Part shown: in pieces, positions 1 through 44,520 of the stretch | How positions within the stretch are numbered: the stretch's first letter is position 1 | Layout: every line of letters begins with the position of its first letter | Origin: Phycisphaerales bacterium | Lineage (GTDB): Bacteria > Planctomycetota > Phycisphaerae > Phycisphaerales > SM1A02 | DNA: 44,520 bases | Direction of reading: 5' to 3' | NCBI GenBank assembly: GCA_040401635.1 | Contig: JBBAOD010000003.1 | Location: 1 to 44,520, forward strand | Notes under the pieces: model-generated | Seen by the model: the letters and a program-made list of their open reading frames with translations, nothing else | Database searches by the model: none | Told to the model about the DNA's origin: nothing | Made by a program: the position numbers and the translations under genes

Positions 1-216
1 GCAGGCGATGAGCGGATTGCGTTGTTTCTTCCGGACGGAAGTGCTGCGGCAGTGCGTGAATTGTGGATTCAAGCGGGGGCGCGGTCGACTCGGGTTTCGA
101 TCGACCCGCTCTTTGGTGAAGTGCGTCGTATTGATAGCTCTGCGCCGGTCACCCGAACCGGACCAGTCAGTCGCTCGCGCGATGGTGGCGCAAAGCCGCG
201 GAGGAGTGCGCCATGA
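1..216 (+). CDS. 3' end of a pseudopilin-like gene (GspH/FimT-like C-terminus), 5'-truncated by the window edge
   Basis: Frame 1 is open from base 1 to TGA 214-216 (...ERIALFLPDGSAAAVRELWIQAGARSTRVSIDPLFGEVRRID...). The stop overlaps the next start (ATGA at 213-216). It sits at the head of a pseudopilin operon. Confidence 0.4.
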   Translation, partial: AGDERIALFLPDGSAAAVRELWIQAGARSTRVSIDPLFGEVRRIDSSAPVTRTGPVSRSRDGGAKPRRSAP

Positions 217-620
217 AGCAACGAGGCTCCGTGCTGTTAGAGGTGCTACTTGCCACGGCAGTTTTTTCGTTTGCGGGCATTGTGGTACTTGGTGTTGTTG
301 ATGGCGCTGTCGCTGACGGCGCGCGCGCAGCACGAAGGTCACTGGCGATGGACGTTGCTCGATCACAGTTGGCGCGCATGGAGGCAGGAATTTCTGACGA
401 CTCACAAGATGATCGCGCGGTACCTGGACTGCGAGTGGAATCACGCATGGAGCCTTCCGACTTCCCTGGATTGGCGCTCGCCGTGGTAGAGGTCTATGAC
501 GAACAGCCTGATGGGCGTAATGACGAGGCGACCAATGATCCACCGCGCTTGGCGGTACTTCGGCAATTGATGCGCGGCGATGGCGGCGGCGGTACGGAAC
601 GCCCGGAGGTTTCCCGATGA
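213..620 (+). CDS. Minor pseudopilin, GspI-like (degenerate prepilin N-terminus)
   Basis: The N-terminus MKQRG/SVLLEVLLATAVFSFAGIVVLG has Gly, then Glu at +5, then a hydrophobic helix. Small size (135 aa). 4-nt overlaps with both neighbours. Confidence 0.6.
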   Translation: MKQRGSVLLEVLLATAVFSFAGIVVLGVVDGAVADGARAARRSLAMDVARSQLARMEAGISDDSQDDRAVPGLRVESRMEPSDFPGLALAVVEVYDEQPDGRNDEATNDPPRLAVLRQLMRGDGGGGTERPEVSR

Positions 621-1255
621 ATCGCCGCCGAAATGCACGTGGATTCACGCTGTTGGAAGCGCTGATTGCTGTGGGCATGCTGATGTTGCTGCTCGGTGCG
701 CTGGCGATGTTTGTTGAGGATCTCACCCGTACTCGGCAATTCTCGGCGCGCACGGCAGCGCAGACTCGGTCAGCGGATGCCCTGTACAGCGTGCTTGAGG
801 CAGCATTGCAAACAGCAGTTGTTGATGGCGGTCCGCTGGGTTCGGGAGTCACTGGAACAGATCGGTCAGTGCGGGTTCTTTCGTCGCGGACCGATGCGGG
901 CAGCGGCAGCGTGCGCGAACTGGCGCGGGCCGCGTTTGCTGCGCTATCTGCAACAGAGATCGGTGAGTCGTCTGGAAACATCACCATCACTCGCGGCGGA
1001 TCTTCCAGCGTGCTTCCTGCCACGGTGCGCGCCATGCGCGTGCGCTACTGGACACAGGGTGGATGGGCGGATTCGTTCGACTCACTCTCCGCGGGTTCGC
1101 TGCCGCATGCAGTTGAAGTGGCGCTGTGGTTTGGAGTGGCGGCCGCTCAATCGGAGGAAGAGAACTTTGGAACGCCGGATCGGGTTCGAACGATCGCGGT
1201 TCCTGATGCAGCGGGCGCTGATGGCGCGAACTTCATACCGGAGGCTGGGCAGTGA
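617..1255 (+). CDS. Prepilin-type N-terminal cleavage/methylation domain protein, GspJ-like pseudopilin
   Basis: MNRRRNARG/FTLLEALIAVGMLMLLLGALAMF is a classic G-FTLLE prepilin peptidase motif with Glu+5. ATGA overlap at 617-620 and GTGA overlap at 1252-1255. Confidence 0.8.
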   Translation: MNRRRNARGFTLLEALIAVGMLMLLLGALAMFVEDLTRTRQFSARTAAQTRSADALYSVLEAALQTAVVDGGPLGSGVTGTDRSVRVLSSRTDAGSGSVRELARAAFAALSATEIGESSGNITITRGGSSSVLPATVRAMRVRYWTQGGWADSFDSLSAGSLPHAVEVALWFGVAAAQSEEENFGTPDRVRTIAVPDAAGADGANFIPEAGQ

Positions 1256-3351
1256 ACTTGTACCCACGCATCCGAAGGCAGAGCGCGCGCGCCGCCGGAC
1301 GCGGTGTGGTGATGCTGGCCGTGTTGGTAGTACTTGCAGTTGCGGCGCTGGTTGCAGGTGGACTACTCGCCGCAGCGGAGGCAGAACATGCTGGATTGGC
1401 AGCGATGCGTGATCGAACGCAACAACGCGCCATTGCCTGGAGCGGATGCCAAGCAGTTGCCGCGCTCCTTTCGGCGCAGCGGCAAACCATCGCGGACGGG
1501 GAGACTCCGGAATTGCCTGATGAAGTGTTGCTTTATGAAGCAGACGGCGCACAGGCAGTGGCTCGGATATTGCCAGTTGGTCCGTCTGGCGAGCGATTGG
1601 TTTCCGAGTGCGCGAAGTTTGCGCTTGCAGGTCTTGACCCTGCAGTGCTCGCCGCCACTGGAGTAATTGATGCCAAAGCTGCGGCGGCCGCGGTGGCGCG
1701 CGGTGGAACTGCGGACGCGATTGAATCCATCGTGCAACCGGAAGTCGGGTTGACCGCCGACCGGGTGATCGGTCCAGTGGCTGCGGGAATTGCTGCGGGC
1801 GTTCGTCGATTGCAGGACAGCAGTTCCGGGTCCGGTGCGCGCGGCACCATTCCGGCGCGGGTTCGAACGTTGGCGGTGGCGGATGTTGCAACGCCATTTT
1901 CTGCACAGCGTGCACTTGGTAGTGGTGTGGCAGGCGCCATCATTGAGCGGCAGCCACTTGGTGCATGGAGTAGTGAAGGAATGGCCGCGATCGACGCACA
2001 GTCAGTGGGCGGTGCCGCGGAGCGCATGCGCAGCGCGCTTGCTGGAGAAACCCCTAAAAATCAGGGCGACCTAGTGCGCGCGATGCGCCTTTCGCAACTT
2101 CCAGTTGATAAGTGGAGCGCGGTTCTTGATGCAGTGATCGCGGGAGATTCAGCAGTCGAACGTCGGCAGATTGATATCGCAAATGCGCCTGAAGAGGTGC
2201 TGCGTGCCATTCCATCGGTTGGTACGGAACTAGCAGCCAAGATGATTCAAGCGCGTGCATCGCTTGGGGCGGGTGAGCGCGCGCAATTGGCATGGCCAGT
2301 GACTTCGGGCGCATTAACACCGGAGGAATTTGAAGCGATTGCTCCGTTTATATGTGCGCGTAGTTGGTTGTGGCGAACGCGCGTTGCCACTGGCGTTGTT
2401 GATGGGATGCAAGAGGGCAGTGCCATGCGCGGTATTGAAGTGTGGGAAGTGGTCATTGACCTTGCAGAAGATCCGCCACGCTTTGCCAGTATCCGTGATT
2501 GCACGTTGCTCCCCATTGCCTCTGCATTGGCAGAGCAGGAACGAACTGAACAAGCGACGCGCGGCGAGCGCGGCAGTGTCGCTACGGACGCAATGGTTGA
2601 TGACGAACTTGAGAATGAAGTTGCGATCACCAGTGGCGCCATGCAATTAGACCGAGAAAGTCAGGCAATTGCCGACTCTGATAGCGACCCCATGATTGAT
2701 AGTGCTGCCGATCAATTGGCCGATGGCGGAGCGGGCGCAGGTTCAGCAGGAGACGCGGTTGAGACACCAGCGCAGCGTCCGTGGCGATCACCTGCGGCGG
2801 ATGCGGTGCGTGACGCCGATGCGGCGCGTCGAGCGGAGAACGATCAGCGCCAAGCCGCGCAGCGCGAGCGTGATGCACAGGGTGCGTGGAAACCAGCCCG
2901 CGAGTCAGCGCCGGAGGCGCGGCAATGGGCGACGTTGGCCGATCGTGAGAAACAGTCACGTGAGGCGAATTCGCGAAGTTGGAGCACGCTTGCCGATCGC
3001 GAGCGCGCCGATCGCGAAGATCGTTCTGGGAAGTGGAAAACACTCTCCGACCGCGAACGGGACGACCGAGAAGCTCGATCGAACGAATGGAAGTCGCTCG
3101 GCGAGCAAGAACGCGAACGACGCGAAGCGCGCGACGCTGAAGAGCGCGCGCGTCGTAAGGAGCAATGGGCGTCCACGCCACAGCGATTCCGCACCATGCG
3201 GTGGGACGACAAAGATGTACCGCCAGATCCCGCCGGAGTTGCATCCCGTGCGCAGGAATCCGGTAAGGACGAGGAGCAGGCGACGGCATCGGGTTCTTCG
3301 ACAGGTGGGCTGTCGGGACGATGGCGCCGCCGTAGCGATTCGAGTCCGTAA
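1252..3351 (+). CDS. GspK-like pseudopilin with helix-hairpin-helix region and a long charged C-terminal extension carrying 18-aa tandem repeats
   Basis: The hydrophobic N-terminal helix lacks Glu+5 (GVVMLAVLVVLAVAALVAGGLL), as in GspK. HhH-like segment IDIANAPEEVLRAIPSVGTELAAKMIQARA. Position after I/J-like genes. The C-terminal ~250 aa is Arg/Glu/Asp-rich. Confidence 0.7.
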   Translation: MNLYPRIRRQSARAAGRGVVMLAVLVVLAVAALVAGGLLAAAEAEHAGLAAMRDRTQQRAIAWSGCQAVAALLSAQRQTIADGETPELPDEVLLYEADGAQAVARILPVGPSGERLVSECAKFALAGLDPAVLAATGVIDAKAAAAAVARGGTADAIESIVQPEVGLTADRVIGPVAAGIAAGVRRLQDSSSGSGARGTIPARVRTLAVADVATPFSAQRALGSGVAGAIIERQPLGAWSSEGMAAIDAQSVGGAAERMRSALAGETPKNQGDLVRAMRLSQLPVDKWSAVLDAVIAGDSAVERRQIDIANAPEEVLRAIPSVGTELAAKMIQARASLGAGERAQLAWPVTSGALTPEEFEAIAPFICARSWLWRTRVATGVVDGMQEGSAMRGIEVWEVVIDLAEDPPRFASIRDCTLLPIASALAEQERTEQATRGERGSVATDAMVDDELENEVAITSGAMQLDRESQAIADSDSDPMIDSAADQLADGGAGAGSAGDAVETPAQRPWRSPAADAVRDADAARRAENDQRQAAQRERDAQGAWKPARESAPEARQWATLADREKQSREANSRSWSTLADRERADREDRSGKWKTLSDRERDDREARSNEWKSLGEQERERREARDAEERARRKEQWASTPQRFRTMRWDDKDVPPDPAGVASRAQESGKDEEQATASGSSTGGLSGRWRRRSDSSP
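2926..3141 (+). repeat. In-frame 54-nt (18-aa) tandem repeat, about 4 copies, inside the GspK-like gene
   Basis: Protein repeats WATLADREKQSREANSRS / WSTLADRERADREDRSGK / WKTLSDRERDDREARSNE / WKSLGEQERERREARDAE. The DNA copies are diverged but clearly periodic. Confidence 0.75.
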
Positions 3352-3357
3352 ATACTA

Positions 3358-4845
3358 GTGAAATCACAGGTAGCGATCGATCTTGGCCACCGGCGCCTCC
3401 GCGCGGTGGAGGCAGTCGTAGAGCGCGGCCGTGCCACTGTGGCGCGGTGCGTGGATATCGAATTGCCAACGGAAGTTATTGACGGCACCGATGCGGTTCG
3501 TGGCGCGTTTGTGTCGCTCGCACTCCGCAACGCGGGTATTGCCACGGACCGTGCTACCTGGACAATTGTTCGCGATCGATTGTCGTTCAAGCGATTGGTG
3601 TTGCCTGGTGCCGAGCGCGACGAAATTGCCGCAATGGTTCGCCTGGCCATGTTGCGCGAAGCGGCGGTGTCTGCTGATGCAGTGGTTGACTTCGTTCCGA
3701 TTGGCGCGGAGGCATGGGCTGTGGCAGCTTCGGCGAAAGAAATTGCCGCAGTGCGAGCGATGGCCGTTGCCGCTGGAATCTCTGTTGAGCGGATTGCGCC
3801 GCGCACATTCGGAACCGCGTACTTGTTGGAAAATCTGACTGCAGTTGATGCGCGCGCCGATGACAACGATGCTCCTGATGCAGCCATCGATCTGTGCGGC
3901 GATGCAGTTGAACTGGTAGTTGCGGGCCGTGATGGACTGCGCGCAACGCGCGGTGCAACGGTTGTTGATCCGGATACGGATGCAAGCGTGACCGAAGCAC
4001 GTCGCTCCTGGAGTGGATTTCGCTTGCAGCAGCCCGATCAGCGACCAGCGGCAATTGACGTGATTGGCCCAACAAACGTGGCCGCGCGCGTGGTGGTGGC
4101 GCTGGCGGGTGACACCGGCCTGCCGGTTTCGCACTTGGCTGCACATCCAGACGTGACATGCACAGTGGATCCGGGCGCCGCATGGCCGCTGGTTGGACTA
4201 CTCCTTGAGGGCGCGCGCAAGCGTGAGCGCATTGACTTGGCAAATCCACGTCGCGCGCCCGACTTGGCGGCGCGTCGGCGGATGCAACTGTACGCAGTGG
4301 TTGCGATCATTGGAATTGCGTACGCCATGGGTTGGACCATTGGTCGCAAGGAGCGTGGCACCATCGAGGCGCGCCGCACCGAGTTGCGCGCCAAGGCTGA
4401 AGGTGCGCTTCTTGAGCATCGGCAGTTCAAGCGCGATGAACTGCGCGCGCGGCATATTGAGGCGTGGACCAGTGCGGACCTTCCGTGGCTTGACTCGTTG
4501 GCATACATCGCTGGTTTCGCACCGGATGCATCGCGCGTGGTGCTGACTGGTTGGAATGGTCAGGCGCTCTCCGACGAGGCCACCGTTGCCAAGGACGGGA
4601 CGATGAAGATCCCATCGGAAGTTCGGATTGCGATTGATGCCGAAGCGGCCGATCGTGCCACAGCGGATGCGTTGCGGGAGTCATTGGTTTCGAAGCGTGA
4701 CTTCAATGTTCGTCCCACCAGCGCAGAGGGAAAAGCTGGGCGCCGTCTGCCAGTGGCTGTGGAAATGGTGATCGATTCGTTGGACGGCCCACCCGTGCAG
4801 CGACCCGCCAGTGCCGCAGTATCAAGCCGCCGAGGTGTGCGATGA
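3358..4845 (+). CDS. GspL / PilM-PilN-like assembly protein (cytoplasmic actin-like domain + TM + periplasmic domain)
   Basis: GTG start. The N-terminus VAIDLGHRRLRAVEAVVERG resembles the PilM/GspL actin-like fold start. Single TM MQLYAVVAIIGIAYAMGWTIG near aa 310, followed by a coiled coil. Operon context. Confidence 0.65.
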   Translation: MKSQVAIDLGHRRLRAVEAVVERGRATVARCVDIELPTEVIDGTDAVRGAFVSLALRNAGIATDRATWTIVRDRLSFKRLVLPGAERDEIAAMVRLAMLREAAVSADAVVDFVPIGAEAWAVAASAKEIAAVRAMAVAAGISVERIAPRTFGTAYLLENLTAVDARADDNDAPDAAIDLCGDAVELVVAGRDGLRATRGATVVDPDTDASVTEARRSWSGFRLQQPDQRPAAIDVIGPTNVAARVVVALAGDTGLPVSHLAAHPDVTCTVDPGAAWPLVGLLLEGARKRERIDLANPRRAPDLAARRRMQLYAVVAIIGIAYAMGWTIGRKERGTIEARRTELRAKAEGALLEHRQFKRDELRARHIEAWTSADLPWLDSLAYIAGFAPDASRVVLTGWNGQALSDEATVAKDGTMKIPSEVRIAIDAEAADRATADALRESLVSKRDFNVRPTSAEGKAGRRLPVAVEMVIDSLDGPPVQRPASAAVSSRRGVR

Positions 4846-5948
4846 GTAGCACGGAAACTTCCAAGTCAACAGTAGCGGCGTGGGGTGAGCGCATGACCGC
4901 GCTTGTGCCGGTGCGTCTGCGCGTGCCGCTTTCATGGACCGGTGCGGCGCTGATCGCCGGAGCGCTGGGTTGGATGATTCACGGCGGGCGTTTGACATCA
5001 TTCTCTGGATTTGATCGTGCCGGCGCCGAGGCCGACATTGCCCGCACCAGTGAGTTCTTGCGCAGCGTTCGTGAAGAGCGAGATCGACGTCCGGAGATTG
5101 ACCGGCGGATCGCCGCCGCAGTGAGTCGATCACTTGGTGAGCGAACGGATGCGGTTGACACTGCGTTGCGAGCACGGCTGAATCGTATTGCCGAGGAGAC
5201 CGGTGTTCGTGATCTGATGGTTGCCACCGGCGCTGCAGTGGAGCGCAAGTCACCGGCTCGCCAAGAATTTGTGCGCCTGGCTCTTCCGCGATCCATGCGT
5301 GACGAGCCTGACTTTGTGGAGTTGCGCGCAACTATTTCCGGCGAAGGCGCTGTTGATCAAGTGCTTCGTTTGGTGTACCGAATCACGGTAGACCCAATGT
5401 TGAAGCGCGTGGAAGCCATCAAGTTTGACCCGATCAAAGATGGCGGTCGCATGCGAGTGACCATTCGCCTGAGCACCGCGTTTGTTCCTGGCTATGAGCC
5501 CGCTTCGTTGCCCGGTGCTCCAACCGCGGAAGCACTCGCTGGCTTTTCAAAGTACGCCGCGCTGGCTGCACGCAACCCCTTCCGTGTTCCATCAGCAACC
5601 GGCCCCGGAGCGAACACGCTGGTGACGGCGCCAGCAACGTCCCTTGGAGCGGCTGCGGCCACCACCGAAGTTGCCGGCGCAACCACAGCAACTGAGCCGG
5701 AGATTCCCGGCGGATTTCCATACGGACTATGGCTTCTCACCGGTGTGGTTGATGGACCCGCCGGTACCGAGGCGTATTTCAAGAACGCCGGCAACGGCGA
5801 GACACGCGTGCTGCGTGTCAACGAATCGATTGCGGAGTTTTCGTTCATTGGCCTTGATGCCGATGCAGCGCGGATAGTGGCGGGCGGCGCGACGTATCGC
5901 GTGCGCGTTGGAGAAAGTCTGGAGGCCCGCGCGCTTGAAGCGCCGTGA
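4842..5948 (+). CDS. Bitopic assembly protein, GspM/PilO-like with a PilP/GspC-HR-like C-terminal beta domain
   Basis: N-terminal TM LSWTGAALIAGALGWMIHGG. The C-terminal segment GLWLLTGVVDGPAGTEAYFKNAGNGETRVLRVNESIAEFSFIGLD...YRVRVGESL resembles secretin-contacting HR/PilP domains. ATGA and GTGA overlaps with neighbours. Confidence 0.5.
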   Translation: MSSTETSKSTVAAWGERMTALVPVRLRVPLSWTGAALIAGALGWMIHGGRLTSFSGFDRAGAEADIARTSEFLRSVREERDRRPEIDRRIAAAVSRSLGERTDAVDTALRARLNRIAEETGVRDLMVATGAAVERKSPARQEFVRLALPRSMRDEPDFVELRATISGEGAVDQVLRLVYRITVDPMLKRVEAIKFDPIKDGGRMRVTIRLSTAFVPGYEPASLPGAPTAEALAGFSKYAALAARNPFRVPSATGPGANTLVTAPATSLGAAAATTEVAGATTATEPEIPGGFPYGLWLLTGVVDGPAGTEAYFKNAGNGETRVLRVNESIAEFSFIGLDADAARIVAGGATYRVRVGESLEARALEAP

Positions 5949-8900
5949 GCAGGACACGACACATGAATACGAAGATATCGAACGCCAGCCGAATGATTCC
6001 AGAGGTTCTTGCAGTCTTTGCAGTCTCTGTCACCGCGCTCACTACGCCGGTTATTGCAGCGCACACCAGCAACGTGGCCAACACCGCAGCAGATCCAGCG
6101 GCGTCCATCATGCAAGATCCGCCAGCACCAACATCTGGCGGCATTCGCTTTGCGTTCAAAGGTCAGTCATGGGACCAGATTCTTGACTACTTCAGCCGCA
6201 CGACCAGTTTGCCAATTGTTCGCGAAACTGAAGTACCCAAGGGATCCGTGGACTACATCAGCGCGCGCGCTTACACGCTGCCAGAAGCGCTCTCCACACT
6301 CAATCAACTTCTGCAAACACAGAATGTGATGTTGCGAGTTGAGAAGGACAAGCTGTACTTGCAGAAGCTGGCGGATATGAAGCGGGAGAACATCCCGACG
6401 TTTGTGAATGAACTTCCCGCCACCGTGACTGATGACACCATCGTCACACTGATGCTGCCGTTGAAGACCGCGCGGGTTGGACCGATTTCCACGCAGCTGG
6501 CCAATCTGGTTGGCACGTACGGATCAGTCACCGCGCTTGAAGCACAAAACTCCTTGATTCTTGTGGAAACAGCGGGTCAAGTGCGACGCATGCTTAAGAT
6601 GATCGAATCGATTGATCATGCTGAGCCAGACAATGAAGTACGATTCTACCCACTCCGTCACGCCAAGGCGAACACACTGATCGCCAGCCTCTCATCTCTC
6701 ATTGGGCAACGGCAGATTGAGTATGTGATTGGTGCAGATGGCAAGAAGACCAAGATCGAAGAGAGCAAGATGGAAGGCCTCTCGATGACCGCTGACGAGC
6801 GCACGAACGCGATCGTTGCGCGCGGGGTTCGGTCGCGCTTGTTGCAGCTTGCGGATGTGATTGAATTGCTCGACGTTCCTTCTGAGGGATCGGCTGGTGC
6901 TGGTATCCCCGGTGCGCCCGCAGCGGTCACGCGTAGTGTGCGAACTGTCATGCTCCGCGGCGTTACCCCTTCCGAGGCCAAGTTGCGCCTTGATGAGCTG
7001 TACGCAACGCTTCCCAAGGAATTGAAGCCCACGGTGTTGGCGATGGATGAGGTTGGCAAGCTAGCCATTGTTGGACCGTCGCAGAGCGTTGCTGAAGGCG
7101 CTGCGCTGATCGAAGCGCTTGATGGCGATCGCCGCGTCCCGGGCAGCGCGCGCGTTGATGACATTGATCCGCAGACCGTCACGCTCATTCCGCTTCGCAA
7201 TGCCGACGCCACCAGCATTATTCCGCAAATCCGTGATCTGCAAACCGCCGCGCAGCGCAAAGTGGTGACGATTGCCGCTGGTCCTGACGGCCGCAGCGTC
7301 ATTGTCAGCGCACTTTCCAGCGAGAGCGACCAAGTGCGCCGCATCGTTGAGATTCTTGACCAAGCCGGTCGTATTGAACGTCGCACGCAGGTGCTGAAGG
7401 TTCAGGCAGTCAAGCCCGCTGACGCTATCGCCGCCGCCAAGCGCATTCTTGCTTCGGAGCGCGATCCTCGGAGTCCGGAAGGCGAGCTTGACATTGGTAT
7501 TGCAAGCGATGGCCGCACCTTGACCGTTGCTGGAACCCAAGCAGCGATCGCCCGATTTGAACAGGCGCTGAAATTGGCGGAGCAAGCCACGGTGGTCGAA
7601 CGTTCCACTCGCGTCTTTGAACTGAAGTATGCGCAGGCGACCAAGGTTGCACCGGCACTGCAGCAGATGGCGAAGCAGATCCTGACTCCCAAGGACGGCA
7701 CGCAGTATTCCGAGCCGCAGATTGAAGGCATCGACACGCTTCATCAGTTGAGTGTTACTGGCACTGAAGAGCAATTGAAATCCATTGCCACGCTGGTTGC
7801 CACGCTTGACCGCGCGGACCGCACCGGTCGCATGGTGGCAGTGCGTCAGGCAAAGGCGTCTGAACTGGCAACATCGGTTCGTGACCTGGTTGCCCGGACG
7901 CAGGTGGACGATCCATCGCATCCGTTCACTGCGCCGACCATTGAACCGATCGAACAGACCAATTCACTATGGATTGTGGGCGAACCGGCGCAACTTGCAG
8001 CGGTCGAAGAAGTGGTCCGGCAGCTTGACACAGTGACTCCTGGCCAACTCCCGCCGCTGCGACTACTGCAGGTCCGTGCCGCTGATGCAAGCCAAATGGC
8101 TCAATTGTTGACGGCACGTTACGACCAACGCCCGGCAGACCTGCGCCGCGAGAAGCCAGTCCGTGTTGATGCGGATACGGCTACCAACACACTGATCGTG
8201 ACTGCTCATGAAGAGGTGTTCCCGGAAATTCGCGAATTTATCGAGAGCGTCAATCGCAGCGGCGAGAAGGATGGCCAGCGCGAGACGGTGATTATTCCGT
8301 TGCGCGTGGGTCGTGCAGTGGAAGTAGCGGCTGCACTCGACAAGCTTTATCCACAACCACCCATGCCGCTGGATGCACGCGGTCGTCCGCTTCCGCACTT
8401 GCAGAAGCAGAAGGACATCTTCATCAGCGCCGATGCCGCTACTAACACAGTGATTGTTGAGTGCCCAGGCGAACGCAAAGCGCAGTTTGAAGCAATCGTT
8501 GCACAACTTGACCGCATTGAAGCGCCGCCGCAAGCGGGTGTGCGGACTTGGCGGATCGATCGCGGCGACCTCGACAAGATTGCCGCGAGTATTCGCGGAC
8601 TGGCGCAGAGTGGTGCGTTGGCGGCACCATCGGTTGCCGGTCGTAAGAGCCCAGAAGTCACCGTGCAAGTGGAGTCTGCCAGTCGAACGCTGATTGTCAC
8701 TGGCGATGAAGCAGCATTCTCCAAGGTGGATGCAGTGGTCAAGGAATTGCAGGGTGTGCCCGCTGCAGGCTTCAAGACGTACGTTCTGAAGAGTGGCCGT
8801 ACTGACCAGGTCAGCTCGCTCCTCAAGCAAGTGCTCACGACCCGTGCTCGACGCGACATTCCTGGTGGCGAGAGCCAAGTAGAAGTGACCAGCGATCGTC

Positions 8901-11900
8901 GAACCGGAACATTGATTGTCAGTGCACCGGATTCATTGATTGCGGTTGCCGACCAGCTGGTGGCACAACTGGACGCGGCTCCGGCGGTCGCTGGCGCCGA
9001 CACGCAACAAGTCCGCGTACATGCGCTGACATTCGCGGATGCCAATCAATTGGCACCTGCGTTGCAGCAGGCATCTGCTGCGATGCCAAGTCCCGCAACA
9101 CAAGATCCGATGAAGGTGTCCATTGTTCCTGCGACTGGCTCCAATGCGTTGATTCTCACGGGAATCGCCCCTGATCTTGACGCCATCGAGAAACTGATCG
9201 ACCCGCTTGATAAGAATGGCACAGCGGATACTGCGCAAGTAAAGACGGTCATGCTGAAGCATGCGCGCGCAGAAACGCTTGCGCCACTGGTGGAGAAACT
9301 GCTCTCCGACCGCGCCATGATGAGCCTGCGGGACATGCCACAAAGTCTTCGCCAGGAATACTTGCGCCGCGGCATTGATCGGGCTCCCGTACGTGTTGCA
9401 GCTGACACTCGACTGAATGCGGTGATCATCAGCGGTCCACCCGCAGTATTGGAAACCGCCGATCAAATGGTGGCACAACTTGACGCAGAATCAGTACCGC
9501 AAGGTGGCGCGCAAGAAGTGCGCGTAGTCACACTTCGAAATGCAGAAGCATCAGAAATTGCCCAGACTATCACGCAGATGTTCGCCAACGATCCATCCGG
9601 CGCTGCTGCGCCATTGGTCACGGTCAATGCCAGTTCGAACAGCTTGATTGTCCGTGCCACCGAGGCGCAACACACGCAAATTGAAGGTGTGATTGAGCAA
9701 GTGGACGCTGCCGCAGGTGTATCTGGCCGAGAAATGCGCACGGTCGCGATCGATCCATCACGTGGTGACGCCTCAGAGCTCGCACGCATGTTGGAGCGAT
9801 CATTGAATCGCGAAGGCGGCGGCGGTGCCGAAGTCGTAACGATGGAAGAATTGATGAAGCGCGCACAGCAGGCCAAGCCCGCTTCACCAAGTGCACCAGC
9901 GCCTTCGCCCAGTGCAAAGCCGGTTACCCCCGCTGTCGTGCCCGCAGCTGCCCCTTCCCCTGCAACTACGAATCCAAGCACTCCAGCACCGCGCGCCGCT
10001 CCGCTTCCACAGCCGAACGCACGCTCGCAAGCCACTCCGCGCGCGCCGCACTTTGCAGCCGCACTTCTTGCCACCGCGCTTGCGCAGTCGAGCGGCGGAA
10101 TGAATCAGGCGGCAACGATCAACCAAGATGATGACACGCGCGTCACCATTACCGTTGATCCAAAGACCAACAGTTTGGTGATCGTTGGTTCAAAGCGCGC
10201 AGTGGAGCGCGCGCAGCGACTTGCTCAGCAAGCGCAGCAGTCCATCGCGCCGGCTGGAAGCGTGGTCCGCGTGGTGCAGCTTCCTGCTGGTGCCGATACC
10301 GCCGCGCTCCGTGAGGTGGTTCTGCAGACGGTGGCAGTGATGACCCCAGCGGGCGGGCGTATTGGTGACATTGCCCGTCGCTCATCGGTAGTTGCTGATC
10401 CACAAGGTGGAACACTGGTAATTTCGGCGCCCGAGCGCGACATCGATCAGATTCTTGATGCCACCGCAAAGATCGTTGCCGGTGCAAAGGGCACCGAGCC
10501 CACTAACAAGCCCGTACTCCGGACGTTCACACTTTCGCAAGCGCGGGCGGTGAAGTTAGCGAACACGCTGCAGCAATTGTTCGGCAGCCGCCGCGGCGCC
10601 AACCCGCTCGCCGCGCCGCAATTTAGTGCCGACGAACGCACCAACACGCTCATGGTCACTGCTTCGCCAGCGGCACTTCTAGAGGTAGAAGAGTTGGTTG
10701 CCAAGCTTGACACCGGTTCGCCCGCCGCGGACGTTCAGGTGAAGACCTTCGTCCTTGTGCACGCGCAAGCGGATGAATTGGTGTGGACACTTCGGCAGCT
10801 GTTGTCGGCCCGAACCGACTCACAGGGAATTCGTCTTGATGCTGACCGCGCCAGCAACCGCTTGATTGTCGCGGGAAGTGCAGATCAGATTGCCAGCGCA
10901 ACACAACTCTTGGCGGAACTCGACCGTCCATCAGATGTGGTTCGCACTACTGAGTTCCTGACTTTGAAGCACGCGGAAGCACAAAAGGTTCGCGAGGCAC
11001 TCGGCTACTTCTATGGTCCTGATGCGGTTGATGCCGAGACCCCAGGTCGCCGCGCGGTGCGGATTGTCACTGACCCCGCCACTAACTCGCTGGTAGTCAG
11101 TGCCCCGAAAGAGGAATGGGACGGCTTGCGTTCCATGATCAACAAGCTTGATAGCGAAGATTATGACTCCAACTTGCAGCTGCGGGTCTTTTCGTTGCGG
11201 AACGCGCAGGCAACTAGCGTCGCCACCGCCATCAACACAGCGTTCAAGGGCGACCAGCAAGAGCGGCAGCAGGTAGCGCCCGCTGGCCCCGATGGTCGAC
11301 CAACGCGGCAAGCCCCTGCGTATCTCGTCAAAGGCGAGAGTTGGGTGAGCGCCGTGGCGGATCCAGTGACTAATTCCGTGATTGTGAGTGCAAACCGCAA
11401 GAACCTTGGCAAGATTGAGGTGATCGTTCAGCAGTTGGATGCAGAGCGCGTGGCCGGCCTACCCGCGCCGCGTCTCATTCCTGTACTTGAAGGTCACAGC
11501 CCCACGCAAATTGCCGCAGCGCTTCGCACAGTGTTTGCGCCAGCGGAGGGCCAGCCACGCGGACTCAATTCGCCGCGCATCGTGCCGGATGAGACGGCTG
11601 GAACCATCATCATTCGCGCGGAAGACAAGGACTACGAAGACATGGCAGCACTGGCCGCGACGCTGCAGGGCATGCGCCCGGAGGCAAGTGGTTCGCTGTT
11701 CATGGTGGAGTTGAAGCACCTTTCTGCCGATGCTGCTGCGCAGACCGTCAATGGTCTTGGGCTGACGTCCGCAGGTGCCACCGATCCGAAAGGTCGAGTT
11801 GTTCGTGGCCCAGTAAAGGTCTTTGCGGTGCCGGGGCGGAACTCGTTGGCGATTGCCGCGCTGCCAGAAGATCGCGCACTGATTGCCGATCTGGTCGCCG

Positions 11901-14900
11901 GCATCGACACCGAGCCAACTTGGGCACAGAGCGAAGGCGAATTGGTGCGCCTCAGTAAGGCGGCAGCGCCTGCCGTGGCAGCTTCGCTGCAGAAGATGAT
12001 TGATGCCGCTGCAACGCCTGGAGCCAATAGCCTTGCCAAAGCGCTGCAGGAACAAGTGCGGCGTTTGCGAATTCGTCGCAGCGGCGTACTGACCGCGGAT
12101 TTGATGTTGGACCTCACCAAGCCGCTCAAACTGGTGGCTGACGAGAAGACCAATTCGATCATGGTGACGGGCGCCAAGGAAAATGTAGAAGCGGCACGCG
12201 AACTGATTGCCATGCTTGATGACGTGCCGATGACCGGCTCAGTCACCATGCGCATTCTGCCGATGCGGAACATTGACGCGCAAGAGTTTGCCACGGTGGT
12301 TCGTGAACTGTTCACGCAGGGCAAGGCGCTTGGCAAGATTCCTGGCACAACGCTCACTGGCGCACCCCAGGGTGATGTTGGAACCGCGCTCGCTGATGAC
12401 TTTGCGCTCACCGTAGTGGAGCGCACCAATACCGTGATCGTTGCTGGTCGCGACGAAGCAGTGGCACTGGTGGAAGCCATGCAACAGCGGCTCGACACCA
12501 CCGATGCGTCGGCCGCTTCAGCGGTTCGTAGTTATCCATTGAATCGCGCGGGCGCCACGGCGGTCTCGCAGCGACTGGAACAGTTCTTCAATGCCCAAGC
12601 CCAACAGAAGAACTTCCGCCCCGAAGACAAGGTGCGTATGGTGGCTGATGACCGCACCAACACGTTGGTGGTGAGTACTTCACAGCGAAGTTTCTCAGTG
12701 CTTGAGGAACTCTTGAAGCAACTCGACCGGGAAATCCCCGCTGATCTGCGCGAACTCAAGCTGGTGCAATTGACTCACGCGAGCGCCACACGCTTGGCCC
12801 CGCTCATCCAGCAACTCATGGATTCGCGCCTGGAACGCGTGCGTGCTGCGGAGCCACGCGCCGCTGACTTACAGAAAGTGACCATTCTGGCTGACGAACA
12901 AGCCAATACGCTCCTGGTATCCGGCGGCGCCGATGCGTTTGATGTCATCAAGGGAATTGTTGCGCAGCTTGACACCTTGGAGCGGACTGATGTCGCCCCG
13001 CTCCATGTATTGCCGATGAAGCGCGGCAACCTTGATCGCGTTGCGACCGCCGTCAATCAAATCATGGACCGCCGTTACGCAGACATGCCACAGACCGTGG
13101 CCAAGCGCGCACGTCCCTTGGTGATGACCGACCCGCGTTCCAACTGCTTGCTGATTGCCGCAACGGAACCCGATTTCAAGGACATCGAAAGCCTGGTGGC
13201 GCGTATCGAGGAGCAGCCAACGGATCCAGCGGTCGCCCTGCATGTCATCCCGGTCCAAGGTGTTCGTGTGGAAACTATTGCCCCACGCTTGCAGACGGTG
13301 ATGCGTGAACGCATGGCCACTCTCGGAGACACGGCCCGTCCCTCGGACCGAATCTCCATCGAGAGCGACCTTGCCACCACTACGTTGATCGTTGCTTCGA
13401 GCCAAGAAAACGCAGAGATCATCAAACAGTTGATTGATAGCCTGAAATCAGTGGGAAATGACAGCGCACTGACGCGTGACTTCCAGACAATCCAGCTGAA
13501 GAAGAGCCGAGCCACCGACATTGTCCAGTTGCTCGACAACATGTACATCCGCGAGGAAAACCGTCGCCGCGGCAACGACAGCGTGCGCGCCATTGTTGAT
13601 AGCCGAACCAATGCCGTGATTCTCTCGGGTGCGGCTTCTGACATCACCACCATGAGCAAGATTGTTGGCGAACTGGAAGCCACCAAGCCGCTGGAAGTGG
13701 TGGAGATTAAGTACATCCGCCTCAAGAGCGCCAACGTGCTGGAACTGATCAGTCTGATTGACAGCGTTCTCTCCGGAAATTCGCTGGCATCACGCGGTAC
13801 TCAGCAGGCCACTATTGTGCGCTATCTCAAGCAAATGCCCGGCGTCGATACCGAGAGCGCGGAAATGGAAATCAACGCCGCGGTGCGGCAGTCCATCAGC
13901 CTGACTCCGGACATTCGCTCCAACACGGTGATCGTGCGTGCGCCCAAGGACTCCATGGACTTGGTTGAGAAGATGATCGAAGACCTTGATCACGACGACA
14001 GTTCCGCCCAGAATGTGCGGGTGATCCGCATGGCTCACGCCGAAGCAGAGAGCGTCTTGGAGATTCTGAACGAACTGTTCCGCTTGAAAAAGCAGGGGAA
14101 TTTGTATGTTCTGAAGCCGCGCGATGGCGGAACCCCACCGTCTGCCGATGGTGCAACGCCCGGGACTGCCCCAGAGAACGCCGGACGATCCACCACGATT
14201 GCTGGTCTTGAACTGAACATGGTGCCTGATGAGCGCCAAGAGCTTTCCATTACTGTTGACCCGCGCACGAATAGTTTGCTAGTGAGCGGCACCCCGAACT
14301 ATCTGAGTGCAGTAGAGAAGGTAGTGAAGGAGCTGGACACAGATCAATTTGGCAATCGCGATCAGCATATTGTTCATCTGAAGAACGCAACCGCTATTGA
14401 GGTGGCAGAGACGCTCACTAAATTCGCGGACGGCGAGCGCAACAAACTACTAGAGGTGTACGGAAACAATCGGCAAGCTGCCTCCAGCCGTCTGCTTGAC
14501 GCACAGGTCACCGTTGTTGGCGATCAGAAGTCAAACTCTGTGCTGCTTACCGGCAGCCCGCGCTACGTGGAGAAGCTGAAGGGTGTCATCAAGGAGCTTG
14601 ACGTTGACCCGCCGCAAGTGTTGATTCAGGTGATGTTGGCCGAAGTGACCTTGGTCGACAATGAGGACATTGGTATTGAATTCTCACGTATCGACTATGG
14701 CGATGGCTATTACTCTGCGGGCGGATTTGGCCTGAATAAGACCGGATTTGGCACGTTGCAGCCCAAGGCTCCCGGTCTGGTTGGTCTTGCACCAGCACTG
14801 TTCTCGGGTATCGGCATTCCCAACATTGCCGTGGGCGGACCCGACTTTGATTTGTTGATCAACGCATTGGCATCACAGAACCGCGTGCAGATGCTTTCCA

Positions 14901-15715
14901 ATCCAAGCGTCATGGTGGCGAACAACACACGTGGTCGGATTCAGGTTGGTGAAACCATTCGAGTTCCTGATGCAGTCACCGTCAGCGCCGCCGGACAGCA
15001 AAGCGCAGTCAGTGCAGAAGAAGTGGGTGTGATTCTGGAAGTCACGCCATCAATTAACCCCGATGGATTTGTGAAGATGGCAGTGGAGCCAGAAATCAGT
15101 CGACTCAGTAAGCAGACAGTGGACATTTCGGAAAACTTCCGTAGTCCAATCATTGAGCGACGGCGTGCCAACACCACCGTCACGGTCCGTGACGGAGAAA
15201 CCGTAGTGATCGGCGGTCTCATCAATGATCGCTACGAACGCTCCGACCGCAAGATTCCAATTCTGGGCGACATTCCCATCATTGGCTTGGCGTTCCGGCA
15301 AAAGACCGAGACCACCGCCAAGACAGAACTGCTGATCGTCTTGCGGCCGCACGTGGTGCGCACGCCGCAGCGCATGCAGCAGATCACCGAGGAGTCGGTC
15401 GGTCGCATGTCCTTGCAGCCTGGTCTCAAGGAACAGATTCGTAAGGCTGAACTCAAGGGCACACAGGGCCGGTACAACGACAAGGGTGAGTGGGTTGACC
15501 CGATCGGCGCGCCTTCCGAGGCTCCAGCCGCCGACGGCGACGCACCAATGCCAAGAAAGGGCGACTCAACGCTGATCATGCCCGTCACGTCAGAGCCTGG
15601 CGATCAAGTGACCACCAAGCAAGCAAACGGCAGCATCACCATTGGCCCTAAGTTGCCAGCGCCAAGCGCAGAACCTTCGCCACCGACCGCCCCGCTTACA
15701 CCAAAGGCACCATGA
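5945..15715 (+). CDS. Giant secretin (GspD/PilQ family), 3256 aa, with about 30 tandem secretin N-domain modules
   Basis: The C-terminal secretin core (about 14610-15360) reads VLIQVMLAEVTLVDNEDIGIEF, LINALASQNRVQMLSNPSVMVANNTRGRIQVGE, TVTVRDGETVVIGGLINDRYERSDRKIPILGDIPIIGLAFRQK..TELLIVLRPHVV. Signal peptide MNTKISNASRMIPEVLAVFAVSVTALTTPVIAA (alternative ATG at 5963). N0-like start IRFAFKGQSWDQILDYFSR. After that comes a ~90-aa module recurring about 30 times. No in-frame stop. Confidence 0.9.
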   Translation: MSRTRHMNTKISNASRMIPEVLAVFAVSVTALTTPVIAAHTSNVANTAADPAASIMQDPPAPTSGGIRFAFKGQSWDQILDYFSRTTSLPIVRETEVPKGSVDYISARAYTLPEALSTLNQLLQTQNVMLRVEKDKLYLQKLADMKRENIPTFVNELPATVTDDTIVTLMLPLKTARVGPISTQLANLVGTYGSVTALEAQNSLILVETAGQVRRMLKMIESIDHAEPDNEVRFYPLRHAKANTLIASLSSLIGQRQIEYVIGADGKKTKIEESKMEGLSMTADERTNAIVARGVRSRLLQLADVIELLDVPSEGSAGAGIPGAPAAVTRSVRTVMLRGVTPSEAKLRLDELYATLPKELKPTVLAMDEVGKLAIVGPSQSVAEGAALIEALDGDRRVPGSARVDDIDPQTVTLIPLRNADATSIIPQIRDLQTAAQRKVVTIAAGPDGRSVIVSALSSESDQVRRIVEILDQAGRIERRTQVLKVQAVKPADAIAAAKRILASERDPRSPEGELDIGIASDGRTLTVAGTQAAIARFEQALKLAEQATVVERSTRVFELKYAQATKVAPALQQMAKQILTPKDGTQYSEPQIEGIDTLHQLSVTGTEEQLKSIATLVATLDRADRTGRMVAVRQAKASELATSVRDLVARTQVDDPSHPFTAPTIEPIEQTNSLWIVGEPAQLAAVEEVVRQLDTVTPGQLPPLRLLQVRAADASQMAQLLTARYDQRPADLRREKPVRVDADTATNTLIVTAHEEVFPEIREFIESVNRSGEKDGQRETVIIPLRVGRAVEVAAALDKLYPQPPMPLDARGRPLPHLQKQKDIFISADAATNTVIVECPGERKAQFEAIVAQLDRIEAPPQAGVRTWRIDRGDLDKIAASIRGLAQSGALAAPSVAGRKSPEVTVQVESASRTLIVTGDEAAFSKVDAVVKELQGVPAAGFKTYVLKSGRTDQVSSLLKQVLTTRARRDIPGGESQVEVTSDRRTGTLIVSAPDSLIAVADQLVAQLDAAPAVAGADTQQVRVHALTFADANQLAPALQQASAAMPSPATQDPMKVSIVPATGSNALILTGIAPDLDAIEKLIDPLDKNGTADTAQVKTVMLKHARAETLAPLVEKLLSDRAMMSLRDMPQSLRQEYLRRGIDRAPVRVAADTRLNAVIISGPPAVLETADQMVAQLDAESVPQGGAQEVRVVTLRNAEASEIAQTITQMFANDPSGAAAPLVTVNASSNSLIVRATEAQHTQIEGVIEQVDAAAGVSGREMRTVAIDPSRGDASELARMLERSLNREGGGGAEVVTMEELMKRAQQAKPASPSAPAPSPSAKPVTPAVVPAAAPSPATTNPSTPAPRAAPLPQPNARSQATPRAPHFAAALLATALAQSSGGMNQAATINQDDDTRVTITVDPKTNSLVIVGSKRAVERAQRLAQQAQQSIAPAGSVVRVVQLPAGADTAALREVVLQTVAVMTPAGGRIGDIARRSSVVADPQGGTLVISAPERDIDQILDATAKIVAGAKGTEPTNKPVLRTFTLSQARAVKLANTLQQLFGSRRGANPLAAPQFSADERTNTLMVTASPAALLEVEELVAKLDTGSPAADVQVKTFVLVHAQADELVWTLRQLLSARTDSQGIRLDADRASNRLIVAGSADQIASATQLLAELDRPSDVVRTTEFLTLKHAEAQKVREALGYFYGPDAVDAETPGRRAVRIVTDPATNSLVVSAPKEEWDGLRSMINKLDSEDYDSNLQLRVFSLRNAQATSVATAINTAFKGDQQERQQVAPAGPDGRPTRQAPAYLVKGESWVSAVADPVTNSVIVSANRKNLGKIEVIVQQLDAERVAGLPAPRLIPVLEGHSPTQIAAALRTVFAPAEGQPRGLNSPRIVPDETAGTIIIRAEDKDYEDMAALAATLQGMRPEASGSLFMVELKHLSADAAAQTVNGLGLTSAGATDPKGRVVRGPVKVFAVPGRNSLAIAALPEDRALIADLVAGIDTEPTWAQSEGELVRLSKAAAPAVAASLQKMIDAAATPGANSLAKALQEQVRRLRIRRSGVLTADLMLDLTKPLKLVADEKTNSIMVTGAKENVEAARELIAMLDDVPMTGSVTMRILPMRNIDAQEFATVVRELFTQGKALGKIPGTTLTGAPQGDVGTALADDFALTVVERTNTVIVAGRDEAVALVEAMQQRLDTTDASAASAVRSYPLNRAGATAVSQRLEQFFNAQAQQKNFRPEDKVRMVADDRTNTLVVSTSQRSFSVLEELLKQLDREIPADLRELKLVQLTHASATRLAPLIQQLMDSRLERVRAAEPRAADLQKVTILADEQANTLLVSGGADAFDVIKGIVAQLDTLERTDVAPLHVLPMKRGNLDRVATAVNQIMDRRYADMPQTVAKRARPLVMTDPRSNCLLIAATEPDFKDIESLVARIEEQPTDPAVALHVIPVQGVRVETIAPRLQTVMRERMATLGDTARPSDRISIESDLATTTLIVASSQENAEIIKQLIDSLKSVGNDSALTRDFQTIQLKKSRATDIVQLLDNMYIREENRRRGNDSVRAIVDSRTNAVILSGAASDITTMSKIVGELEATKPLEVVEIKYIRLKSANVLELISLIDSVLSGNSLASRGTQQATIVRYLKQMPGVDTESAEMEINAAVRQSISLTPDIRSNTVIVRAPKDSMDLVEKMIEDLDHDDSSAQNVRVIRMAHAEAESVLEILNELFRLKKQGNLYVLKPRDGGTPPSADGATPGTAPENAGRSTTIAGLELNMVPDERQELSITVDPRTNSLLVSGTPNYLSAVEKVVKELDTDQFGNRDQHIVHLKNATAIEVAETLTKFADGERNKLLEVYGNNRQAASSRLLDAQVTVVGDQKSNSVLLTGSPRYVEKLKGVIKELDVDPPQVLIQVMLAEVTLVDNEDIGIEFSRIDYGDGYYSAGGFGLNKTGFGTLQPKAPGLVGLAPALFSGIGIPNIAVGGPDFDLLINALASQNRVQMLSNPSVMVANNTRGRIQVGETIRVPDAVTVSAAGQQSAVSAEEVGVILEVTPSINPDGFVKMAVEPEISRLSKQTVDISENFRSPIIERRRANTTVTVRDGETVVIGGLINDRYERSDRKIPILGDIPIIGLAFRQKTETTAKTELLIVLRPHVVRTPQRMQQITEESVGRMSLQPGLKEQIRKAELKGTQGRYNDKGEWVDPIGAPSEAPAADGDAPMPRKGDSTLIMPVTSEPGDQVTTKQANGSITIGPKLPAPSAEPSPPTAPLTPKAP

Positions 15716-16290
15716 ATTTCCCGCCATCCATCTGCCTTGCGCTCGGTGCGTTGCTGAGCCTCACTGGTTGTGAGACCGTTTCCAAGGAAACATCAGACGG
15801 TCGTCCCATGCCTCCACATGCGCGTGTGCCGCAGGCGGCCCCGGATGGCGTAGCAGTCAACGCGATGAGTGTCTTGTATGCGCCGAAACCCACCGATAGC
15901 GATGCCAATGGTCGCCCCGATCGGCTCAGTATTGAGCTCTACCTCTTTGCGCGGCCGTACCCAACGCCGATTTGGCGCGACGGCACATTGAACGTCGCTG
16001 CGTACCGCATGGGCACCGCGGGATCGGCAACGGTACCGGGCGATCATCCCATTCATGTCTGGAGTATTCCCACGCGCGACCTTGATCTTGGCAGATTTCG
16101 CAGCCTGATCGGTGAGGGATATCGCTTCCAGGTATCGCTCTTGGATGATGGAGGCAACGATCGCATCGATGGAACGGCCATCGACTTCGTGACATGGTTT
16201 CGTCCATCGTCTGGCGCTTCGCCTATCTGGTCGGACGGTGTTCGATCCATTGCCTTTGAACCAATGGCATCAGGCGAAGTTCATCAGTAA
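15712..16290 (+). CDS. Lipoprotein, function unknown (candidate secretin pilotin/accessory)
   Basis: Lipobox in MNFPPSICLALGALLSLTG/CETV. ATGA overlap with the secretin stop. Last gene before a terminator. Confidence 0.75.
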   Translation: MNFPPSICLALGALLSLTGCETVSKETSDGRPMPPHARVPQAAPDGVAVNAMSVLYAPKPTDSDANGRPDRLSIELYLFARPYPTPIWRDGTLNVAAYRMGTAGSATVPGDHPIHVWSIPTRDLDLGRFRSLIGEGYRFQVSLLDDGGNDRIDGTAIDFVTWFRPSSGASPIWSDGVRSIAFEPMASGEVHQ

Positions 16291-16299
16291 AAACGAAAT

Positions 16300-16329
16300 C
16301 GCCCGGCGATGAACCGGGCGTTCTGTGTG
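16300..16329 (+). terminator. Rho-independent terminator of the secretion operon
   Basis: Hairpin cgcccgg-cgatgaa-ccgggcg (16300-16320) followed by ttctgtgtg, 10 nt after the TAA stop at 16288-16290. Confidence 0.6.
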
Positions 16330-16347
16330 CAATCAAAGACCGTCAAA

Positions 16348-16418
16348 CTGGGAATCTAGGATTCGAACCTAGACAAACTGAGTCAGAGTCAGTTGTGCTA
16401 CCGTTACACCAATTCCCA
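16348..16418 (-). tRNA. tRNA-Gln (anticodon CUG)
   Basis: The reverse complement folds as a cloverleaf: acceptor TGGGAAT/ATTCCCA, D stem GTGT/GCAC, anticodon stem ACTGA/TCAGT with loop CTCTGAC (U33, CUG, A37), T arm CTAGG-TTCGAAT-CCTAG, discriminator G. CCA is not encoded. Confidence 0.9.
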
Positions 16419-16492
16419 AATCGTGAACTGAAGATTCTAGCGCGGGCATGTCGCAGGGGGAAGTCGCTGTTCGATGCCGATAAGGCCAATAT

Positions 16493-16511
16493 GGACGCTC
16501 TTGCAGCGTCC
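16493..16511 (-). terminator. Possible terminator hairpin downstream of the PDZ lipoprotein gene
   Basis: Perfect 7-bp stem ggacgct-cttgc-agcgtcc, 36 nt beyond the minus-strand stop at 16547. The U-tract is weak. Confidence 0.35.
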
Positions 16512-16546
16512 GCCGCGCTGCATTCCCTCGCGATCGATGAGCCGAT

Positions 16547-17788
16547 TCAGGGGGCAGCCGCAGCCGGCGCCGCGCCTGCCGCACCTGCACCTGCACCCTC
16601 CGCACCTGAGGCAGGCTTCGCGTCCGAACCTGCAGGCGTAGCGCCACTGGTTGGTGCCGGCATTGGTTGCGGTCGAATGGCGCGGCGTACCGCTTCGTCA
16701 GCTTGCATTCGTCGCTCGAGGTCAGTGATGCGTGCGCGCGCCCTCGACAATTCATCTTGCGTCGCCGGATCTGCAGCCGCCGCCGCTTTCGCCGCAGCGG
16801 CACTGCTTGCAGCGTTCGCGGATGCCTTGGCTGCCGCAGCCGTCGCTGCTGCACTTGCCGCTGCTGCAGCGGAGTTCGGTGCCGGCGCACTTGATGCACT
16901 TGCGGGAGCAACCGCGTCCACTTGTCCAACGGCGCGCAACATGTGCTTTGCTTCCCAAGGAATGAGCGTGACATCTGCTTCGCGCGTTTGACCAGCGCGA
17001 ACGACCATGAACTTCACATGTTCACCGGGAGCAGCGGCGCGAACCACCGCGCGAATGGCGTCCGGTGAAGCGTTGCTTGATCCATTGATCGCCACGATGA
17101 CATCGTGCGGCATAACGCCGGCTTGCTCAAGCGCGAGGCCAGGGATGACTTGCGCCACATAGGCGCAGTCCGCGCCGGAAGCGGTGGTGTGTTCAGCATG
17201 AAGATGCGCAAGGGCTGCCGGCGGTACTGCTTCGAGTCGACCACCAAGCATGGCCTTGGGTGCCGTCAGGGTGGCACCATCGCGCGTACGGTAGACGCCC
17301 GGCGCATCAACTTTCGTTCCGTGTTCTGGTGTCCAGGTATCTGGAATATCAAGGCGTTCAATCACTGTGCCTTGATCATTGATCACGGCCACATGATTTC
17401 CCTTGCGCACCACGTGGTCCGGCGGAACGGGCTGCGAATCCATGAAGACCTCAATGCGGTCGCCACTGAACGCCCGCAATTCCCAGCGATGCGCTTGTCC
17501 GTCGCGGGTTGGGCGTGTGTCGGTTGGGCTCTGCGCAACGGCGGTCGGTGTGTCGGCGGTCATCTGCTTCGGCGCGGCGGCAGGTCGTTCCACGGCCGTA
17601 GCGAGCTCATCCGCTGGCTCTGCGGCCGCAGTGGCAGCACCAGACTCACCGGGCACGCCAGAAACCGACGCAGCGCCTGATGTTTCCGCGCTTTCGGTGG
17701 CCACCGACGGCTCAGTTGGCTGCTCGGTGCTTGCGCAACCGGCGAGTGCGAGGGCAATGCAGCACGTTGAGATCAGGGGGGCGCGCAT
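16547..17788 (-). CDS. Lipoprotein with PDZ domain and Ala/Pro-rich low-complexity C-terminus
   Basis: Lipobox MRAPLISTCCIALALAG/CAS. PDZ-like segment YVAQVIPGLALEQAGVMPHDVIVAINGSSNASPDAIRAVVRAAAPGEHVKFMVVRAGQTREADVTL. Poly-Ala tail. Confidence 0.8.
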   Translation of the reverse strand: MRAPLISTCCIALALAGCASTEQPTEPSVATESAETSGAASVSGVPGESGAATAAAEPADELATAVERPAAAPKQMTADTPTAVAQSPTDTRPTRDGQAHRWELRAFSGDRIEVFMDSQPVPPDHVVRKGNHVAVINDQGTVIERLDIPDTWTPEHGTKVDAPGVYRTRDGATLTAPKAMLGGRLEAVPPAALAHLHAEHTTASGADCAYVAQVIPGLALEQAGVMPHDVIVAINGSSNASPDAIRAVVRAAAPGEHVKFMVVRAGQTREADVTLIPWEAKHMLRAVGQVDAVAPASASSAPAPNSAAAAASAAATAAAAKASANAASSAAAAKAAAAADPATQDELSRARARITDLERRMQADEAVRRAIRPQPMPAPTSGATPAGSDAKPASGAEGAGAGAAGAAPAAAAP

Positions 17789-17845
17789 AAGGAATCATGA
17801 TACAAGCATCATCGCAGCGACTATCTTCCTCCCTCGCTGAACCCC

Positions 17846-18364
17846 ATGGATCCCATGCTCCCCACGCTCTCCACGTCCTCCGCGCCTCTGAGGCTCCCCA
17901 TGCTGCTTGCTGTTGCGACCCTCATGCTCAGTGCATGCGGCGAACACGCCGGTCAGGACGTTGCAAGTGCTGGCGCCGGGGCCACCTGGCGCTGGCGCGC
18001 GGAGAAGATGGAAGTCAGTGCGCTCTCCACGCCCATGGTGGCTCGTACCGGGCGCGGATCCATGATCGACGCGCGCGTTGAGTTCTTCGACAGCGACCGC
18101 GACGAGACCAAGGCCGTTGGCCAACTCACCGTGGTGGTGCGCTTTGATAGCAAGGAAATTGGGCGCCAGTCCGCCGACCTGGCCGGAGTGGGCGGGCACG
18201 CCCGTGCCTGGGATTCAGTGACCGAGACCTACTCAATGCACATTCCGCTCACCATTGATCCGCTGCCCGGGCGCGTGGTGTTGTTGCAGGCGACGTTTGA
18301 AGGCGTTGATGGATCGCGGATGACGGCTTCGCGCGAGGTGCGCTGGCCGGAGACCGCGCGATGA
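17846..18364 (+). CDS. Hypothetical lipoprotein
   Basis: Lipobox LLAVATLMLSA/CGEH. ATGA overlap (18361-18364) with the downstream transporter gene. Confidence 0.6.
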   Translation: MDPMLPTLSTSSAPLRLPMLLAVATLMLSACGEHAGQDVASAGAGATWRWRAEKMEVSALSTPMVARTGRGSMIDARVEFFDSDRDETKAVGQLTVVVRFDSKEIGRQSADLAGVGGHARAWDSVTETYSMHIPLTIDPLPGRVVLLQATFEGVDGSRMTASREVRWPETAR

Positions 18365-19350
18365 CCAACGGTGCATCCTCGTCGGCTCCGCGCCGACTGG
18401 GGATATTCGCCGCTGATTCGCTCCTTCTGACGGCAGCATTGATCTGGGGCGTTACCTTTGTTGCGCAAAAATTTGCCACCGAACACATGGGGCCACTGCT
18501 CTTCACGGGCATTCGCTTTTCGATCGGCGCGGCCATACTTCTACCAATCGCACTGCCGCGCTTTCGACGCATTGCCGCCGGGCGGGCCCGTCGCAGCGCA
18601 CTGCTTGGGGGTTGCCTCGCCGGATTGGCCATGGCGCTCGGCAGCACCTTGCAACAAGTGGGGATGCATTCCACCAGCGTGAGTAACGCGGGGTTCATCA
18701 CTGGGCTGTACGTGATCATCGTGCCAATGCTCGGCCTTTTTGTTGGGCAGAGAGTCCGCTGGAACGTATGGATCGGCGCCATCTTGGCGGTGGCAGGGCT
18801 CTTCTATCTGAGCCTGTACGACCCATCCGGCAGCGCCACCGGAATTTCCATCAACGAAGGCGATGTGTGGGTGTTGGCATGTGCGCTCGCATGGAGTTTC
18901 CACGTACAGATCATTGGATGGGCGGCACCGGATATTGACCCGTTCGTCATCAGCGTGGTGCAGTTTGCGGTGACGGGAGCAACGGCATTGCTTGCATCAC
19001 AGATCATTGCGCATGGCTGGCCCACGGAGCCATGGGGCGCGCGCGAGGTCTTTGAACTGGGAGCGTTGCAAGCAGTGGCGTGGCCGCTCGCCTTTGCCGC
19101 GCTCCTCTCGACATGCATTGCATTCACATTGCAGACCGTGGCACAGGGCAGCGCGCCACCCGCGCACGCCGCCATCCTGTTGAGCTTGGAGAGCGTGTTT
19201 GCGGCGCTGGCCGAGGCAGTCTTTCTGGTGGCCGGGTGGACGAGCCTGGGCTCGCCAATGACGCGTTGGAAACTGGCCGGCTGCGCCTTGATGTTTGCAG
19301 GCGTGGTCTTGAGCCAATGGCGAATTCGGGCGCGCACGGCGGGCGCGTGA
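18361..19350 (+). CDS. DMT superfamily transporter (EamA/RhaT-like, 10 TM)
   Basis: Two EamA-like halves: LTAALIWGVTFVAQKFATEHMGPLLFTGIRFSIGAAILLPIAL, and a second repeat ending in a C-terminal hydrophobic region. Polytopic throughout. Confidence 0.85.
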   Translation: MTNGASSSAPRRLGIFAADSLLLTAALIWGVTFVAQKFATEHMGPLLFTGIRFSIGAAILLPIALPRFRRIAAGRARRSALLGGCLAGLAMALGSTLQQVGMHSTSVSNAGFITGLYVIIVPMLGLFVGQRVRWNVWIGAILAVAGLFYLSLYDPSGSATGISINEGDVWVLACALAWSFHVQIIGWAAPDIDPFVISVVQFAVTGATALLASQIIAHGWPTEPWGAREVFELGALQAVAWPLAFAALLSTCIAFTLQTVAQGSAPPAHAAILLSLESVFAALAEAVFLVAGWTSLGSPMTRWKLAGCALMFAGVVLSQWRIRARTAGA

Positions 19351-19379
19351 CGGCAGCAGGTTCCTATACTGCGCAGTCC

Positions 19380-19640
19380 ATGTCCCTTGAAATGTCAGCA
19401 TTCCCCGCCGGAACACGCATCCGGGTTACTCAGCAGCTGCCCGCGGTGCGCCACGTCAGCACCACCACCATTGAGGGCACGGTGCTTCGTTACCGCCAGT
19501 CCGAGACCGGGAGTTGGTTTGCGCACAGCCAGCACGATCGCCTCTGGCTTGATCGGTTGGAGATTCAAATGGACGACGGCGAGATCACGGTACTGAACCT
19601 TGATCAGTACACGGTGATTGCACCGAGCGATCAGGCTTAG
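19380..19640 (+). CDS. Small hypothetical protein (86 aa)
   Basis: Internal ATG of track ORF 19080-19640, which would otherwise overlap the EamA gene. Sequence MSLEMSAFPAGTRIRVTQQLP...LDRLEIQMDDGEITVLNLDQYTVIAP looks like a small beta-rich protein. Its stop codon overlaps the convergent M16 stop. Confidence 0.5.
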   Translation: MSLEMSAFPAGTRIRVTQQLPAVRHVSTTTIEGTVLRYRQSETGSWFAHSQHDRLWLDRLEIQMDDGEITVLNLDQYTVIAPSDQA

Positions 19641-20884
19641 CCCACCAATCGTGGCGCAACCGTCACTTGTGTTCGGCCTGCGCGCCAAGCGGCGCCCATG
19701 TCACGCGCGATGTACTCGTTGACACCAGCCAGGGTCAGTCGATCAAACTCTGCCGCGCTTTGGGCGAGGTCCATCGCCTCCCCAAGACGCCACAATTGTG
19801 ACGCAATGGTGGCAGCCCGAGCGCTGGAACTTTCGCCGCTCATGATCAGGCCCGCCTTGGCACCCACCAGGGCATCGCGGAATTCATCAGCAGTGATTCC
19901 CTGCTCGAATCGCTCCAGTTCGTGCATGATGCATTCCAAGGTGCGCGGGGCGCGTTCGTGGGTGCTGCCGGCATAGACCTGCACCAACCCGCGGTCACGA
20001 CCAAGTGCCGATGAGGCGCCGACCGAATAGCAGAGACCGCGCTTCTCGCGCACTTCGGTGAAGAGGCGGCTGCTACTTGCGCCGCCCAAGATTCGGATAG
20101 CCACGCGATGGGCGTGGGCATCGGCGTCCCGGTCAGGCGGGGCATCGAAGCCAATGGCGAGGTGGGTCTGTTGGGTATCAAGCTGCACCAAATGCGATCC
20201 GCGCAGGGCAGGGCGGGTCTCAACGGGGTCCTCAGTGGAGCCGCTCCAGCCCTCAAGCAGGCGTTCCACCATGTCCCGAGCGCGTTCGGGCTCAATATCG
20301 CCGGCCATGCCGATCACCGTGCCACCCGGACGGGCGCGGCGCGACCACGCGGCGCGAATTTTGTCCTGGGTGAGGGACTGCAGCCCAGCAACGGTTCCGT
20401 AGCCACTGCGATTAAACGGAGCCGGCATCGCAAACTCGCGCAGACGGACGCCGGCAAGATGTTGCGGCTCATCTTCCAACCCATTCAGGGCTTGTAGCGC
20501 AATGGCGCGTACGGATTCCAGGGCGTCCGCGTCAAGGTGCGGCTGTCGAACCACCAAGGAAAGTAGGCGCATTGCCTCTTCGATGCGTTCGCCCATGCAT
20601 AGCGTGGAGAGCAAGGTGTGATGGACCGCGGCTGCGCCATGGCGTTGCGCACCGAGTGCATCGAACGCATCAGAGATATCGCGGCTTGATTTACCTGCGG
20701 CGCCGCGCAGGATGAGTTCCGAGAGGACAGTGGCCTCCCCCTCACCGGCCTCACCCTCTGGATCACTCGCTGTTCCGACTGGCAACATCCAGACCGCGGC
20801 GCAACTGCGGGTGCCGGGCATGCGCTCCACTACGAGGCGGGCGCCCGAGGCAAGCGTGTACCAACGAAGAAGGTCAGTAGCCAT
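19637..20884 (-). CDS. M16 (pitrilysin/insulinase) family protein, probably non-catalytic
   Basis: M16 fold length and pattern (YTLASGARLVVERMPGTRSCAVWM.PVGTASDP..). The HxxEH zinc motif position reads TVLSELILRGA, so both His are absent. Confidence 0.8.
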   Translation of the reverse strand: MATDLLRWYTLASGARLVVERMPGTRSCAAVWMLPVGTASDPEGEAGEGEATVLSELILRGAAGKSSRDISDAFDALGAQRHGAAAVHHTLLSTLCMGERIEEAMRLLSLVVRQPHLDADALESVRAIALQALNGLEDEPQHLAGVRLREFAMPAPFNRSGYGTVAGLQSLTQDKIRAAWSRRARPGGTVIGMAGDIEPERARDMVERLLEGWSGSTEDPVETRPALRGSHLVQLDTQQTHLAIGFDAPPDRDADAHAHRVAIRILGGASSSRLFTEVREKRGLCYSVGASSALGRDRGLVQVYAGSTHERAPRTLECIMHELERFEQGITADEFRDALVGAKAGLIMSGESSSARAATIASQLWRLGEAMDLAQSAAEFDRLTLAGVNEYIARDMGAAWRAGRTQVTVAPRLVG

Positions 20885-20947
20885 GTGGGGATGAAGGGTA
20901 GCAGCGAAGGGGTTCGAGCGGCTGATGTTTGCGGGCGGATGGGTCAG

Positions 20948-21688
20948 TCAATCGCGCGCAAAGTCGGCAAACCACTCGTCGGTCACATGCATTCCCACCG
21001 GTTGTTGTGCTAACCAGCGTGCCATACGCAGTGCGCCCAGTGCAAAGAGGTCACGGCTGGTGGCGGAGTGAGTGATCATGATTCTTTCGCCGGGACCACT
21101 GAATGCCACCACGTGTTCACCAACCACGTCGCCAGCACGAATAGCATGAATCCTAGATGGATTAAGGGGCTTTCCTGTACCAGCGGTCACTGCCGCGGCC
21201 AGGCTCAGTGCGGTTCCACTGGGTGCATCAAGTTTGCGTACGTGATGCGTTTCCGTGATGTCAATATCAAATTCAGGCAGTAGTCGCGCTGCATCCGTTA
21301 CCAGTTTGCGGGTCACCGCAACCCCCAACGAAGTGTTGGCGGCCACCATCGCCGGCACCCGTGCGGATGCACGTTGGATCGCATCACGTGACGCCTGCGA
21401 TAGTCCAGTGGTTCCCACCAGGAGCGCGCATCCCAGCGTGGTTGCAGCCTGCGCGGCGCGCATGGCACCGTCGTCGCTTGAAAAATCAATGACCACGTCG
21501 GAGCCGCCAGGCAGAACTTCTAACTGGTTGTCGCGGTCGATCGATTGCGCGATCAGGTATCCACGTTCGGATGAGATGCACCCCAAGAGGCGTTGACCCA
21601 TCCTTCCGAGGGCTCCATGCAAGACAATACGCAGTGGACGCAAAGAATCTTCAGCAACCGAAGAGAGGGATGACTGAGTGGTCGTCAT
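20948..21688 (-). CDS. dapB: 4-hydroxy-tetrahydrodipicolinate reductase
   Basis: LRIVLHGALGRMGQRLL Rossmann start and the diagnostic ETHHVRKLDAPSGTAL motif. Start placed at MTTTQ (ATG at 21686-21688) rather than the upstream track start. Confidence 0.9.
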   Translation of the reverse strand: MTTTQSSLSSVAEDSLRPLRIVLHGALGRMGQRLLGCISSERGYLIAQSIDRDNQLEVLPGGSDVVIDFSSDDGAMRAAQAATTLGCALLVGTTGLSQASRDAIQRASARVPAMVAANTSLGVAVTRKLVTDAARLLPEFDIDITETHHVRKLDAPSGTALSLAAAVTAGTGKPLNPSRIHAIRAGDVVGEHVVAFSGPGERIMITHSATSRDLFALGALRMARWLAQQPVGMHVTDEWFADFARD

Positions 21689-21840
21689 GGGTGCATTCTC
21701 TGCAAAGGGCGCGTGATTTGCTCGGGAATTCTCGATGAATCTGTGCACTTGCAGTGATTTGCAGTTCACCCTGTAGCAGCACGAAGGGGTGCATCAAGTG
21801 CACTTTCAAAGAAATCTTAGAAAAATTCTTCTCAACCCCC

Positions 21841-21869
21841 TTCACAGGCTGTGCCGATACAGGTATTAA
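21841..21869 (+). promoter_or_regulatory. Sigma70-like promoter for the Lys-rich micro-ORF
   Basis: TTCACA (21841-21846), a 17-nt spacer, then TATTAA (21864-21869). It lies in an unusually AT-rich stretch between divergent genes. Confidence 0.4.
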
Positions 21870-21947
21870 TAACAAGCGTTCAGGAGCCGAGTTACGCGGG
21901 CCTCTGATCACTCCGACCCGTACGCGTAACACAAAGGGAGCCAAACC

Positions 21948-22013
21948 ATGGCCAAGAAGAAGAAGGCTGCCAAGAAGGTAGCTAAGAAGACCGCGAAGAA
22001 GAAGAGCAAGTAA
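21948..22013 (+). CDS. 21-aa highly basic Lys/Ala-rich peptide (MAKKKKAAKKVAKKTAKKKSK)
   Basis: ATG preceded by AAGGGAG (21934-21940) at SD distance. TAA stop at 22011-22013. A perfect intrinsic terminator starts 20 nt downstream. Too short for the ORF track. Confidence 0.55.
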   Translation: MAKKKKAAKKVAKKTAKKKSK

Positions 22014-22033
22014 ATCTGCTCGACCGGACAATA

Positions 22034-22071
22034 CCAGCAGGGCCGGCGAGAGCCGGCCCTGCTGGTTTTTT
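22034..22071 (+). terminator. Rho-independent terminator
   Basis: Perfect 14-bp stem ccagcagggccggc-gaga-gccggccctgctgg followed by tttttt. Confidence 0.85.
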
Positions 22072-22232
22072 CATTACCACACGTGAATACTGCAGATTCA
22101 CCCGCCCGATTTACCCTTCAGATTCGCCCCGAAATCGACCCCCTTTGGAACTTCTGGTTCCGTCATCCCTGTGGGTCTTTGTCGCGCTAGGATTCTGACC
22201 CCCGCCGCGCACGGCGGTTTCAGAGAGAACCT

Positions 22233-22499
22233 ATGGCACACATCATCGCTGAACCCTGCATCGGAACGAAGGACGCCGCCTGTGTCGAGGTCTGCCCAGT
22301 GGATTGCATCCACCCCGGCAAGAACGAGGGCGATTTCGGTAAAGCAAGCCAACTCTTCATCGATCCAGACACGTGCATCGATTGCGGACTGTGCGTCGAT
22401 GAGTGCCCCGTTCATGCCATCTATCCGCAGGAAGACCTTCCTTCGGAGTGGACCAAGTACATCCAGATTAATGCGGACTTCTTCAAGACCCAGAAGTGA
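22233..22499 (+). CDS. fdxA: Ferredoxin, 7Fe-type ([3Fe-4S][4Fe-4S]) FdxA-like
   Basis: MAHIIAEPCIGTKDAACVEVCPVDCIHPG ... DPDTCIDCGLCVDECPVHAIY shows the Cys spacing typical of FdxA-type ferredoxins. Confidence 0.9.
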   Translation: MAHIIAEPCIGTKDAACVEVCPVDCIHPGKNEGDFGKASQLFIDPDTCIDCGLCVDECPVHAIYPQEDLPSEWTKYIQINADFFKTQK

Positions 22500-22555
22500 C
22501 GGATCGCGGCGGCTGTCGGAGCCGCACACGCGCCCGCATTGATGGACTTCCGAAC

Positions 22556-22599
22556 AACGACGCGCGCCGCAGATTGCGGCACGCGTCGTTTGTTCTTTT
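22556..22599 (+). terminator. Rho-independent terminator after the ferredoxin gene
   Basis: 15-bp stem aacgacgcgcgccgc-agatt-gcggcacgcgtcgtt (one C/A mismatch) followed by tgttctttt. Confidence 0.6.
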
Positions 22600-22655
22600 G
22601 GATGGACTATTGACCGGATCGCCCTGATCGCCCGACGCAGGGTATTCCTGCGCCT

Positions 22656-23078
22656 CTACTCCTCGCGCTGCTCGGCTGGCTTGTTCACGCCGCTTGGAAC
22701 GTTGCCCTTCTCGGTCCAGTCAGTGGCGCGGCTACCCAAGTTGAGTTCGCTGGGCATGGTCTTTCGGTATCCGAGCTTGCGGATGATCTCAAGGACATCG
22801 GTCCACGAAGGAAACGTCTTGTGATTCACGCGCTTGAATGCATCAATGGCCAGGAGGAACAGGTACTGCTCCCGGTTCATTTCGCCTTCTTCAGCGGTCT
22901 TGACGAAGTCCGTCAGACGGCGTCCAGGGCCGCGGCGGCGTTCAAGATTGGTTGGATCGGTGGATAGATCGCGGCGGTCAATACCAACCCGTCGGTCCAC
23001 CACCTCCTGCGCCGGAGCATCGACGTGATCAGGGGTCTGAGCGGGGTCGCGTGGCTTGCGTCGATCTTCAGGAGTCAT
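22656..23078 (-). CDS. Hypothetical Arg-rich protein (DRR/ERRR motifs plus a helical C-terminal domain)
   Basis: Start placed at MTPEDRRK (ATG at 23076-23078). Contains VDRRVGIDRRDLSTDPTNLERRRGPGRR, then NREQYLFLLAIDAFKRVNHKTFPSWTDVLEIIRKLGYRK. No family recognised. Confidence 0.55.
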   Translation of the reverse strand: MTPEDRRKPRDPAQTPDHVDAPAQEVVDRRVGIDRRDLSTDPTNLERRRGPGRRLTDFVKTAEEGEMNREQYLFLLAIDAFKRVNHKTFPSWTDVLEIIRKLGYRKTMPSELNLGSRATDWTEKGNVPSGVNKPAEQREE

Positions 23079-23113
23079 GATCAAAGTGTAACCATCCGGC
23101 TTCAGGGATTTGC

Positions 23114-24643
23114 GTGGATACGATGCGGCCAATGCATTCGGACCCCTCGATGCGACCTGCCACCACTCGCTCCACTGTGATTGCCCGCATTGCGGCCGTT
23201 ACTGCCGTCATCGCGGTTGCCTTTGCCGCCGCTTCGGGCGCGGAGGCGATGCAGTCGCCACCCGCCGTTGCGACCCCAGCCCCGACACAGGCGCCGGTCA
23301 CTGCCACGGCAGCGCTTCCGCGCATTCTGGTCTTCAGCCGCACCGCCGGTTTCCGGCACGCTTCCATTCCTGATGGCATTCGCGCAGTGACGGAACTTGG
23401 GGCGGGGCGTTGGACCGTGGATGCAACCGAAGACTCGTCCGTATTTACTGCCGCCAATTTAAAGAACTATCGCGCGGTTGTGTTCCTGTCCACCACTGGC
23501 GATGTGCTTGACGACGCGCAACAGAAGGCGTTTGAGCAGTACATCCACGCCGGTGGCGCGTGGGTTGGAGTGCACGCCGCATCGGATACCGAATACGACT
23601 GGCCGTGGTACGGCCGATTGGCGGGTGCGTGGTTTGTCGGACATCCAGCCGTCAATCAAGAGGCGACCGTCGTTGTTGAGGATCGGACGCATCCCAGTAC
23701 CCGCATGTTGCCCGCGGAGTGGAAGCGACTGGACGAGTGGTACGCATTCCGAACAAATCCACGCAGCACTGTGCATGTCTTGGCATCGCTTGATGAGAAG
23801 AGTTACAACCCAGGCAAGGCATCCATGGGTGGCGATCATCCAATCATGTGGTACCAAGACTTTGAGGGCGGGCGCGCTTGGTACACGGCCGGCGGGCACA
23901 CCAAGGAGAGTTACACCGAACCGCTCTTTCGGCAGCATCTGCGCGAGGGCATCGCATGGGCAGCAGGCATTGCGGATGCCAAGGCAGTTCCTGTTGCGGC
24001 GCCTGCCAAGGCTGGGGATGCAAAGGCTGGGGACGCAAAGGCTGGGAATGCCACGGCACCTGTGCCGGCTCCCAAGCCAGCCGCACAACTCATGCAGTCA
24101 ACGCGCGCACACAGCGTGCTTGCGGACGCCTCACCCATGCTGGCAGCGATTCCCACATGGCTTGCATTGGGCGGCGCATTCTTGGTGGCAGCGATCATCT
24201 TGGGCGCAAGCGGCCAGGGCGTCAAGGGTCCAGTACTGAACTGGGCATTCCCAGGGCTTGGGCACGTGGTGCTTGGACACCGCAAGCGCGGATTCTTAGC
24301 GATGGCGGCCATTCTGGGAATGTTCGGCTGCGGGCTTCTCATTGGCGGCATTGATGCCGTTGACAGTGTTGAGGACGCGCCGTGGTTCATTGCCCAAAGT
24401 GGCAACGGACCGATCGCCCTCGCCGCGGACTGGGCGAATCAGAACATTCTGAAGACCGGCAAGGTTGGGGAACTCTTGCCCGCGCCAGCGCCGCTTGATC
24501 CGCTGGGCCGCCCGCTGCCAGGTCAGCACACGGTGTCATCGTTTAAAAGCTTGGGTTCGGCCAATGAATTTGGAACGCTGTTCATTGCGCTTGGCGGCTT
24601 GATGAATTTCATTCTGATCATGGACATCAGTCGCCGCGATTGA
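23114..24643 (+). CDS. Secreted ThuA-domain protein fused to an AKAGD repeat linker and a C-terminal membrane domain
   Basis: Signal peptide ending AASGAEA. ThuA-like core LPRILVFSRTAGFRHASIPDGI...VFLSTTGDVL...GGAWVGVHAASDT...GDHPIMWYQDFEGGRAWYTAGGH. Three AKAGD copies at 24005-24049. TM segments with the PGLGHVVLGHRKRGF motif. GTG start; alternative ATG at 23123. Confidence 0.8.
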   Translation: MDTMRPMHSDPSMRPATTRSTVIARIAAVTAVIAVAFAAASGAEAMQSPPAVATPAPTQAPVTATAALPRILVFSRTAGFRHASIPDGIRAVTELGAGRWTVDATEDSSVFTAANLKNYRAVVFLSTTGDVLDDAQQKAFEQYIHAGGAWVGVHAASDTEYDWPWYGRLAGAWFVGHPAVNQEATVVVEDRTHPSTRMLPAEWKRLDEWYAFRTNPRSTVHVLASLDEKSYNPGKASMGGDHPIMWYQDFEGGRAWYTAGGHTKESYTEPLFRQHLREGIAWAAGIADAKAVPVAAPAKAGDAKAGDAKAGNATAPVPAPKPAAQLMQSTRAHSVLADASPMLAAIPTWLALGGAFLVAAIILGASGQGVKGPVLNWAFPGLGHVVLGHRKRGFLAMAAILGMFGCGLLIGGIDAVDSVEDAPWFIAQSGNGPIALAADWANQNILKTGKVGELLPAPAPLDPLGRPLPGQHTVSSFKSLGSANEFGTLFIALGGLMNFILIMDISRRD

Positions 24644-24670
24644 ATGGCGGCGCCAACACCCGGCACTCAC

Positions 24671-26167
24671 TCACTCGCGCACTTCACCGAATAGCACTTG
24701 TGCAATCGGCACCATTCGATCTGGGAGACTCAGGGCAACTTCGTCCCCGGCTTCTAAGCGAGTGTCGCCACGCACTCGATGTGTGCGTGCGCCGCGGATG
24801 ACCAGCGCAATGGTGATCTCCCCGGGCAGTTTCGCCTCTGAAAGGTATTTGCCATCAATCGCTGAGCCGGGCTGCACCACCATGATCATCATGCACGTGT
24901 CCAGCGGTGTCTTGGTGATCATGTCAATGGTGGTGGATGGGCGCGGAATGGGTGCAAGCCGAACACGCAAGACTCGCATCACCCATCGCACCGTCGAGCC
25001 AGGGATGATGCTGCCAACCACGACGCACACAAACACCACAGCAAATGCCCGCGATAAATTGTGCTGACCCTCACTGGTACGTGCAGCATTCATGGGGATC
25101 ATCATCAGGATGATCGGTACAGCGCCGCGCAACCCGAGCCAGGAAACCGCAAGCGACTCGCGAATGGGGAATCGAAACAACAGCAAGAGCGGGGTGACTA
25201 CCAGTGGCCGCGCCACAAACGCCAATATCAAGGCAATCAGCGTGCCGCTGGCGATCACGCGAATATCGAGCAGTGATTCGGGGATCACCAAGACGCCAAG
25301 CACAAAGAACATCACAATCTGCGCGAGGTATGCCAGTGACGCATGGAAGCGAACAATGGTGCTTCGAAACGGCAAATCCGCGCTGTTTCCAAGGGTCAGC
25401 GCCGTCATGAATACCGCCAGTAATCCGCTGGAATGCAATGACTCCGCAATGCCGTATGCCAACAGTGCAAGCGCAATGGTGATGACCGGGTAAATCTCCG
25501 GCGAGTCTTCCTCAAACGCTCCAATGGCAAGGCTGCTGAGCCAACCGATCCCTCCGCCAATCAGCGCGCCGGCACACACTTGCAACATGATGGTGGGAAT
25601 GGTGGACACTTCGAACGCCCCTCCCATTGCAACGCTGGTGAACGTAGCCACCAGAATGAATGCCATGGGGTCGTTCAATCCGCTTTCAAGTTCCACAATT
25701 TCCCGCACGCGGCCACTCAGGCGTTCACGTGCCAGAATCTGTAACACGCTGGCAGCATCCGTTGATCCAAGCACTGCGCCCATCATGAGAGCGACTGACC
25801 ACGGCGCGCTGGGAACGAGAATGCGAATGATGTACGCCGTGACCCCAGCCACTCCCAATACGCCAACCGTGGCCAGCGTGATGGAAGGCAGCCAAATTCC
25901 GCGTACTTTGCGGACATCGGTGGAGAGTCCGCCGTAGAACAGAATCAGCGCCAGCGCGATATTTCCAATGGAGTACGCCCCCTCATAGCCTTGCAGCAGC
26001 GTGCGTAAATCGGTTTGTCCACCGATCAACATGCCCACGCCAATGAAGCCAAGCGCAGTCGGAATGCCAATCCGCATCGCCATCTTGGTGCCCAACGCGG
26101 CCACCGCCAACATGAGCCCGCAGATGATCAGGACGAGCGGCAGATTATGTACGGCGGAGTGGAGCAT
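24671..26167 (-). CDS. CPA1-family Na+(K+)/H+ antiporter with C-terminal TrkA-C (RCK_C) domain
   Basis: Polytopic NhaP-like core (GIPTALGFIGVGMLIGG...LESGLNDPMAFIL...). C-terminal PGSAIDGKYLSEAKLPGEITIALVIRGARTHRVRGDTRLEAGDEVAL. Start placed at MLHSAVHNL (26165-26167) to drop an Arg/His-rich extension that overlaps xylA. Confidence 0.85.
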   Translation of the reverse strand: MLHSAVHNLPLVLIICGLMLAVAALGTKMAMRIGIPTALGFIGVGMLIGGQTDLRTLLQGYEGAYSIGNIALALILFYGGLSTDVRKVRGIWLPSITLATVGVLGVAGVTAYIIRILVPSAPWSVALMMGAVLGSTDAASVLQILARERLSGRVREIVELESGLNDPMAFILVATFTSVAMGGAFEVSTIPTIMLQVCAGALIGGGIGWLSSLAIGAFEEDSPEIYPVITIALALLAYGIAESLHSSGLLAVFMTALTLGNSADLPFRSTIVRFHASLAYLAQIVMFFVLGVLVIPESLLDIRVIASGTLIALILAFVARPLVVTPLLLLFRFPIRESLAVSWLGLRGAVPIILMMIPMNAARTSEGQHNLSRAFAVVFVCVVVGSIIPGSTVRWVMRVLRVRLAPIPRPSTTIDMITKTPLDTCMMIMVVQPGSAIDGKYLSEAKLPGEITIALVIRGARTHRVRGDTRLEAGDEVALSLPDRMVPIAQVLFGEVRE

Positions 26168-26223
26168 GGAGCGCCTGCCATGCGCGGCGAGCGCGAGCGC
26201 GGGAGCCGTGGCAGAATAGCGAT

Positions 26224-27555
26224 ATGCAACCCGCCTTTTCTTTCGTCGATCGTGTTCGCTATGAAGGTCCGGATTCCCGAAATCCGTTCTCCTTTCGCCA
26301 TTACGACGCCGATGCATCGGTTGACGGCAAGCCCATGCGTGAGCATGTGCGCTTTGCTGCCTGCTATTGGCACACCATGCGCAATGGGCTCTCCGATTCG
26401 TTTGGCGCACCCACAGCGCTCATGCCCTGGGACGATGGAACTGACACGCTGAGCAACTGCCTACACCGCGCTGATGCGTTCTTTGAGTTCTTGGAGAAAT
26501 GCAACATAGACCGCTTCTGTTTCCATGACCGGGACATTGCGCCAGAGCTTGGAACGTTGCGCGAATCCAACGCCATGCTGGACACGGTTGCCGAGCACTT
26601 TCAGCAACACATGAAGTCGAGCGGCAAGAAACTTCTGTGGGGCACCGCCTGTCTCTTTGCCCACCCGCGCTACATGGCTGGCGCTGGCACGAGCCCGGAC
26701 GTTCGCGTCTTTGCGCATGCATGCGCGCAGGTCAAGCACGCCATGGAAGTCACGCACCGACTTGGTGGAGATGGCTACGTGTTCTGGGGCGGGCGTGAGG
26801 GTTACTCAAGTCTCTTGAACCGTGACATGCCGCGCGACCTAGGACACATGGCGCGGCTCTTACAAATGGCGGTTGATTGGAAGTCTGAACTTGGCTTCCG
26901 TGGCTCGCTCTACATTGAGCCGAAGCCACGCGAGCCCAGCGTTCACCAATACGACTTTGATGCGGCGACGGTGCTGGGTTTCCTGCGCGAGCATGGGCTC
27001 ATTGGCAAAATATCCCTCAATATTGAGACAAATCACGCCACGCTGGCGGCTCATGAGATGGAGCATGAATTGCGTGTGGCCGCCGCCGCTGGTGCACTTG
27101 GTTCGGTGGATGCCAACATGGGCACCCCCAATTGCGGATGGGATACGGATCAGTATCCGACCGACTATGCGTTGGCAACGCGCGTCATGGAAGTGGTACT
27201 GGCGTCCGGTGGTTTCACGAACGGTGGTTTGAACTTTGATGCCAAGCGCCGCCGCGAGAGTTGGCGCCCGGAGGATCTCTTCCACGGCCACATTGCATCG
27301 ATGGATGCATTTGCGTTTGGACTCAAGGCGGCAGCGGCGCTGCGTGCTGACGGTCGGCTTGCTGCCGCTATTGCCGCCCGTTACGCGTCATGGAGTAATG
27401 AACTGGGGCAACGCATCGAACAGGGTGCCGCGAATTTCCCGGAGATTGAGCGGGCGGTGATTGACGAGCGCGTCGGACCGCCGGAGAGTGGCGCGCAAGA
27501 GCGCTTGGAGGACACCTGGAATGCAGTGGTATGGGACGGGCGCGCGCGGCGGTGA
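26224..27555 (+). CDS. xylA: Xylose isomerase
   Basis: Contains FCFHDRDIAPE, LWGTACLF, YVFWGGREGY, LYIEPKPREPSVHQYDFD and NIETNHATLAAHEMEHEL. Length 443 aa. Confidence 0.95.
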   Translation: MQPAFSFVDRVRYEGPDSRNPFSFRHYDADASVDGKPMREHVRFAACYWHTMRNGLSDSFGAPTALMPWDDGTDTLSNCLHRADAFFEFLEKCNIDRFCFHDRDIAPELGTLRESNAMLDTVAEHFQQHMKSSGKKLLWGTACLFAHPRYMAGAGTSPDVRVFAHACAQVKHAMEVTHRLGGDGYVFWGGREGYSSLLNRDMPRDLGHMARLLQMAVDWKSELGFRGSLYIEPKPREPSVHQYDFDAATVLGFLREHGLIGKISLNIETNHATLAAHEMEHELRVAAAAGALGSVDANMGTPNCGWDTDQYPTDYALATRVMEVVLASGGFTNGGLNFDAKRRRESWRPEDLFHGHIASMDAFAFGLKAAAALRADGRLAAAIAARYASWSNELGQRIEQGAANFPEIERAVIDERVGPPESGAQERLEDTWNAVVWDGRARR

Positions 27556-27561
27556 ATGGAT

Positions 27562-28677
27562 TTATGGAGTGATAGTGACGCGGCGGTAGAAGCCGTTGTT
27601 TTCTTGTGCAATCGCTTGCAGTGATTGCACATCGTTTTCGCTCGCGAACGCAATGGTGTTAATTTTTGTCAATAAACCCTTGTTTCCGGCGGCAATTTCA
27701 TCGCGGAGCATGCCGATGTCACTGCTGTCAAATTCACCGTCGGTCAACAGAAAGATCGCTTCTGGGTTCATTTGGAGTGCCATGCGCATGGAGTCCCATG
27801 TGCCACTTCCGCCCGCTGGGTCTGATTCATGTTGGGTGACCCAGCGAATCGCTGAATCACGATTCGCTGCAGTGGCAGCTAACCACTCGCCATTGGGCGG
27901 CATCGGTAGCGCATTGGTGTAGACCGTTCCCGACTTGTTTGGGCTTTCAACAAGTTTGGCCCCATTCGCGGGCGATACCCCGAACAGAATCACCGTGAAT
28001 TTGCAACCATCGCGGAGCGATTGAATGCTCTTGGCAAGTTCGGATTTGAGTAGTTTCTCGCGGCCATCTTCATTGCGCATGCTTGACGAGAAGTCCAAGA
28101 TGTAGACGATGCTCTTGGCATCAGTCGGAATCCCCATGAACTGTGTTCCGCCGCCCCCGCCTGCACCCGCACGACCTGCGCCGTCCTTGCCATCCTTGCG
28201 ACCAACAGCAGTCGCGGTCTGCGGAGGATCGATTGGATCATTGATATTCGGCAAAGTGAAGCCGAATTTCGGTAGTTCCTTGCTGTCACCACTCACCAAC
28301 GACTCGCCTTCGACGGCATTTGCAGTGGCGAGTGTGCCGGTGCGTTGACCGCGCGGTGCAGAGTCGGCGGTATCACCAACGGCACCATGGAGATTCCCGG
28401 AGGTACCGGCGCCTGGGCCGTCACCGGCAAGCGCACTGCCGCTGCCGACGCCCGCGCCGAAGCCGCTCCCTGAGCCTGTTCCGTAGCCGCCGCCAGCTGT
28501 TCCCGCAGCATCATCTCCGGGCGGATCGACCGGCGCTGCAAACAGAATTGCCGCGATCACCACACCAAGCGCCAGCACAAAGCAGCTAGCGATGGCAGCG
28601 ATCGCAGAGTTACGCTCGCGGCGGTCGCACGATGCGCCGGGGTGTGTTTGCCAGGGAAGCCAAGAGAGGAGTGACAT
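27562..28677 (-). CDS. Membrane-anchored periplasmic von Willebrand factor A (vWA) domain protein
   Basis: Short cytoplasmic N-terminus (CDRRERNS), TM AIAAIASCFVLALGVVIAAILFAA, Gly-rich linker, PKFGFTLP motif. The vWA domain has a MIDAS motif (VYILDFSSSM ... GTWDS ... IFLLTDGEFD). Confidence 0.85.
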   Translation of the reverse strand: MSLLSWLPWQTHPGASCDRRERNSAIAAIASCFVLALGVVIAAILFAAPVDPPGDDAAGTAGGGYGTGSGSGFGAGVGSGSALAGDGPGAGTSGNLHGAVGDTADSAPRGQRTGTLATANAVEGESLVSGDSKELPKFGFTLPNINDPIDPPQTATAVGRKDGKDGAGRAGAGGGGGTQFMGIPTDAKSIVYILDFSSSMRNEDGREKLLKSELAKSIQSLRDGCKFTVILFGVSPANGAKLVESPNKSGTVYTNALPMPPNGEWLAATAANRDSAIRWVTQHESDPAGGSGTWDSMRMALQMNPEAIFLLTDGEFDSSDIGMLRDEIAAGNKGLLTKINTIAFASENDVQSLQAIAQENNGFYRRVTITP

Positions 28678-28725
28678 GAAGTTCGTTGCTCTTGAGTGCT
28701 TGGAAGTAGGTATTGCTACAAGGAG

Positions 28726-29859
28726 TTACTTGATTTCAGTACGCATCGGCGGGGAACGATCGACCCGGATGATGAAGACTCGGGTGTTGGAAACGCGCAT
28801 CAGACCTCGCATGATCTTCATGAGTTCAGGTTGCTTTTCCTCTGCATCGGTAACGATGAATTCGATGTTCGGGCGCTTCTCGGTTCCGTGCTGCCGCTTC
28901 TTCATGTTGGCAATGACGAGTTGGTAGCCCGTTTCTGGAGAGTCTCCACCGCCATATGGCTCGACATCTAATACCTGCTGCACCATCCGCTGAATGTCTG
29001 TTGACTTCTTGGTCTTTAAGGTTGGTTTGATGATCACCTCGTTTGGCTCCCCCAAGAGGACATCACGAAAGGAAGTGACGGTGATCGAGCCGCCCTGCAA
29101 ACTATTGAAAATCTCAGCAATCACGCGGGCTACCGCGTCACGGGCGGGTGCCATGCTGCCAGTCGCGTCAAGATTGATACTGATTCGCGAGTCGGGCCAT
29201 GCTTGAACTACGTCGATGATCTGACCCTCGGTGGATCCTCCGCCGGCTGCTCCCGAACCGCCGCGCGTTGGGCGCCCGGTTGGCACACCGGGTGCTGCCA
29301 CACTGGGCGGTTTCGGCATGATCATCGGTGGTGGAGGTGGGGCATCAGGCTGCGTGAAGCCAAATTTCGGTGGTTCGATTTCTGGTCCGGCCGGCGCGAG
29401 TGCTACGGACTCTCCTTCTTCGGAATCACCTTCGGCCGCAGCCCCATCGGGGCTTCCGAGTGGCGGGGCTATTTCATCCGGACCGGCAGCGAGTTTTCCG
29501 CGCGTGCGGTCGTCTACCCCGGCTCCTGGGCCAGATCCATCAACACCGCTCCCAGTTCCACTGCCATTCCCGATACCTGCCCCGTCGCTGCGCCCGAGTC
29601 CGCCTCCTGATCCGCCACCACCGTATCCGCCACGGCTTCCAGCGAAGATCGCCGCTAGCACGACGCACAAACCCAACACAAAGGCGGCCACGATTCCAAG
29701 AATCGCGGACGCTCGCTCGCGTGGTTCGCACAGGGCTTCGTCCTCACCCGGTGTGTCGGAGTTCTCAGAATGAATCGCCACGGAATCAGCGTACGCCATG
29801 AACCCCCGAAGCCCAATGCCCCGTATTTCTCCTGCGGGTACCTTTTGACTTTGGACCAT
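28726..29859 (-). CDS. Membrane-anchored periplasmic vWA-like protein, paralogue of the downstream gene
   Basis: Same layout as the neighbour: CEPRERAS, TM AILGIVAAFVLGLCVVLAAIFAG, Gly-rich linker, PKFGFTQP motif. The vWA-like domain reads ISINLDATGSM ... YGGGDSPE ... EFIVTDAEE. An alternative start at 29799 (MAYAD) is possible. Confidence 0.75.
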   Translation of the reverse strand: MVQSQKVPAGEIRGIGLRGFMAYADSVAIHSENSDTPGEDEALCEPRERASAILGIVAAFVLGLCVVLAAIFAGSRGGYGGGGSGGGLGRSDGAGIGNGSGTGSGVDGSGPGAGVDDRTRGKLAAGPDEIAPPLGSPDGAAAEGDSEEGESVALAPAGPEIEPPKFGFTQPDAPPPPPMIMPKPPSVAAPGVPTGRPTRGGSGAAGGGSTEGQIIDVVQAWPDSRISINLDATGSMAPARDAVARVIAEIFNSLQGGSITVTSFRDVLLGEPNEVIIKPTLKTKKSTDIQRMVQQVLDVEPYGGGDSPETGYQLVIANMKKRQHGTEKRPNIEFIVTDAEEKQPELMKIMRGLMRVSNTRVFIIRVDRSPPMRTEIK

Positions 29860-29924
29860 GCGCTGTACCCGGGCAATATCAACCCGGAAATTGTTGATTC
29901 AGTCCCCGTACCCCGCGCCTGGCC

Positions 29925-31259
29925 TTGAAGGACACCACCGTGAGTAGGAAACTCAAATCCAGCGCCGTTTGCCCCCACTGCTGGCACCGATTCCGTCCGG
30001 ATCAAACGCTCTGGGTCGCTGCGCATCCTGAGTTGCTCGGCGATCGATTGCTCACGCCTGAAGATCCGGTGCGTTTCCTGCCGTCGCGCTTCACGCCAGC
30101 GGGCGAGGCGATCGACCCGTCTGGTTCCAAGACGCGCCGACTTGCATGCCCCAACTGTCACTTGGAGATTCCGCAACTGGTACTTGAGTGCCCGATGGTG
30201 ATCATGAGTTTGGCTGGCAGTCCATCAAGCGGTAAGAGCTATTTCTTGGCGAGCGCTATGTGGAAATTGCGCGAGGAACTCGCACGGCATTTCTCCGTAG
30301 CGTTTACGGACACGGATCCCGCGATGAACCGTGCAATCACCAACAACGAAGGTCAGCTCTTTCTCAACGAAGATCAGTCCGCGTCGGTTGCCATTGACAA
30401 GACGGAAATGGAAGGAGCGCAATACAACTCGGTGCAGTTTGATCCGGGTGTCGCCACCATGCTGGCGCATCCGTTCATCTTCACCGTGCGCCCTTCGCGC
30501 GATCATGTGAACGGACATGCACCGCATCGATTGACACAGCTATTTACGCTCTATGACAATGCTGGCGAGCACTTCTTTCCTGGCGCCGATACCGCGCGCG
30601 CGCCTGGAACGCAGCATCTAGCGAAGGCGCAGGTTCTGATGTTTGTCTTTGATCCGACGCAGGATGTTCGCTTTCGCCAGCGTCTTGCTGGTCTCAGCGG
30701 CGACCCACAATTGGCTCCGGGTGCAAAGACCACGCGCCAAGATCAATTGATTGTGGAAATGGCGCGCCGTGTGCGCATCCACGCAGGTCTTGCACCGCAG
30801 GATCGGGTTCCCAAGCCGCTGTTTGTCATTCTCTCCAAGAGCGACATTTGGGCCCCACTTCTGAAGGAAGAAGATGGAACACCAATGGACATCACCACGC
30901 CGCCCTACGCGCGCGAACGCGCCGGTCTGGGGCGAATGAGCATCAAGCGCGTCGATCGAACCAGTGATCGCATTCGTGCGTTGCTGTGTGAAGTAGCACC
31001 GGAACTCGTGTCCGCTGCCGAAGACGCGTTCGAGCGCGTCATCTTCATTCCAGTGAGCGCGATCGGAACGTCGCCGGTCCTGGATCCAGCGAGCGGTCTC
31101 CTCAAGGTTCCGGTAGCGCGCATCGCTCCGCGGTGGGTGACCGTTCCGTTCATCTACACACTTGCGCGTTGGTCGACGCACTTGGTCTCAAGCGACAAGA
31201 GCGAAGGCGACCCATCATTCGGAACACCGTCGGATTCCGCTGACATGGATCCATCGTGA
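29925..31259 (+). CDS. Zn-ribbon-fused TRAFAC-class P-loop GTPase
   Basis: Four-Cys ribbon CPHC...(58 aa)...CPNC. G1 is LAGSPSSGKS, G3 is LYDNAGE, G4 is ILSKSD and G5 is PVSAIG. TTG start at 29925, or GTG at 29940. Confidence 0.85.
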   Translation: MKDTTVSRKLKSSAVCPHCWHRFRPDQTLWVAAHPELLGDRLLTPEDPVRFLPSRFTPAGEAIDPSGSKTRRLACPNCHLEIPQLVLECPMVIMSLAGSPSSGKSYFLASAMWKLREELARHFSVAFTDTDPAMNRAITNNEGQLFLNEDQSASVAIDKTEMEGAQYNSVQFDPGVATMLAHPFIFTVRPSRDHVNGHAPHRLTQLFTLYDNAGEHFFPGADTARAPGTQHLAKAQVLMFVFDPTQDVRFRQRLAGLSGDPQLAPGAKTTRQDQLIVEMARRVRIHAGLAPQDRVPKPLFVILSKSDIWAPLLKEEDGTPMDITTPPYARERAGLGRMSIKRVDRTSDRIRALLCEVAPELVSAAEDAFERVIFIPVSAIGTSPVLDPASGLLKVPVARIAPRWVTVPFIYTLARWSTHLVSSDKSEGDPSFGTPSDSADMDPS

Positions 31260-31313
31260 CCGCGTTGAATTGATTGGCTGGCATTGAATGACTGCATTGA
31301 TTGACTCGCAACC

Positions 31314-33779
31314 ATGGCACTCGAACTCATCTACACATCTGCAGTACGCGGCCTCCGGGCTGGAACCAGCGGGTTCTGCACTGTGGCGATGACCAAGGGA
31401 TTGCCGCCGGCGTTGGTGCCGCGCCTGGAAGCGCTCGGCGGATATCGCACTGGTCCGTCGGGCAATGGCCCGAATGCGTATTGCTTCTGGCGTGTTGAGA
31501 CAGCGACGGGGATTGCGCATGTGCTTTCCATTGTTGGTCCTGCACCGCCGGACCACACGGCGCGTTCCAACAAGATCGCTACGTACTTGGTGCTCGCGCC
31601 GGATGAGTTGGTGCCCGCTGGACCCGCGTGGCTTCTTTCGCAACCCGCGCTTCTGCGTAGCACATGGAGCGGTGCGCCTGCTTGGATCGATGCTCCAGTG
31701 CGCGTGCCGACAACTCGTGATACCGGCCCGCGTCCATGCGCTGCATGGCAGGCAGCGAGTGGCGATGCGGGCTGGGCGGGCGTTCTGGCAAGTGCATTCC
31801 TTCGCGATCAAGCGCGGCCGATTCATGTGATTTACGGCGCCGCCATTGAGCCGCTGCCACTTGTTGAAGAAGCAATTCGACTCTTGCCGGAGTGGGCGCG
31901 TTGGCGCGCAACGTTCTCAACGTATTTCCTCCAACCAGTTGCTGGAACCCCGTGCGCGTGGCGATTCTGTCTTGATGGAACTCCAGCTACGGATGCTGCG
32001 CGGCAGTCCAAGGGGCTGGTCATTGACCTGACGCGCACCGCGGGGCCAGCGCCCGAATCACGATTCACACGTATGGCTCGGACGGGTATTGATGAGGAGG
32101 CGGTAGCGGCGCAAAGAGCGACGCGAGCAGCCGCGCGTGCCGCGGGAGCGGCTGCTGTTACCGGTGCCAGCGCTGCGCGGTCGAGCGATGCGCCCATTGA
32201 ATTGGAAATGGACTTTGCAGGAGATCAAGCCGGTACGCCGCGGCGCTTGGTGCGGGAGTTGGAATCTGAAGATCAAGGTGCGCCATCTGGCGAGCCAGCG
32301 CGCATGTCCATCAGTCCACCCATGTTGGCACTCGCCGCGGCTGGATTGACAGTGATACTTCTGGGTTTAATTTACCTGGTTAGTTTTACGACGGGCCAAA
32401 CTGCGGCACCAGCGGCACCAGCGATCCCCGCGATACCCGCGGCACCTGCGGTTGTCGAGAAGCCCAAGCGGGAGATGGAGCCGCTGAATTTGAAAGTGGA
32501 TGCTGCCGATGTCGGTACCACTCGGTCCGACGATGTCACAGCGGAGCCCGTCTCGAATGATGATGGAGCTCCGCAGGAGGAAGTCATAGAAGAAGCCCCG
32601 GGCATGCCAACGGATCCAGAAGCGTCGGCTTCGCCGCCTGAGCGCGTGCTCCCCGCTGTATTGCCTCCGCCCGTCGTGGCCCCAGTCGCGCCTGTCCCCA
32701 CGACACCAGTCATCACGCCGCTGGTATTGCCAACGATTGCGAAGTGGTCACCCACTTCCGCGTTCGAACGCGTCGCAACAGGCGCTGTGCAATTGCGGTT
32801 ACGTTTCGACGTTGGTGCAAAAAGTGGGTGGACTGTGAACTTTGTGCCTGCAAAGTCGCTCGCCGTGGCGGGTGTCAGTGTGCAGTCAAATGGTGGAATT
32901 GAATTCAGTGGGTCAGCCATGAGTGCGCGGGCTTCCATTAATGGAGCCGACCTCGTCATCGCTGGGTCCGCCGCTGGTCCTGTTCCTGAGGCGCTTCAGT
33001 TAGCGCTCCGTGATGCGAAGGATGTAAAGGACGCCAAGCTCGATCCGGTAGTCGTGCTGCAGCGGGCGCTTGAGCGTTGCACCGTTGAGGTGTTTGACAA
33101 GGGTGGCACATCGCTTGGGTTCGCACAGGTGCGGACAAAGTCAACGAAGTCGATCGGTATCGGAATGGAAAACAGCACAGCATTGGCAGATTTCGGCAAT
33201 AGCCGGCTCGATAGGCAAGTGACATCCCCTGCCGTTCCAGAGGCAATAACAGTTCGAGTTGATCCGATGCAAATTGAGAGCATGAACATCGCGGAAAGTT
33301 TGACTCTTTCTGTCAACCGTGCTGTGCAAAAGTCAGCAACGGTGTTCAGTGCAATGGCGCCGAGCGCTTCGGTTGTTGGGTTGCACATCACGGCATTGTC
33401 GAAGCAACAAGCCGAACTGAGCGCTCTCAAGAAGTCGTGCAATGTCGTGCTCGCGGTAGCGAAAGGCGGTACTCAGTCAGGTGGCTTTGAAGCAGACCTG
33501 CAGGCCGTACAGAACGCACTACTTCCGGAAGAGCAGAAGAAATTCCTCGTCGCTGGTGGTAAATCATCGCTGATATCAGACAGCAAGACCATGCGTGACA
33601 TGGTCGAATCAATCACTCCGCGTCTCGATAGTGAATTGAATAGCGTCAGTAAAAAACTGACGGAGGCCAACGCGGCGAGTAAGGCCAAGGCGAGCCCCGC
33701 GCAGTGGCGCATTCGCGTATCAAACGAGGACGGGATTGTGCTACTCGACTCCGCCATCACACCACGGGTGAGCAAATGA
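31314..33779 (+). CDS. Bitopic protein with a cytoplasmic GAP1-like (GTPase-associated) N-domain, one TM and a large periplasmic C-domain
   Basis: N-terminus MALELIYTSAVRGLRAGTSGFCTVAMTKGLP. TM MLALAAAGLTVILLGLIYLVSF near aa 335. Pro/Ala linker, then ~400 aa with no recognisable domain. Confidence 0.75.
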   Translation: MALELIYTSAVRGLRAGTSGFCTVAMTKGLPPALVPRLEALGGYRTGPSGNGPNAYCFWRVETATGIAHVLSIVGPAPPDHTARSNKIATYLVLAPDELVPAGPAWLLSQPALLRSTWSGAPAWIDAPVRVPTTRDTGPRPCAAWQAASGDAGWAGVLASAFLRDQARPIHVIYGAAIEPLPLVEEAIRLLPEWARWRATFSTYFLQPVAGTPCAWRFCLDGTPATDAARQSKGLVIDLTRTAGPAPESRFTRMARTGIDEEAVAAQRATRAAARAAGAAAVTGASAARSSDAPIELEMDFAGDQAGTPRRLVRELESEDQGAPSGEPARMSISPPMLALAAAGLTVILLGLIYLVSFTTGQTAAPAAPAIPAIPAAPAVVEKPKREMEPLNLKVDAADVGTTRSDDVTAEPVSNDDGAPQEEVIEEAPGMPTDPEASASPPERVLPAVLPPPVVAPVAPVPTTPVITPLVLPTIAKWSPTSAFERVATGAVQLRLRFDVGAKSGWTVNFVPAKSLAVAGVSVQSNGGIEFSGSAMSARASINGADLVIAGSAAGPVPEALQLALRDAKDVKDAKLDPVVVLQRALERCTVEVFDKGGTSLGFAQVRTKSTKSIGIGMENSTALADFGNSRLDRQVTSPAVPEAITVRVDPMQIESMNIAESLTLSVNRAVQKSATVFSAMAPSASVVGLHITALSKQQAELSALKKSCNVVLAVAKGGTQSGGFEADLQAVQNALLPEEQKKFLVAGGKSSLISDSKTMRDMVESITPRLDSELNSVSKKLTEANAASKAKASPAQWRIRVSNEDGIVLLDSAITPRVSK

Positions 33780-36673
33780 ACGCAGCCAAGCAAGAAATGT
33801 TCGAAACGGTTCGCTCGGTTGTCGCTGGAAGGCTTCGGGACGAAGCGCAAATCCGCGAGCTCGCGCATCGAATCTCGGAAGAATCAACCACGTTGCGCCG
33901 CCGCCTGGATCGTGCGGTTGGTTACGCCCGCGCCGGTCTTCGATTGGAAGCATGCGCGGAGGCGGAAGCGGAGCCCTCGGTGTTTGAACTCGCCGCAGCG
34001 TTTGACTCCGATGTCATGCGGCAGTGGCGGACGCTTTGCTCCAAGAACAAGTTGCCGCTGCAAGATGAAATTGCCAGTGACGCCATCGCAGAGATTGAAG
34101 AGGCAATCGCGCTTACTGCGCCGCTTCGCAGCAGACTTGCCCGGATGCGGCGGCTGGTACTTTCTGATGCATCTGCATGGAATAAGCTTGAAATACTGCG
34201 CGAATTGGTGTCACGCGACAGCGACAATCCGGCATGGCAAGAAGATCGCGCCGCTCTTGAGCCAGTGACCGCGAATGAGCTTGGCGATCGATTTGAGGCC
34301 GCCTTGGAGAAGGGCGCTCTTGACGACGCAGAGCTTTCCGTCACGCGGCTTGAAGATGGGAACTGGCATTGGTCGGGCGCAGCAAAGGTAGCCGCGCAGT
34401 TACGTGCACGGCTTAATCGCGCACTTGCCACACGAACAGCACTCGAAGCGCGGGCTGTCATCGCACTGCTCGATGAAGAGTGGGCTGCGGAGAATGAGTC
34501 GGGGGCACAGGCGGCGCTGGAATCATGGCGCGACCTTGAGCAGCGCATGCTCTCGTACGGCAGCGAAATGCCGGGAGATCTGCTTACGCGCGTGGATGAA
34601 GCCGAGGCGTGGCTCTCTGCTCGCCAGTCAGATGCAGCGGCGCACCGCGAAAATATTGACCGGGTTGCGGCGCTGGAACGGCTCGTACATGATGACGCTG
34701 TGACACTTCCCGGATTGCGTAAGACGCTTCGATCTGCGGAGCAGACCGTGGCGGGAGTCCCGGATGATCTGCGCGCGAGCGCTGAGCGCAAGATTGATTC
34801 CTTCGAACGTGCAGCACGAATGAAACGCTTGGCCTTGATTGCGGCGGTGGTGTTGGTTCTAATTGCTGGATCAGTGGGCACCGTCTATGTCTTGCGCCAG
34901 TCGGAGGAACTGAAGCGGATCGATGACATCGCCGCTGCGATTACCAGCAATGTTGACGCCGGCCGGCTTGTGGAGGCAGATCAACAGCTTGCGGAGGCAG
35001 AGAAAGAGCCCGCCGTTGCTGGGTCGCCGACGATTGCCGCAGCACGATCAAAGCTCACAGTAGCTCGTGCCGCCATCGCAGAGAAGCATCAGAAGTTCAC
35101 AAGCCTGATGGCGGAGGCTGGCGCCCCAGATTCTGAATCCGCCAAGCCTGATCGCATTGAGGAAGCAAAGCAATTTGCTCAGGGTGAGGAAGAGCAAGCG
35201 ATGGTTGCTAGCTGGATTCGTACACACGGCAATGCAACGGGCACCCGCCGCACCGATCGCATGCGCGAGGGAATGGCCCGCGCCAAAGCCACAACACGAG
35301 AGATCACAGCGGCTCAGCCAACCGGTGACGCATCCTGGGATGGAACATTCACTGCGTGGGAAAGTGCACTTGCTGATGTTCAGCGCCAGTATGGCGAGTT
35401 TGACGAAGTGACTCAAGAAGTCCGTGCGGGTCGTGCGAGTTTGATGGCGCAGCGCACAAAGACAGACACTGCGCGAGTAGAAACTGGCCGTGTCGGCAAA
35501 CTCGGTGGCCTTGGAGGTGCCGCAACTTCGCCACAGAAACTTGTGGACGCGTTGGCGGCATACATCAACGCACACGATGATTCGGCAGAAGCCAAAGACT
35601 TTAAGGCAGCCAAGGTCGCGCTTCCGACGTGGGAGGCAGTGACTGCGTGGTCCGCGGTTCAGCCGCGCCCCTCCGTATTACTTGCAGATCGACCGCAGGC
35701 AGAACGCGATGCGGTCGCCGCAGCAATTGATACGTATGTTCACGAATATCCATCCAGTCCGTACGGGGCCGAGTGCGAAGCGCTCGCGCCACTACTTGTT
35801 GCGGCGCCCGGATGGCGTGCAGCCCTCACGGAAAAACTAGAAAGTATGGAGGAGTTGACCTACTGGATGATCGAACGCAAAGACGGCTCGCGCTGGTACT
35901 GCAAAGCTGACCCACGATCATCTCCATTGCAAACGCAGGACGGTGTGGCCTTTAAGAGCGTCATGGTCTATCAGGGCAAGTCCAAGAAGACGGCGTTCGA
36001 GCGATTTGAGCAATTGCAGTTGAAGACAGAGGGGCCATCGCCACAAACGGTGTTTGGCAAGCAGTTGGCTGAGCTTATTGCAGACGATGAAAAATCAGTA
36101 AACGACATCGATGGAGCGTTCGACGCAATGACGGCGTTGCGCGAGAATGAAACGATCGATGGAGCCTTAGCCGCGCAATTGATGCAGGGATTGCTCGAGT
36201 CAATGGCGCCGCAAATGCCCGCAGTGATCCGTCCGCAGATAGAGGCGGCAGTCAAGCGCATTGCCAAAGAGAAGCCAGATGCCATTGATTGGATCAATCC
36301 GCGCGACGCAGACGCCCGCACTCGAAGCCGAGCTGCCCGTGCGGCAATGCGTGAGGCTGTACAACCAGAACTGTGGCGTAAGGCGTACGTGTCAGCAATG
36401 GCATCGGCATGCGCTCCGCTTGCAGTGGTGTACGAGCCTGCCGGTGTCTTTGTGAAATCTGCTGGTAAAGACGTATTTCTCTCAAATAAAAGCACGGTGG
36501 CTCCGGCGAATACGACACTGTGGATCGCCGAGCCGCCGATCGGCAGCAACCTTGGCATGATGATCAAACTGGGAACAGTGAAGCAGGGCGGGGTGGTTGA
36601 GTTTGATTCAGCATCTACGACAGTGACGCCGGGCAACATGGTCTTCACCATCAAACGCGGGGGCAAACCGTGA
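33776..36673 (+). CDS. Bitopic protein with a long cytoplasmic alpha-helical/coiled-coil region, one TM and a ~570-aa periplasmic domain
   Basis: Start at MNAAKQ (ATGA overlap with the upstream stop at 33776-33779). TM LALIAAVVLVLIAGSVGTVYVL. GTGA overlap with the downstream gene. No family recognised. Confidence 0.75.
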   Translation: MNAAKQEMFETVRSVVAGRLRDEAQIRELAHRISEESTTLRRRLDRAVGYARAGLRLEACAEAEAEPSVFELAAAFDSDVMRQWRTLCSKNKLPLQDEIASDAIAEIEEAIALTAPLRSRLARMRRLVLSDASAWNKLEILRELVSRDSDNPAWQEDRAALEPVTANELGDRFEAALEKGALDDAELSVTRLEDGNWHWSGAAKVAAQLRARLNRALATRTALEARAVIALLDEEWAAENESGAQAALESWRDLEQRMLSYGSEMPGDLLTRVDEAEAWLSARQSDAAAHRENIDRVAALERLVHDDAVTLPGLRKTLRSAEQTVAGVPDDLRASAERKIDSFERAARMKRLALIAAVVLVLIAGSVGTVYVLRQSEELKRIDDIAAAITSNVDAGRLVEADQQLAEAEKEPAVAGSPTIAAARSKLTVARAAIAEKHQKFTSLMAEAGAPDSESAKPDRIEEAKQFAQGEEEQAMVASWIRTHGNATGTRRTDRMREGMARAKATTREITAAQPTGDASWDGTFTAWESALADVQRQYGEFDEVTQEVRAGRASLMAQRTKTDTARVETGRVGKLGGLGGAATSPQKLVDALAAYINAHDDSAEAKDFKAAKVALPTWEAVTAWSAVQPRPSVLLADRPQAERDAVAAAIDTYVHEYPSSPYGAECEALAPLLVAAPGWRAALTEKLESMEELTYWMIERKDGSRWYCKADPRSSPLQTQDGVAFKSVMVYQGKSKKTAFERFEQLQLKTEGPSPQTVFGKQLAELIADDEKSVNDIDGAFDAMTALRENETIDGALAAQLMQGLLESMAPQMPAVIRPQIEAAVKRIAKEKPDAIDWINPRDADARTRSRAARAAMREAVQPELWRKAYVSAMASACAPLAVVYEPAGVFVKSAGKDVFLSNKSTVAPANTTLWIAEPPIGSNLGMMIKLGTVKQGGVVEFDSASTTVTPGNMVFTIKRGGKP

Positions 36674-37815
36674 CAGACGATTCCGAGTTTGATGACTTTG
36701 ACGGCCTCGATGCGGGAGGGCCCTCCGGTGCTTCCAAGCCCGGCCACGATGACCACGGTCGCTCGGCTACGGGACCCTGGTTTGTCCGATTCGCTGGAAG
36801 GCGCACCGGACCATTCGATGTGGAACGCCTGCGCATTTTGGCACGGCGCGGCGCACTCTCTCGCGTCCACGCGCTGAGTGTCGATGGCAAAGTGTGGTCC
36901 GCAGCCACCACGGTGCGAGCAGTCTTCAATGCAGACGGGTCCGTCGTTGCGTCGGGCGTGCGCGCGGTGGAGCTCGAAGAAGACCGGCCGGATTTCGGCG
37001 ATGAACTTCCCGGCACGGCGCCGACGGAATTCCCCCAGTTCACCTCGCGACGATTCATGGGCAGCGCTTTCGTTCGCCCGGTGGTGATCTGCGCACTCAT
37101 TCTTGCGACCATCATGTTGGCCTTGCCGACGTCGCGCGACGACGCAGGCGAACTTGCATGGTGGTGGCACGAGGGTGCATTGGGTATCGCCGTCCGCGGC
37201 CTGTGTGCGTTCGCGGTTCTGGGTGGTTGGGTAGTGGCGTTCCTTCCACCAGAGCCTGCCCGCGCTGCTTCAGTGTCTGCAGTCGCAGCAGTCCTTGCCG
37301 CAGCAGGCGCGTTGGCGCTGGCCCCGTGGGCGCCTTGGGCGCTGGTGATTGCACTTCTTGTGCCAATCGCTGCGCTCCTGGTTGCGCTCGACGCTGCGGG
37401 TTCTCCCGGGATACGCCCGATGGGAATTGTTGCTGTTTCGACGGCAGTCCTGATGGGTGTGGCATGCATTACCCTCGGCGTCTTCTGGTATTCACCATGG
37501 ACGCTCGCAGGAATGATTCTTGGAACAGTTGGCGCTGGCGGACTCGGTTGGGCCGGCGTGTCTTCGATACGGCACAAGGGACCAAGTGCCAAAGGAGTCT
37601 TCTCGAGTGGAATCATCGCTGCCACCGGATCCATGGCGTGCATCTTTGCGGCAGCATTTGCTGGGTTAAACAGCACAACACCGATGGTGGGTGCGCAGGG
37701 CGCCGTTTCTGCGTGCCTGGTCCTTGCCTTCTCAGCGCTCTCTTGGGCAGCCGTGCACGAGGCGGTTGAGAGTTCACACCTCCTACGCGGAACAGAAATC
37801 AACGAAAGCGCCTGA
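36670..37815 (+). CDS. GYF_2-domain protein fused to a polytopic membrane domain
   Basis: GPWFVRFAGRRTGPFDVERLRILARRGALSRVHALSVDGKVWSAATTV matches the bacterial GYF_2 pattern. About 6-7 hydrophobic helices follow. Confidence 0.75.
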   Translation: MTDDSEFDDFDGLDAGGPSGASKPGHDDHGRSATGPWFVRFAGRRTGPFDVERLRILARRGALSRVHALSVDGKVWSAATTVRAVFNADGSVVASGVRAVELEEDRPDFGDELPGTAPTEFPQFTSRRFMGSAFVRPVVICALILATIMLALPTSRDDAGELAWWWHEGALGIAVRGLCAFAVLGGWVVAFLPPEPARAASVSAVAAVLAAAGALALAPWAPWALVIALLVPIAALLVALDAAGSPGIRPMGIVAVSTAVLMGVACITLGVFWYSPWTLAGMILGTVGAGGLGWAGVSSIRHKGPSAKGVFSSGIIAATGSMACIFAAAFAGLNSTTPMVGAQGAVSACLVLAFSALSWAAVHEAVESSHLLRGTEINESA

Positions 37816-37845
37816 TACTCTCGGCGACAGAACACGGAGCAACCC

Positions 37846-38715
37846 ATGGCACAGCCAACTCAACCCGCCACAACCGTTACCACGCAACCGAAGCTCGATG
37901 CACGCGCCGGCGACATTGAATGCATGATCGGATTCTCGTCCGGCCGCTACACGGTGGCATCCGCACCGCTGTGGCTTGGTGTGGCAGCAGTCATGACCAT
38001 TCTGGTCGCACTCATCTTGGTGATTGTTGCACCCAACAGTTACTTGTTACTCATGATGAATCGTTGTTGGACCAATTGGGCGGTGGTGTTCTTTTCGTGG
38101 TGGTGCCTCGGCATTCTCTTCGCAAAGTGGATCAAGACCAGTATTCAACTGCGTGCGCTCCGCGCCGTGGACATTGTGCCGCGCCGCGGCGATTTCATCC
38201 TGAGTCCTGGTACTTCCGGCGACGTCTTGCGCCGCATCAAGGCGGTCGCGGAGCGCCCCAAGGATTTCCTGCTCTTTCGTCGAATCGATATGGCGCTGTC
38301 CAACCTTGGCAATATTGGAGAAGTGCGTGATGTTGGCGCGGTTCTTGAAAGTCAAGCGGATTCCGACGGGTCAAGCGTGGACTCGAGTTACACAGTCATT
38401 CGCTCGCTCATCTGGACCATTCCGATCCTTGGCTTCATTGGCACCGTCGTTGGTCTATCGCAGGCGATCGGTTCATTCACCGACGTTCTGACGCAGACTG
38501 GTAGTGATGCAGGCAGCATCAAGAGCAAACTCGGACCAGTCGTTGGTGGATTGGCTACTGCCTTTGAGACAACGCTTGTTGCACTCGTCGCCGCCGTCAT
38601 CATCCAGCTTCTTTCCACTTGGGTGTACAAGCGCGAAGAGGCGTTGCTCGACGGCATTACTGACTTCACCACTGAAAATGTGCTTTCGCGCCTGAAACTC
38701 ACCGATTGGCAGTGA
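37846..38715 (+). CDS. MotA/TolQ/ExbB-family proton channel subunit
   Basis: Two N-terminal plus two C-terminal TMs. Signature IWTIPILGFIGTVVGLSQAI and LGPVVGGLATAFETTLVALVAAVIIQLL. GGAG SD 8 nt upstream. Confidence 0.9.
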   Translation: MAQPTQPATTVTTQPKLDARAGDIECMIGFSSGRYTVASAPLWLGVAAVMTILVALILVIVAPNSYLLLMMNRCWTNWAVVFFSWWCLGILFAKWIKTSIQLRALRAVDIVPRRGDFILSPGTSGDVLRRIKAVAERPKDFLLFRRIDMALSNLGNIGEVRDVGAVLESQADSDGSSVDSSYTVIRSLIWTIPILGFIGTVVGLSQAIGSFTDVLTQTGSDAGSIKSKLGPVVGGLATAFETTLVALVAAVIIQLLSTWVYKREEALLDGITDFTTENVLSRLKLTDWQ

Positions 38716-38718
38716 CCC

Positions 38719-39600
38719 ATGGGACGACGCAAGAAGCGCGAAGAGGCTCCGCTGAGCCTGTTTTCCTTCCAAGACATCATGGCTTGCCTCACCGGCATCC
38801 TGATTCTGGTGGCGCTGCTCATTGCTATGGATGGACTGACGGACGAGATGGAGGCAACGCCCGGCAAGAGTGGCGCGCCGAATCCAGAGGTCGCAGCAGC
38901 GCGCGTGCCGGTACTGCGCGAACAGATTGCAATCTTGCAGCGCTCGATCGACGACCGTAAAGGCGGCCGCGATGTAACGAAGGCCGAAGTGGATCTTCTT
39001 GATTACAGCATCAAAGACAAGGCGATGTTGGTAGAGCGAGCGCGTAAGCGCCTGGCGGATGCTGATGCAGAAATGAAGCGCATCACTGAGGAGCAAGCGG
39101 CGGCAACTCAGCAGATTGAAGAACTTCGGGAGCGTATTGCTACTGCGAAGCGCTCTGCAGAGGCGCAAGTGTTGCGTGAGCGCGTGAAGTTCCGTCCAGG
39201 AATGAAGTACACAAAGGCGCCGGTATTCGTCGAACCAATGGCGACCGGAGTAGTGCTTGGCGAACTGGATGCAACTCGCACGCCAGTGCGTATTGCAGAC
39301 CTCAAAGATCCGAACGCCGATGCGCGCATTGTTGGCGCGCTCGCTAAGCGACTTCCTGATACCTCGTACATCGTGTTCGTCGTGCATGAGGATGCCATTC
39401 CGCGCTTTGAAACACTTCGTAATGCCTTGATTCGCCGTGGCTATGAGGTGGGCTGGCAATTGTGGGACGGCGCCACTGGCGGATTCCTGGATGGCGCCTC
39501 CGAATCCACGGGCCCGGTGCCGTTGACGCTGCCAGCGGTCGCCGACAAGCCGAGCGAGGCTGTGAAGTCAGGCAAGTCTCCCGCCGGAGGTGCACCATGA
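38719..39600 (+). CDS. Elongated ExbD/TolR-like stator partner with coiled-coil insert (293 aa)
   Basis: N-terminus MGRRKKREEAPLSLFSFQDIMACLTGILILVALLIAM: basic tail plus a TM with the conserved Asp. ~100-aa coiled coil. ExbD-like C-domain TSYIVFVVHEDAIPRFETLRNALIRRGYEVGWQL. Starts 3 nt after the MotA-like stop. Confidence 0.75.
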   Translation: MGRRKKREEAPLSLFSFQDIMACLTGILILVALLIAMDGLTDEMEATPGKSGAPNPEVAAARVPVLREQIAILQRSIDDRKGGRDVTKAEVDLLDYSIKDKAMLVERARKRLADADAEMKRITEEQAAATQQIEELRERIATAKRSAEAQVLRERVKFRPGMKYTKAPVFVEPMATGVVLGELDATRTPVRIADLKDPNADARIVGALAKRLPDTSYIVFVVHEDAIPRFETLRNALIRRGYEVGWQLWDGATGGFLDGASESTGPVPLTLPAVADKPSEAVKSGKSPAGGAP

Positions 39601-40415
39601 GTGCAGGCGGTCGACGTCGTCGGCGGGGCGGCCGCAAGAGTTCATCCCTTGCGGGTGATCCCTTGGATTTGTTCTTGGATGCCATTACCAATGCGCTTGG
39701 CGTCGTTATGTTCATTCTGCTGATGGTGGTGCTCTTTGGCCGGGCGAGTGATTCACAGTCAGATGCCTCGGCTCCAAGTGCAGCAGAGGTTCGCGAAGCG
39801 CGTGACCTTGAAGACCAACGCCAGCAACTGCAAGCCAAACTCGACGCACTGCCGCCCGCAGGCGACCCCGAGTTGAACGCCCGCTGGAATGCAGCCAACA
39901 AAGCGTTTCAGAAGTTAGAAGATGAATTAGTCGAACTTCTGAGCGAAGCCCAGCGCCGCGAAGCGGACGCGTCTGCCGCCGCCGCCAAACTTGCAGAGTC
40001 GCGCAAGGTGCTTGAGCCACTCACCGCGGAGGCATCGAAGAAATCAGAAAGCGCCACTCCGCCGAGTGGTTTCGTCCGTGTCAGCCGCTTCCAGCAGGAT
40101 CAGCGAAAATCGGTCATCCTGCTTCTCTCGGCAGGCAAGCTTTCGCGATTCCGCGCCACTGCAGAAACCAAGGAAATCAGTGCTCCCGCGAGCGGATTTG
40201 CGGTGACCGATGCGGTCAGTGCCGCCGAGGGCGTTAGCCGGGCGCTCGATGGGTTCCAGCCCGCCACTTACCGCGTCGAATTGCTGGTTTGGGAGGGTTC
40301 GTTCGCGCCGGGCAAGATGGTTGAGCAGGCACTCCTTGACTTGGGGTTCGATTCGAATCCCCTCCCTGTTCGTGCGGGCACGTCTGTTCAGTCCGGAACC
40401 GGCGGCGTGCAGTAG
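39597..40415 (+). CDS. Second elongated ExbD/TolR-like protein with coiled coil (272 aa)
   Basis: Start at MSAGGRRRRRGGRK (ATGA overlap at 39597-39600). DPLDLFLDAITNALGVVMFILLMVVLFG is a TM with Asp. Coiled coil, then C-domain YRVELLVWEGSFAPGKMVEQALLDLGFD. Confidence 0.7.
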   Translation: MSAGGRRRRRGGRKSSSLAGDPLDLFLDAITNALGVVMFILLMVVLFGRASDSQSDASAPSAAEVREARDLEDQRQQLQAKLDALPPAGDPELNARWNAANKAFQKLEDELVELLSEAQRREADASAAAAKLAESRKVLEPLTAEASKKSESATPPSGFVRVSRFQQDQRKSVILLLSAGKLSRFRATAETKEISAPASGFAVTDAVSAAEGVSRALDGFQPATYRVELLVWEGSFAPGKMVEQALLDLGFDSNPLPVRAGTSVQSGTGGVQ

Positions 40416-40425
40416 CGTCTGCAGC

Positions 40426-41397
40426 ATGCGCCTGTGCTCCCTTCTGTACCTTCCCTTGCTCGTCATCATGGTTGGCTGCGGCAAGCCCATTGTGGTGCAC
40501 GCCGTCACGGAGTCATCGCTCGATCCCATTGCAGACGTGCGCGTCTACCGACATCGCTTCGGGTTCTTCAATTTCTTTCCGGGCACAAAGTTTGTTCAGA
40601 CTGGACCAGACGGCCGCGCAGAAGTCAGTGTTGGTTCTGCCAATACCAATCTCACCATGCTGCGCGCCGGATTTGAGCCAGTCATCTTTGGCGTCTTTGA
40701 AACGCCATCAGTTGCTATCGCGCCGGATGTTGGCGGCTATGACCATGTGGTGATGTTCAAGGACATCAAGTCTGCCCCGAAGAACGAATACCAAGTGAAA
40801 CTGCGCCCGGTGCGTCGGGAGCCGATGCAACTCACCGTGCTCGACTCCGCAACGAACGCGCCGATCAGTGGCGCGGAAGTCTTTGGCGCAACATTCCTGT
40901 ATCTGCCACAGCCGGGCCTGGAGGCCGACTGGGGATTCCCACCACTGCAAGTTGCAAAGACTGACGCTTCCGGCAAAGTCACCATCGACCAGATTTCCGG
41001 CTTTCGCAACAGCATCACTATTCGACTTGTTGGGTACCAGAACGCCGTCATTGCCTTTGATGGACGAACAATCACTGGCCCGCGCGCCGTTGATGTTCCG
41101 TTTCGCAAATTGCAGTCCAAACAGATTGACTTCCTGGTGATTGATGCCAAGACCAAGGCGCCGGTGCAGGGCGCGGAAGTACGGCTGGGCGAATCACGCG
41201 ATGGATTGCCGCCGAACCCGAATGGTTGGACGAAAGTCGTCGGGGCGGATGGGCGCACCGGGCCGATGCCGGTGGCAGACATGTCACCGTTTCTCATCAG
41301 CGTGACCAGTAGCAACTACCAAGAGTGGCGAGGGGCGCCAGTATGGCGGGCGCTGACTGCGGGGCAGACCAAGAAGCTGGAGTTGCAGCGGAAGTAA
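40426..41397 (+). CDS. Lipoprotein with about 3 carboxypeptidase-regulatory-like (Ig/beta-sandwich) repeats
   Basis: Lipobox MRLCSLLYLPLLVIMVG/CGK. Repeated IVVHAVTESSLDPIADVRVY, LTVLDSATNAPISGAEVFG and FLVIDAKTKAPVQGAEVRLGE. Starts 10 nt after the upstream stop. Confidence 0.7.
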   Translation: MRLCSLLYLPLLVIMVGCGKPIVVHAVTESSLDPIADVRVYRHRFGFFNFFPGTKFVQTGPDGRAEVSVGSANTNLTMLRAGFEPVIFGVFETPSVAIAPDVGGYDHVVMFKDIKSAPKNEYQVKLRPVRREPMQLTVLDSATNAPISGAEVFGATFLYLPQPGLEADWGFPPLQVAKTDASGKVTIDQISGFRNSITIRLVGYQNAVIAFDGRTITGPRAVDVPFRKLQSKQIDFLVIDAKTKAPVQGAEVRLGESRDGLPPNPNGWTKVVGADGRTGPMPVADMSPFLISVTSSNYQEWRGAPVWRALTAGQTKKLELQRK

Positions 41398-41492
41398 GCC
41401 GCGGGGGCCCCCTAGTGCCCTCCGTGTGCGGGGGACGTCTCAACGCACTTCAACCGCCCCCGAAAATAGGGACAGTGGTGAACGGCACCTAT

Positions 41493-42524
41493 TTAAATCA
41501 GCAGGCGTTCGGCAATCTGTAGACCGTTGAGCGCTGCACCTTTGCGGATTTGGTCGCCGGAGACAAACAGGTTCAAGCCAAATCCTGCCGCTTGGCTGTG
41601 GTCCGCCCGGATGCGGCCAACCAGTACTGCGTCGCGCCCCGTTGCATTGACGGGTTCAGGGAATCGGTTGGCAGCGCGATCGTCTACTAGCTCAATTCCC
41701 GCTGCTGCCGCAAGTACAGCCCGCGCGCGTTCTTCGGTGATCGGTGTTCGGAACGTCAGATTGATTGATTCGCTGTGGGCACGCAAGACCGGTACGCGCA
41801 CGCAGGTGGCAGTAATGGCAACTTCCGGATCACGCCAGATCTTTCGCGTTTCTTCCAGCAACTTTCGCTCTTCCTCGTTCTGCCCATCGGCGCCAATAGC
41901 GCTGTCGTGACTGAACAGATTGAAGATGTACTGACGACCAAAGATCGGCGTCTGCAGCGGTTGACCCGCGGACCAGTCGCCTGCTTGTTGTGCAAGTTCA
42001 GCCATCGCAGCCGCACCCGCTCCGCTTGCTGCTTGGTAAGTCGATACAACCATCCGCGCAATGCCAGCTTCGCGATGCAATGGCGAAACCGCCATCAACG
42101 CAATGATGGTTGAGCAATTTGGAACAGCAATAATCGTCGGCACTCGAAGCGCATCAAGTTCAGAACCGTTCACTTCAGGAATCGCCAGTGTGTAGCGCTG
42201 ATCCATACGAAATGCGCTTGACTTGTCGATCACCCACGCGCCGGATGCAACCGCCTGTGGCGCCCATTCTTTGCTGATAGCACTACTTGCTGAGAAAAAC
42301 GCAATGTTCGTTCCAGCGAAACATCCCGGCGCAAGCGGCTCGACGGTTACATCGCGTCCCAGCGCTCGCAGCGTCTTGCCTGCACTACGTGCGCTGGCAA
42401 AGACCCGCACGCTGCGTGCAGGAAATGAGCGTTCCGTAAGCAATGCCAGCAATTCCTCGCCGACCGCTCCGGTTGCCCCAACGATTGCAATCGCGGGATC
42501 TGATGGAATTCGCTGGTGAATCAC
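41493..42524 (-). CDS. asd: Aspartate-semialdehyde dehydrogenase
   Basis: Contains AIVGATGAVGEELLALL, the active-site region VPNCSTI and STYQAASGAG. Length 343 aa. Confidence 0.95.
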   Translation of the reverse strand: MIHQRIPSDPAIAIVGATGAVGEELLALLTERSFPARSVRVFASARSAGKTLRALGRDVTVEPLAPGCFAGTNIAFFSASSAISKEWAPQAVASGAWVIDKSSAFRMDQRYTLAIPEVNGSELDALRVPTIIAVPNCSTIIALMAVSPLHREAGIARMVVSTYQAASGAGAAAMAELAQQAGDWSAGQPLQTPIFGRQYIFNLFSHDSAIGADGQNEEERKLLEETRKIWRDPEVAITATCVRVPVLRAHSESINLTFRTPITEERARAVLAAAAGIELVDDRAANRFPEPVNATGRDAVLVGRIRADHSQAAGFGLNLFVSGDQIRKGAALNGLQIAERLLI

Positions 42525-42943
42525 TTGCGACGCTTCGGCTCAATGCCAACCAAATAGAAGCGCGCTACTTGCGCATCAAACGCAGTGTGATCCATGCGTT
42601 CGAACGTGAAACTGCCTTCCATGGTGCCCCAGTGCGTGAGCAGCGGCGCAAAGCTGTGATATTCAAATCGTCCGCCCGGGGCGATCGTAGGTTGCTGACC
42701 AACCACGCCATCGCCATCCACATTGCGCACTTCACCATCGCCGTCAACGATCGTCCAGTGCCGCTTGCGCAGTACCACGTTCTCACTACCGTCGTTGGAA
42801 ATCGTCACGTGGTACGCAAAGTTGTACCGACCGCCCACTGGATCACTCGTCTCCGGAATGAACTGCGGCGTCACCCGAATGCGGATGCCGTTGGTGACAA
42901 CTTCGGAGCCGAGATTTGTGGTGGTTGCGGAGGGCGAAGACAT
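42521..42943 (-). CDS. apaG: ApaG (DUF525) protein
   Basis: IRIRVTPQFIPETSDPVGGRYNFAYHVTISNDGSENVVLRKRHWTIVDGDGEVRNVDGDGVVGQQPTIAPGGRFEYHS is the typical ApaG pattern. 4-nt overlap with the asd start. Confidence 0.9.
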   Translation of the reverse strand: MSSPSATTTNLGSEVVTNGIRIRVTPQFIPETSDPVGGRYNFAYHVTISNDGSENVVLRKRHWTIVDGDGEVRNVDGDGVVGQQPTIAPGGRFEYHSFAPLLTHWGTMEGSFTFERMDHTAFDAQVARFYLVGIEPKRRK

Positions 42944-43029
42944 CGTGACAAGTATAGGTGGCTCGACAGGCAGATCAAACCGCCGCCGGCACTTCTTTGT
43001 ACGAAGCGCGTTGATATCCAGTTGGTTTG

Positions 43030-43842
43030 TCAGGCCAGCAAAGCCCGCAGCGCCGCGCCAGGATCCGGCTCGCGCATCAGGCTTTCGCCGACAAGTGCAA
43101 TGTGAATTTCGTGCTTTGCCAGACGGCGCATGTCAGCGAGCGTCCGGATACCACTCTCGGCAACCATCACGCGTCGGGTTGGGGCTTCCACCATGTCTGC
43201 CACCCGGAGCGCATGCCCAAGGTCGGTTTCCATGGTGGCAAGATTTCGGTTGTTGATCCCCAGCAGGCCGTACCCCGCGTGCGGAAACCCGACGTGGTTG
43301 ATGACGCGCCACAGGTTGTCCAGGTCATGAACCTCAAGCAGGGTGGTCATCTGCAGCTCGGTCGCCAAAATCTGGAAATCAATGATTTCACGCTCATGCA
43401 GACACTCGGCAATCAGCAGGATGGCATCGGCGCCCGCCGCGCGGGACTCCCAAATTTGATAGTCGTCAATGATGAAGTCCTTGCGCAGAACCGGCAGCGG
43501 AACAACATCACGAATCGCATGGATGTACGAGAGGTCGCCGCCGAAGAATTCATGGTCGGTGAGGCAACTAATCGCAGCCGCGCCGGCTTCGTAGTAACTT
43601 CGTGCAATGGCGACCGGATCGAAATCCTCGCGAATCACCCCGGCTGACGGGCTCTTTCGCTTCACCTCGGCAATGACACGCATGGCATTTGGATGTCGAT
43701 CGTCCACCACGCTGCGGAAGAAATTGCGCGGACGCCCAAGTTCAGAGATGCGTTCTTGCAATTCGCTCACTGGCACCTTGCGTTTGGCATCAGCCACCTC
43801 ACGGCGCTTGTGCTCGACGATGTGCTTGAGAACGGGAACCAT
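43030..43842 (-). CDS. trpC: Indole-3-glycerol phosphate synthase
   Basis: Contains ILKHIVEHKRREV, VIAEVKRKSPSAG, ISCLTDHEFFGG, PVLRKDFIIDDYQI, LEVHD and GINNRNL. Start placed at MVPVLKHIV (270 aa), because the upstream 136 codons of the track ORF are antisense to a real plus-strand gene. Confidence 0.9.
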   Translation of the reverse strand: MVPVLKHIVEHKRREVADAKRKVPVSELQERISELGRPRNFFRSVVDDRHPNAMRVIAEVKRKSPSAGVIREDFDPVAIARSYYEAGAAAISCLTDHEFFGGDLSYIHAIRDVVPLPVLRKDFIIDDYQIWESRAAGADAILLIAECLHEREIIDFQILATELQMTTLLEVHDLDNLWRVINHVGFPHAGYGLLGINNRNLATMETDLGHALRVADMVEAPTRRVMVAESGIRTLADMRRLAKHEIHIALVGESLMREPDPGAALRALLA

Positions 43843-43930
43843 CGGTGTTATCGCGTGTACAGCGCTGATCGGTGATGCGGCGATGGCCGCCGCTCCCGTA
43901 AGCGAGGTGGTGGAGTCTATGCCGACGAGC

Positions 43931-44520
43931 ATGAATTGGTCGCTCATTGGTTGGGGAGTATTGGCAATTCTCGCAGTGGCAATAGTGATGCGCGTCGAGT
44001 GGTTCCGCGCCTCCCCGCGCGTTGGCCCAGCGTGGCAACTGCGCGCTGAACCGAGTGTCTTTGGTTTCGGCGCCGCGTTCCTTGCGTCTGCCGTTGGCGC
44101 GCAAATTCTCACCCTGGCGTTCAGACTCAATGACGAATCGCCGCAACTCATGCAGAAGGCACTGCAAGGAATTGGCGCCAACAGCGCGCAACTTGCAGTG
44201 GTTGCGTTCATCTTGTTGGCACGGCGCTTCCGCCCGCGTGGCGCAAGCACCGCAGTGGCGCGTGGCGGCGTTCACCAGCATCCACGTGCGCTACTGGAAT
44301 CGGTCATGATGGCTGTCGCGGCGGCCCTCTTACTGTGGCCAGTGCTCGAGGCGGTTGGCGGTTCGATCGGTGCCATCGAGCGCTGGTTTGGAACTTCAAC
44401 TCCCGCGGTTGGGCATCAAACCATTGAAATTCTCCTAAAAGCCGGCACTCATGACCCATGGTGGTGGCTCACCATTGCAAGCGCGGTGATCTTGGCGCCG
44501 CTCGCCGAGGAGTTCGTCTA
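43931..44520 (+). CDS. CPBP-family intramembrane glutamic protease (CAAX protease-like), 3'-truncated by the window end
   Basis: Open frame running off the window, absent from the ORF track: MNWSLIGWGVLAILAVAIVM...VFGFGAAFLASAVGAQILTLAF...MMAVAAALLLWPVLEAV...WWWLTIASAVILAPLAEEFV. The last segment begins CPBP motif 1 (EExxxR). The start is uncertain; ATGs at 43883, 43919, 43931 and 43988 are all in frame. Confidence 0.7.
   Translation, partial: MNWSLIGWGVLAILAVAIVMRVEWFRASPRVGPAWQLRAEPSVFGFGAAFLASAVGAQILTLAFRLNDESPQLMQKALQGIGANSAQLAVVAFILLARRFRPRGASTAVARGGVHQHPRALLESVMMAVAAALLLWPVLEAVGGSIGAIERWFGTSTPAVGHQTIEILLKAGTHDPWWWLTIASAVILAPLAEEFV

Follow-up and report, generated by a model that had tools for sequence, protein, structure and literature searches.

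The window, that is, the whole stretch of 44,520 nucleotides analysed, carries a giant secretin gene and the following neighbours. Its host is a freshwater Phycisphaerales bacterium.

213-620, forward strand: GspI-like minor pseudopilin, 135 aa (TIGR01707 gspI, E 4.5e-6, below the curated cut-off)
617-1255, forward strand: GspJ-like minor pseudopilin, 212 aa (Pfam N_methyl 1e-5 and T2SSJ 0.007; NCBIfam gspJ 4e-6)
1252-3351, forward strand: GspK-like minor pseudopilin, 699 aa, with a charged repeat tail (NCBIfam T2SS_GspK, E 0.008)
3358-4845, forward strand: GspL/PilM-like inner-membrane platform protein, 495 aa (28% identity with the L002 orthologue)
4842-5948, forward strand: candidate platform protein, 368 aa (from AF2 model, Foldseek and gene position)
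5945-15715, forward strand: giant secretin gene, GTG start, 3256 aa plus stop, uninterrupted ORF
15712-16290, forward strand: translationally coupled lipoprotein, 192 aa, lipobox LTGC, its start overlapping the secretin stop by 4 nt

The product of the gene at 5945-15715 is a real and intact outer-membrane secretin of the GspD class, from a type II secretion-type machine. The uninterrupted 3256-aa ORF described in the earlier note is present on the forward strand; another gene caller places the start at the ATG at 5963, which gives 3250 aa (P0001). The protein is composed of a signal peptide, a GspD-type N0 domain, 32 abutting Secretin_N modules, a GspD-class pore and a Pro-rich tail:

5945-6061, forward strand: Sec-type signal peptide, aa 1-39, with a basic N-terminus, a hydrophobic core and the site VIA|A (by eye from the translation)
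6128-6394, forward strand: N0 domain of GspD type, aa ~62-150 (family N-termini profile A6)
6413-9727, forward strand: N-domain modules 1-14, aa 157-1261 (the protein's own repeat HMM, each E <= 5e-10; Pfam Secretin_N)
9728-10258, forward strand: module 15, interrupted by a Pro/Ala-rich insertion of ~95 aa, with half-modules visible on both sides in the translation
10247-14620, forward strand: N-domain modules 16-32, aa 1435-2892 (own repeat HMM)
14621-15361, forward strand: secretin pore domain (Pfam PF00263 at aa 2974-3139, E 1.2e-48)
15362-15712, forward strand: C-terminal tail, two S-domain-like helices followed by a disordered Pro/Ala-rich stretch

The C-terminal secretin core recognised by the earlier note is confirmed by PF00263, by PDB sequences, among which E. 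coli GspD (5wq7) is the best match to the pore (6.5e-49; PilQ 1e-26, InvG 1e-10), and by Foldseek of the modelled secretin, where the top 11 hits are type II secretin entries (7e-28 to 3e-21) and the top 40 are all secretins. The tail helices follow the barrel at model residues 639-652 and 657-664 (DSSP), beyond which pLDDT is below 50. At the other end, profile A6, built from the family N-termini, matches the N0-N1 regions of XcpQ, PulD and GspD in the PDB (E 1e-13 to 1e-9) over chain residues ~21-172, and PF21305 is matched by 7 of 14 homologues (best 4e-7), the window sequence alone falling below the Pfam threshold. The NCBIfam GspD model TIGR02517 gives a total of 880 bits (curated cut-off 351), inflated by the repeats and with its best stretch at model positions 156-600, while the PilQ model TIGR02515 scores 355 bits, likewise inflated. 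A PilQ-type identity was rejected on these scores, on the weaker PilQ pore match and on the lack of an AMIN match in Pfam, and a type III secretin (SctC/InvG) was rejected as InvG reaches only 1.4e-10 and no T3SS genes occur in the window or related loci.

Classical GspD contains N0 and three further N-domains (N1-N3) in a total of ~600-800 aa. The window protein shares its pore and N0-N1 start with the GspD structures 5wq7, 5wq8, 5zdh, 6hcg and 5wln (E. coli, V. cholerae and ETEC GspD, Klebsiella PulD and P. aeruginosa XcpQ), but has 32 N1-type modules instead of three, is about five times as long and includes one module with a conserved insertion that contains a hydrophobic patch. The earlier note had counted about 30 modules; the recurrence stands, and the protein's own repeat profile corrects the count to 32, located at aa 157-2892 (each E <= 1.7e-9). 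These repeats are secretin N-domains as proposed, since Pfam PF03958 (Secretin_N) matches with E 5.5e-271 in 26 separately significant stretches and the four modules modelled (29-32; pLDDT 80-90) have the order beta-alpha-beta-beta-alpha (DSSP). The D.RTN(S/T)L(I/V)V strand, formerly taken as the end of each module, is in the same model the third strand, with the second helix coming after it. Modules are 75-120 aa long, share only ~22% identity among themselves and follow one another at spacings of -9 to +12 aa, the sole exception being the ~95-aa insertion of module 15 (aa ~1261-1353), which holds a short hydrophobic patch and is kept, together with the position of the patch, in 25 of 39 homologues. 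The secretin monomer model (pTM 0.43, ~20 A rmsd to GspD) contains no usable inter-module geometry.

An ORF of this size might be an artefact of repeat-driven misassembly, a fusion of normally separate genes or a decaying pseudogene, and two long 'chromosome' records, L063 (MAG PNC22) and L071 ('Phycisphaerales bacterium ac7'), do show frame breaks inside the gene. This reading is almost certainly wrong and was rejected for the window gene. The longest DNA repeat in the gene is 38 nt, at 61-76% identity, so that no risk of repeat-driven misassembly was found; of 45 related species loci, which differ in species, assembler and habitat, 43 have the ORF without a break, so that splitting into several genes, raised as a possibility in the earlier note, is not the norm; and 26-61 modules occur in over 150 clusters formed at 50% identity. 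Values of dN/dS are 0.03-0.16 in every 400-codon window over the full length, and the giant gene is under purifying selection throughout. An orthologue with 77% identity has a single counterpart for every module, in the same order, and carries one module more, located between positions 24 and 25. Even in proteins only ~30% identical overall, each module has its position-specific orthologue, with scores mostly of 100-450 against a paralogue median of 45; the array is thus ancient and its modules are not interchangeable.

Giant secretins of this type form a family confined to Phycisphaerae, in which 273 proteins with 20-74 modules and up to 6885 aa were counted, and a family-specific block is found in ~185 species genomes. 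The window protein, with 32 modules, is at the short end (family median 42, maximum 74) and is devoid of blocks of longer members, such as modules 11-15, 18-21 and 28-34 of P0048. Members from Phycisphaerae MAGs, for example OQB85541.1 (6805 aa) from Planctomycetes bacterium ADurb.Bin126, share with it the collinear position-specific modules and the signature block LYPxPPMPLDxRGRPLPHL, and the same operon in those relatives whose flanks were examined. Databases automatically annotate these proteins as GspD or as 'secretin N-terminal domain-containing'; no paper discussing the giant family was found in the literature, and it is apparently undescribed.

As judged from gene content, the secretin gene belongs to a type II secretion operon. 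The window GspI-, GspJ- and GspK-like matches are all sub-threshold in NCBIfam; the GspI-like gene has collinear orthologues in L001 and L002, the L002 orthologue of the GspJ-like protein contains T2SSJ, and that of the GspK-like protein matches T2SS_GspK at 5.4e-9. The window GspK-like protein itself, about twice the usual size, has a weak HHH_3 match and tail repeats visible in the translation. The GspL/PilM-like protein consists of a cytoplasmic domain, a hydrophobic segment (LYAVVAIIGIAYAMGWTIG) read by eye as a TM helix and a periplasmic domain, and its L002 orthologue matches Pfam PilM_2 and NCBIfam pilM (4.9e-12). Together, the collinear orthologous loci L001 and L002 carry T2SSF, T2SSG, T2SSJ, T2SSK and PilM_2, whereas no GspE ATPase gene is found in the window or in the L001 and L002 flanks. 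The context with gspF-G-H-I-J-K-L-M-type genes, a candidate HR-domain partner and a lipoprotein after the secretin resembles that of GspD.

The 368-aa protein encoded directly upstream, a position at which most of the 51 related loci inspected have a similar ORF, has an N-terminal hydrophobic segment (a TM anchor by eye), a coiled coil, a PilO/GspM-like domain, a disordered Pro-rich linker of ~80 residues (aa 213-292, pLDDT < 50) and a PilP/GspC-HR-like beta domain, so that GspM-like and GspC-HR-like parts, separate in GspD systems, would be fused in one protein. It has no match in the PDB at the sequence level. In its AF2 model, of low confidence overall and with pLDDT ~80-85 in the C-terminal domain, Foldseek relates the protein to PilO (3jc8_Oa, 2.3e-3, a weak E-value) and the C-terminal domain to PilP (2y4y, TMt 0.65, rmsd 2.8 A) and to the HR domains of GspC (3oss_C, TMt 0.74, rmsd 2.2 A; 6hcg_e, TMt 0.70), the HR/PilP fold matches as a whole having rmsd 2.0-2.8 A and probability ~1.0 but E 0.06-0.3. 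The two GspC domains come from structures of complexes with GspD N0, and the modelled protein is a likely candidate for the N0-binding partner of the secretin.

The lipoprotein encoded downstream has no Pfam or NCBIfam match and no similarity to known pilotins. It is 63% identical to its L001 orthologue and 30% to its L002 orthologue, and a lipobox is present in 6 of the 8 related loci having the lipoprotein ORF, the N-terminus examined in L001 and L016 stopping short of one. Position, lipobox and conservation make it a candidate pilotin.

Secretin rings are homo-oligomers (12-15-mers) in the outer membrane, and characterised secretins measure ~3.5-4 nm per ring. The locus as a whole is best explained, with somewhat better than even confidence, by a GspD-class secretin whose 32 modules are stacked as rings into a periplasmic conduit. 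The subunits would form the usual homo-oligomeric ring with the pore in the outer membrane, aided by the lipoprotein acting as pilotin, while the N0 end would be anchored to the inner-membrane platform protein through the latter's HR-like domain, as suggested by the superposition of that domain on GspC HR domains (3oss_C, 6hcg_e). The 32 modules between N0 and pore would stack as successive rings into a continuous conduit, through which a pseudopilus may push folded proteins out. Stacked at this spacing, 32 modules would give ~115-130 nm; a stacked-ring conduit of more than 100 nm is plausible. Linkers of no more than 12 aa, with no flexible spacers save the one intra-module loop, and position-specific module orthologues at ~30% overall identity are consistent with stacking. 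The earlier note's conduit reaching past the outer membrane contradicts secretin topology, as in every solved secretin known to us the N-domains precede the pore in the chain and lie in the periplasm.

A precedent for stacking is PilQ of Thermus thermophilus, a type IV pilus and DNA-uptake secretin of 757 aa with six stacked rings (N0-N5), whose 350 A complex spans most of a wide periplasm (PMC5745081). It is the best-characterised case of a secretin lengthened by extra N-domain rings, but has a PilQ-class pore, unlike the GspD-class pore of the window protein, and six rings as compared with 33 pre-pore domains here and up to 75 in the family. Deinococcus radiodurans DR_0774 (PDB 8co1, 740 aa), named a type IV piliation system protein, is another enlarged secretin among the sequence and fold matches, but is far shorter and matches much more weakly (1.2e-16).

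The length poses difficulties. A conduit of 115-130 nm would take up 10-40% of the cell diameter of cultured Phycisphaeraceae, an awkward fit, and for relatives with 50-74 modules the required length would rise to 180-290 nm. That the N-domain array (33 domains including N0 here, up to 75 elsewhere) is a continuous oligomeric tube of 115-290 nm is put forward tentatively and seems rather unlikely. An enlarged or compartmentalised periplasm, suggested earlier, is doubtful for this host, the family being restricted to Phycisphaerae: cultured Phycisphaeraceae are cocci of 0.3-1.3 um without crateriform structures (PMC7783415, PMC8882080), and Phycisphaerae as a class reportedly appear to have no internal membranes (PMC12673574).

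It is possible, though not probable, that only a few pore-proximal modules form vestibule rings, while the other ~28 per subunit make no closed tube and might serve as concentric fold-back layers, as tethering arms to the inner-membrane platform or as docking sites for peptidoglycan, substrates or partners. The reported cell size and missing internal membranes, into which a straight tube of 115-290 nm is hard to fit, favour this arrangement, the position-specific conservation of every module suits individual binding roles equally well, and the disordered linker of the HR-bearing platform protein indicates that flexible reach is already in use. On the other hand, the very short inter-module linkers resemble those of rigid N1-N2-N3 stacks. 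We know of no solved secretin, among the GspD, PilQ and InvG structures, with N1-type domains outside a ring, and T. thermophilus PilQ, the one with more domains, forms rings from all six. If the continuous tube is real, it would far exceed in length every trans-envelope channel known in bacteria, its rings would be distinct stations, each specific to its position, and the Phycisphaerae envelope would have an unseen organisation, in which either the inner and outer membranes are locally very far apart or the conduit extends deep into the periplasm or along it.

The machine might also be mainly a type IV filament apparatus for fimbriae, DNA uptake or polysaccharide 'fishing' instead of protein secretion, which is judged improbable. 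Its platform proteins best match PilM, PilO and PilP rather than GspL, GspM and GspC, cultured Phycisphaeraceae bear fimbriae (PMC7783415, PMC8882080), and one proposal has planctomycete pili acting as fishing rods with which polysaccharide is taken up (PMC8882080). However, the pore and N0-N1 are far closer to GspD than to PilQ, as are the repeat-inflated TIGR02517 and TIGR02515 totals, no AMIN domain is found by Pfam, the major pilin of the relatives is of T2SSG type, and GspI/J/K-like minor pseudopilins are present. This alternative to secretion bears on function and could hold under either geometry; a long conduit would in that case guide a fibre.

On the Phycisphaerales contig, a type II secretion operon contains the gene for a secretin of the GspD class whose N-domains number 32. 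Characterised secretins depart little from one layout, in which N0 is accompanied by 2–5 ring domains. The giant secretin gene (5945..15715, plus strand) is an unbroken ORF with a GTG start encoding 3256 aa (roughly 350 kDa as estimated from an average residue mass), and the identical database entry (P0001) starts at the ATG at 5963, giving 3250 aa. As an earlier note had read it, this single frame ends in a secretin core, which is the only Pfam Secretin domain of the protein (PF00263; aa 2974–3139; E 1.2e-48). The repeats preceding the core do score as secretin N-domains, with Secretin_N (PF03958) matched at E 5.5e-271 and 26 stretches significant separately. The remaining Pfam matches are weak and of KH type only, as expected because the secretin N-domain fold is KH-like, and the NCBIfam GspD equivalog scores 880 bits (cut-off 351). 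A module profile built iteratively from the protein's own repeats identifies 32 modules (aa 157–2892, each E ≤ 1.7e-9), where the same note had "about 30". The modules are 75–120 aa long, share only about 22% identity and abut one another, neighbours being −9 to +12 residues apart except at a single stretch of about 95 residues (aa 1261–1353). The parts of the giant secretin are as follows:

N-terminus: Sec-type signal peptide, recognised by eye
After the signal peptide: GspD-type N0 domain (profile match), with the first N1-type module directly next
Between N0 and pore: 32 N-domain modules (own-repeat profile)
Window 9728–10258 (secretin aa ~1262–1438): module 15, split by an insertion that is the sole interruption of the module array
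After module 32: secretin pore, whose closest solved structures are type II secretins
After the pore: C-terminal tail of two helices, then a disordered Pro/Ala-rich stretch

A profile of the family N-termini matches N0–N1 of XcpQ, PulD and GspD (E 1e-13 to 1e-9), and the Pfam GspD N0 model matches 7 of 14 homologues. The best PDB match of the pore is 5wq7 (6.5e-49), compared with 1e-26 for PilQ and 1e-10 for InvG. In an AlphaFold2 model covering aa 2503–3256 (pLDDT 69 overall, 80–90 within domains), modules 29–32 each have the order beta-alpha-beta-beta-alpha, are joined by linkers of 5–7 residues and lead straight into the barrel. Foldseek places type II secretins in each of the first 11 ranks for this model (E 7e-28 to 3e-21). 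With a pTM of 0.43 and an rmsd of about 20 Å on superposing to GspD chains, the model is therefore uninformative on the relative placement of successive modules. The insertion falls between strands 2 and 3 of module 15 and is Pro/Ala-rich, containing a basic stretch followed by an Ala/Leu hydrophobic patch of 10–14 residues, often A-Q-terminated ('RAPHFAAALLATALAQSSGG'). Distant homologues carry the insertion at the equivalent module position, and a 13-aa window with mean hydropathy ≥ 1.5 is found there in 25 of 39 homologues. This patch resembles either a vestigial signal peptide or a loop that contacts the membrane or a partner.

This is a real gene within a large family. Tandem and dispersed DNA repeats were sought in it, and the matches are ≤38 nt at only 61–76% identity; the repeat-driven misassembly that the earlier note raised is therefore no concern, and an assembly artefact is rejected. 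Orthologues were also examined for splitting of the ORF into several genes, which is rejected, as 43 of 45 species loci are open throughout (as far as the stop or the edge of the fetched DNA) and the other two have frame shifts in a region whose homology is otherwise continuous. These breaks lie at 11900–12120 in locus L071 (CP159477, 'Phycisphaerales bacterium ac7', complete genome) and at ~14360–14960 and 18557 in locus L063 (chromosome-level record), and may reflect sequencing errors or genuine pseudogenes. Among the 80 records listed, that of ac7 alone is not labelled a MAG. The dN/dS values of the giant secretin against three orthologues are 0.03, 0.10 and 0.16, and the ratio is low in each 400-codon window.

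A search among 5.8 billion proteins returned 178 relatives of 3.2–5.0 kaa, whose source names are exclusively Planctomycetota or Phycisphaerae; the listed relatives all carry Secretin_N, and the complete ones carry the Secretin domain too. When 1.84 billion cluster representatives were scanned in full by HMMER, 2392 proteins matched the module profile at E ≤ 1e-30. The best 150 clusters (50% identity) have 26–61 matched modules, while the longest cluster members (6805 and 6885 aa) have 74 and include GenBank OQB85541.1, automatically named 'Type II secretion system protein D precursor'. Over 273 proteins the module count is 20–74 with a median of 42, which places the 32-module protein at the short end, as an ordinary, short member of the family. 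Family loci were searched with a 4-sequence alignment; the family-specific two-module block LYPxPPMPLDxRGRPLPHL is present in 185 GTDB species genomes, nearly all labelled Phycisphaerae/Phycisphaerales and from lakes, rivers and oceans, and across this block the window is ~100% identical to lake-derived MAG contigs. Three contigs bearing a Phycisphaerae-type giant secretin (L076, L021 and L061) are labelled 'Cyanobacteria bacterium CYA' and 'uncultured Isosphaeraceae', and are probably mis-binned or mislabelled MAG contigs. The shortest versions (32–33 modules, ~3.2–3.4 kaa) occur in the MAGs from lakes and rivers that are nearest to the window, marine relatives reach at least 4.3 kaa, and the giant secretin of an anaerobic-digester MAG has 74 modules. 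The number of modules may track lineage or habitat.

Since whole-protein BLAST gives one giant gapped alignment, the window modules were instead scored one by one against all modules of five relatives, and the best collinear path was chained. All 32 map one-to-one onto the 77%-identical orthologue, which has 33 modules, the extra one sitting between positions 24 and 25. In relatives with only ~30% overall identity, 27–32 window modules are mapped. Over the relatives compared, the chain partner is the top-scoring module in 26–30 of 27–32 cases. Orthologous modules mostly score 100–450, with a few at 53–94 in the most distant relatives, compared with a median of 45 and a maximum of 114 for paralogous modules. 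Modules 11–15, 18–21 and 28–34 of a longer homologue (P0048) have no counterpart in the window protein, and length differences in the family come from block gain or loss. These alignments indicate that the array is ancient and position-specific, with every module position conserved for its own sake. Given such orthology and block gain or loss, the modules are therefore not interchangeable spacers.

The giant secretin is approximately the eighth gene of the operon, whose order in relatives with longer contigs is gspF, gspG, 3–4 pseudopilins, GspK-like, PilM_2/GspL-like, a ~330-aa protein, the giant secretin and a small protein. The window starts inside this operon and its genes are collinear orthologues (BLASTP), with sub-threshold matches to GspI (4.5e-6), GspJ (4e-6) and GspK (0.008); neither the window nor the flanks of the related loci L001 and L002 contain gspE. 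Three of the other operon genes are:

Window 1252–3351: GspK-like minor pseudopilin, 699 aa (L001 orthologue also 699 aa)
Window 4842–5948: upstream platform-type protein, 368 aa (~330–370 aa across loci)
Directly 3' of the secretin: downstream ORF, 192 aa, with the lipoprotein signal LTGC

The GspK-like protein is about twice the usual GspK size, and its translated C-terminal end is highly charged with about four W..L.DRE...RE repeats. The downstream ORF is 30% identical in a distant relative, and in 8 of 8 related loci holding it there is a 4-nt overlap between its start and the secretin stop; a lipobox is visible in six, the N-terminal stretches examined for L001 and L016 not extending to one. 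This lipoprotein is a pilotin candidate by position only.

Most of the 51 loci inspected encode the ~330–370-aa protein immediately 5' of the secretin, and the 368-aa window version has no match in a profile search of PDB sequences. Its model, from a shallow alignment of database homologues, is of low confidence (pLDDT 61), the C-terminal beta domain (pLDDT ~80–85) being the sole usable part. By Foldseek, the N-terminal part matches PilO and the C-terminal domain matches PilP and the HR domains of GspC, PulC and LspC (TMt 0.65–0.74, rmsd 2.0–2.8 Å, probability ~1.0, E-values only 0.06–0.3), and these matches are mutually coherent. PilO/GspM and PilP/GspC-HR are usually separate proteins; here the two parts appear fused in one polypeptide, joined by a disordered Pro-rich linker of ~80 residues. 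Entries 3oss and 6hcg are described as an HR domain in complex with secretin N0, on which basis the N0 of the giant secretin would dock on the HR domain of the platform protein and its N-terminal end would be held by the inner-membrane platform. Whether the machine handles a fibre rather than secreting proteins is a separate question: the pore, N0 and pseudopilins favour type II secretion; the best matches of the platform proteins are Pil-type.

In characterised systems, the length of a secretin is believed to correspond to periplasm width. The giant secretin subunits would oligomerise like other secretins, with their modules stacking as successive rings. The PilQ complex of T. thermophilus, with a pore and six rings, measures 350 Å and bridges the greater part of a wide periplasm (PMC5745081), from which we estimate ~3.5–4 nm per ring; 33 rings would thus form a conduit of 115–130 nm, and 50–75 rings one of 180–290 nm. 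Stacking is favoured by how short the linkers between modules are and by the conservation of each module at its own position. Cultured Phycisphaeraceae are cocci of 0.3–1.3 µm without crateriform structures (PMC7783415, PMC8882080) and Phycisphaerae reportedly seem to lack internal membranes (PMC12673574), both of which count against stacking; in the main alternative, only the pore-proximal modules form rings, and the rest are arms, extra layers or docking sites.

All parts of the giant secretin are of known kinds and the sequences are already public under automatic GspD-type names, but no description of secretins of such size was found in the literature searched, including papers on planctomycetes and giant genes. 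Planctomycete genome descriptions count as 'giant genes' only those >15 kb (PMC7783415, PMC8882080), a threshold under which most family members fall. A whole bacterial class retains secretins of 20–74 ring domains, every one conserved in its place and under strong purifying selection, which implies either an unrecognised envelope geometry at secretion sites or N-domains that can serve some purpose other than forming a short vestibule. The natural length series of 32, ~50 and 74 modules makes the relation of ring number to channel length directly testable, and the family may bear on the export of polysaccharide-degrading enzymes by abundant freshwater and marine Phycisphaerae.

Elsewhere in the window, a ThuA domain (E 3e-77) and, at the C-terminal end, a DUF6677 domain occur together in a single ORF (23114–24643). 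Two vWA-domain proteins are encoded on the minus strand (27562–28677 and 28726–29859); next to them, the plus strand has a weak Double-GTPase 2 match (29925–31259), a GAP1-N2/GAP1-M protein (31314–33779) and a 989-aa protein without matches. Taken as a group, these genes (27562–36673) resemble a cluster of the conflict or defence type associated with GTPases.

Follow-up and report, generated by a model that had tools for sequence, protein, structure and literature searches.

A gene cluster conserved in the Planctomycetes-Verrucomicrobia-Lentisphaerae group joins a DO-GTPase2/GAP1 pair to an ExbB/TolQ-type motor gene and may encode a GTPase-gated envelope machine

Two groups of genes already in the literature come close to the locus studied here. 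Kaur et al. (2020) defined the GAP1-N2 DO-GTPase systems, predicted them to be conflict systems, and remarked on a GYF protein and a TM-rich partner in planctomycetes, while in Firmicutes and Actinobacteria the GTPase/GAP1 pair has entirely different partners (PMC7159879). A 2025 MBE paper reported that, in PVC species without TonB or TolA, inner membrane (IM)-tethered vWA proteins adjoin one tolQ-like and two tolR-like genes; these vWA proteins were proposed to replace TonB and TolA as motor-driven force transducers, and an SHLS/His motif was described as motor-docking (PMC12204202). In addition, the Agl-Glt apparatus uses ZnR and GYF modules to couple its GTPase with a TolQR-like motor, and the ZnR, GYF and MglA-binding functions of GltJ are documented (PMC11135422). 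A reading of the present DNA made from the sequence alone (hereafter the sequence-only reading) had drawn an analogy to Agl-Glt, which is accurate as a common domain vocabulary. It had also called the cluster undescribed; this is half right, because PMC7159879 and PMC12204202 each covered one half, and the two halves are joined in neither. What is new is the combination of a membrane-tethered GTPase switch, a TolQ/ExbB-type motor and anchored vWA proteins in one cluster.

The window, i.e. the whole stretch of 44,520 nt that was analysed, contains all ten ORFs of the sequence-only reading at the same coordinates (Table 1). Following the 65-nt divergent gap, the operon junctions are 54 nt, an ATGA overlap, a GTGA overlap, 30 nt, 3 nt, an ATGA overlap and 10 nt, and the overlapping genes are translationally coupled; the junctions had been listed correctly except for the first operon gap, given as 55 nt. 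A hydrophobicity scan found one TM segment each in vWA-a, vWA-b, the GAP1 protein, the 965-aa protein, XD1 and XD2, about seven in the GYF protein and four in the motor subunit, in agreement with the topologies predicted before. Two vWA domains, GAP1-N2 with GAP1-M, and MotA_ExbB were confirmed by Pfam in the window proteins themselves; DO-GTPase2 and GYF were confirmed through orthologues only.

Table 1. Features of the cluster, with positions in the window.
Feature	Position	Strand	Basis and remarks
vWA-a	27562..28677	-	Pfam VWA_3 6.8e-9; TM residues 28-46
vWA-b	28726..29859	-	Pfam VWA_4 4.4e-9; TM residues 53-71
Divergent intergenic region, 65 nt	29860..29924	.	Separates vWA-b from GTPase operon; coordinates and sequence
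Zn-ribbon P-loop GTPase, soluble, DO-GTPase2 family	29925..31259	+	Pfam, orthologues, alignment
GAP1 protein, bitopic, 821 aa	31314..33779	+	Pfam GAP1-N2 1.3e-16, GAP1-M 2.3e-14
965-aa orphan protein, bitopic	33776..36673	+	TM residues 352-370 (hydrophobicity scan)
GYF protein	36670..37815	+	N-terminal cytoplasmic GYF domain, then ~7 TM segments
Motor (proton-channel) subunit, ExbB/TolQ-type	37846..38715	+	Pfam MotA_ExbB 2.1e-9
XD1	38719..39600	+	Basic N-terminus, TM with invariant Asp19 (FSFQD); family alignment
XD2	39597..40415	+	XD1 paralogue, same architecture; conserved Asp D28 (LFLD)
Lipoprotein, lipobox MVGC	40426..41397	+	CarboxypepD_reg-like beta-sandwich repeats; Pfam CarboxypepD_reg 3e-6, below cut-off

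The motor subunit has an extra N-terminal TM segment and the conserved motifs PxLGFIGTVxGL and GLxTAF(E/D)TT, which bear Thr and acidic residues within the membrane. Its AF2 model is confident (pLDDT 90.8), and Foldseek matches it best to ExbB and TolQ (target-normalised TM-scores 0.5-0.69, against 0.3-0.4 for MotA/PomA). The stator had been described as MotA/ExbB-type; the subunit resembles ExbB/TolQ and not flagellar MotA. The subfamily is distinct: 171 representatives fall below 1e-30 in a 50%-clustered library, and the best 80 genomic loci are all of this type.

XD1 and XD2, judging by their residues, carry the TM Asp expected of ExbD/TolR/MotB-type partners, and this Asp is near-invariant (XD1, 71/71 orthologues; XD2, 70/71). 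The two families are related by hhalign (probability 99.7%, E 5e-26), and two XD genes are present in 70/70 loci having sufficient downstream sequence. Beyond the TM segment, XD1 is predicted to have a coiled-coil stalk of ~130 aa that leads to an alpha/beta domain of ~110 aa at the C-terminus. The earlier term "ExbD-like" is based on their gene position, topology and TM Asp. In the C-terminal domain, Pfam, PDB profile searches and hhalign detected no ExbD/TolR similarity; a fold search, run on a poor single-sequence model and hence carrying no weight, gave no ExbD/TolR match either.

The GTPase contains CPxC...CPxC, a Walker A motif (G98-K104), Walker B (D211-G214-E215) and K305-x-D307, and the Zn-ribbon cysteines, Walker A, DxxGE and KxD are invariant in the orthologue alignment. 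The window copy scores 25.1 bits against DO-GTPase2, under the 27-bit Pfam cut-off, and 26/27 orthologues match the family. The gene directly downstream encodes the GAP1 protein. Its GAP1-N2 and GAP1-M domains are predicted to be cytoplasmic, with one TM segment (residues 338-356) and a Pro-rich linker connecting them to ~350 periplasmic aa; the protein has no relative in the PDB. For the 965-aa protein, a helical cytoplasmic domain of ~350 aa, the TM segment and a periplasmic part of ~595 aa are predicted; neither the window copy nor 26 orthologues matched a Pfam or PDB family. In the case of the GYF protein, the window copy reaches only 0.007 against GYF_2 in Pfam, 14/19 orthologues match it (best 4e-28), and the GP...W core is conserved in the family. 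The periplasmic parts are poorly conserved: the 965-aa protein has a mean pairwise identity of 18%, and GAP1 one of 25%.

The cluster is real and conserved across the Planctomycetes-Verrucomicrobia-Lentisphaerae group, recurring in at least 80 loci of Planctomycetota, Verrucomicrobiota and Lentisphaerota; among the matches listed by the locus scan, 575 of the 599 stretches fitting the pattern proved to be relatives. From locus to locus, either the genes follow the order GTPase, GAP1, 965-aa protein, GYF protein, motor subunit and two Asp partners, or whole blocks of them have changed places, as in L026, L043, L067 and L068. Among the 40 long-flank loci, the GTPase and GAP1 genes were each found in 38, the 965-aa protein in 39, the GYF protein in 31 and both XD genes in all 40. 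Pairwise identities of six components correlate over 41 loci (r = 0.77-0.91, a value taken without a housekeeping-gene control). The genes thus constitute one conserved, co-inherited unit, as had been supposed. A chance adjacency of an ordinary ExbBD/TolQR set and an unrelated GTPase/GAP1 pair could be imagined from the two long-flank loci (L025 and L034) in which no GTPase gene lies within 10 kb of the motor module, and from the different partners of the pair in Firmicutes and Actinobacteria. However, both units occur together in 38/40 long-flank loci in three phyla, even after block permutation, so that synteny already contradicts such an adjacency. Together with the coupled overlaps in the window, the distinctness of the motor subfamily and profile searches in which no TonB, TolA or ExbD family match was found in the cluster, this makes the explanation extremely improbable; nor do the genes look like an ordinary TonB-ExbBD set.

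We give a probability of roughly 55% to the reading that the locus encodes one IM and periplasmic multi-protein machine that is GTPase-gated, proton-powered and transduces force in the envelope. By analogy with ExbBD, TolQR and MotAB, the power unit would be an ExbB/TolQ-type channel, probably a pentamer, around an XD1-XD2 heterodimer (5:2), in which the TM aspartates take up and release protons and the proton-motive force is converted into rotation or a power stroke; the stalks of ~130 residues would put the XD C-terminal domains deep in the periplasm. The control unit would comprise the soluble Zn-ribbon GTPase and its cognate bitopic GAP1-N2/M protein, with the GAP1, 965-aa and GYF proteins tethering the nucleotide switch at the membrane next to the motor, so that GTP binding or hydrolysis could gate motor assembly or activity. 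The output may lie in the large periplasmic domains and the IM-anchored vWA/MIDAS proteins, and the latter could dock on the motor like TonB/TolA and then pull or bind an outer-envelope ligand.

The main rival is a biological-conflict system (anti-phage or abortive-infection), in which the periplasmic domains would serve to detect an invader and the GTPase/GAP1 pair to fix a threshold, and the ExbB-like/XD unit would be a Zorya-like envelope sensor or a depolarising proton-leak effector. The GTPase and GAP1 families were defined as conflict-system cores (PMC7159879), and the motor subunit has weak ZorA matches in PADLOC and NCBIfam (E 8e-4 to 0.05); in its remoter relatives (33-40% identity), a Zn-ribbon and long helical tails recall ZorA. 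The low periplasmic conservation and the tandem duplicate systems of some genomes (L054, L063, L072), also typical of diversifying defence loci, are consistent with this rival. However, ZorB, ZorC, ZorD and ZorE gave no matches, PADLOC found no other defence matches, and Pfam, NCBIfam and PADLOC revealed no nuclease, protease, pore-forming or other recognisable effector domain in the ten proteins. The gene order kept in three phyla and identities that drop roughly along the organisms' taxonomic labels suggest vertical inheritance rather than island-like spread. Meanwhile, the cluster is flanked by housekeeping genes, its GC content and composition are uniform, and no mobility genes occur in the locus context; with its recurrence, the locus looks chromosomal and lineage-wide, i.e. 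lineage-core as the sequence-only reading had it. We regard a conflict function as rather unlikely; the machine's role is probably a housekeeping one, in the envelope, in adhesion or in uptake, and not one in immunity.

The two vWA proteins are paralogues, as previously assumed (BLASTP 1e-14, mainly TM, Gly-rich linker and PKFGFT region). The predicted build of vWA-a is N-in, with a single TM segment, a Gly-rich linker, the PKFGFT motif and, in the periplasm, a vWA domain whose MIDAS is of the DxSxS type (LDFSSSM); the vWA domain of vWA-b has diverged (MIDAS variant DATGS). Linked vWA genes occur in 13/40 long-flank loci, so that their standing as a constant part of the cluster had been overstated. 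In several Planctomycetia loci the vWA protein itself bears GYF at its N-terminus or has a cytoplasmic tail rich in Pro, which supports a link between vWA and GYF modules in the machine. An energised uptake or surface-foraging system, a GTPase-regulated alternative to TonB in which the motor and vWA transducers would power the import or handling of large substrates across the outer membrane, would be a functional sub-case of the force-transducing machine; we list it apart, as it predicts nutrient-dependent phenotypes. The vWA proteins beside TolQR-like genes in species without TonB or TolA (PMC12204202) point to it, as does the lack of TonB/TolA family matches in the cluster; the mucin-utilisation locus of Akkermansia may also include related periplasmic-complex genes. 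Against it, no gene for a TonB-dependent receptor or other outer-membrane transporter lies in the cluster or in the core that the 80 loci share, the vWA linkage is partial, and neither window vWA protein has the SHLS/His motif in its TM helix; the last two points also count against the force-transducing machine as a whole. We consider uptake as such unlikely, more so than a conflict function.

The beta-sandwich lipoprotein had been counted as a component of the machine. Its gene is found in close relatives only (L001-L007, L039) and in 2/40 long-flank loci; it is lineage-specific and therefore an accessory rather than a core part.

All ten ORFs that the sequence-only reading had assigned to the cluster are present in the window as described, and its list of gene junctions matches the sequence save for one value, the distance from the GTPase stop to the GAP1 start, which is 54 nt and had been given as 55 nt. 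The membrane topologies it had claimed were reproduced by a hydrophobicity scan. The two vWA proteins (vWA-a and vWA-b), GAP1 (338-356), the 965-aa protein (352-370) and the two Asp-bearing partners of the motor subunit (XD1 and XD2) each have a single TM segment, about seven TM segments follow the GYF domain of the GYF protein, and four hydrophobic segments were seen in the motor subunit. GC content is level throughout the cluster region and its flanks, the flanking genes are ordinary (a Na+/H+ exchanger, a xylose-isomerase-like TIM barrel and Asd), and no mobility genes were found within the window; the earlier description of housekeeping surroundings is thus borne out. A promoter and terminator scan of the locus gave a result at chance level. 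Between the GTPase and GAP1 genes, the spacer has ATTGA four times within about 45 nt (TTGAATTGATTGGCTGGCATTGAATGACTGCATTGATTGAC), which may be a regulatory or translational element or may have arisen by chance.

Features of the window, with gene junctions in the cluster and the occurrence of each component among the 40 long-flank homologous loci
Feature	Coordinates (strand)	Junction with the next gene	Long-flank loci with the component
Three ORFs upstream of the giant secretin	1252-3351, 3358-4845, 4842-5948
Giant secretin	5945-15715 (+)
ThuA-DUF6677 fusion	23114-24643 (+)
Ten-gene cluster	27562-41397
vWA-a	27562-28677 (-)		13/40 (a vWA gene)
vWA-b	28726-29859 (-)	65-nt divergent gap	13/40 (a vWA gene)
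GTPase	from 29925 (+)	54 nt	38/40
GTPase-GAP1 spacer	31260-31313
GAP1 (821 aa)	(+)	ATGA overlap	38/40
965-aa protein	(+)	GTGA overlap	39/40
GYF protein	(+)	30 nt	31/40
Motor subunit	(+)	3 nt
XD1	(+)	ATGA overlap	40/40 (both XD genes)
XD2	(+)	10 nt	40/40 (both XD genes)
Lipoprotein	(+)		2/40

One genome per GTDB species was scanned with the motor alignment as query, and at least 599 stretches were matched, at least 575 of which encode a motor relative. The conservation figures rest on the best 80 of these at least 575 loci, which according to their record labels come from Planctomycetota (Phycisphaerae and Planctomycetia), Verrucomicrobiota and Lentisphaerota including Victivallis, i.e., from the Planctomycetes-Verrucomicrobia-Lentisphaerae (PVC) group. 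Iterated HMMs built from the ten window proteins were run against all ORFs of the 80 loci, and components were counted in the 40 loci with long flanks (at least 9 kb upstream and at least 4 kb downstream). The usual gene order is GTPase, GAP1, 965-aa protein, GYF protein, motor, XD, XD, and both XD genes lie immediately 3' of the motor gene wherever at least 2.5 kb of downstream sequence is available (70 of 70 loci). In three loci (L026, L043 and L068) the motor-XD-XD block stands 5' of the GTPase-GAP1-965 block, and in L067 the two blocks are divergent. The linkage persists despite this rearrangement of blocks, suggesting a functional unit. Meanwhile, a vWA gene is found directly 3' of XD2, or between the motor gene and XD1, in many loci. 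The sequence-only interpretation is upheld in part: the machine is conserved, the linkage of the vWA genes, though present in the window, is partial, and the beta-sandwich lipoprotein, which had been counted as a member, does not belong to the core.

The pairwise identities of six components across 41 loci are correlated at r = 0.77-0.91 (values obtained without a housekeeping-gene control), which is consistent with co-inheritance. Identity to the window declines in parallel with the taxonomic labels of the records, from 83-96% within the freshwater clade to which the window belongs, through about 60% in Phycisphaerae-like MAGs outside that clade, to about 40-45% for Planctomycetia, Verrucomicrobiota and Lentisphaerota. 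Taken together, the genes of the cluster very probably form a single co-functioning system.

Several loci show peculiarities of their own. L001, with a motor identity of 82%, retains the operon and has a phage-type integrase gene (7486-8499) just 3' of the lipoprotein gene, followed by G6PD, three other genes and then Asd about 5 kb downstream of the operon, whereas in the window Asd comes directly after the cluster. In L054, L063 and L072, which come from uncultured-planctomycete and Thermoguttaceae MAGs of gut or rumen origin by isolate names, the system or its GTPase-GAP1-965 block is present as two adjacent copies. The locus of Neorhodopirellula pilleata (L025) has motor-XD-XD and a GYF gene and lacks GTPase, GAP1 and 965-aa genes over the 10 kb upstream, and that of a Rhodopirellula sp. 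(L077) has motor-XD-XD, with none of these three genes within an upstream flank of about 3.9 kb; the control module may be located elsewhere in these genomes or may have been lost in the lineage. In addition, the MAG records of nine clearly PVC-type loci (L003, L005, L008, L009, L040, L044, L051, L060 and L073) bear odd organism labels, including Chitinophaga sp., Heliomicrobium sp., Desulfamplus sp., Nitrospiraceae and Singulisphaera sp. GP187 'isolates', probably owing to mis-binning or mislabelling in public records.

The motor subunit (289 aa) matches MotA_ExbB in Pfam (2.1e-9), and belongs to a distinct subfamily of about 290 aa, of which 171 representatives score below 1e-30 in a library clustered at 50% identity. 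It was modelled with AlphaFold2 from a 34-sequence alignment (mean pLDDT 90.8), and the model was compared with the PDB by Foldseek. The top matches were ExbB 5sv0 and TolQ 9ddm, 8vlw and 9avi, with a probability of 1.00 and target-normalised TM-scores of 0.5-0.69, and the flagellar proteins MotA and PomA reached TM-scores of merely 0.3-0.4. Since ExbB and TolQ rank first and MotA and PomA lower, the MotA/ExbB-type channel noted previously can be specified as ExbB/TolQ-type, with one extra N-terminal hydrophobic helix. The motifs PxLGFIGTVxGL and GLxTAF(E/D)TT, which correspond to the Thr-lined pore helices of ExbB/TolQ, are invariant or nearly so in the alignment. The conserved Thr and Glu residues T200, E241, T242 and T243 would form a ring facing the Asp residues of the partners. 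A sister family of motor relatives at 33-34% identity (P0183, P0204, P0238 and P0266; 450-950 aa) has a ZorA-like layout with an N-terminal zinc ribbon, a MotA_ExbB core and a long apolipoprotein-like helical tail.

Similarity between XD1 and XD2 is undetectable by BLASTP. When profiles of 71 orthologues each were compared by hhalign, 271 columns were aligned with a probability of 99.7% (E = 5e-26), indicating that the two proteins are paralogues of one architecture, which consists of a basic N-terminus, an Asp-bearing TM helix, a coiled coil of about 130 residues and a C-terminal alpha/beta domain of about 110 residues. The TM Asp (D19 in XD1 and D28 in XD2) lies in the motif FxFQD in XD1-type proteins and LLLD in XD2-type proteins, and is kept in 71/71 and 70/71 sequences, respectively. 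The Asp, the gene position and the topology appear as expected for partners of the ExbD/TolR/MotB type, and to this extent the term "ExbD-like" used in the sequence-only reading suits the membrane part. For the periplasmic part the term is provisional: Pfam, PDB profile and hhalign comparisons gave no ExbD/TolR match. Pfam and NCBIfam searches with the window XD1 and XD2 returned coiled-coil noise only, and in a PDB profile search with the full-length alignment (A2) the coiled coils swamped the results. With the 59 C-terminal domains alone (A3), the PDB profile search gave a marginal TOPRIM match (0.004), Pfam gave neither PF02472 nor any other match, and hhalign found no significant alignment to TolR or ExbD of E. 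coli. The predicted order of secondary-structure elements is compatible with ExbD/TolR. The single-sequence AF2 model of XD1 is poor (pLDDT 55.9), so that the fold search made with it, which returned ribosomal uL18-like folds and no ExbD/TolR, has no meaning.

For the GTPase and the GYF protein, family assignments that are weak in the window become firm in the orthologues. The window GTPase scores 25.1 bits against DO-GTPase2 in Pfam, just under the 27-bit cut-off, and 26 of 27 orthologues match this family; the window GYF protein matches GYF_2 with E = 0.007 only, and 14 of 19 orthologues match it, the best at 4e-28, with the canonical GP...W core present in the alignment. The GTPase alignment has an invariant zinc-ribbon site of four Cys (C16-P17-x-C19 and C75-P76-x-C78), an invariant or nearly invariant Walker A (G98 to K104) and K305-x-D307 motif, and a Walker B of the DxxGE type (YDNAGE) in which D211 and G214 are invariant and E215 occurs in at least 90% of sequences. 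By these features the GTPase looks catalytically competent. The 821-aa protein exceeds the Pfam cut-offs for both GAP1-N2 (PF20013, 1.3e-16) and GAP1-M (PF20014, 2.3e-14). No relatives of the GTPase or GAP1 were found among solved structures, and no Pfam or PDB-profile family was found for the 965-aa protein with the window protein and 26 orthologues.

In Pfam, vWA-a matches VWA_3 (6.8e-9) and vWA-b matches VWA_4 (4.4e-9). The MIDAS motif is DxSxS (LDFSSSM) in vWA-a and a DATGS variant in vWA-b, and the paralogy of the two proteins lies chiefly in the TM helix, the Gly-rich linker and a PKFGFT segment. The lipoprotein has a lipobox, and its Pfam matches to CarboxypepD_reg are sub-threshold. 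In four loci of Planctomycetia the vWA protein carries a GYF domain at its N-terminus (L021:12579-13859, L031:10636-11922, L060:10807-12201 and L080:10774-12027), and in L015, L017, L019 and L022 its cytoplasmic N-terminus is proline-rich. The motor-linked vWA protein of L015 also carries a Zn-ribbon. GYF domains usually take proline-rich stretches as their ligands. The GYF domain of GltJ binds a proline-rich sequence of AglZ (PMC11135422). These architectures suggest that GYF-proline contacts could link the cytoplasmic side of the machine to the vWA proteins; the N-termini of vWA-a and vWA-b in the window are not proline-rich, so this link is drawn from the relatives.

Each half of the cluster has a counterpart in the literature. 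DO-GTPases (with the Walker B DxxGE) and GAP1 were defined by Kaur, Burroughs, Iyer and Aravind in 2020 and interpreted as conflict systems, in which GAP1 often carries fused C-terminal TM segments and, in planctomycetes, the coupled protein has GYF domains fused to a TM-rich region (PMC7159879). The present cluster shares with the GAP1-N2 systems a Zn-ribbon DO-GTPase with the Walker B Glu, a GAP1 with N2 and M domains directly downstream of it and fused to a C-terminal TM segment, and the planctomycete GYF and TM-rich partner; vWA genes are also nearby in some of the published themes. It differs in having one four-Cys site where two ZnRs are usual, and a single GTPase gene where the family name refers to a pair. 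No fn3 match indicating an FNIII-repeat protein was obtained at E up to 1 in the ten proteins or in 27 orthologues of the 965-aa protein, although the periplasmic regions may contain a cryptic Ig-like fold. In addition, the PVC version is syntenic over three phyla and resembles a core locus, whereas a diversifying conflict island was described, and the words MotA, ExbB, TolQ, ExbD and proton do not occur in the text of that study (PMC7159879).

The origin of the GTPase/GAP1 family as a conflict system is one reason to consider that the cluster serves defence, the main rival explanation; another is a certain likeness to Zorya, which has a MotA/ExbB-family subunit with an Asp-bearing partner. 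The channel core of the motor gives weak ZorA matches (best E-value 8e-4, against curated cut-offs of hundreds of bits), and PADLOC recognised ZorA in the window motor no further than that. The zinc ribbon and long helical tails of the more distant motor relatives, the tandem duplicate systems in some genomes and the fast evolution of the periplasmic parts could also be read in this way. However, the motor lacks the long C-terminal tail of ZorA, no matches to ZorB, ZorC, ZorD or ZorE were found in the cluster, and none of the ten proteins has a conflict-type effector domain by Pfam, NCBIfam and PADLOC. Assignment to Zorya was rejected, as weak ZorA matches occur without the other Zor components. 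Given also the synteny over three phyla and the housekeeping context devoid of mobile elements, we consider a defence system rather unlikely.

The other half resembles gene sets found in Planctomycetes and Verrucomicrobia, where a gene for an inner-membrane (IM)-tethered vWA protein stands beside a tolQ-like gene and two heterologous tolR-like genes; the vWA proteins were proposed as possible motor-driven force transducers, and the study states that their function and any phenotype of deletion are not known (PMC12204202, Mol Biol Evol 2025). The window shares this arrangement and the order of TM helix, disordered linker and vWA domain, as well as the occurrence in the two groups. Upstream of the tolQ-like gene, a TPR gene was reported where the window has the GYF and TM protein, and no TPR match was found in orthologues of the GYF-slot or 965-aa proteins. 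The SHLS/His motif reported for the vWA TM helix (PMC12204202) is absent from the window, since neither vWA TM helix contains His; nor is His consistent in the orthologues. The two gene sets are likely identical, and the published gene-neighbourhood view, in which a GTPase is not mentioned, may have been too narrow to reach it. A full-text literature search combining both halves returned only PMC7159879, PMC12204202 and Myxococcus work. Within the literature searched, the claim of an undescribed system thus holds for the combined machine and not for its halves, which comparative genomics had noted separately.

Compared with ExbB-ExbD-TonB and TolQ-TolR-TolA, the cluster has in common the MotA_ExbB domain, a motor model that fits ExbB and TolQ structures best, and adjacent single-TM partners with a basic N-terminus and a near-invariant TM Asp. 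On the other hand, its motor has an additional N-terminal TM segment, its partners are two distinct proteins where ExbD and TolR are single genes, and in each XD a coiled coil of about 130 aa is inserted and the C-terminal domain shows no detectable ExbD/TolR similarity. No matches to TonB_C, TonB, TolA, Pal, TolB or TonB-dependent receptors were found among the cluster proteins. An ordinary Ton/Tol set was rejected, because ExbD, TonB and TolA matches are all absent. That such a set has merely come to lie next to unrelated genes is hardly credible, being contradicted by the synteny.

The Agl-Glt apparatus with MglA (PMC11135422) offers a fair analogy in domain vocabulary, as had been proposed from the sequence: the shared terms are a proton motor resembling TolQR, a GTPase switch in the cytoplasm, ZnR and GYF domains as adaptors on membrane proteins, bitopic proteins that span both inner membrane and periplasm, and an adhesin with a vWA domain. 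The parts are wired differently. The GTPase of the cluster is a DO-GTPase2 of the TRAFAC class in place of the Ras-like MglA, and MglB is missing; the ZnR is on the GTPase and the GYF domain on the polytopic protein (or, in some lineages, on the vWA protein), whereas both are on the TonB-like GltJ in Agl-Glt; and the vWA proteins are anchored in the inner membrane, in contrast to an outer-membrane lipoprotein adhesin. No Glt-type families, including outer-membrane components, were recognised in the cluster, and membership in Agl-Glt was rejected on account of the different GTPase family and the missing Glt components.

The cluster encodes an ExbB/TolQ-type channel, two paralogous Asp-bearing partners, a membrane-anchored GAP1 with its GTPase, two further membrane proteins with large cytoplasmic and periplasmic parts, and IM-anchored MIDAS vWA proteins, and the linkage of these genes is tight and conserved. 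Proton-driven 5:2 motors power flagella, TonB-dependent uptake, Tol-Pal, gliding and Zorya defence. The cluster appears to be an envelope motor system of this 5:2 type with a new control module, DO-GTPase/GAP1. We favour a GTPase-gated, force-transducing housekeeping machine, with a probability of about 0.55. A more specific version is put forward tentatively, namely that the GAP1-N2 DO-GTPase "conflict system" of PVC bacteria might control a trans-envelope machine that is inherited vertically and has a housekeeping role. In it, an ExbB/TolQ-type proton motor gated by the GTPase, its axle a heterodimer extended by coiled coils, would drive the IM-anchored vWA/MIDAS proteins, and the whole would be a PVC counterpart of Tol-Pal, Ton or Agl-Glt serving an envelope process peculiar to PVC bacteria, for example handling of the outer membrane, adhesion to surfaces or gliding, uptake of macromolecules, or division. 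Energised uptake as the function, a sub-case of the favoured machine, draws in part on the mucin-utilisation locus (MUL) of Akkermansia, which may include related genes, and is quite improbable in our estimation.

By analogy with ExbBD, TolQR and MotAB, five channel subunits may surround a heterodimer of XD1 and XD2, whose two TM Asp residues would bring about rotation or a power stroke through cycles of protonation. With a length of about 19 nm if fully helical, the coiled-coil stalks would place the C-terminal domains far into the periplasm, where they could act as anchor or lever; candidate output or sensor elements are the vWA proteins together with the periplasmic domains of GAP1 and of the 965-aa protein. 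The GTPase cycle, acting through GAP1-N2/M and perhaps the ZnR and GYF adaptors, would set where and when the motor engages, much as MglA-GTP acts through the ZnR, linker and GYF of GltJ in Myxococcus (PMC11135422).

In the literature searched, a P-loop GTPase of the DO-GTPase family wired into a proton-driven 5:2 motor has not been described before. If the two modules co-operate, a large family of predicted "conflict systems" would be reassigned to envelope mechanics, at least in PVC bacteria, and Agl-Glt/MglA would be joined by another, independent example of a TolQR-like motor that a nucleotide switch gates via ZnR/GYF. Genetic systems exist in Planctopirus, Gemmata and Akkermansia, which makes the hypothesis directly testable, and the system is widespread. 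Under the same condition, PVC bacteria, of whose envelope biology little is understood, would gain a candidate force-transducing apparatus; some of them, e.g., Tichowtungia, have no recognisable TolA or TonB (PMC12204202).

Two further genes of the window deserve mention. A giant secretin of 3256 aa has 25 stretches matching Secretin_N (E 5.5e-271) and ends in a Secretin domain; the three ORFs upstream of it are co-directional, with overlapping or abutting ends, have no Pfam matches, and probably form an operon. The other gene, nearer to the cluster, encodes a 509-aa protein in which a ThuA (trehalose utilisation) domain is fused to DUF6677.

Follow-up and report, generated by a model that had tools for sequence, protein, structure and literature searches.

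The locus considered here raises two questions: what kind of GTPase heads an operon of planctomycete membrane proteins, and what is the purpose of the system to which it belongs? The open reading frame in question (29925..31259, TTG start, 444 aa) lies on a 44,520-nt stretch of DNA from a Phycisphaerales bacterium (assembly GCA_040401635.1, contig JBBAOD010000003.1), which we call the window; all features below are on the plus strand unless stated otherwise. A sequence-only reading had described its product as a TRAFAC GTPase with a four-cysteine ribbon in front and had not recognised it as Era, Der, Obg, FeoB, dynamin or MglA. We find that the GTPase belongs to the DO-GTPase2 family (PF19993) of GAP1-N2 systems, an already described type of protein, and that it heads an operon of eight genes, among them those of a proton-channel motor module. 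On the system's purpose, defence or an envelope machine, the evidence in this lineage is roughly balanced.

Family and motifs of the GTPase

DO-GTPase2 (PF19993), from a group of models that had been proposed for comparison, is the sole Pfam family that the GTPase matches. The window protein reaches 25.1 bits (E=1.6e-5), short of the cut-off of 27, and just residues 204-308 align. Scores above this threshold (29.5-37.7 bits, e.g. 37.7 and 37.2) are obtained for full-length relatives that share 40-45% identity, the family is matched by 33 of 34 relatives, and many homologues carry a precomputed PF19993 label. According to Kaur, Burroughs, Iyer and Aravind (eLife 2020; PMC7159879), these are TRAFAC GTPases that have a Walker-B Glu and one or two zinc ribbons at the N-terminus and whose genes are followed by GAP1; because the family has been described, most of the novelty implied for the GTPase is gone. 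In their comparative-genomic survey, zinc ribbons occur in 60% of the DO-GTPase family, with two being usual in GAP1-N2 systems, and two paralogous GTPase genes occur in 38% of systems and are optional in the family definition (PMC7159879). The window has a single GTPase gene, with one predicted zinc ribbon instead of the usual two.

The predicted structure points the same way. The AlphaFold2 (AF2) model has a pLDDT of 88.7 and a pTM of 0.89, and its top 50 Foldseek matches in the PDB are overwhelmingly GTPases or GTPase-containing complexes (E down to 5e-6), including EF-Tu/eEF1A, GBP1, atlastin, G-alpha, Rag/Gtr and Arf/Ran/Rac, at 10-13% identity and TM-scores of 0.2-0.33. With motifs that follow the canonical order and fall on the strands and loops where they are expected, and a conserved four-Cys module in front, the protein is a TRAFAC-type GTPase as had been suggested. 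A sequence-profile search of the PDB with the GTPase alignment (A1) returned spurious matches only; over this search and those with three further alignments (A2-A4, below), these were matches to ankyrin, ATP-synthase b or coiled-coil proteins. GBP1 and atlastin, nucleotide-dependent dimerising large GTPases, are among the best fold matches, and the 'double-GTPase' concept implies a pairing of G domains; however, they share only 10-11% identity with the window GTPase, which lacks a helical stalk, a middle domain and a corresponding Pfam match.

The GTPase is likewise neither MglA/Ras-like nor a member of a recognised housekeeping family, and here too the sequence-only reading holds: the protein has 444 aa, no Ras-family Pfam match and only 10-12% identity to Rac, Ran and Arl structures, and it matches no NCBIfam model at E<=0.01 and no housekeeping family in Pfam. 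The chance placement of a diverged housekeeping GTPase (Era, Der, Obg, EngB, FeoB or translation-factor type) beside membrane genes is extremely improbable; EF-Tu/eEF1A G domains are among the best structural matches and one relative has a weak MMR_HSR1 match (E=0.003), but the fold matches are remote, the linkage to GAP1 is strict, the family hardly occurs outside Planctomycetota and Lentisphaeria, and we rejected this origin because NCBIfam gave a null result on seven operon and neighbouring proteins.

We assessed motif conservation across 148 representatives of 50%-identity clusters. The G1, G3, G4 and G5 motifs listed by the sequence-only reading are all present in the translation and nearly invariant. 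G1/Walker A is GSPSSGKS (aa 98-105, 30216..30239), with Lys104 kept in 146/148. G3/Walker B is DNAGEH (aa 211-216, 30555..30572), in which Asp211 and Gly214 are kept in 148/148 and the family-defining Glu215 in 146/148. G4 is SKSD (aa 304-307, 30834..30845), which follows strand 295-303 as in Ras-like folds and retains Lys305 in 146/148 and Asp307 in 147/148, and G5 is SAI (aa 378-380, 31056..31064), which follows strand 369-376 and has Ser378 in 137/148. Missing from the earlier list was a switch-I threonine, for which conservation and the model make Thr160 the obvious candidate: the pair Lys159-Thr160 (candidate G2, 30399..30404; 147/148) lies in a flexible part of the model, whose only low-confidence internal loop, 160-164, holds Thr160. 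The insert of about 90 aa said to separate G1 from G3 is smaller than stated, as the actual spacing is 105 residues, about 65 more than in Ras.

Among the representatives, the position preceding the G4 lysine varies (T in 56, S in 36, N in 17, P in 16 and A in 15), so that the motif is best written xKxD. Such a G4 without its canonical Asn might suggest an ATPase or a non-hydrolysing pseudo-GTPase scaffold. We judge this quite improbable, since the specificity-determining Asp307 and Lys305 are kept, G1, the G2 threonine, G3 and G5 are intact and strongly constrained, and the canonical Asn itself is found in 17 representatives of the same family.

The N-terminal four-Cys module spans residues 16-79 (29970..30161): CPHCW, a conserved 55-aa insert (RFLPSRF and others) and CPNCH. 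As noted from the sequence, it contains CPHC at aa 16-19 and CPNC at aa 75-78, and all four cysteines are kept in 141/141 sequences with occupied columns. The AF2 model places short beta-hairpins at both Cys knuckles (pLDDT >92), and we predict that the module is a zinc ribbon (ZnR). At least two extra CxxC pairs lie upstream of it in 12/148 representatives by a regex count, and likewise in four members of alignment A1. The suggestion that a ZnR is the GTPase-docking module in some motility switches was imprecise: in Myxococcus GltJ, MglA-GTP binds the linker, whereas the ZnR binds the linker and MglB and does not dock the GTPase (PMC11135422). Self-regulation or docking of a membrane partner by the predicted ZnR is plausible.

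The translation start is probably GTG 29940, giving 439 aa, rather than TTG 29925, because the SD-like GAAGGA at 29927-29932 precedes this GTG and a 97%-identical homologue has 439 aa. Residue numbers are counted from TTG 29925; with the GTG start, each would fall by 5.

The operon and its membrane proteins

The GTPase opens the operon, as proposed, since a gap of 65 bp separates it from a divergent upstream gene and the seven genes that follow are spaced by -4 to +54 bp. A scan of the operon's proteins found its sole P-loop and its sole CxxC pairs in the GTPase; as the operon has no other P-loop and the window no GTPase paralogue, the gene is single-copy. A scan for promoters and terminators gave fewer sites than in shuffles and was uninformative.

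Directly downstream lies GAP1 (31314..33779, 821 aa), which comprises cytoplasmic GAP1-N2 and GAP1-M domains (Pfam, 1.3e-16 and 2.3e-14), one transmembrane (TM) segment at about aa 337-359, a Pro-rich linker and a periplasmic C-terminal region of about 350 aa with no known domain. No GAP1-C domain was matched in the protein, which has the TM and periplasmic region instead; C-terminal TM fusions are frequent among GAP1-N2 proteins (PMC7159879). Arg84, Arg196 and Arg256 of GAP1 are invariant. A GAP1 gene lies immediately 3' of the GTPase gene in 44/44 loci, and one family member (P0230) is a covalent GTPase-GAP1 fusion. The AF2 model of the cytoplasmic N2/M part (pLDDT 92.4) finds its best solved-structure match in TagF, with a Foldseek probability of 0.99, E of 3e-3 and 19-20% identity over about 105 columns, and the cytoplasmic module accordingly has a TagF-like fold in the model. 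A profile search of the PDB with the GAP1 alignment (A2) gave spurious matches only and no sequence link to TagF. The notion of GAP1 as a longin-type GEF/GAP platform, which presupposed a DENN/longin-like nature of TagF, was dropped because the literature search did not support that description of TagF.

The third core component, ORF3 (33776..36673, 965 aa), overlaps GAP1 at ATGA and has a cytoplasmic helical part of about 350 aa, one TM segment and a periplasmic part of about 590 aa. It is seen in 39/44 related loci, and homologues of 950-1020 aa were collected from 42 loci. No Pfam or PDB match was found for ORF3; a profile search of the PDB with its alignment (A4) gave spurious matches only. 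In the published GAP1-N2 systems, the third component is a rapidly evolving FNIII-repeat protein. Here, fn3 had no match in ORF3, in the C-terminal half of GAP1 or in the remaining proteins of the operon, even at E<=5, and none in 32 homologues of ORF3; the one protein in which it appeared, as a fusion, is a distant relative (P0266). An unannotated, conserved bitopic protein of about 970 aa thus stands in place of the FNIII component.

The next gene (36670..37815, 381 aa, GTGA overlap) encodes a GYF domain (GYF_2, E=0.007 at aa 37-65) and about 6-7 hydrophobic segments, and has a homologue in 29/44 loci. Kaur et al. describe a planctomycete form of the GAP1-N2 system that has a linked GYF protein with either a TM-rich region or trypsin fused to it (PMC7159879), and this ORF has the GYF and TM-rich form. 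Other family members have the ZnR-GTPase core fused directly to GYF or FHA domains, and fusions of it to Ser/Thr-kinase domains are likewise frequent.

A 289-aa MotA/ExbB/TolQ-family proton-channel protein follows (37846..38715; PF01618 2.1e-9, 37.6 bits against a cut-off of 22.9), whose gene is present in 25/44 related loci. The two genes after it encode paralogues of 293 aa (38719..39600) and 272 aa (39597..40415, ATGA overlap). The first has a basic N-terminus, a TM segment, a coiled coil and a C-terminal alpha/beta domain, and the alignment of these proteins (A3) shows an invariant Asp19 and Gly26 in the TM segment. In hhalign comparisons that are statistically weak (probability ~2%, E ~0.02), Asp19 falls on the Asp of 'TPFIDVML' in E. 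coli ExbD, and the C-terminal domain aligns with that of E. coli TolR. The Pfam ExbD family matches neither protein, and a profile search of the PDB with alignment A3 gave coiled-coil noise only. We treat the two paralogues as candidate ExbD/TolR-like partners of the channel, an assignment from sequence features that falls short of statistical support.

The last gene before a convergent asd-like gene encodes a putative lipoprotein of 323 aa (MRLCSLLYLPLLVIMVGCG; 40426..41397) with a CarboxypepD_reg-like beta-sandwich; its membership of the system is uncertain because it is present in just one other locus. On the other side of the GTPase, the divergent gene encodes a TM and vWA protein of 377 aa (28726..29859, minus strand; VWA_4 4.4e-9); a divergent vWA gene is found upstream in 14/58 loci. 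Its 371-aa paralogue, also with TM and vWA, is encoded at 27562..28677 on the minus strand (VWA_3 6.8e-9).

The window operon therefore shares with the DO-GTPase2/GAP1-N2 systems (PF19993, PF20013 and PF20014) the Walker-B Glu, the predicted N-terminal zinc ribbon, the directly downstream GAP1 gene (N2 and M domains, TM), the GYF and TM-rich protein, the nearby vWA genes and the membrane-proximal organisation. It differs in its third core protein, its undetected GAP1-C and its linked MotA/ExbB and ExbD-like genes. The MotA/ExbB link is not mentioned in the main text or one supplement of Kaur et al., and that supplement mentions none of MotA/ExbB, GYF or Planctomycetes (PMC7159879). The stator link (MotA/ExbB with two candidate ExbD-like proteins), the third core protein, the modelled TagF-like fold of GAP1, the fusions and the stable context are new details, the stator link being new relative to that main text and supplement.

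Defence or envelope machine

A profile search places the family at 2,641 clusters at 50% identity, with at least 593 loci in species-representative genomes, almost all of them from Planctomycetota. Of 14 loci whose GTPase identity is 47% or more, 13 keep a constant gene set; one apparent close relative with different accessories (L023) was discarded because its contig is apparently frameshift-ridden. The chromosomal context of the operon is stable: relatives have it beside the same housekeeping genes (DapB, ThuA, a Na/H exchanger and XylA), and the GTPase and XylA diverge at about equal rates. At deep divergence the accessory genes vary, with trypsin-GYF and GYF proteins in one locus (L001), which adjoins a resolvase and an integrase, and kinase, FHA and ParA-like genes in another (L003). 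Fusions to an FGE-sulfatase (P0244) and to a STAND-like protein (P0337) also occur at this depth.

Kaur et al. class DO-GTPase-GAP1 systems as biological-conflict systems (PMC7159879). Read this way, the GTPase and GAP1 would form a threshold-setting switch that senses an invader through variable periplasmic parts and releases a membrane-acting effector; this role would fall to the GYF and multi-TM protein together with the MotA/ExbB channel, which would bring about depolarisation or a response like that of Zorya. The deep variation in accessory genes and fusions, the resolvase and integrase beside L001, the fast divergence of the periplasmic proteins (21-30% identity for ORF3 against 41-50% for the GTPase) and weak ZorA matches of the MotA/ExbB protein are all consistent with defence. 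However, the constant gene set, the conserved neighbours and the XylA-like rate of the GTPase argue against it, as does a GC content of the operon in line with that of the rest of the window, and the operon encodes no toxin or nuclease domain. PADLOC models match none of the GTPase, GAP1, ORF3 and the GYF-TM protein and yield just weak generic matches to ZorA and to LmuB (coiled-coil) among the operon's proteins; therefore, no known defence system was assigned. The operon resembles Zorya, with its MotAB-like ZorAB stator, in having a MotA/ExbB-family protein with a single-pass, Asp-bearing candidate partner and in being predicted as defensive, but the ZorA matches (E ~1e-3; 8e-4 to 6e-3) span the generic MotA/ExbB region only, the protein has no long ZorA tail, and ZorC-, ZorD- or ZorE-like genes are absent. 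A defensive role is a serious possibility that we place short of an even chance.

We give similar credence to a GTPase-gated trans-envelope machine powered by the proton-motive force, which might act in adhesion, surface movement, transport or envelope maintenance in the manner of the Myxococcus Agl-Glt motor. That motor combines the GTPase MglA, the ZnR-linker-GYF membrane protein GltJ and AglRQS, one TolQ-like and two TolR-like proteins (Attia et al., Sci Adv 2024; PMC11135422), and the window operon has a matching parts list by analogy: a predicted ZnR, a GYF and TM protein, one MotA/ExbB-family protein and two single-pass paralogues whose TM segment has an invariant Asp, along with periplasm-spanning coiled coils, a putative lipoprotein and vWA proteins. 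Attia et al. found ZnR-GYF modules to be widespread in planctomycetes and the PVC group and proposed them as general switches (PMC11135422). GYF-ZnR-GTPase fusions exist, and the stable synteny, housekeeping-like evolutionary rate and clade-wide constancy of the gene set fit such a machine. The likeness is nevertheless one between domain sets at the inner membrane, a functional analogy: the GTPase is of a different family from MglA and about twice its size, the ZnR is on the GTPase rather than on the GYF protein as in GltJ, no Roadblock gene was found in the operon by Pfam, and Pfam and NCBIfam showed no homologues of MglB, AglZ or GltA-K. In addition, the ExbD/TolR homology is unproven, and MotA/ExbB is missing from 19/44 loci, which have other accessories instead.

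A third comparison is with the TagF/PpkA/PppA/Fha control of type VI secretion. Besides the match of the GAP1 N2/M model to TagF, vWA proteins lie nearby, and FHA and Ser/Thr-kinase domains, the partners in TagF-type regulation, are fused or adjacent to relatives of the window GTPase. In contrast, the window has no type VI secretion genes, and TagF systems have no GTPase.

A more specific proposal can be drawn from these comparisons, in which the planctomycete DO-GTPase2-GAP1 operon would be a vertically inherited, GTPase-gated trans-envelope machine rather than an immune system. The ZnR-GTPase and GYF protein would be its switch, MotA/ExbB and the two ExbD-like proteins would provide force, and GAP1 would be a TagF-like assembly regulator with FHA and Ser/Thr-kinase inputs, together making a non-homologous counterpart of MglA-GltJ-AglRQS. 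As a whole, we regard this proposal as tentative and rather unlikely.

A proposed GTP-gated switch at the inner membrane

With good confidence, we propose that the GTPase is the cytoplasmic nucleotide-switch subunit of a GAP1-N2-type 'GTPase-centric' system, its G domain packed against the N-terminal four-Cys module. The GTPase would bind GTP, a guanine specificity predicted because the Asp of xKxD is invariant, and it probably pairs with itself because it is single-copy here and related systems have two paralogues. In its GTP state, it would dock at the inner membrane on the cytoplasmic N2/M module of GAP1; a water molecule may then be activated by Glu215, His216 or both, leading to hydrolysis and a reset of the switch. 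A periplasmic or envelope signal could be coupled to this cycle by GAP1 and the third protein of ~970 aa, because each crosses the membrane once and has large periplasmic parts. The output would be a membrane module driven by the proton-motive force, composed of the GYF and multi-TM protein and the MotA/ExbB channel with its two candidate ExbD-like partners. Most likely, then, GAP1 is the inner-membrane docking partner of a GTP-gated switch, which controls a co-encoded transmembrane module.

The GTPase alone is already explained by the described family. That DO-GTPase family is large and almost wholly from Planctomycetota, and we found no experimental study of any DO-GTPase or GAP1 in the literature, so that every functional statement on the family is so far a prediction. 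The window locus is a clean and complete example, in which a single GTPase and a single GAP1 come with a fixed set of partners, and could serve as a model for asking how a bacterial ZnR-GTPase talks to its GAP1 partner, and whether the planctomycete systems are defence systems, as published, or envelope machines with a MotA/ExbB-type motor. It could also serve to ask whether the ZnR/GYF switch logic of Myxococcus gliding is a general means of coupling GTPases to membrane motors.

The GTPase and its family

The gene at 29925-31259 (+) encodes, from a TTG start, a 444-residue protein that carries every motif listed by a sequence-only reading at the positions given there: CPHC (residues 16-19), CPNC (75-78), GSPSSGKS (98-105), DNAGE (211-215), SKSD (304-307) and SAI (378-380). 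No other protein of the operon has a P-loop or CxxC pairs. GTG 29940 is the more likely start, because a GAAGGA Shine-Dalgarno-like box lies 7 nt upstream of it and a 97%-identical homologue has 439 residues; its use would shift our residue numbering by 5.

We found 1,699 homologues (E ≤ 1e-3) among the candidates scored, and a profile built from 34 of the homologues (alignment A1) matched 2,641 clusters at 50% identity from 1.84 billion representatives, 630 of them at E ≤ 1e-30. Conservation was counted in 148 representatives. The four cysteines (C16, C19, C75, C78) are kept in 141/141 sequences where these columns are occupied, and near-complete conservation extends to G1 (Lys104, 146/148), G3 (Asp211 and Gly214, 148/148; Glu215, 146/148) and the G4 lysine (Lys305, 146/148), with G5 Ser378 in 137/148. 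At the level of sequence conservation, the GTPase motifs are real and chance is excluded. Lys159-Thr160 is a candidate G2/switch-I element that the earlier motif list lacked (Thr160, 147/148). The residue preceding the G4 lysine varies (T/S/N/P/A), so the motif is xKxD; its aspartate, which reads the guanine base in other GTPases, is essentially invariant (Asp307, 147/148). Further near-invariant positions include Asp243, Gln272, Arg282 and Trp404, whose conservation points to elements specific to this family, both between G3 and G4 and at the C-terminus.

An AlphaFold2 model using A1 (mean pLDDT 88.7, pTM 0.89) positions G1 after strand 91-98 and before helix 104-123, G3 at the end of strand 205-213, G4 after strand 295-303 and G5 after strand 369-376; in the model, the motifs are placed as in Ras-like proteins. 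The sole floppy internal loop (160-164) contains the G2 threonine. The N-terminal 90 residues are modeled at pLDDT >92 with short hairpins at both cysteine pairs, which fits a predicted zinc ribbon interrupted by a conserved insert of 55 residues (RFLPSRF and others). A Foldseek search of the PDB returned 136 matches at E ≤ 1e-3, the 50 best being overwhelmingly GTPases or complexes that contain one (EF-Tu/eEF1A, eEFSec, GBP1, atlastin, G-alpha, Rag/Gtr, Arf/Ran/Rac), in agreement with the original structural interpretation. With identities of 8-15% and TM-scores of 0.2-0.33, the fold class is clear but none of the solved structures is closely related; searching the PDB by sequence profile yielded no genuine match.

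NCBIfam gave zero matches, and the protein is therefore not Era, Der, Obg, FeoB or similar, in line with the sequence-only reading, which did not recognise it as one of these. The proposed comparison with DO-GTPase models was the right choice: PF19993 (DO-GTPase2) is the sole Pfam match, slightly under its cut-off (25.1 bits, cut-off 27; E = 1.6e-5; residues 204-308). This model is matched by 33/34 relatives, full-length relatives at 40-45% identity score above the cut-off, and many homologues carry a precomputed PF19993 label. The GTPase and its operon belong to the system that Kaur, Burroughs, Iyer and Aravind defined computationally in 2020 (eLife; PMC7159879), and the GTPase itself is consequently of an already known kind. 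These authors reported one to two N-terminal zinc ribbons in 60% of the DO-GTPase family, a GAP1 gene downstream of the GTPase or fused to it, and GAP1-N2 systems in planctomycetes and other phyla. A full-text literature search on the family names returned only that paper and a passing mention of DO-GTPases in a PSP envelope-stress preprint.

Operon partners

The GTPase gene opens the operon, as had been proposed: its upstream neighbour is transcribed divergently at a distance of 65 bp, and the seven genes 3′ of it share its strand and are spaced by -4 to +54 bp, three junctions being ATGA/GTGA overlaps. Read from gene positions, this spacing is co-transcription-like. The divergent segment (27562-29859, -) encodes two paralogous TM, Gly/Pro-rich and vWA proteins, and 14/58 loci, for the most part closer relatives, retain a divergent vWA gene upstream. 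Elsewhere in the window are a giant 3,256-residue secretin (5945-15715, +; about 25 tandem Secretin_N domains, E 5.5e-271, then one Secretin domain), three unannotated ORFs 5′ of it that lack Pfam matches (1252-3351, 3358-4845 and 4842-5948, +), and a 509-residue ORF fusing a ThuA (trehalose utilisation) domain to DUF6677 (23114-24643, +).

The next gene (31314-33779, +) encodes GAP1, an 821-residue protein with Pfam matches to GAP1-N2 (1.3e-16) and GAP1-M (2.3e-14) in a cytoplasmic module, after which come a single TM segment (about 337-359), a linker rich in Pro and, in the periplasm, a C-terminal region that matched no known domain. Residues 1-270 (31314-32123) were modeled at pLDDT 92.4. 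Among solved structures, this model comes closest to TagF (Foldseek probability 0.99, E 3e-3; about 105 aligned columns at 19-20% identity), which binds Fha and represses type VI secretion post-translationally. A sequence-profile search gave no GAP1-TagF link, so we treat the likeness as a lead and claim no membership.

The third core protein, ORF3 (33776-36673, +; 965 residues from ATG 33776), combines a helical cytoplasmic part with a single TM segment and a large part in the periplasm. In a survey of 52 loci, its homologues have 950-1020 residues in 42, a constant length despite 17-30% identity in distant relatives, and a short form of about 377 residues in ten, seven of them labelled Planctomycetaceae or Fuerstiella. 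ORF3 has no Pfam or PDB match and no fn3; the FNIII component reported for GAP1-N2 systems generally is thus not detected in this lineage. The fourth gene (36670-37815, +) encodes a GYF domain (GYF_2, E = 0.007) followed by about 6-7 hydrophobic segments, an architecture that Kaur et al. described for planctomycetes, where some of the systems are coupled to a protein in which GYF is joined to either trypsin or a TM-rich region (PMC7159879).

A MotA/ExbB-family gene (PF01618, 37.6 bits) and two single-pass paralogues follow (37846-40415, +). Both paralogues begin with a basic stretch, carry invariant Asp and Gly residues in the TM segment, and continue through a coiled coil to a small C-terminal domain; in gene position and topology they match ExbD/TolR/MotB partners. 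A weak hhalign result (probability about 2%, E about 0.02) places the Asp on the ExbD TM Asp and the C-terminal domain on the TolR periplasmic domain, and other searches with the paralogues gave coiled-coil noise only. MotA, ExbB and TolQ are not mentioned in the main text or one supplement of Kaur et al. (PMC7159879).

Distribution and gene content

A scan of one genome per species yielded at least 593 loci. Among the matches listed, nearly all are labelled Planctomycetota (Phycisphaerae, Tepidisphaerales, Pirellulales, Planctomycetales, Isosphaeraceae), a few are Lentisphaeria, and the closest, 99% identical, comes from a Lac Pavin Planctomycetota MAG. Six operon-bearing contigs (L007, L010, L013, L015, L023, L085), at up to 98% identity, carry this Planctomycetota-type operon under the labels Chitinophaga pinensis, uncultured Chitinophaga, Phycisphaera mikurensis NBRC 102666, or Nitrospinota and Ectothiorhodospiraceae MAGs, which are probably taxonomic mislabels or binning errors.

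Gene content was counted by tblastn in the 44 of 85 loci with at least 9.5 kb downstream. GAP1 is present in all 44, ORF3 in 39, the GYF-TM protein in 29, MotA/ExbB in 25, and the two ExbD-like proteins in 18 and 14. The stator link, MotA/ExbB and then two TM-Asp paralogues, is joined to the DO-GTPase-GAP1 core in 25/44 loci; other loci with this arrangement include L004, L017, L018, L021, L024, L025 and L029. Where GTPase identity is at least 47%, MotA/ExbB occurs in 13/14 loci, most of these 13 having the remaining set. Accessory genes are exchanged in more distant loci: L001 (5247-9588 in a 5.8-Mb planctomycete genome) has GYF-trypsin and GYF genes where the stator would be, while L003 has FHA and kinase genes upstream and a ParA-like gene downstream. 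The L001 system directly adjoins an integrase and a resolvase/recombinase, suggesting that some copies are located on mobile islands.

The ZnR-GTPase core is also fused to GAP1, Ser/Thr kinases, FHA, FHA-GYF, GYF, AAA_35/TPR (STAND-like ATPase), fn3 and FGE-sulfatase (P0235, P0297, P0275, P0241, P0281, P0307, P0239, P0260, P0259, P0261, P0337, P0244, P0266, P0230). These domain combinations point to phospho-threonine signalling inputs, and the modeled TagF-like fold of GAP1 fits the FHA and kinase fusions.

Proposed mechanism and possible function

The analysis shows the fold, motifs, partner genes and fusions, membrane topology and co-transcription-like spacing; the mechanism that follows is inferred. 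The protein would be a switch specific for GTP and would probably form pairs via its G domain, since the family takes its name from paralogous pairs and the fold matches include GBP1 and atlastin. Hydrolysis would proceed via Glu215 and/or His216, which occupy the position of Ras Gln61 and EF-Tu His84. In one nucleotide state, the GTPase would bind the GAP1 N2/M module at the inner membrane. The zinc ribbon, which is tightly packed and carries an invariant insert, is a candidate docking surface. GAP1 and ORF3, both with large periplasmic parts, could couple envelope events to the GTPase cycle, and the GYF-TM protein and MotA/ExbB module would be likely outputs.

Two readings of this system's function are each tentative. 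Kaur et al. predicted a role in biological conflict, with the GTPase-GAP1 pair setting the threshold for effector release (PMC7159879), and a defence role of this kind is a possibility we hold short of even. Accessory genes that vary at deep divergence, the island-like L001 and fast-evolving periplasmic parts favor it, but in this lineage no PADLOC system was matched, Pfam found no toxin-type domain, closer relatives share a constant gene set, and both the GC content and the chromosomal context are unremarkable and stable, respectively. Four relatives have DapB, ThuA, Na/H exchanger and XylA genes upstream of the operon; XylA adjacency is kept even where GTPase identity is only 46-50%, and the GTPase and XylA have diverged about equally fast (GTPase/XylA identities of 89/90, 80/78, 77/74 and 50/58%).

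The system may instead be a GTPase-gated, PMF-driven envelope machine by analogy with Myxococcus Agl-Glt, a reading that likewise stays under an even chance. In that machinery, the membrane protein on which MglA-GTP acts is GltJ, built as ZnR-linker-GYF, and one TolQ-like and two TolR-like proteins make up the motor (PMC11135422). Attia et al. noted ZnR-GYF modules in planctomycetes/PVC without an MglA link (PMC11135422), and the GYF-ZnR-GTPase fusions described above may belong with these modules. We regard the defence and envelope readings as about equal, the remainder going to outcomes we have not thought of. In a family for which the full-text literature search found no experimental work, the remaining interest lies in the stator link, the resemblance of the GAP1 fold to TagF, the fusions to FHA, GYF and kinase domains, and the stable synteny.

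Follow-up and report, generated by a model that had tools for sequence, protein, structure and literature searches.

The gene at positions 31,314 to 33,779 of the window (the whole 44,520-nucleotide stretch that was analysed) encodes a membrane-spanning GTPase-associated protein of the GAP1-N2 type. Within its DO-GTPase system, the protein may well be a transducer of the TolA/TonB/GltG/GltJ type that links a GTPase switch to the periplasm, a reading to which we give about even weight. It is based on the stator genes conserved in the operon and on the TolA/TonB/GltG/GltJ-like layout of the protein, which has the following parts:

31314..33779, plus strand: membrane-spanning GAP1-N2-type GTPase-associated protein, 821 aa, single-pass
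31314..31670, plus strand: GAP1-N2 domain, aa 1-119, cytoplasmic (PF20013)
31737..32036, plus strand: GAP1-M domain, aa 142-241, cytoplasmic (PF20014)
32316..32393, plus strand: single transmembrane (TM) helix, aa 335-360 (hydrophobicity and AlphaFold2)
32394..32726, plus strand: disordered Pro/Ala-rich periplasmic spacer, aa 361-471 (composition and pLDDT)
32727..33776, plus strand: lineage-restricted ectodomain, aa 472-821 (AlphaFold2 fold, no known relative)

The open reading frame starts with ATG at 31314, ends with the stop codon at 33777-33779 and encodes 821 aa, in agreement with the initial annotation. In Pfam, its N-terminus matches GAP1-N2 (PF20013; E 1.3e-16, 61.3 bits, cut-off 24, profile positions 1-127 of 139) and is followed by a full-length match to GAP1-M (PF20014; E 2.3e-14, 53.9 bits, cut-off 24, profile positions 1-101 of 101). 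Both matches lie above the cut-offs, and the GAP1-N-type identity suggested earlier from the N-terminus is thus borne out with significance. In the AlphaFold2 model, GAP1-N2 has a pLDDT of mostly 70-95 and the strand/helix order b-b-a-b-b-b-a, while GAP1-M exceeds a pLDDT of 90 and is followed by two helices (aa 250-286), a disordered region and the TM helix. No further GAP1 family that could represent GAP1-C was detected in Pfam at E ≤1 (the presence of a GAP1-C model in the library is unconfirmed), and neither NCBIfam nor PADLOC yielded a match for the whole protein. A homolog search found 240 proteins of similar length. Across the family, aa 1-260 share a mean pairwise identity of about 68%; in 72 aligned homologs the motif MALEL[IV]YTSA..GL..G.SGFCTVAM is nearly invariant and GAP1-M contains many invariant columns. 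A sub-threshold Pfam match of aa 125-184 to Tla3_C (E 0.0076) and a Foldseek likeness to TagF/PA0076 (probability 0.63-0.82, E 0.14-0.23, about 110 columns) were not significant. The TagF matches appeared only in the full-length and not in the ectodomain-only search, which assigns them to the cytoplasmic region; a possible likeness of GAP1-N2/M to accessory proteins of the T6SS is kept as a lead.

The TM helix and the Pro/Ala spacer described in the initial annotation were both recovered. The protein has one strong hydrophobic segment (aa 334-360, Kyte-Doolittle peak 2.55), of which aa 335-360 form a helix in the AlphaFold2 model, and one TM-like segment is present at a similar position in 120 of 120 GAP1 homologs among the matches listed. 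The spacer of about 110 aa consists of 21% Pro, has a pLDDT below 50 and is long enough to cross the periplasm; across the family, it has a mean length of 107 aa and 20% Pro. When the whole-family profile was compared with the PDB, VirB10 (E 0.008) and TonB (E 0.49) were matched within this Pro-rich spacer only; these matches are compositional and homology was rejected. An N-in/C-out topology, and hence a protein that is not wholly cytoplasmic, is supported by the lack of an N-terminal signal sequence, by the distribution of Lys and Arg (commoner on the N side of the helix in 48 of 72 homologs, on the C side in 9) and by a standalone, signal-peptide-bearing paralog of the ectodomain that adjoins GAP1 in related loci. 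The initial annotation had also taken GAP1 proteins to be cytoplasmic and the transmembrane form to be novel. This does not hold: fusions to TM segments at the C-terminus are frequent among GAP1 proteins of the GAP1-N2 type (Kaur et al. 2020, eLife 9:e52696; PMC7159879).

The TM helix is poorly conserved, with a pairwise identity of about 26%. Its columns in 72 homologs contain no conserved Ser or His and no SHLS-type TonB/TolA motif, but only a partly conserved patch of small residues (A339/A342/A343/G344). Both the poor conservation and the missing motif speak against a sequence-specific docking of the helix into the MotA-like channel encoded downstream, which is itself highly conserved.

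The ectodomain of about 350 aa folds confidently in AlphaFold2 (pLDDT 84.9, pTM 0.67) into a beta-rich region, a long helical hairpin and a terminal beta-hairpin. No match for it was found in Pfam, NCBIfam or PADLOC, and when the ectodomain by itself was compared with PDB and BFVD by Foldseek, nothing reached E <1e-3; the orphan character ascribed to it in the initial annotation was thus confirmed for both sequence and fold. TonB_C and TolA_C were absent from the Pfam and the Foldseek PDB matches. The beta-rich region bears a weak likeness to two tandem Ig/FN3-type sandwiches (Foldseek probability ≤0.47, TM ≤0.2). Among 1.84 billion representatives, the ectodomain found 37 matches, nearly all of which belong to the same GAP1 family. 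Its length and architecture are kept across the family at a pairwise identity of about 24%. Three representative matches of about 320-330 aa (P0124-P0126) were rejected as standalone ectodomains, as they are N-terminally truncated fragments. A true standalone paralog with a signal peptide is encoded next to GAP1 in many relatives and is variably present. Alignment of the ectodomain profile A2 with this optional downstream gene by hhalign was negative because the profile is too heterogeneous, as phmmer with individual family members revealed clear homology to a subset of them. The ectodomain represents a new family of periplasmic domains, one that evolves unusually fast.

The GAP1 gene is part of a translationally coupled operon, in which start and stop codons overlap or nearly abut. 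The genes follow the order DO-GTPase2, GAP1, 965-aa TM protein, GYF/multi-TM protein, MotA/ExbB, two TolR-like proteins and lipoprotein, with two vWA genes in divergent orientation:

27562..28677, minus strand: membrane-anchored periplasmic vWA protein, 371 aa (Pfam VWA_3, E 6.8e-9)
28726..29859, minus strand: second membrane-anchored periplasmic vWA protein, 377 aa (Pfam VWA_4, E 4.4e-9)
29925..31259, plus strand: DO-GTPase2-type GTPase, 444 aa (Pfam DO-GTPase2 and motifs)
33776..36673, plus strand: 965-aa coiled-coil TM protein (start at M25 of the listed ORF, inferred from ortholog N-termini)
36670..37815, plus strand: GYF-domain/multi-TM protein, 381 aa (weak GYF_2, E 0.007; at least six hydrophobic segments)
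37846..38715, plus strand: MotA/ExbB/TolQ-family proton-channel subunit, 289 aa (PF01618)
38719..39600, plus strand: putative TolR/ExbD/MotB-like subunit 1, 293 aa (Asp in TM, gene position)
39594..40415, plus strand: putative TolR/ExbD/MotB-like subunit 2, 273 aa (start at M45 of the listed ORF, inferred from orthologs)
40426..41397, plus strand: putative lipoprotein, 323 aa (signal peptide ending ...MVGC; CarboxypepD_reg-like beta-sandwich)

The GTPase gene lies directly upstream of GAP1. Its DO-GTPase2 match (E 1.6e-5, 25.1 bits) falls just below the Pfam cut-off of 27 bits, while orthologs at the same position score 29.8 and 27.8 bits; in its translation, a CPHC...CPNC zinc ribbon stands at the N-terminus and the motifs GSPSSGKS, DNAGE (Walker B with Glu) and SKSD are intact. 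The start of the 965-aa gene overlaps the GAP1 stop codon, and in related loci the gene follows GAP1 immediately or after one intervening gene. Its product is composed of a helical cytoplasmic part of about 345 aa, one TM and a periplasmic part of about 590 aa, and has no match in Pfam. The GYF/multi-TM gene, two positions downstream of GAP1, fits the planctomycete partner described in PMC7159879; its positional orthologs have two strong GYF_2 domains (E 1.6e-20 and 2.4e-25). The 371-aa vWA protein features an N-terminal TM (aa 22-54), a Gly-rich linker and a C-terminal vWA domain, and the 377-aa protein a TM (aa 48-79) with a Gly/Pro-rich spacer after it; a vWA gene divergent from and upstream of the GTPase gene is kept in related loci. 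The lipobox of the 323-aa protein was read from the translation and is kept in orthologs, and its CarboxypepD_reg match is sub-threshold in Pfam (E 3.3e-6). A scan for promoters and terminators yielded fewer sites than in shuffled sequences and was uninformative.

The channel subunit is identified by PF01618 (E 2.1e-9, 37.6 bits, cut-off 22.9, aa 161-261), and in PADLOC it shows weak matches to ZorA (E ~1e-3) over about 80 aa. The gene of subunit 1 begins 3 nt after its stop codon. Subunit 1 consists of a basic N-terminus, a TM with an invariant Asp (FQD), a coiled coil of about 100 aa and a C-terminal alpha/beta domain; subunit 2 is a paralog that aligns with it end to end and has an FLD motif in its TM. 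In alignment A3, which spans Phycisphaerales to Victivallales, F17, D19 and G26 are invariant in the two paralog families. No ExbD match (PF02472) was found in 24 members at E ≤10. With hhalign, the TolR-like profile gave P 0.0025 (probability 12%) for E. coli TolR and P 9e-4 (probability 23%) for ExbD, and the invariant Asp was placed onto the TM Asp of TolR. Against PDB profiles, only coiled-coil noise was obtained, and after removal of the coiled coil nothing was significant; the sole PDB chain touched by the N-terminal profile was 8qyd_F (E 0.8), which we take to be Zorya ZorB. The assignment of both proteins to TolR/ExbD is thus weak at profile level. Of the 30 related loci whose downstream sequence is long enough, 25 contain the MotA-like gene. 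In several Planctomycetia loci (L047, L054), the core of GTPase, GAP1, ~970-aa protein and GYF/TM protein occurs with no adjacent MotA-like gene, indicating that the motor is not obligatory for GAP1 function.

The same layout was found in Phycisphaerales, in a Roseimaritima MAG (L052; Pirellulales) and in MAGs of Victivallales/Lentisphaeria (L053, L056, L057). Related loci also share their flanking housekeeping genes (XylA2-like, Na+/H+ exchanger, ThuA), down to GAP1 identities of 23-28%. The composition of the cluster matches that of its flanks and, save for the optional gene of the secreted paralog, its gene content is unshuffled across related loci. No recognisable toxic effector domain was found among the cluster products, nor were there mobile-element genes nearby. 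The locus has the behaviour of a core cluster that is passed on vertically.

Evolutionary rates were compared among seven close orthologs. The dN/dS ratio is about 0.05 for the cytoplasmic GAP1-N2/M module and 0.01-0.04 for the GTPase, whereas it reaches 0.41-0.69 in the spacer and 0.30-0.56 in the ectodomain; the remaining operon segments range from 0.01 to 0.19. The ectodomain therefore has the highest value of all folded operon segments and is exceeded by the disordered linker alone. Since all values are below 1, relaxed constraint instead of diversifying selection could explain its rate.

In the transducer model, the GAP1-N2/M platform would read which nucleotide state the cytoplasmic GTPase is in, and this state would be coupled through the inner membrane to a binding partner of the ectodomain in the periplasm or outer membrane. 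The complex would include a stator driven by the proton motive force, in which the MotA/ExbB-like channel is plugged by a heterodimer of the two TolR-like proteins; the 965-aa coiled-coil TM protein, the GYF/multi-TM protein, the tethered periplasmic vWA proteins and the lipoprotein would be further members. Information might flow as inside-out force or as outside-in sensing, and the role could be that of an envelope machine or of a conflict system. The initial annotation had proposed a transmembrane signalling or force-transmitting element; the conserved MotA/ExbB and TolR-like genes and the overall layout favour this view, which the poorly conserved TM helix, devoid of a TonB/TolA-type motif, keeps at the level of a proposal. 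It is conceivable, if still a tentative suggestion, that the cluster is an unrecognised, vertically inherited trans-envelope machine of the PVC superphylum that is driven by the proton motive force, is not immune in function and has its assembly or polarity governed by the DO-GTPase/GAP1 switch. The envelope and division biology of Planctomycetes is poorly understood. If the suggestion is true, the machine would be a functional counterpart of Tol-Pal or of the focal-adhesion machine Agl-Glt, which MglA controls, with the transmembrane GAP1 as its GltJ/TolA-like transducer, and could matter for surface motility, constriction of the envelope or division of the FtsZ-less Planctomycetes.

A possible but by no means favoured alternative is that the protein serves as the outside-in sensor of an anti-phage or anti-invader conflict system, as modelled for the family by Kaur et al. 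(2020; PMC7159879). The ectodomain would detect an invader or envelope damage, and the signal would reach GAP1-N2/M and the threshold switch of the DO-GTPase, which would release the GYF/multi-TM or MotA-like protein as membrane-acting effector, with cell arrest or killing as the outcome; the stator would then have a Zorya-like role in envelope sensing or as effector. The fast evolution of the ectodomain is expected of an arms-race surface, and the variable presence of the secreted paralog, the weak ZorA matches and the contact of the TolR-like N-terminal profile with 8qyd_F point in the same direction. However, the ectodomain rate stays below 1, and no PADLOC model is significant for any component. 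The constant chromosomal place and housekeeping neighbours at low GAP1 identity and the flank-like composition also speak against this alternative, and the lack of shuffling (apart from the optional paralog), toxic domains and nearby mobile elements is unlike typical defence islands.

It is rather improbable that the TM and a weakly constrained ectodomain merely anchor the GTPase and GAP1 at the membrane or cell wall. A passive scaffold of this kind would fit the poorly conserved TM helix, the low-complexity linkers, the relaxed constraint suggested by the ectodomain rate and the loci in which the core lacks a motor. Nevertheless, a 350-aa domain that is still foldable and keeps its length and architecture despite low identity indicates selection for structure, and the retention in the operon of a secreted paralog, derived from it by duplication, implies that it engages in specific interactions in the periplasm; translational coupling with six other envelope proteins likewise speaks against a mere tether. 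Many long spurious antisense ORFs overlap the GAP1 gene, as is usual at 60% GC, but an annotation artefact or decaying gene, be it the entire ORF or its C-terminal half, is effectively refuted by the 240 homologs, by the seven close orthologs with no internal stops and a dN/dS well below 1 in every segment, and by the confident AlphaFold2 fold.

The DO-GTPase/GAP1 family is known from a single comparative-genomics paper (Kaur et al. 2020), and no experimental study, physical or genetic, is known for any such system. [quoted passage not shown] 2020; PMC7159879). The present locus is this subtype, as it shares the combination of GAP1-N2 and GAP1-M, the position directly downstream of a zinc-ribbon-bearing DO-GTPase2, the C-terminal TM, the GYF/TM-rich protein in the operon, the vWA proteins nearby and the Planctomycetota lineage. 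It differs in that GAP1-C was undetected, that the ectodomain is a family-specific beta-rich/helical-hairpin domain instead of a cadherin and that Pfam reveals no separate protein with FNIII repeats (no fn3 match in any operon product). The MotA/ExbB channel, the two TolR-like proteins and the lipoprotein are unmentioned in the text of Kaur et al. (2020), and the text of its supplement holds no neighbourhood information. The coupled operon with motor genes, its recurring layout, the fast ectodomain and the secreted paralog go beyond that text.

Like Zorya ZorA/ZorB, the locus combines a MotA-family channel with a coiled-coil partner carrying Asp in its TM, outside flagellar rotation. However, the 289-aa protein lacks the long cytoplasmic C-terminal tail of ZorA, its ZorA matches are only partial, and ZorC, ZorD, ZorE or other components were not found by PADLOC. 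With TonB/TolA, the protein shares the single TM towards the N-terminus, the Pro-rich or extended periplasmic spacer, the C-terminal globular domain and the genetic linkage to an ExbB/TolQ/MotA-type channel and Asp-in-TM proteins of the ExbD/TolR type. Unlike them, it has a 260-aa GAP1-N2/M cytoplasmic domain before the TM and is devoid of the SHLS-type TM motif and of TonB_C or TolA_C. The locus offers a testable architecture, a membrane-crossing GTPase adaptor tied to a Tol/Ton/Mot-type stator in three PVC lineages. The organisms carrying the cluster are, to our knowledge, not known gliders.

In Myxococcus xanthus, GltJ has a cytosolic region with zinc ribbon, linker and GYF domain that binds MglA-GTP, one TM, a disordered periplasmic stretch and TonB-C, while GltG/TolA works with the AglR5-AglQ-AglS motor, the plug of which is a heterodimer of two TolR-like paralogs (PMC11135422, PMC11761067). 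The likeness of GAP1 to GltJ/GltG comprises the cytosolic GTPase-engaging region, the one TM, the disordered periplasmic stretch of more than 100 aa and the folded C-terminal domain. That of the operon to Agl-Glt (AglR/AglQ/AglS, MglA) comprises a TolQ/MotA-like channel encoded together with two TolR-like subunits that differ from each other, GYF and zinc-ribbon modules, a long coiled-coil protein, a vWA protein and lipoproteins (PMC11135422, PMC11761067, PMC9946355). This likeness is architectural, with no sequence homology: a DO-GTPase takes the place of the Ras-like MglA, GYF and zinc ribbon reside on other polypeptides, and a domain other than TonB-C stands at the C-terminus. Should the components assemble into one complex, this would add a GTPase-controlled, proton-driven envelope machine to the example of Agl-Glt in Myxococcus, and would inform the question whether the 'GAP1-N2 conflict systems' of Planctomycetes are really immune systems or machines of cell biology.

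The ORF of the GAP1-TM protein encodes 821 aa on the forward strand, from an ATG at 31314 to a stop codon at 33777–33779. These limits match exactly the initial annotation, and an annotation artefact was excluded. When compared with Pfam, the protein was found to contain GAP1-N2 (PF20013; aa 1–119, E 1.3e-16) and GAP1-M (PF20014; aa 142–241, E 2.3e-14), both well over the cut-off, which establishes its domain identity and bears out the GAP1-type N-domain proposed earlier. A single strong hydrophobic segment (aa 334–360) is followed by 110 residues with 21% proline. The C-terminal ~350 residues, already described as a large domain without a nameable family, matched no family, and scans of the whole protein against NCBIfam and PADLOC gave no match. 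A sub-threshold Pfam match of the GAP1-N2/M part to the T6SS adaptor Tla3_C (E 0.0076) is not significant.

In the homolog search, metagenome bins assigned to Phycisphaerales/Planctomycetota yielded 240 proteins with a length of about 800 aa, and one TM at the equivalent position was present in each of the 120 homologs listed. The conserved N-terminus of the family is MALEL[IV]YTSA. In the entries of several homologs (P0006, P0007, P0010, P0027 and others from JGI), the start has been set at an internal Met (MTKGLPP...), by which 25 residues are lost. Since the PF20013 annotation is missing in these entries, their starts look mis-called, and GAP1-N2 is therefore under-annotated in public calls.

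A full-length AlphaFold2 model, built on a 72-sequence alignment, was confident for the cytoplasmic module (aa 1–285) and the C-terminal domain. It placed the TM helix at 335–360 and showed disorder at 286–334 and 361–471, the latter being a spacer of sufficient length to cross the periplasm. The strand and helix order of GAP1-N2 in the model (b-b-a-b-b-b-a) is that of longin-type GTPase platforms. For residues 1–290 (window 31314–32180), Foldseek matched the T6SS repressor TagF/PA0076 weakly (2qnu, 6iz8; probability up to 0.82, E 0.14). Neither of these resemblances is significant.

Modelled separately, the ectodomain (aa 472–821) is folded (pLDDT 84.9, pTM 0.67): a beta-rich region with a weak resemblance to two sandwich modules leads into a long helical hairpin, and a beta-hairpin closes the domain. 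Foldseek searches of the protein model and the ectodomain against PDB and BFVD returned nothing at E < 1e-3; the recurring weak matches of the ectodomain were tandem Ig/FN3 pairs (probability ≤ 0.47, TM-score ≤ 0.2). Comparison of an ectodomain profile with 1.84 billion representative proteins resulted in 37 matches, nearly all from the same ~800-aa family or its fragments, indicating that the ectodomain is truly lineage-restricted.

The ectodomain is also fast-evolving. Mean pairwise identity across the family is 68% for GAP1-N2/M and 24% for the ectodomain. Compared to one related locus (L030), identities are 89% for the GTPase, 84% for GAP1-N/M, 84% for the MotA-like protein, 63% for the periplasmic part of the 965-aa protein encoded after GAP1-TM, 65–75% for the TolR-like C-terminal domains and 34% for the GAP1 ectodomain. 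Values of dN/dS (Nei-Gojobori, window against seven close relatives) are ~0.05 for GAP1-N/M, 0.41–0.69 for the Pro-rich spacer and 0.30–0.56 for the ectodomain. All other operon segments, other periplasmic domains included, range from 0.01 to 0.19, which makes the ectodomain a specific outlier. As its values are below 1, they fit a mix of constrained and diversifying sites, or relaxed constraint.

In at least 20 related loci (L010:5076–6098, L005:~12532–13542 and at least 18 others), GAP1 and the 965-aa gene are separated by an additional gene, which encodes a ~320–340-aa protein with a signal peptide. Over its whole length, this protein shows homology to ectodomains found in part of the family (E 6e-29, 3e-22, 2e-11), namely those of the type in P0095, P0099 and P0115. 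The secreted paralog is present in most related loci; it is cleanly missing from L006–L008 and from the window, where the GAP1 stop (33779) overlaps the start of the 965-aa gene (33776). An excess of K+R was observed on the N side of the GAP1-TM helix in 48 of 72 homologs and on the C side in 9. Based on this bias and on the signal peptide of the ectodomain paralog, the GAP1-TM protein is single-pass with N-in/C-out topology.

The locus comprises the following genes:
27562–29859, − strand, divergent upstream: two vWA proteins with N-terminal TM, Gly-rich tether and periplasmic vWA domain
+ strand, first in series: DO-GTPase2-type GTPase with zinc ribbon; GSPSSGKS, DNAGE and SKSD intact
31314–33779, + strand, second, after the GTPase: GAP1-TM protein
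33776–36673, + strand, after GAP1-TM: 965-aa protein with helical cytoplasmic part, one TM and ~590-aa periplasmic part
+ strand, after the 965-aa gene: GYF/multi-TM protein, two strong GYF_2 domains in orthologs
+ strand, after the GYF/multi-TM gene: MotA/ExbB-family protein (Pfam E 2.1e-9)
38719–39600 and 39594–40415, + strand, after the MotA/ExbB gene: two paralogous single-pass TolR-like proteins with basic N-terminus, TM, ~100-aa coiled coil and small alpha/beta C-terminal domain
+ strand, last in series: putative lipoprotein with CarboxypepD_reg-like sandwich

The forward-strand genes from the GTPase on are closely packed, with starts and stops overlapping or nearly abutting, and the GAP1-TM protein is encoded in one operon with a MotA/ExbB channel and partners carrying Asp in their TM. 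Orthologs of the GTPase exceed the Pfam cut-off; the 965-aa protein has no Pfam match. The TM of both TolR-like paralogs carries an invariant Asp (FQD or FLD), and their putative assignment to TolR/ExbD is based on position, topology and this residue; no Pfam ExbD match was obtained and profile tests were weak (hhalign P 0.0025 to TolR, 9e-4 to ExbD). In two near-identical loci (L036:18679–20406 and L039:18797–20596) both paralogs share one uninterrupted frame of 576–600 aa, which is either a real, topologically awkward fusion or an assembly/frame artefact. The tether of both vWA proteins is a ~130-aa Gly-rich low-complexity stretch (GGGSGGG-type) between TM and vWA domain. At least six proteins of the locus are single-pass inner-membrane proteins (GAP1, the 965-aa protein, two TolR-like, two vWA).

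The same gene order was found in four distant homologs (23–69% identity in the best-aligned segment) and in 54 species-representative loci, some of which are near-duplicates and several of which carry plainly unreliable MAG labels. Family HMMs detected the MotA-like gene in 25 of the 30 loci that extend downstream from the GAP1 start by 9.5 kb or more, among them one Roseimaritima MAG and three Victivallales/Lentisphaeria MAGs. The operon ends after the GYF-TM gene in a few Planctomycetia loci; the four-gene core can therefore occur without an adjacent motor. Near-identical planctomycete loci in MAGs labelled Chitinophaga, Nitrospinota or Saccharibacteria (L010, L023, L041, L042) are evidently mis-binned or mislabelled contigs.

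Housekeeping neighbours are constant in Phycisphaerales (XylA2-like TIM barrel, Na+/H+ exchanger, ThuA). In the window, DapB/ThuA lies on one side of the cluster and Asd/IGPS on the other. Neither GC nor GC3 sets the cluster apart from the flanking sequence, and its vicinity is free of mobile-element genes. Elsewhere in the window, 5945–15715 (+ strand) encodes a 3256-aa secretin with 25 Secretin_N stretches (PF03958, E 5.5e-271) ahead of the C-terminal Secretin domain, an N-domain array of unusual length among secretins; upstream of it (617–5948) lie three ORFs without Pfam match and a gene for an N-methyl pseudopilin.

We propose that the GAP1-TM protein may be a transducer of the TolA/TonB/GltG/GltJ class. 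GAP1-N2/M would read the nucleotide state of the DO-GTPase, and the protein would link this state to periplasmic contacts of the ectodomain, acting inside a complex that a 5:2-type stator unit would power or gate. A conflict system, according to the model of Kaur et al., would fit the fast-evolving ectodomain and the variable presence of its secreted paralog, but agrees poorly with the fixed chromosomal position and constant component set, and neither a recognisable effector nor a PADLOC match was found; we regard it as rather unlikely. A core envelope machine is a more novel, tentative alternative. A passive tether is less likely and leaves the retained ectodomain fold and the operon-linked secreted paralog unexplained.

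DO-GTPases and GAP1 were defined by Kaur et al. 2020 (PMC7159879), which in our literature search was the only description of the system; other papers using these terms mention them in passing. In that study, C-terminal TM segments are given as a frequent fusion of GAP1-N2-type GAP1, and a planctomycete subtype with a GYF-pair/TM-rich partner is described. It contradicts the initial view that described GAP1 proteins are cytoplasmic, and a membrane-spanning GAP1 is hence not new. The identification itself stands, and the idea of a transducer is strengthened by the operon context. The text of PMC7159879 mentions none of MotA, ExbB, TolQ, TonB or protons; new in comparison are the ectodomain family and the conserved stator module in this GAP1-N2 system variant.

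The TM helix of GAP1 shows little conservation and has no polar motif of the TonB/TolA type, which counts against direct TM coupling. By analogy, the closest functional precedent is Myxococcus Agl-Glt. There, GltJ has a cytosolic ZnR-linker-GYF region that binds MglA-GTP; its single TM is followed by a disordered stretch in the periplasm and a TonB-C domain (PMC11135422). GltG has been likened to TolA, and two different TolR-like proteins form the heterodimer that plugs the AglR5 channel (both PMC11761067). A vWA adhesin is active at the outer membrane (PMC9946355). ZnR, GYF, GTPase, a coiled-coil protein, vWA proteins, a lipoprotein, one channel gene and two TolR-like paralogs recur in the locus described here, although the shared modules sit on non-homologous polypeptides.

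What the first reader, a model, noticed from the sequence alone, without database searches (positions are those of the whole stretch)
37846..40415. MotA/ExbB-type channel with two double-length ExbD/TolR-like partners carrying coiled-coil inserts and no TonB, Pal or peptidoglycan-binding domain
The channel subunit has the family signatures (PILGFIGTVVGL, ATAFETTLVALV) and a MotA-like 2+2 TM layout. Both downstream proteins begin like ExbD/TolR: a basic tail, then a TM with a conserved Asp (FQDIMACLTGIL and LDAITNALGVV). They are 293 and 272 aa, against about 130-150 aa for canonical ExbD/TolR. Each has an inserted ~100-aa heptad-rich segment (for example RKRLADADAEMKRITEEQAAATQQIEELRERIATAKRSAEAQ) before an ExbD-like alpha/beta C-domain. 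No OmpA-like domain (MotB/ZorB), TonB or TolA/Pal is present in the cluster. The coiled coils could act as a long periplasmic stalk that transmits motor output to the vWA, lipoprotein or bitopic partners.
Basis: partly seen in the sequence, partly recalled or inferred. Interest (0 to 1): 0.75.

Follow-up and report, generated by a model that had tools for sequence, protein, structure and literature searches.

The report
Stator-like motor inside a GTPase system
A MotA/ExbB-type ion channel and two long, paralogous single-pass partners with an invariant membrane aspartate and a periplasmic coiled coil form a conserved three-gene module that sits, in every related genome examined, inside a membrane-bound GTPase "conflict" system that is not described as having such a motor in the one paper that defines it.

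Summary
Window 37846-40415 encodes a 289-aa MotA/TolQ/ExbB protein (Pfam above threshold, four TM helices, pore Thr/Pro/Gly residues kept). It is followed by two paralogous bitopic proteins, P2 (293 aa) and P3 (272 aa). Both have a basic N-tail, an invariant TM Asp (D19, D28), about 90 residues of 3.50-periodic helix and a small alpha/beta C-domain.

The "ExbD-like" label holds only by position, topology and the Asp. No ExbD or MotB sequence signal exists. A canonical ExbD control scores E 7e-27, whereas an ExbD profile scores these proteins no better than their reversed sequences. Fold searches place uS11 and RNase-H-like folds first, and TolR appears only at rank 18 for P2.

The triad is the tail of a translationally coupled operon: DO-GTPase2, GAP1-N2, a ~965-aa bitopic protein, a GYF/TM-rich protein, then MotA, P2, P3 and a lipoprotein. 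Two bitopic vWA genes lie divergently upstream. This order holds in 26/26 and 42/42 Planctomycetota loci with enough flank, and in the more distant contigs examined.

The P2 family has 587 representatives at 50% identity, and the P3 orthologues looked up are almost all named "hypothetical". Best reading: a heteromeric 5:2-type ion-driven motor coupled to the GTPase switch. It is a new variant of a known kind.

The parts
37846..38715 (+). A-type subunit: MotA/TolQ/ExbB-family channel, 289 aa, 4 TM (2+2), about 90-aa cytoplasmic loop, conserved N-terminal cytoplasmic motif LDxxxGDxEC
   Evidence: Pfam PF01618 E 2.1e-9, above the cutoff. Hydropathy gives 4 TM segments. Aligned with E. coli MotA, ExbB and TolQ, the residues P193, G196, V201, G203, A239, T243 and A250 are invariant; T200 is kept in 11 of the 12 aligned sequences (E. 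coli MotA has Ala there). T200 and T243 align with the Thr of ExbB GTVWG and of its last TM helix. Family search found 1370 relatives.
38719..39600 (+). B-type subunit P2, 293 aa: basic tail, TM helix 14-44 with invariant D19 (FSFQD), helices 56-81 and 88-154 (heptad), alpha/beta domain 167-248 with GWQLW motif, disordered tail
   Evidence: Alignments A1 and A3. AF2 model pLDDT 85.8. Periodicity 3.50. 587 representatives at E<=1e-3. No Pfam, NCBIfam or PDB sequence hit other than coiled coils.
39597..40415 (+). B-type subunit P3, 272 aa, paralogue of P2: Arg-rich tail, TM helix 22-50 with invariant D28 (LFLDA), helices 62-84 and 91-152 separated by a conserved PPAGDP turn, alpha/beta domain 171-267 ending GGVQ
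   Evidence: Alignments A2 and A5. hhalign against P2: prob 97.3%. AF2 model pLDDT 79.9. ATGA overlap with the P2 stop; the same 4-nt overlap occurs in 16 of the 17 other loci tabulated. Sources name it 'hypothetical protein'.
40426..41397 (+). Lipoprotein (signal peptide ...LLVIMVGC), 323 aa, with CarboxypepD_reg-like beta-sandwich; candidate periplasmic/OM partner
   Evidence: The sequence shows a lipobox. Pfam CarboxypepD_reg E 3e-6, below the cutoff. Present in 26 loci, absent from most of the more distant group (L025-L041, all but L038).
36670..37815 (+). GYF-domain protein with TM-rich C-terminal half, 381 aa
   Evidence: Pfam GYF_2 E 0.007 here; unmarked GYF_2 hits in homologues in L052 and L139. 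Matches the 'GYF fused to a TM-rich region' partner of planctomycete GAP1-N2 systems in PMC7159879.
33776..36673 (+). About 965-aa bitopic protein (helical cytoplasmic half, one TM, large periplasmic half); no known domain
   Evidence: ORF. ATGA overlap with the GAP1 stop. Conserved in 26/26 loci with upstream DNA. A 968-1020-aa gene occupies the same position in L050, L052 and L139.
31314..33779 (+). GAP1 (GAP1-N2 + GAP1-M domains), TM, Pro-rich linker, fast-evolving periplasmic C-terminal half
   Evidence: Pfam GAP1-N2 E 1.3e-16 and GAP1-M E 2.3e-14. 73-80% identity to close relatives whose neighbouring genes are 88-99% identical. blastn breaks in this region.
29925..31259 (+). DO-GTPase2-type GTPase with N-terminal CxxC...CxxC zinc ribbon and P-loop GSPSSGKS
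   Evidence: Pfam DO-GTPase2 E 1.6e-5, 25.1 bits against a cutoff of 27. The same family is flagged in L050. Conserved in all 26 loci with upstream DNA.
27562..29859 (-). Two divergently transcribed bitopic vWA proteins (28726-29859 and 27562-28677)
   Evidence: Pfam VWA_4 E 4e-9 and VWA_3 E 7e-9. A vWA gene sits upstream in many loci and next to P2/P3-like genes in L052, L136 and L140.

Best explanation
The three genes encode an ion-driven stator-type motor of the MotAB/ExbBD/TolQR (5:2) kind with an unusual axle.

A ring of the MotA-like subunit surrounds one P2 and one P3. Their TM helices carry the ion-accepting aspartates D19 and D28 next to the ring's conserved Thr, Pro and Gly residues. 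Beyond the membrane, P2 and P3 pair through heptad helices of about 65 residues (about 10 nm) and small alpha/beta head domains. This forms a periplasmic stalk with no peptidoglycan-binding or TonB-type domain of its own.

The motor is not free-standing. It is a fixed module of a Planctomycetota-type DO-GTPase2/GAP1-N2 membrane system. That system's other parts (GAP1, a ~965-aa protein, a GYF/TM protein, bitopic vWA proteins, a lipoprotein) all combine cytoplasmic and periplasmic portions.

The motor therefore most likely couples proton-motive force to a periplasm-to-cytoplasm transaction controlled by the GTPase switch. It could energise or move the periplasmic partners through the stalk. Alternatively, as in Zorya, it could report an envelope event to the cytoplasmic GTPase/GAP1 pair through the rotating A-ring.

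Shown here: the family membership of the A subunit, the paralogy, topology, invariant Asp and coiled coil of P2/P3, and the conserved operon.

Inferred: the 5:1:1 stoichiometry, rotation, ion coupling, the partner of the stalk and the biological role.
For: A subunit:
- Pfam hit above threshold.
- The pore-lining motif and both Thr align with ExbB and TolQ.

P2 and P3:
- The Asp is invariant over about 45 orthologues and 59 distant representatives.
- It lies 4-6 residues into the TM helix from the cytoplasmic side.
- P2 and P3 are the only cluster proteins with an acidic TM residue, as read from the sequences.
- They are paralogues. P2's stop overlaps P3's start by 4 nt in 16 of the 17 loci tabulated and as ATGA in the window.
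- They are always found together: 42/42 loci, plus L050, L052, L136, L138, L139 and L140.
- Helix periodicity is 3.50.
- Their C-domains have the same strand/helix order as ExbD, in a colinear though non-significant hhalign register. TolR is among the Foldseek hits for P2.

System context:
- GAP1-N2, GAP1-M and DO-GTPase2 domains are present.
- Synteny holds in 26/26 loci down to 56% MotA and about 30% P2/P3 identity.
- The same parts list occurs in the distant contigs L050, L052 and L139, including permuted gene order and protease fusions.

Precedents:
- AglR with the AglQ/AglS heterodimer, controlled by the MglA GTPase and the GYF/ZnR protein GltJ (PMC11761067).
- ZorAB as a motor in a defence system (PMC11946911).
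Against: - No sequence homology of P2/P3 to ExbD, TolR or MotB can be shown.
- Structural similarity of the C-domains to TolR is weak and not specific.
- No complex model could be computed, so stoichiometry and P2-P3 pairing are inferences.
- The one apparent P2-P3 fusion (P0133) has an inconsistent topology and may be an assembly artefact.
- The partner of the stalk is unknown, and the lipoprotein is missing from the more distant loci.
- The operon sits at a stable chromosomal position next to asd-apaG-trpC in many genomes, which is not typical of mobile defence islands.
- The 'conflict system' role of GAP1-N2 systems is itself only a prediction (PMC7159879).
Confidence: 0.6

Rival explanations
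1. It is a standard, if divergent, Ton- or Tol-like energiser. The A subunit and the two long ExbD-like proteins would power a TonB or TolA protein encoded elsewhere, and the neighbourhood with the GTPase genes would be incidental.
For: ExbB followed by two ExbD paralogues is a common arrangement, for example in L047. JGI annotates the A subunit as 'biopolymer transport protein ExbB/TolQ'. The rest of the genome could not be inspected for tonB.
Against: P2 and P3 do not match ExbD models, whereas real ExbDs do so easily. They are twice the size. The GTPase/GAP1/p965 genes are retained in 26/26 loci and in distant contigs with rearranged order, with overlapping stop/start codons along the operon. 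No TonB, TolA or Pal lies in the 44.5-kb window.
Confidence: 0.08
2. It is the sensing or effector arm of an anti-invader (conflict) system, working like Zorya. The stalk monitors the envelope, and on perturbation ion flow turns the A-ring, which activates the DO-GTPase/GAP1 switch and downstream proteases or vWA proteins.
For: GAP1-N2/DO-GTPase systems were predicted to be conflict systems with membrane-proximal sensing (PMC7159879). The GAP1 periplasmic half evolves much faster than its neighbours, and an optional extra gene sits beside it. Relatives carry protease fusions: P2-trypsin and GYF-PrsW. ZorAB is a precedent. There are weak ZorA hits in PADLOC.
Against: The PADLOC hits are E about 1e-3 over the shared TM3-TM4 core only. 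There is no ZorB, ZorC or ZorD. The A subunit has no long tail. The locus has a stable genomic position beside housekeeping genes. No phage-related evidence was found. This is a sub-case of the best explanation rather than an alternative structure.
Confidence: 0.3
3. It is a GTPase-gated trans-envelope force transducer for a housekeeping envelope process (adhesion, surface translocation, secretion or envelope maintenance), analogous to the Myxococcus Agl-Glt focal-adhesion machine.
For: The parts list is shared with Agl-Glt: a TolQ/MotA-like ring, two different TolR-like subunits forming a heterodimer, a GYF-domain membrane protein, a zinc ribbon, a small GTPase, FHA domains in homologues (L050, L139) and vWA proteins. 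The locus is vertically inherited at a stable chromosomal position. It is very abundant in freshwater Phycisphaerales.
Against: The resemblance is thematic, not homologous. No Glt homologues were detected. GAP1 hypervariability fits sensing of a changing ligand better than a housekeeping role. No motility data exist for these uncultured lineages.
Confidence: 0.25
4. P2 and P3 are not motor axle subunits. They would be PilN/PilO- or GspL/GspM-like bitopic coiled-coil scaffold proteins that merely neighbour an ExbB-like gene.
For: The gross architecture is the same as PilN/PilO: short cytoplasmic tail, one TM, periplasmic coiled coil, small alpha/beta domain, two paralogues. A pilus/T2SS-like cluster with a giant secretin lies in the same window.
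Against: No PilN, PilO or GspM hit in Pfam or in the Foldseek top 50. The C-domain order beta-beta-beta-alpha-beta-alpha-beta is not the ferredoxin-like alpha-beta-beta repeat of PilO. An invariant buried Asp in the TM helix is a hallmark of B-type motor subunits. The genes always directly follow the MotA-like gene; in L052 one extra 298-aa gene intervenes. They are 22 kb from the secretin cluster.
Confidence: 0.05

Closest known systems
ExbB-ExbD (Ton) and TolQ-TolR (Tol-Pal) energisers
   Same: The A subunit belongs to the same Pfam family and keeps the pore Thr/Pro/Gly residues. B-type genes lie directly downstream. The B subunits are N-in bitopic proteins with an invariant Asp near the cytoplasmic end of the TM helix. 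The C-domain has the same secondary-structure order. There is no OmpA domain.
   Different: The A subunit has 4 TM helices (MotA-like), not 3. P2 and P3 are about 2x longer, with about 90 residues of coiled coil. They match no ExbD model. There are two obligate paralogues. No TonB, TolA or Pal is present. The module is embedded in a GTPase system.
AglR-AglQ-AglS gliding motor of Myxococcus (with GltJ, GltG, MglA, CglB)
   Same: One TolQ/MotA-like ring with two different TolR-like subunits predicted to form a heterodimer. It is associated with a GTPase, a GYF-domain membrane protein, a zinc ribbon, an FHA domain and a vWA protein (PMC11761067).
   Different: AglQ and AglS are short, TolR-sized proteins. 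The GTPase here is a DO-GTPase with GAP1, not MglA/MglB. No Glt proteins were found. The similarity is in the parts list only and was not tested by homology.
ZorA-ZorB of the Zorya anti-phage system
   Same: A 5:2 stator-type motor serving a (predicted) defence system rather than motility or transport. A long coiled coil acts as the transmission element (PMC11946911).
   Different: In Zorya the coiled coil is the cytoplasmic tail of the A subunit, and ZorB has a peptidoglycan-binding domain. Here the coiled coil is on the B subunits and is periplasmic, with no PG-binding domain. PADLOC gives only weak partial ZorA hits.
GAP1-N2-type DO-GTPase systems (Kaur, Burroughs, Iyer, Aravind 2020, PMC7159879)
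   Same: GAP1-N2 + GAP1-M, a DO-GTPase2 with a zinc ribbon, a GYF + TM-rich partner reported for planctomycetes, vWA proteins and membrane association.
   Different: The paper's text, legends and the one supplementary file held as text contain no mention of MotA, ExbB, TolQ or ExbD. The motor triad is an addition to the described system.
MotA-MotB / PomA-PomB flagellar stators
   Same: 4-TM A subunit with a large cytoplasmic loop between TM2 and TM3. The B-subunit TM Asp sits in the motif xxD(I/F)M(A/T)xL.
   Different: No OmpA-like PG-binding domain, no plug-helix match and no flagellar genes. 17% identity to E. coli MotA.

Membership tests
MotA/TolQ/ExbB (PF01618) | Match to the family HMM above the curated threshold | tested here: met
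   37.6 bits against 22.9, E 2.1e-9. All listed homologues carry PF01618.
MotA/TolQ/ExbB (PF01618) | Conserved P-x-x-G...GTVxG helix and Thr in the last TM helix that line the ion path | tested here: met
   P193, G196, V201, G203 and T243 are invariant in the alignment with E. coli MotA, ExbB and TolQ; T200 is in 11 of the 12 sequences (E. coli MotA has Ala there).
MotA/TolQ/ExbB (PF01618) | Pentameric ring around a B-subunit dimer | not testable with these tools
   No multimer prediction was available.
ExbD/TolR (PF02472) | Match to the family HMM or profile | tested here: not met
   No hit at E<=10 in 18+18 orthologues. hhalign E 0.24 against a 74-sequence ExbD profile. An ExbD HMM gives best E 0.019 against 0.068 for reversed controls. 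Positive control: L047 ExbD at E 7e-27.
ExbD/TolR (PF02472) | N-in single TM helix with a conserved Asp near its cytoplasmic end, encoded directly downstream of the A subunit | tested here: met
   D19 and D28 are invariant. Helices 14-44 and 22-50. Gene order.
ExbD/TolR (PF02472) | Periplasmic alpha/beta domain of the TolR/ExbD fold | tested here: inconclusive
   The strand/helix order is the same. TolR 5by4 is rank 18 for P2 (E 5.9e-3, TMt 0.46) behind uS11, YqgF and integrase folds. It is absent from the top 50 for P3.
ExbD/TolR (PF02472) | Works with a TonB or TolA partner | tested here: not met
   None in the cluster or the 44.5-kb window. The rest of the genome was not inspected.
MotB/ZorB-type stator subunits | C-terminal OmpA-like peptidoglycan-binding domain | tested here: not met
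   No OmpA or MotB hit in Pfam, NCBIfam or PADLOC. The AF2 C-domain is a ~80-100-residue beta-beta-beta-alpha-beta-alpha-beta unit.
Zorya defence system | ZorA with a long C-terminal tail plus ZorB and ZorC/D or ZorE | tested here: not met
   Only partial ZorA hits at E 8e-4 to 5e-2 over residues 179-283. The A subunit ends 33 residues after TM4. No other Zor protein hit.
GAP1-N2-type DO-GTPase system (PMC7159879) | GAP1 protein with GAP1-N2 and GAP1-M domains next to a DO-GTPase | tested here: met
   GAP1-N2 E 1.3e-16 and GAP1-M E 2.3e-14. DO-GTPase2 E 1.6e-5, 25.1 bits against a cutoff of 27, so just below threshold. The same pair occurs in L050 and, as GAP1-N2 next to an FHA protein, in L139; L052's stretch begins inside GAP1.
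GAP1-N2-type DO-GTPase system (PMC7159879) | Planctomycete variant: GYF-domain protein fused to a TM-rich region or a protease | tested here: met
   GYF_2 E 0.007 in the window protein, with a TM-rich C-terminal half. GYF_2 in L052 and GYF_2+PrsW in L139.
AglRQS-type heteromeric motor | One A subunit with two different B-type paralogues | tested here: met
   P2/P3 paralogy and constant co-occurrence. Heterodimer formation itself was not testable.

The most novel reading that the evidence does not exclude
P2/P3-type proteins define a large, unannotated class of B subunits for 5:2 ion-driven motors, forming a heterodimeric axle extended by a periplasmic coiled coil of about 10 nm. This motor would be the mechanical arm of the DO-GTPase/GAP1-N2 systems. 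A whole family of predicted 'conflict systems' would then be proton-motive-force-driven, GTPase-gated trans-envelope machines, a third example beside Zorya and Agl-Glt of a stator unit recruited for signalling or force transmission.
Probability: 0.45. Interest if true: 0.8.

Novelty: new variant of a known kind. Interest (0 to 1): 0.66.

Why it matters
Stator-type 5:2 motors are known to drive flagella, TonB/Tol transport, gliding, type IX secretion and Zorya defence. Each new coupling has revealed a different way of turning ion flow into work.

Here the axle subunits are a large family: 587 clusters at 50% identity. The P3 orthologues looked up are called 'hypothetical' in nearly every source, and no domain model matches either protein. 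They carry their own long coiled-coil stalk and always come as two paralogues.

Their fixed association with a GTPase/GAP1 switch gives the predicted GAP1-N2 'conflict systems' a concrete and testable energy source and output. It also offers a tractable hypothesis: the Asp mutants, PMF dependence and GTPase state can all be tested.

The system is very common in abundant freshwater Phycisphaerales. Whatever it does is therefore likely to matter for the ecology of these uncultured bacteria.

Tried and rejected
1. Pfam, NCBIfam and PADLOC scans of P2 and P3, singly and for 18+18 orthologues, gave only spurious coiled-coil matches.

2. PDB sequence searches with single sequences and with profiles gave only tropomyosin, SMC and designed helical proteins.

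3. Profile-profile comparison with ExbD:
- A 4-sequence profile gave P 0.0098 in a colinear C-domain register.
- I used the one metagenome scan to collect 145 ExbD sequences (74 non-redundant). The signal dropped to E 0.24.
- The ExbD HMM scored no better than against reversed sequences.
- Homology is therefore rejected as not demonstrated.

4. Foldseek of both AF2 models gave no hit at E<=1e-3. PilN, PilO and GspM folds were absent, so the pilus-scaffold idea was rejected.

5. Zorya membership was rejected.

6. The search for homologous proteins timed out four times on P2, P3 or the P2 C-domain, and these failures used part of the cap. Only the MotA search ran. I replaced it with the representative search and with exact cluster look-ups, to obtain admissible alignments for structure prediction.

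8. The apparent P2-P3 fusion P0133 was considered as Rosetta-stone evidence and then set aside. The fusion would invert P3's topology, and it rests on one 2.3-kb contig.

9. Literature searches for a described MotA/ExbB link to GAP1/DO-GTPase systems found none. Figures of PMC7159879 are not held, so labels inside Figure 6B could not be checked.

Full report
**Observation**

The P3 start overlaps the P2 stop as ATGA. P2 starts 3 nt after the stop of the first gene. All quoted peptides are present.

The window has about 59% G+C. Its relatives are freshwater Phycisphaerales/Planctomycetota MAGs.

**The channel subunit**

- Pfam MotA_ExbB matches at E 2.1e-9, 37.6 bits against a cutoff of 22.9.
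- Hydropathy gives four TM segments in a 2+2 layout with a loop of about 90 residues between them. Basic residues follow TM2, so the N-terminus, the loop and the 33-residue C-tail are cytoplasmic, as in MotA.
- Aligned with E. coli MotA, ExbB and TolQ and an acidobacterial ExbB, the residues P193, G196, V201, G203, A239, T243 and A250 are invariant. T200 is shared with ExbB and TolQ.
- From my own knowledge of the Ton/Tol literature, these two Thr positions correspond to ExbB T148/T181 and TolQ T145/T178, which face the ExbD/TolR Asp.
- Identity to any characterised A subunit is only 16-21%.
- The protein is a true family member but belongs to no characterised subfamily.

**The two partners**

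P2 and P3 are paralogues: hhalign prob 97.3%, E 2e-11 over 222 columns. HMM cross-hits in distant systems reach E 1e-9 to 1e-12.

Each begins with a strongly basic tail followed by a TM helix (AF2: P2 14-44, P3 22-50). An Asp lies 4-6 residues into that helix.
- FSFQD19 is identical in all 44 P2 orthologues. F15, F17, Q18 and D19 are invariant in 59 representatives down to about 20% identity.
- D28 of P3 is invariant in all 43 orthologues and in members at 24-28% identity.

After a low-confidence linker, both proteins have a short helix, a conserved turn and a long helix.
- P2: helix 56-81, turn GGxDVT, helix 88-154.
- P3: helix 62-84, turn PPAGDP with invariant D90, helix 91-152.
- pLDDT reaches 98 in the long helix.
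- Family-averaged hydrophobicity peaks at exactly 3.50 residues, which is the coiled-coil value rather than 3.6. Peak power is at least about 4 times the spectral mean in the short helices and about 9-14 times in the long ones.
- By the positive-inside rule these helices are periplasmic. 62-67 residues correspond to about 10 nm.

Whether helix 1 folds back on helix 2 could not be read from the output.

**Are they ExbD-like?**

Only in part.
- No member of either orthologue set hits PF02472 or any MotB/OmpA model, even at E<=10. The two ExbD genes of a canonical ExbB-ExbD-ExbD cluster fetched by chance (L047) score E 7e-27 and 3e-19.
- PDB profile searches return only coiled-coil proteins.
- hhalign against a 4-sequence ExbD/TolR profile aligns P2 164-246 with ExbD 57-133 colinearly at P 0.0098.
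- A 74-sequence profile built from a metagenome scan gives a near-identical register (ExbD 60-133) at E 0.24.
- An ExbD HMM scores the family (best E 0.019) no better than reversed sequences (0.068).
- The AF2 C-domains are beta-beta-beta-alpha-beta-alpha-beta, the same element order as ExbD as I read it from alignment A4.
- Foldseek gives no hit at E<=1e-3. It ranks ribosomal uS11, YqgF and integrase-type folds first. TolR 5by4 is rank 18 for P2 (E 5.9e-3, TMt 0.46) and is absent from the top 50 for P3.

I conclude that P2 and P3 occupy the B-subunit role by position, topology and the Asp. Membership of the ExbD family was tested and not met. Homology is possible but undemonstrated.

**Family size**

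A full HMMER scan of 1.84 billion representatives with P2 found 587 proteins at E<=1e-3 (86 at E<=1e-10). Most of those listed are 245-290 aa and are matched end to end.

Public sources name almost all of the P3 orthologues looked up 'hypothetical protein'; the exceptions are a few apparently spurious names.

**Context, the main new result**

On the same strand, with overlapping or near-abutting stops and starts, the operon reads as follows.
- DO-GTPase2 (29925-31259) with a P-loop and a CxxC...CxxC ribbon.
- GAP1 with N2 and M domains (31314-33779; E 1e-16 and 2e-14).
- A ~965-aa bitopic protein (33776-36673).
- A GYF + TM-rich protein (36670-37815).
- The motor triad.
- A lipoprotein (40426-41397).

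Two bitopic vWA proteins are transcribed divergently upstream.

This is the GAP1-N2-type GTPase-centric system of Kaur et al. 2020 (PMC7159879). That paper notes a GYF + TM-rich partner in planctomycetes. It does not mention MotA, ExbB, TolQ or ExbD in its text, its legends or the held supplement.

Conservation in 46 related loci from a scan of GTDB genomes:
- all 42 with enough downstream DNA have P2 and P3;
- all 26 with enough upstream DNA have the GTPase and the ~965-aa protein, and all but two (L011, L012) also gave a GAP1 match;
- this holds down to 56% (A subunit) and 27-30% (P2/P3) identity;
- a vWA gene lies upstream in many of them.

Contexts of distant P2-family representatives repeat the pattern.
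- L050/L051: FHA/DO-GTPase2, GAP1-N2, 1020 aa, GYF, MotA_ExbB, P2-trypsin fusion, P3-like.
- L052: GAP1-N2/M, two large proteins (469 and 991 aa), GYF, MotA_ExbB, a 298-aa protein, P2-like, P3-like, vWA.
- L139: FHA protein, GAP1-N2, 968 aa, MotA_ExbB, P2-like, P3-like, GYF+PrsW protease.
- Short contigs L136, L137, L138 and one contig without DNA show MotA_ExbB, P2-like and P3-like (cut short in L137), followed by vWA in L136.
- L140 shows vWA, P2-like, P3-like.

In the closer relatives the operon keeps the same chromosomal neighbours, asd-apaG-trpC. In the distant ones those neighbours are lost but the operon is kept. This argues for functional linkage.

**Mechanism**

The most economical reading is a 5:2-type motor whose axle is a P2-P3 heterodimer.

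Shown here:
- the A-subunit family and its pore residues;
- the invariant Asp at the right depth in both partners;
- no other protein of the cluster has an acidic TM residue;
- obligate co-occurrence and translational coupling of the two paralogues;
- coiled-coil periodicity.

Inferred by analogy with MotAB, ExbBD, TolQR and with the predicted AglR5-AglQ-AglS heteromer (PMC11761067): stoichiometry, ion-driven rotation, a parallel heterodimeric stalk and paired head domains.

What the stalk touches is unknown. Candidates are the lipoprotein, the vWA proteins and the periplasmic halves of GAP1 and p965.

On the cytoplasmic face the A subunit offers a conserved N-terminal motif (LDxxxGDxEC...GRYT), preceded by a Pro-rich tail, plus the 90-residue loop. 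The GYF domain, the GTPase and GAP1-N2/M are candidate partners. This last step is speculation.

**What the system is for**

Two readings remain open.

The conflict-system reading rests on four points.
- It is the original prediction for GAP1-N2 systems (PMC7159879).
- The periplasmic half of GAP1 diverges much faster than its neighbours (73-80% against 88-99% identity), with an optional extra gene beside it.
- Relatives carry protease fusions.
- Zorya is a precedent (PMC11946911).

The force-transducer reading rests on two points.
- The parts list is strikingly similar to Agl-Glt: a heteromeric TolR-like pair, a GYF protein, a zinc ribbon, FHA, a GTPase and a vWA protein.
- The locus is stable and vertically inherited.

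Neither reading can be settled computationally here.

**Novelty and verdict**

The ExbD label should be replaced by 'B-type subunits of unassigned family'. The key context, the GAP1-N2/DO-GTPase system, was missed.

I found no description of this motor triad or of its link to GAP1-N2 systems. One caveat is that figure images are not searchable.

I rate it a new variant of a known kind, with interest 0.66.

Noticed in passing
window 5945-15715 (+), with 617-1255 and 1252-5948 upstream: A 3256-aa secretin with 26 Secretin_N repeats before the Secretin C-domain (Pfam E 5e-271). It is preceded by a pseudopilin-like gene (N_methyl, T2SSJ) and three unknown ORFs with overlapping stops and starts. 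Together they look like a giant-secretin pilus/T2SS-like cluster.
   Followed up: partly
window about 32415-33776 (C-terminal half of GAP1); L001, L003, L004, L007 and L028 between GAP1 and the ~965-aa gene: The periplasmic half of GAP1 is the fastest-evolving part of the operon (73-80% aa identity to close relatives against 88-99% for its neighbours), and blastn alignment breaks there. Some relatives carry an extra ~320-aa ORF with no Pfam match at this spot. This hints at a diversifying sensor cassette.
   Followed up: partly
L050 10001-11590 (P0259); L139 10179-11408: In distant versions of the system the P2-like protein carries a C-terminal trypsin domain, and the GYF protein is fused to a PrsW membrane protease. 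This suggests a proteolytic output.
   Followed up: partly
L049 450-2240 (P0133, 596 aa): An apparent single-chain P2-P3 fusion. The topology would invert P3 unless the weakly hydrophobic linker (PWPLVIPASVATVARV) crosses the membrane. It rests on one 2.3-kb contig, so it may be a frameshift or assembly artefact.
   Followed up: partly
window 37894-37950 (aa 17-35 of the MotA-like protein): A strongly conserved cytoplasmic N-terminal motif, LDxxxGDxEC(M)xG..GR(Y/F)T, preceded by a variable Pro-rich tail. It is absent from MotA, ExbB and TolQ and is a candidate docking site for a cytoplasmic partner.
   Followed up: no
window 27562-28677 (-) and 28726-29859 (-): Two tandem paralogous bitopic proteins: a cytoplasmic N-tail, one TM, a Gly/Ser/Pro-rich linker and a vWA domain. 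They are divergent from the operon. A vWA gene accompanies the system in many relatives, sometimes directly after the P3-like gene.
   Followed up: partly
L047 9869-12765: A canonical acidobacterial ExbB-ExbD-ExbD cluster followed by a TPR protein. It was used as the positive control for ExbD detection.
   Followed up: yes
window 23114-24643 (+): A ThuA domain fused to DUF6677 (Pfam E 3e-77 and 4e-16), an unusual combination that is unrelated to the finding.
   Followed up: no
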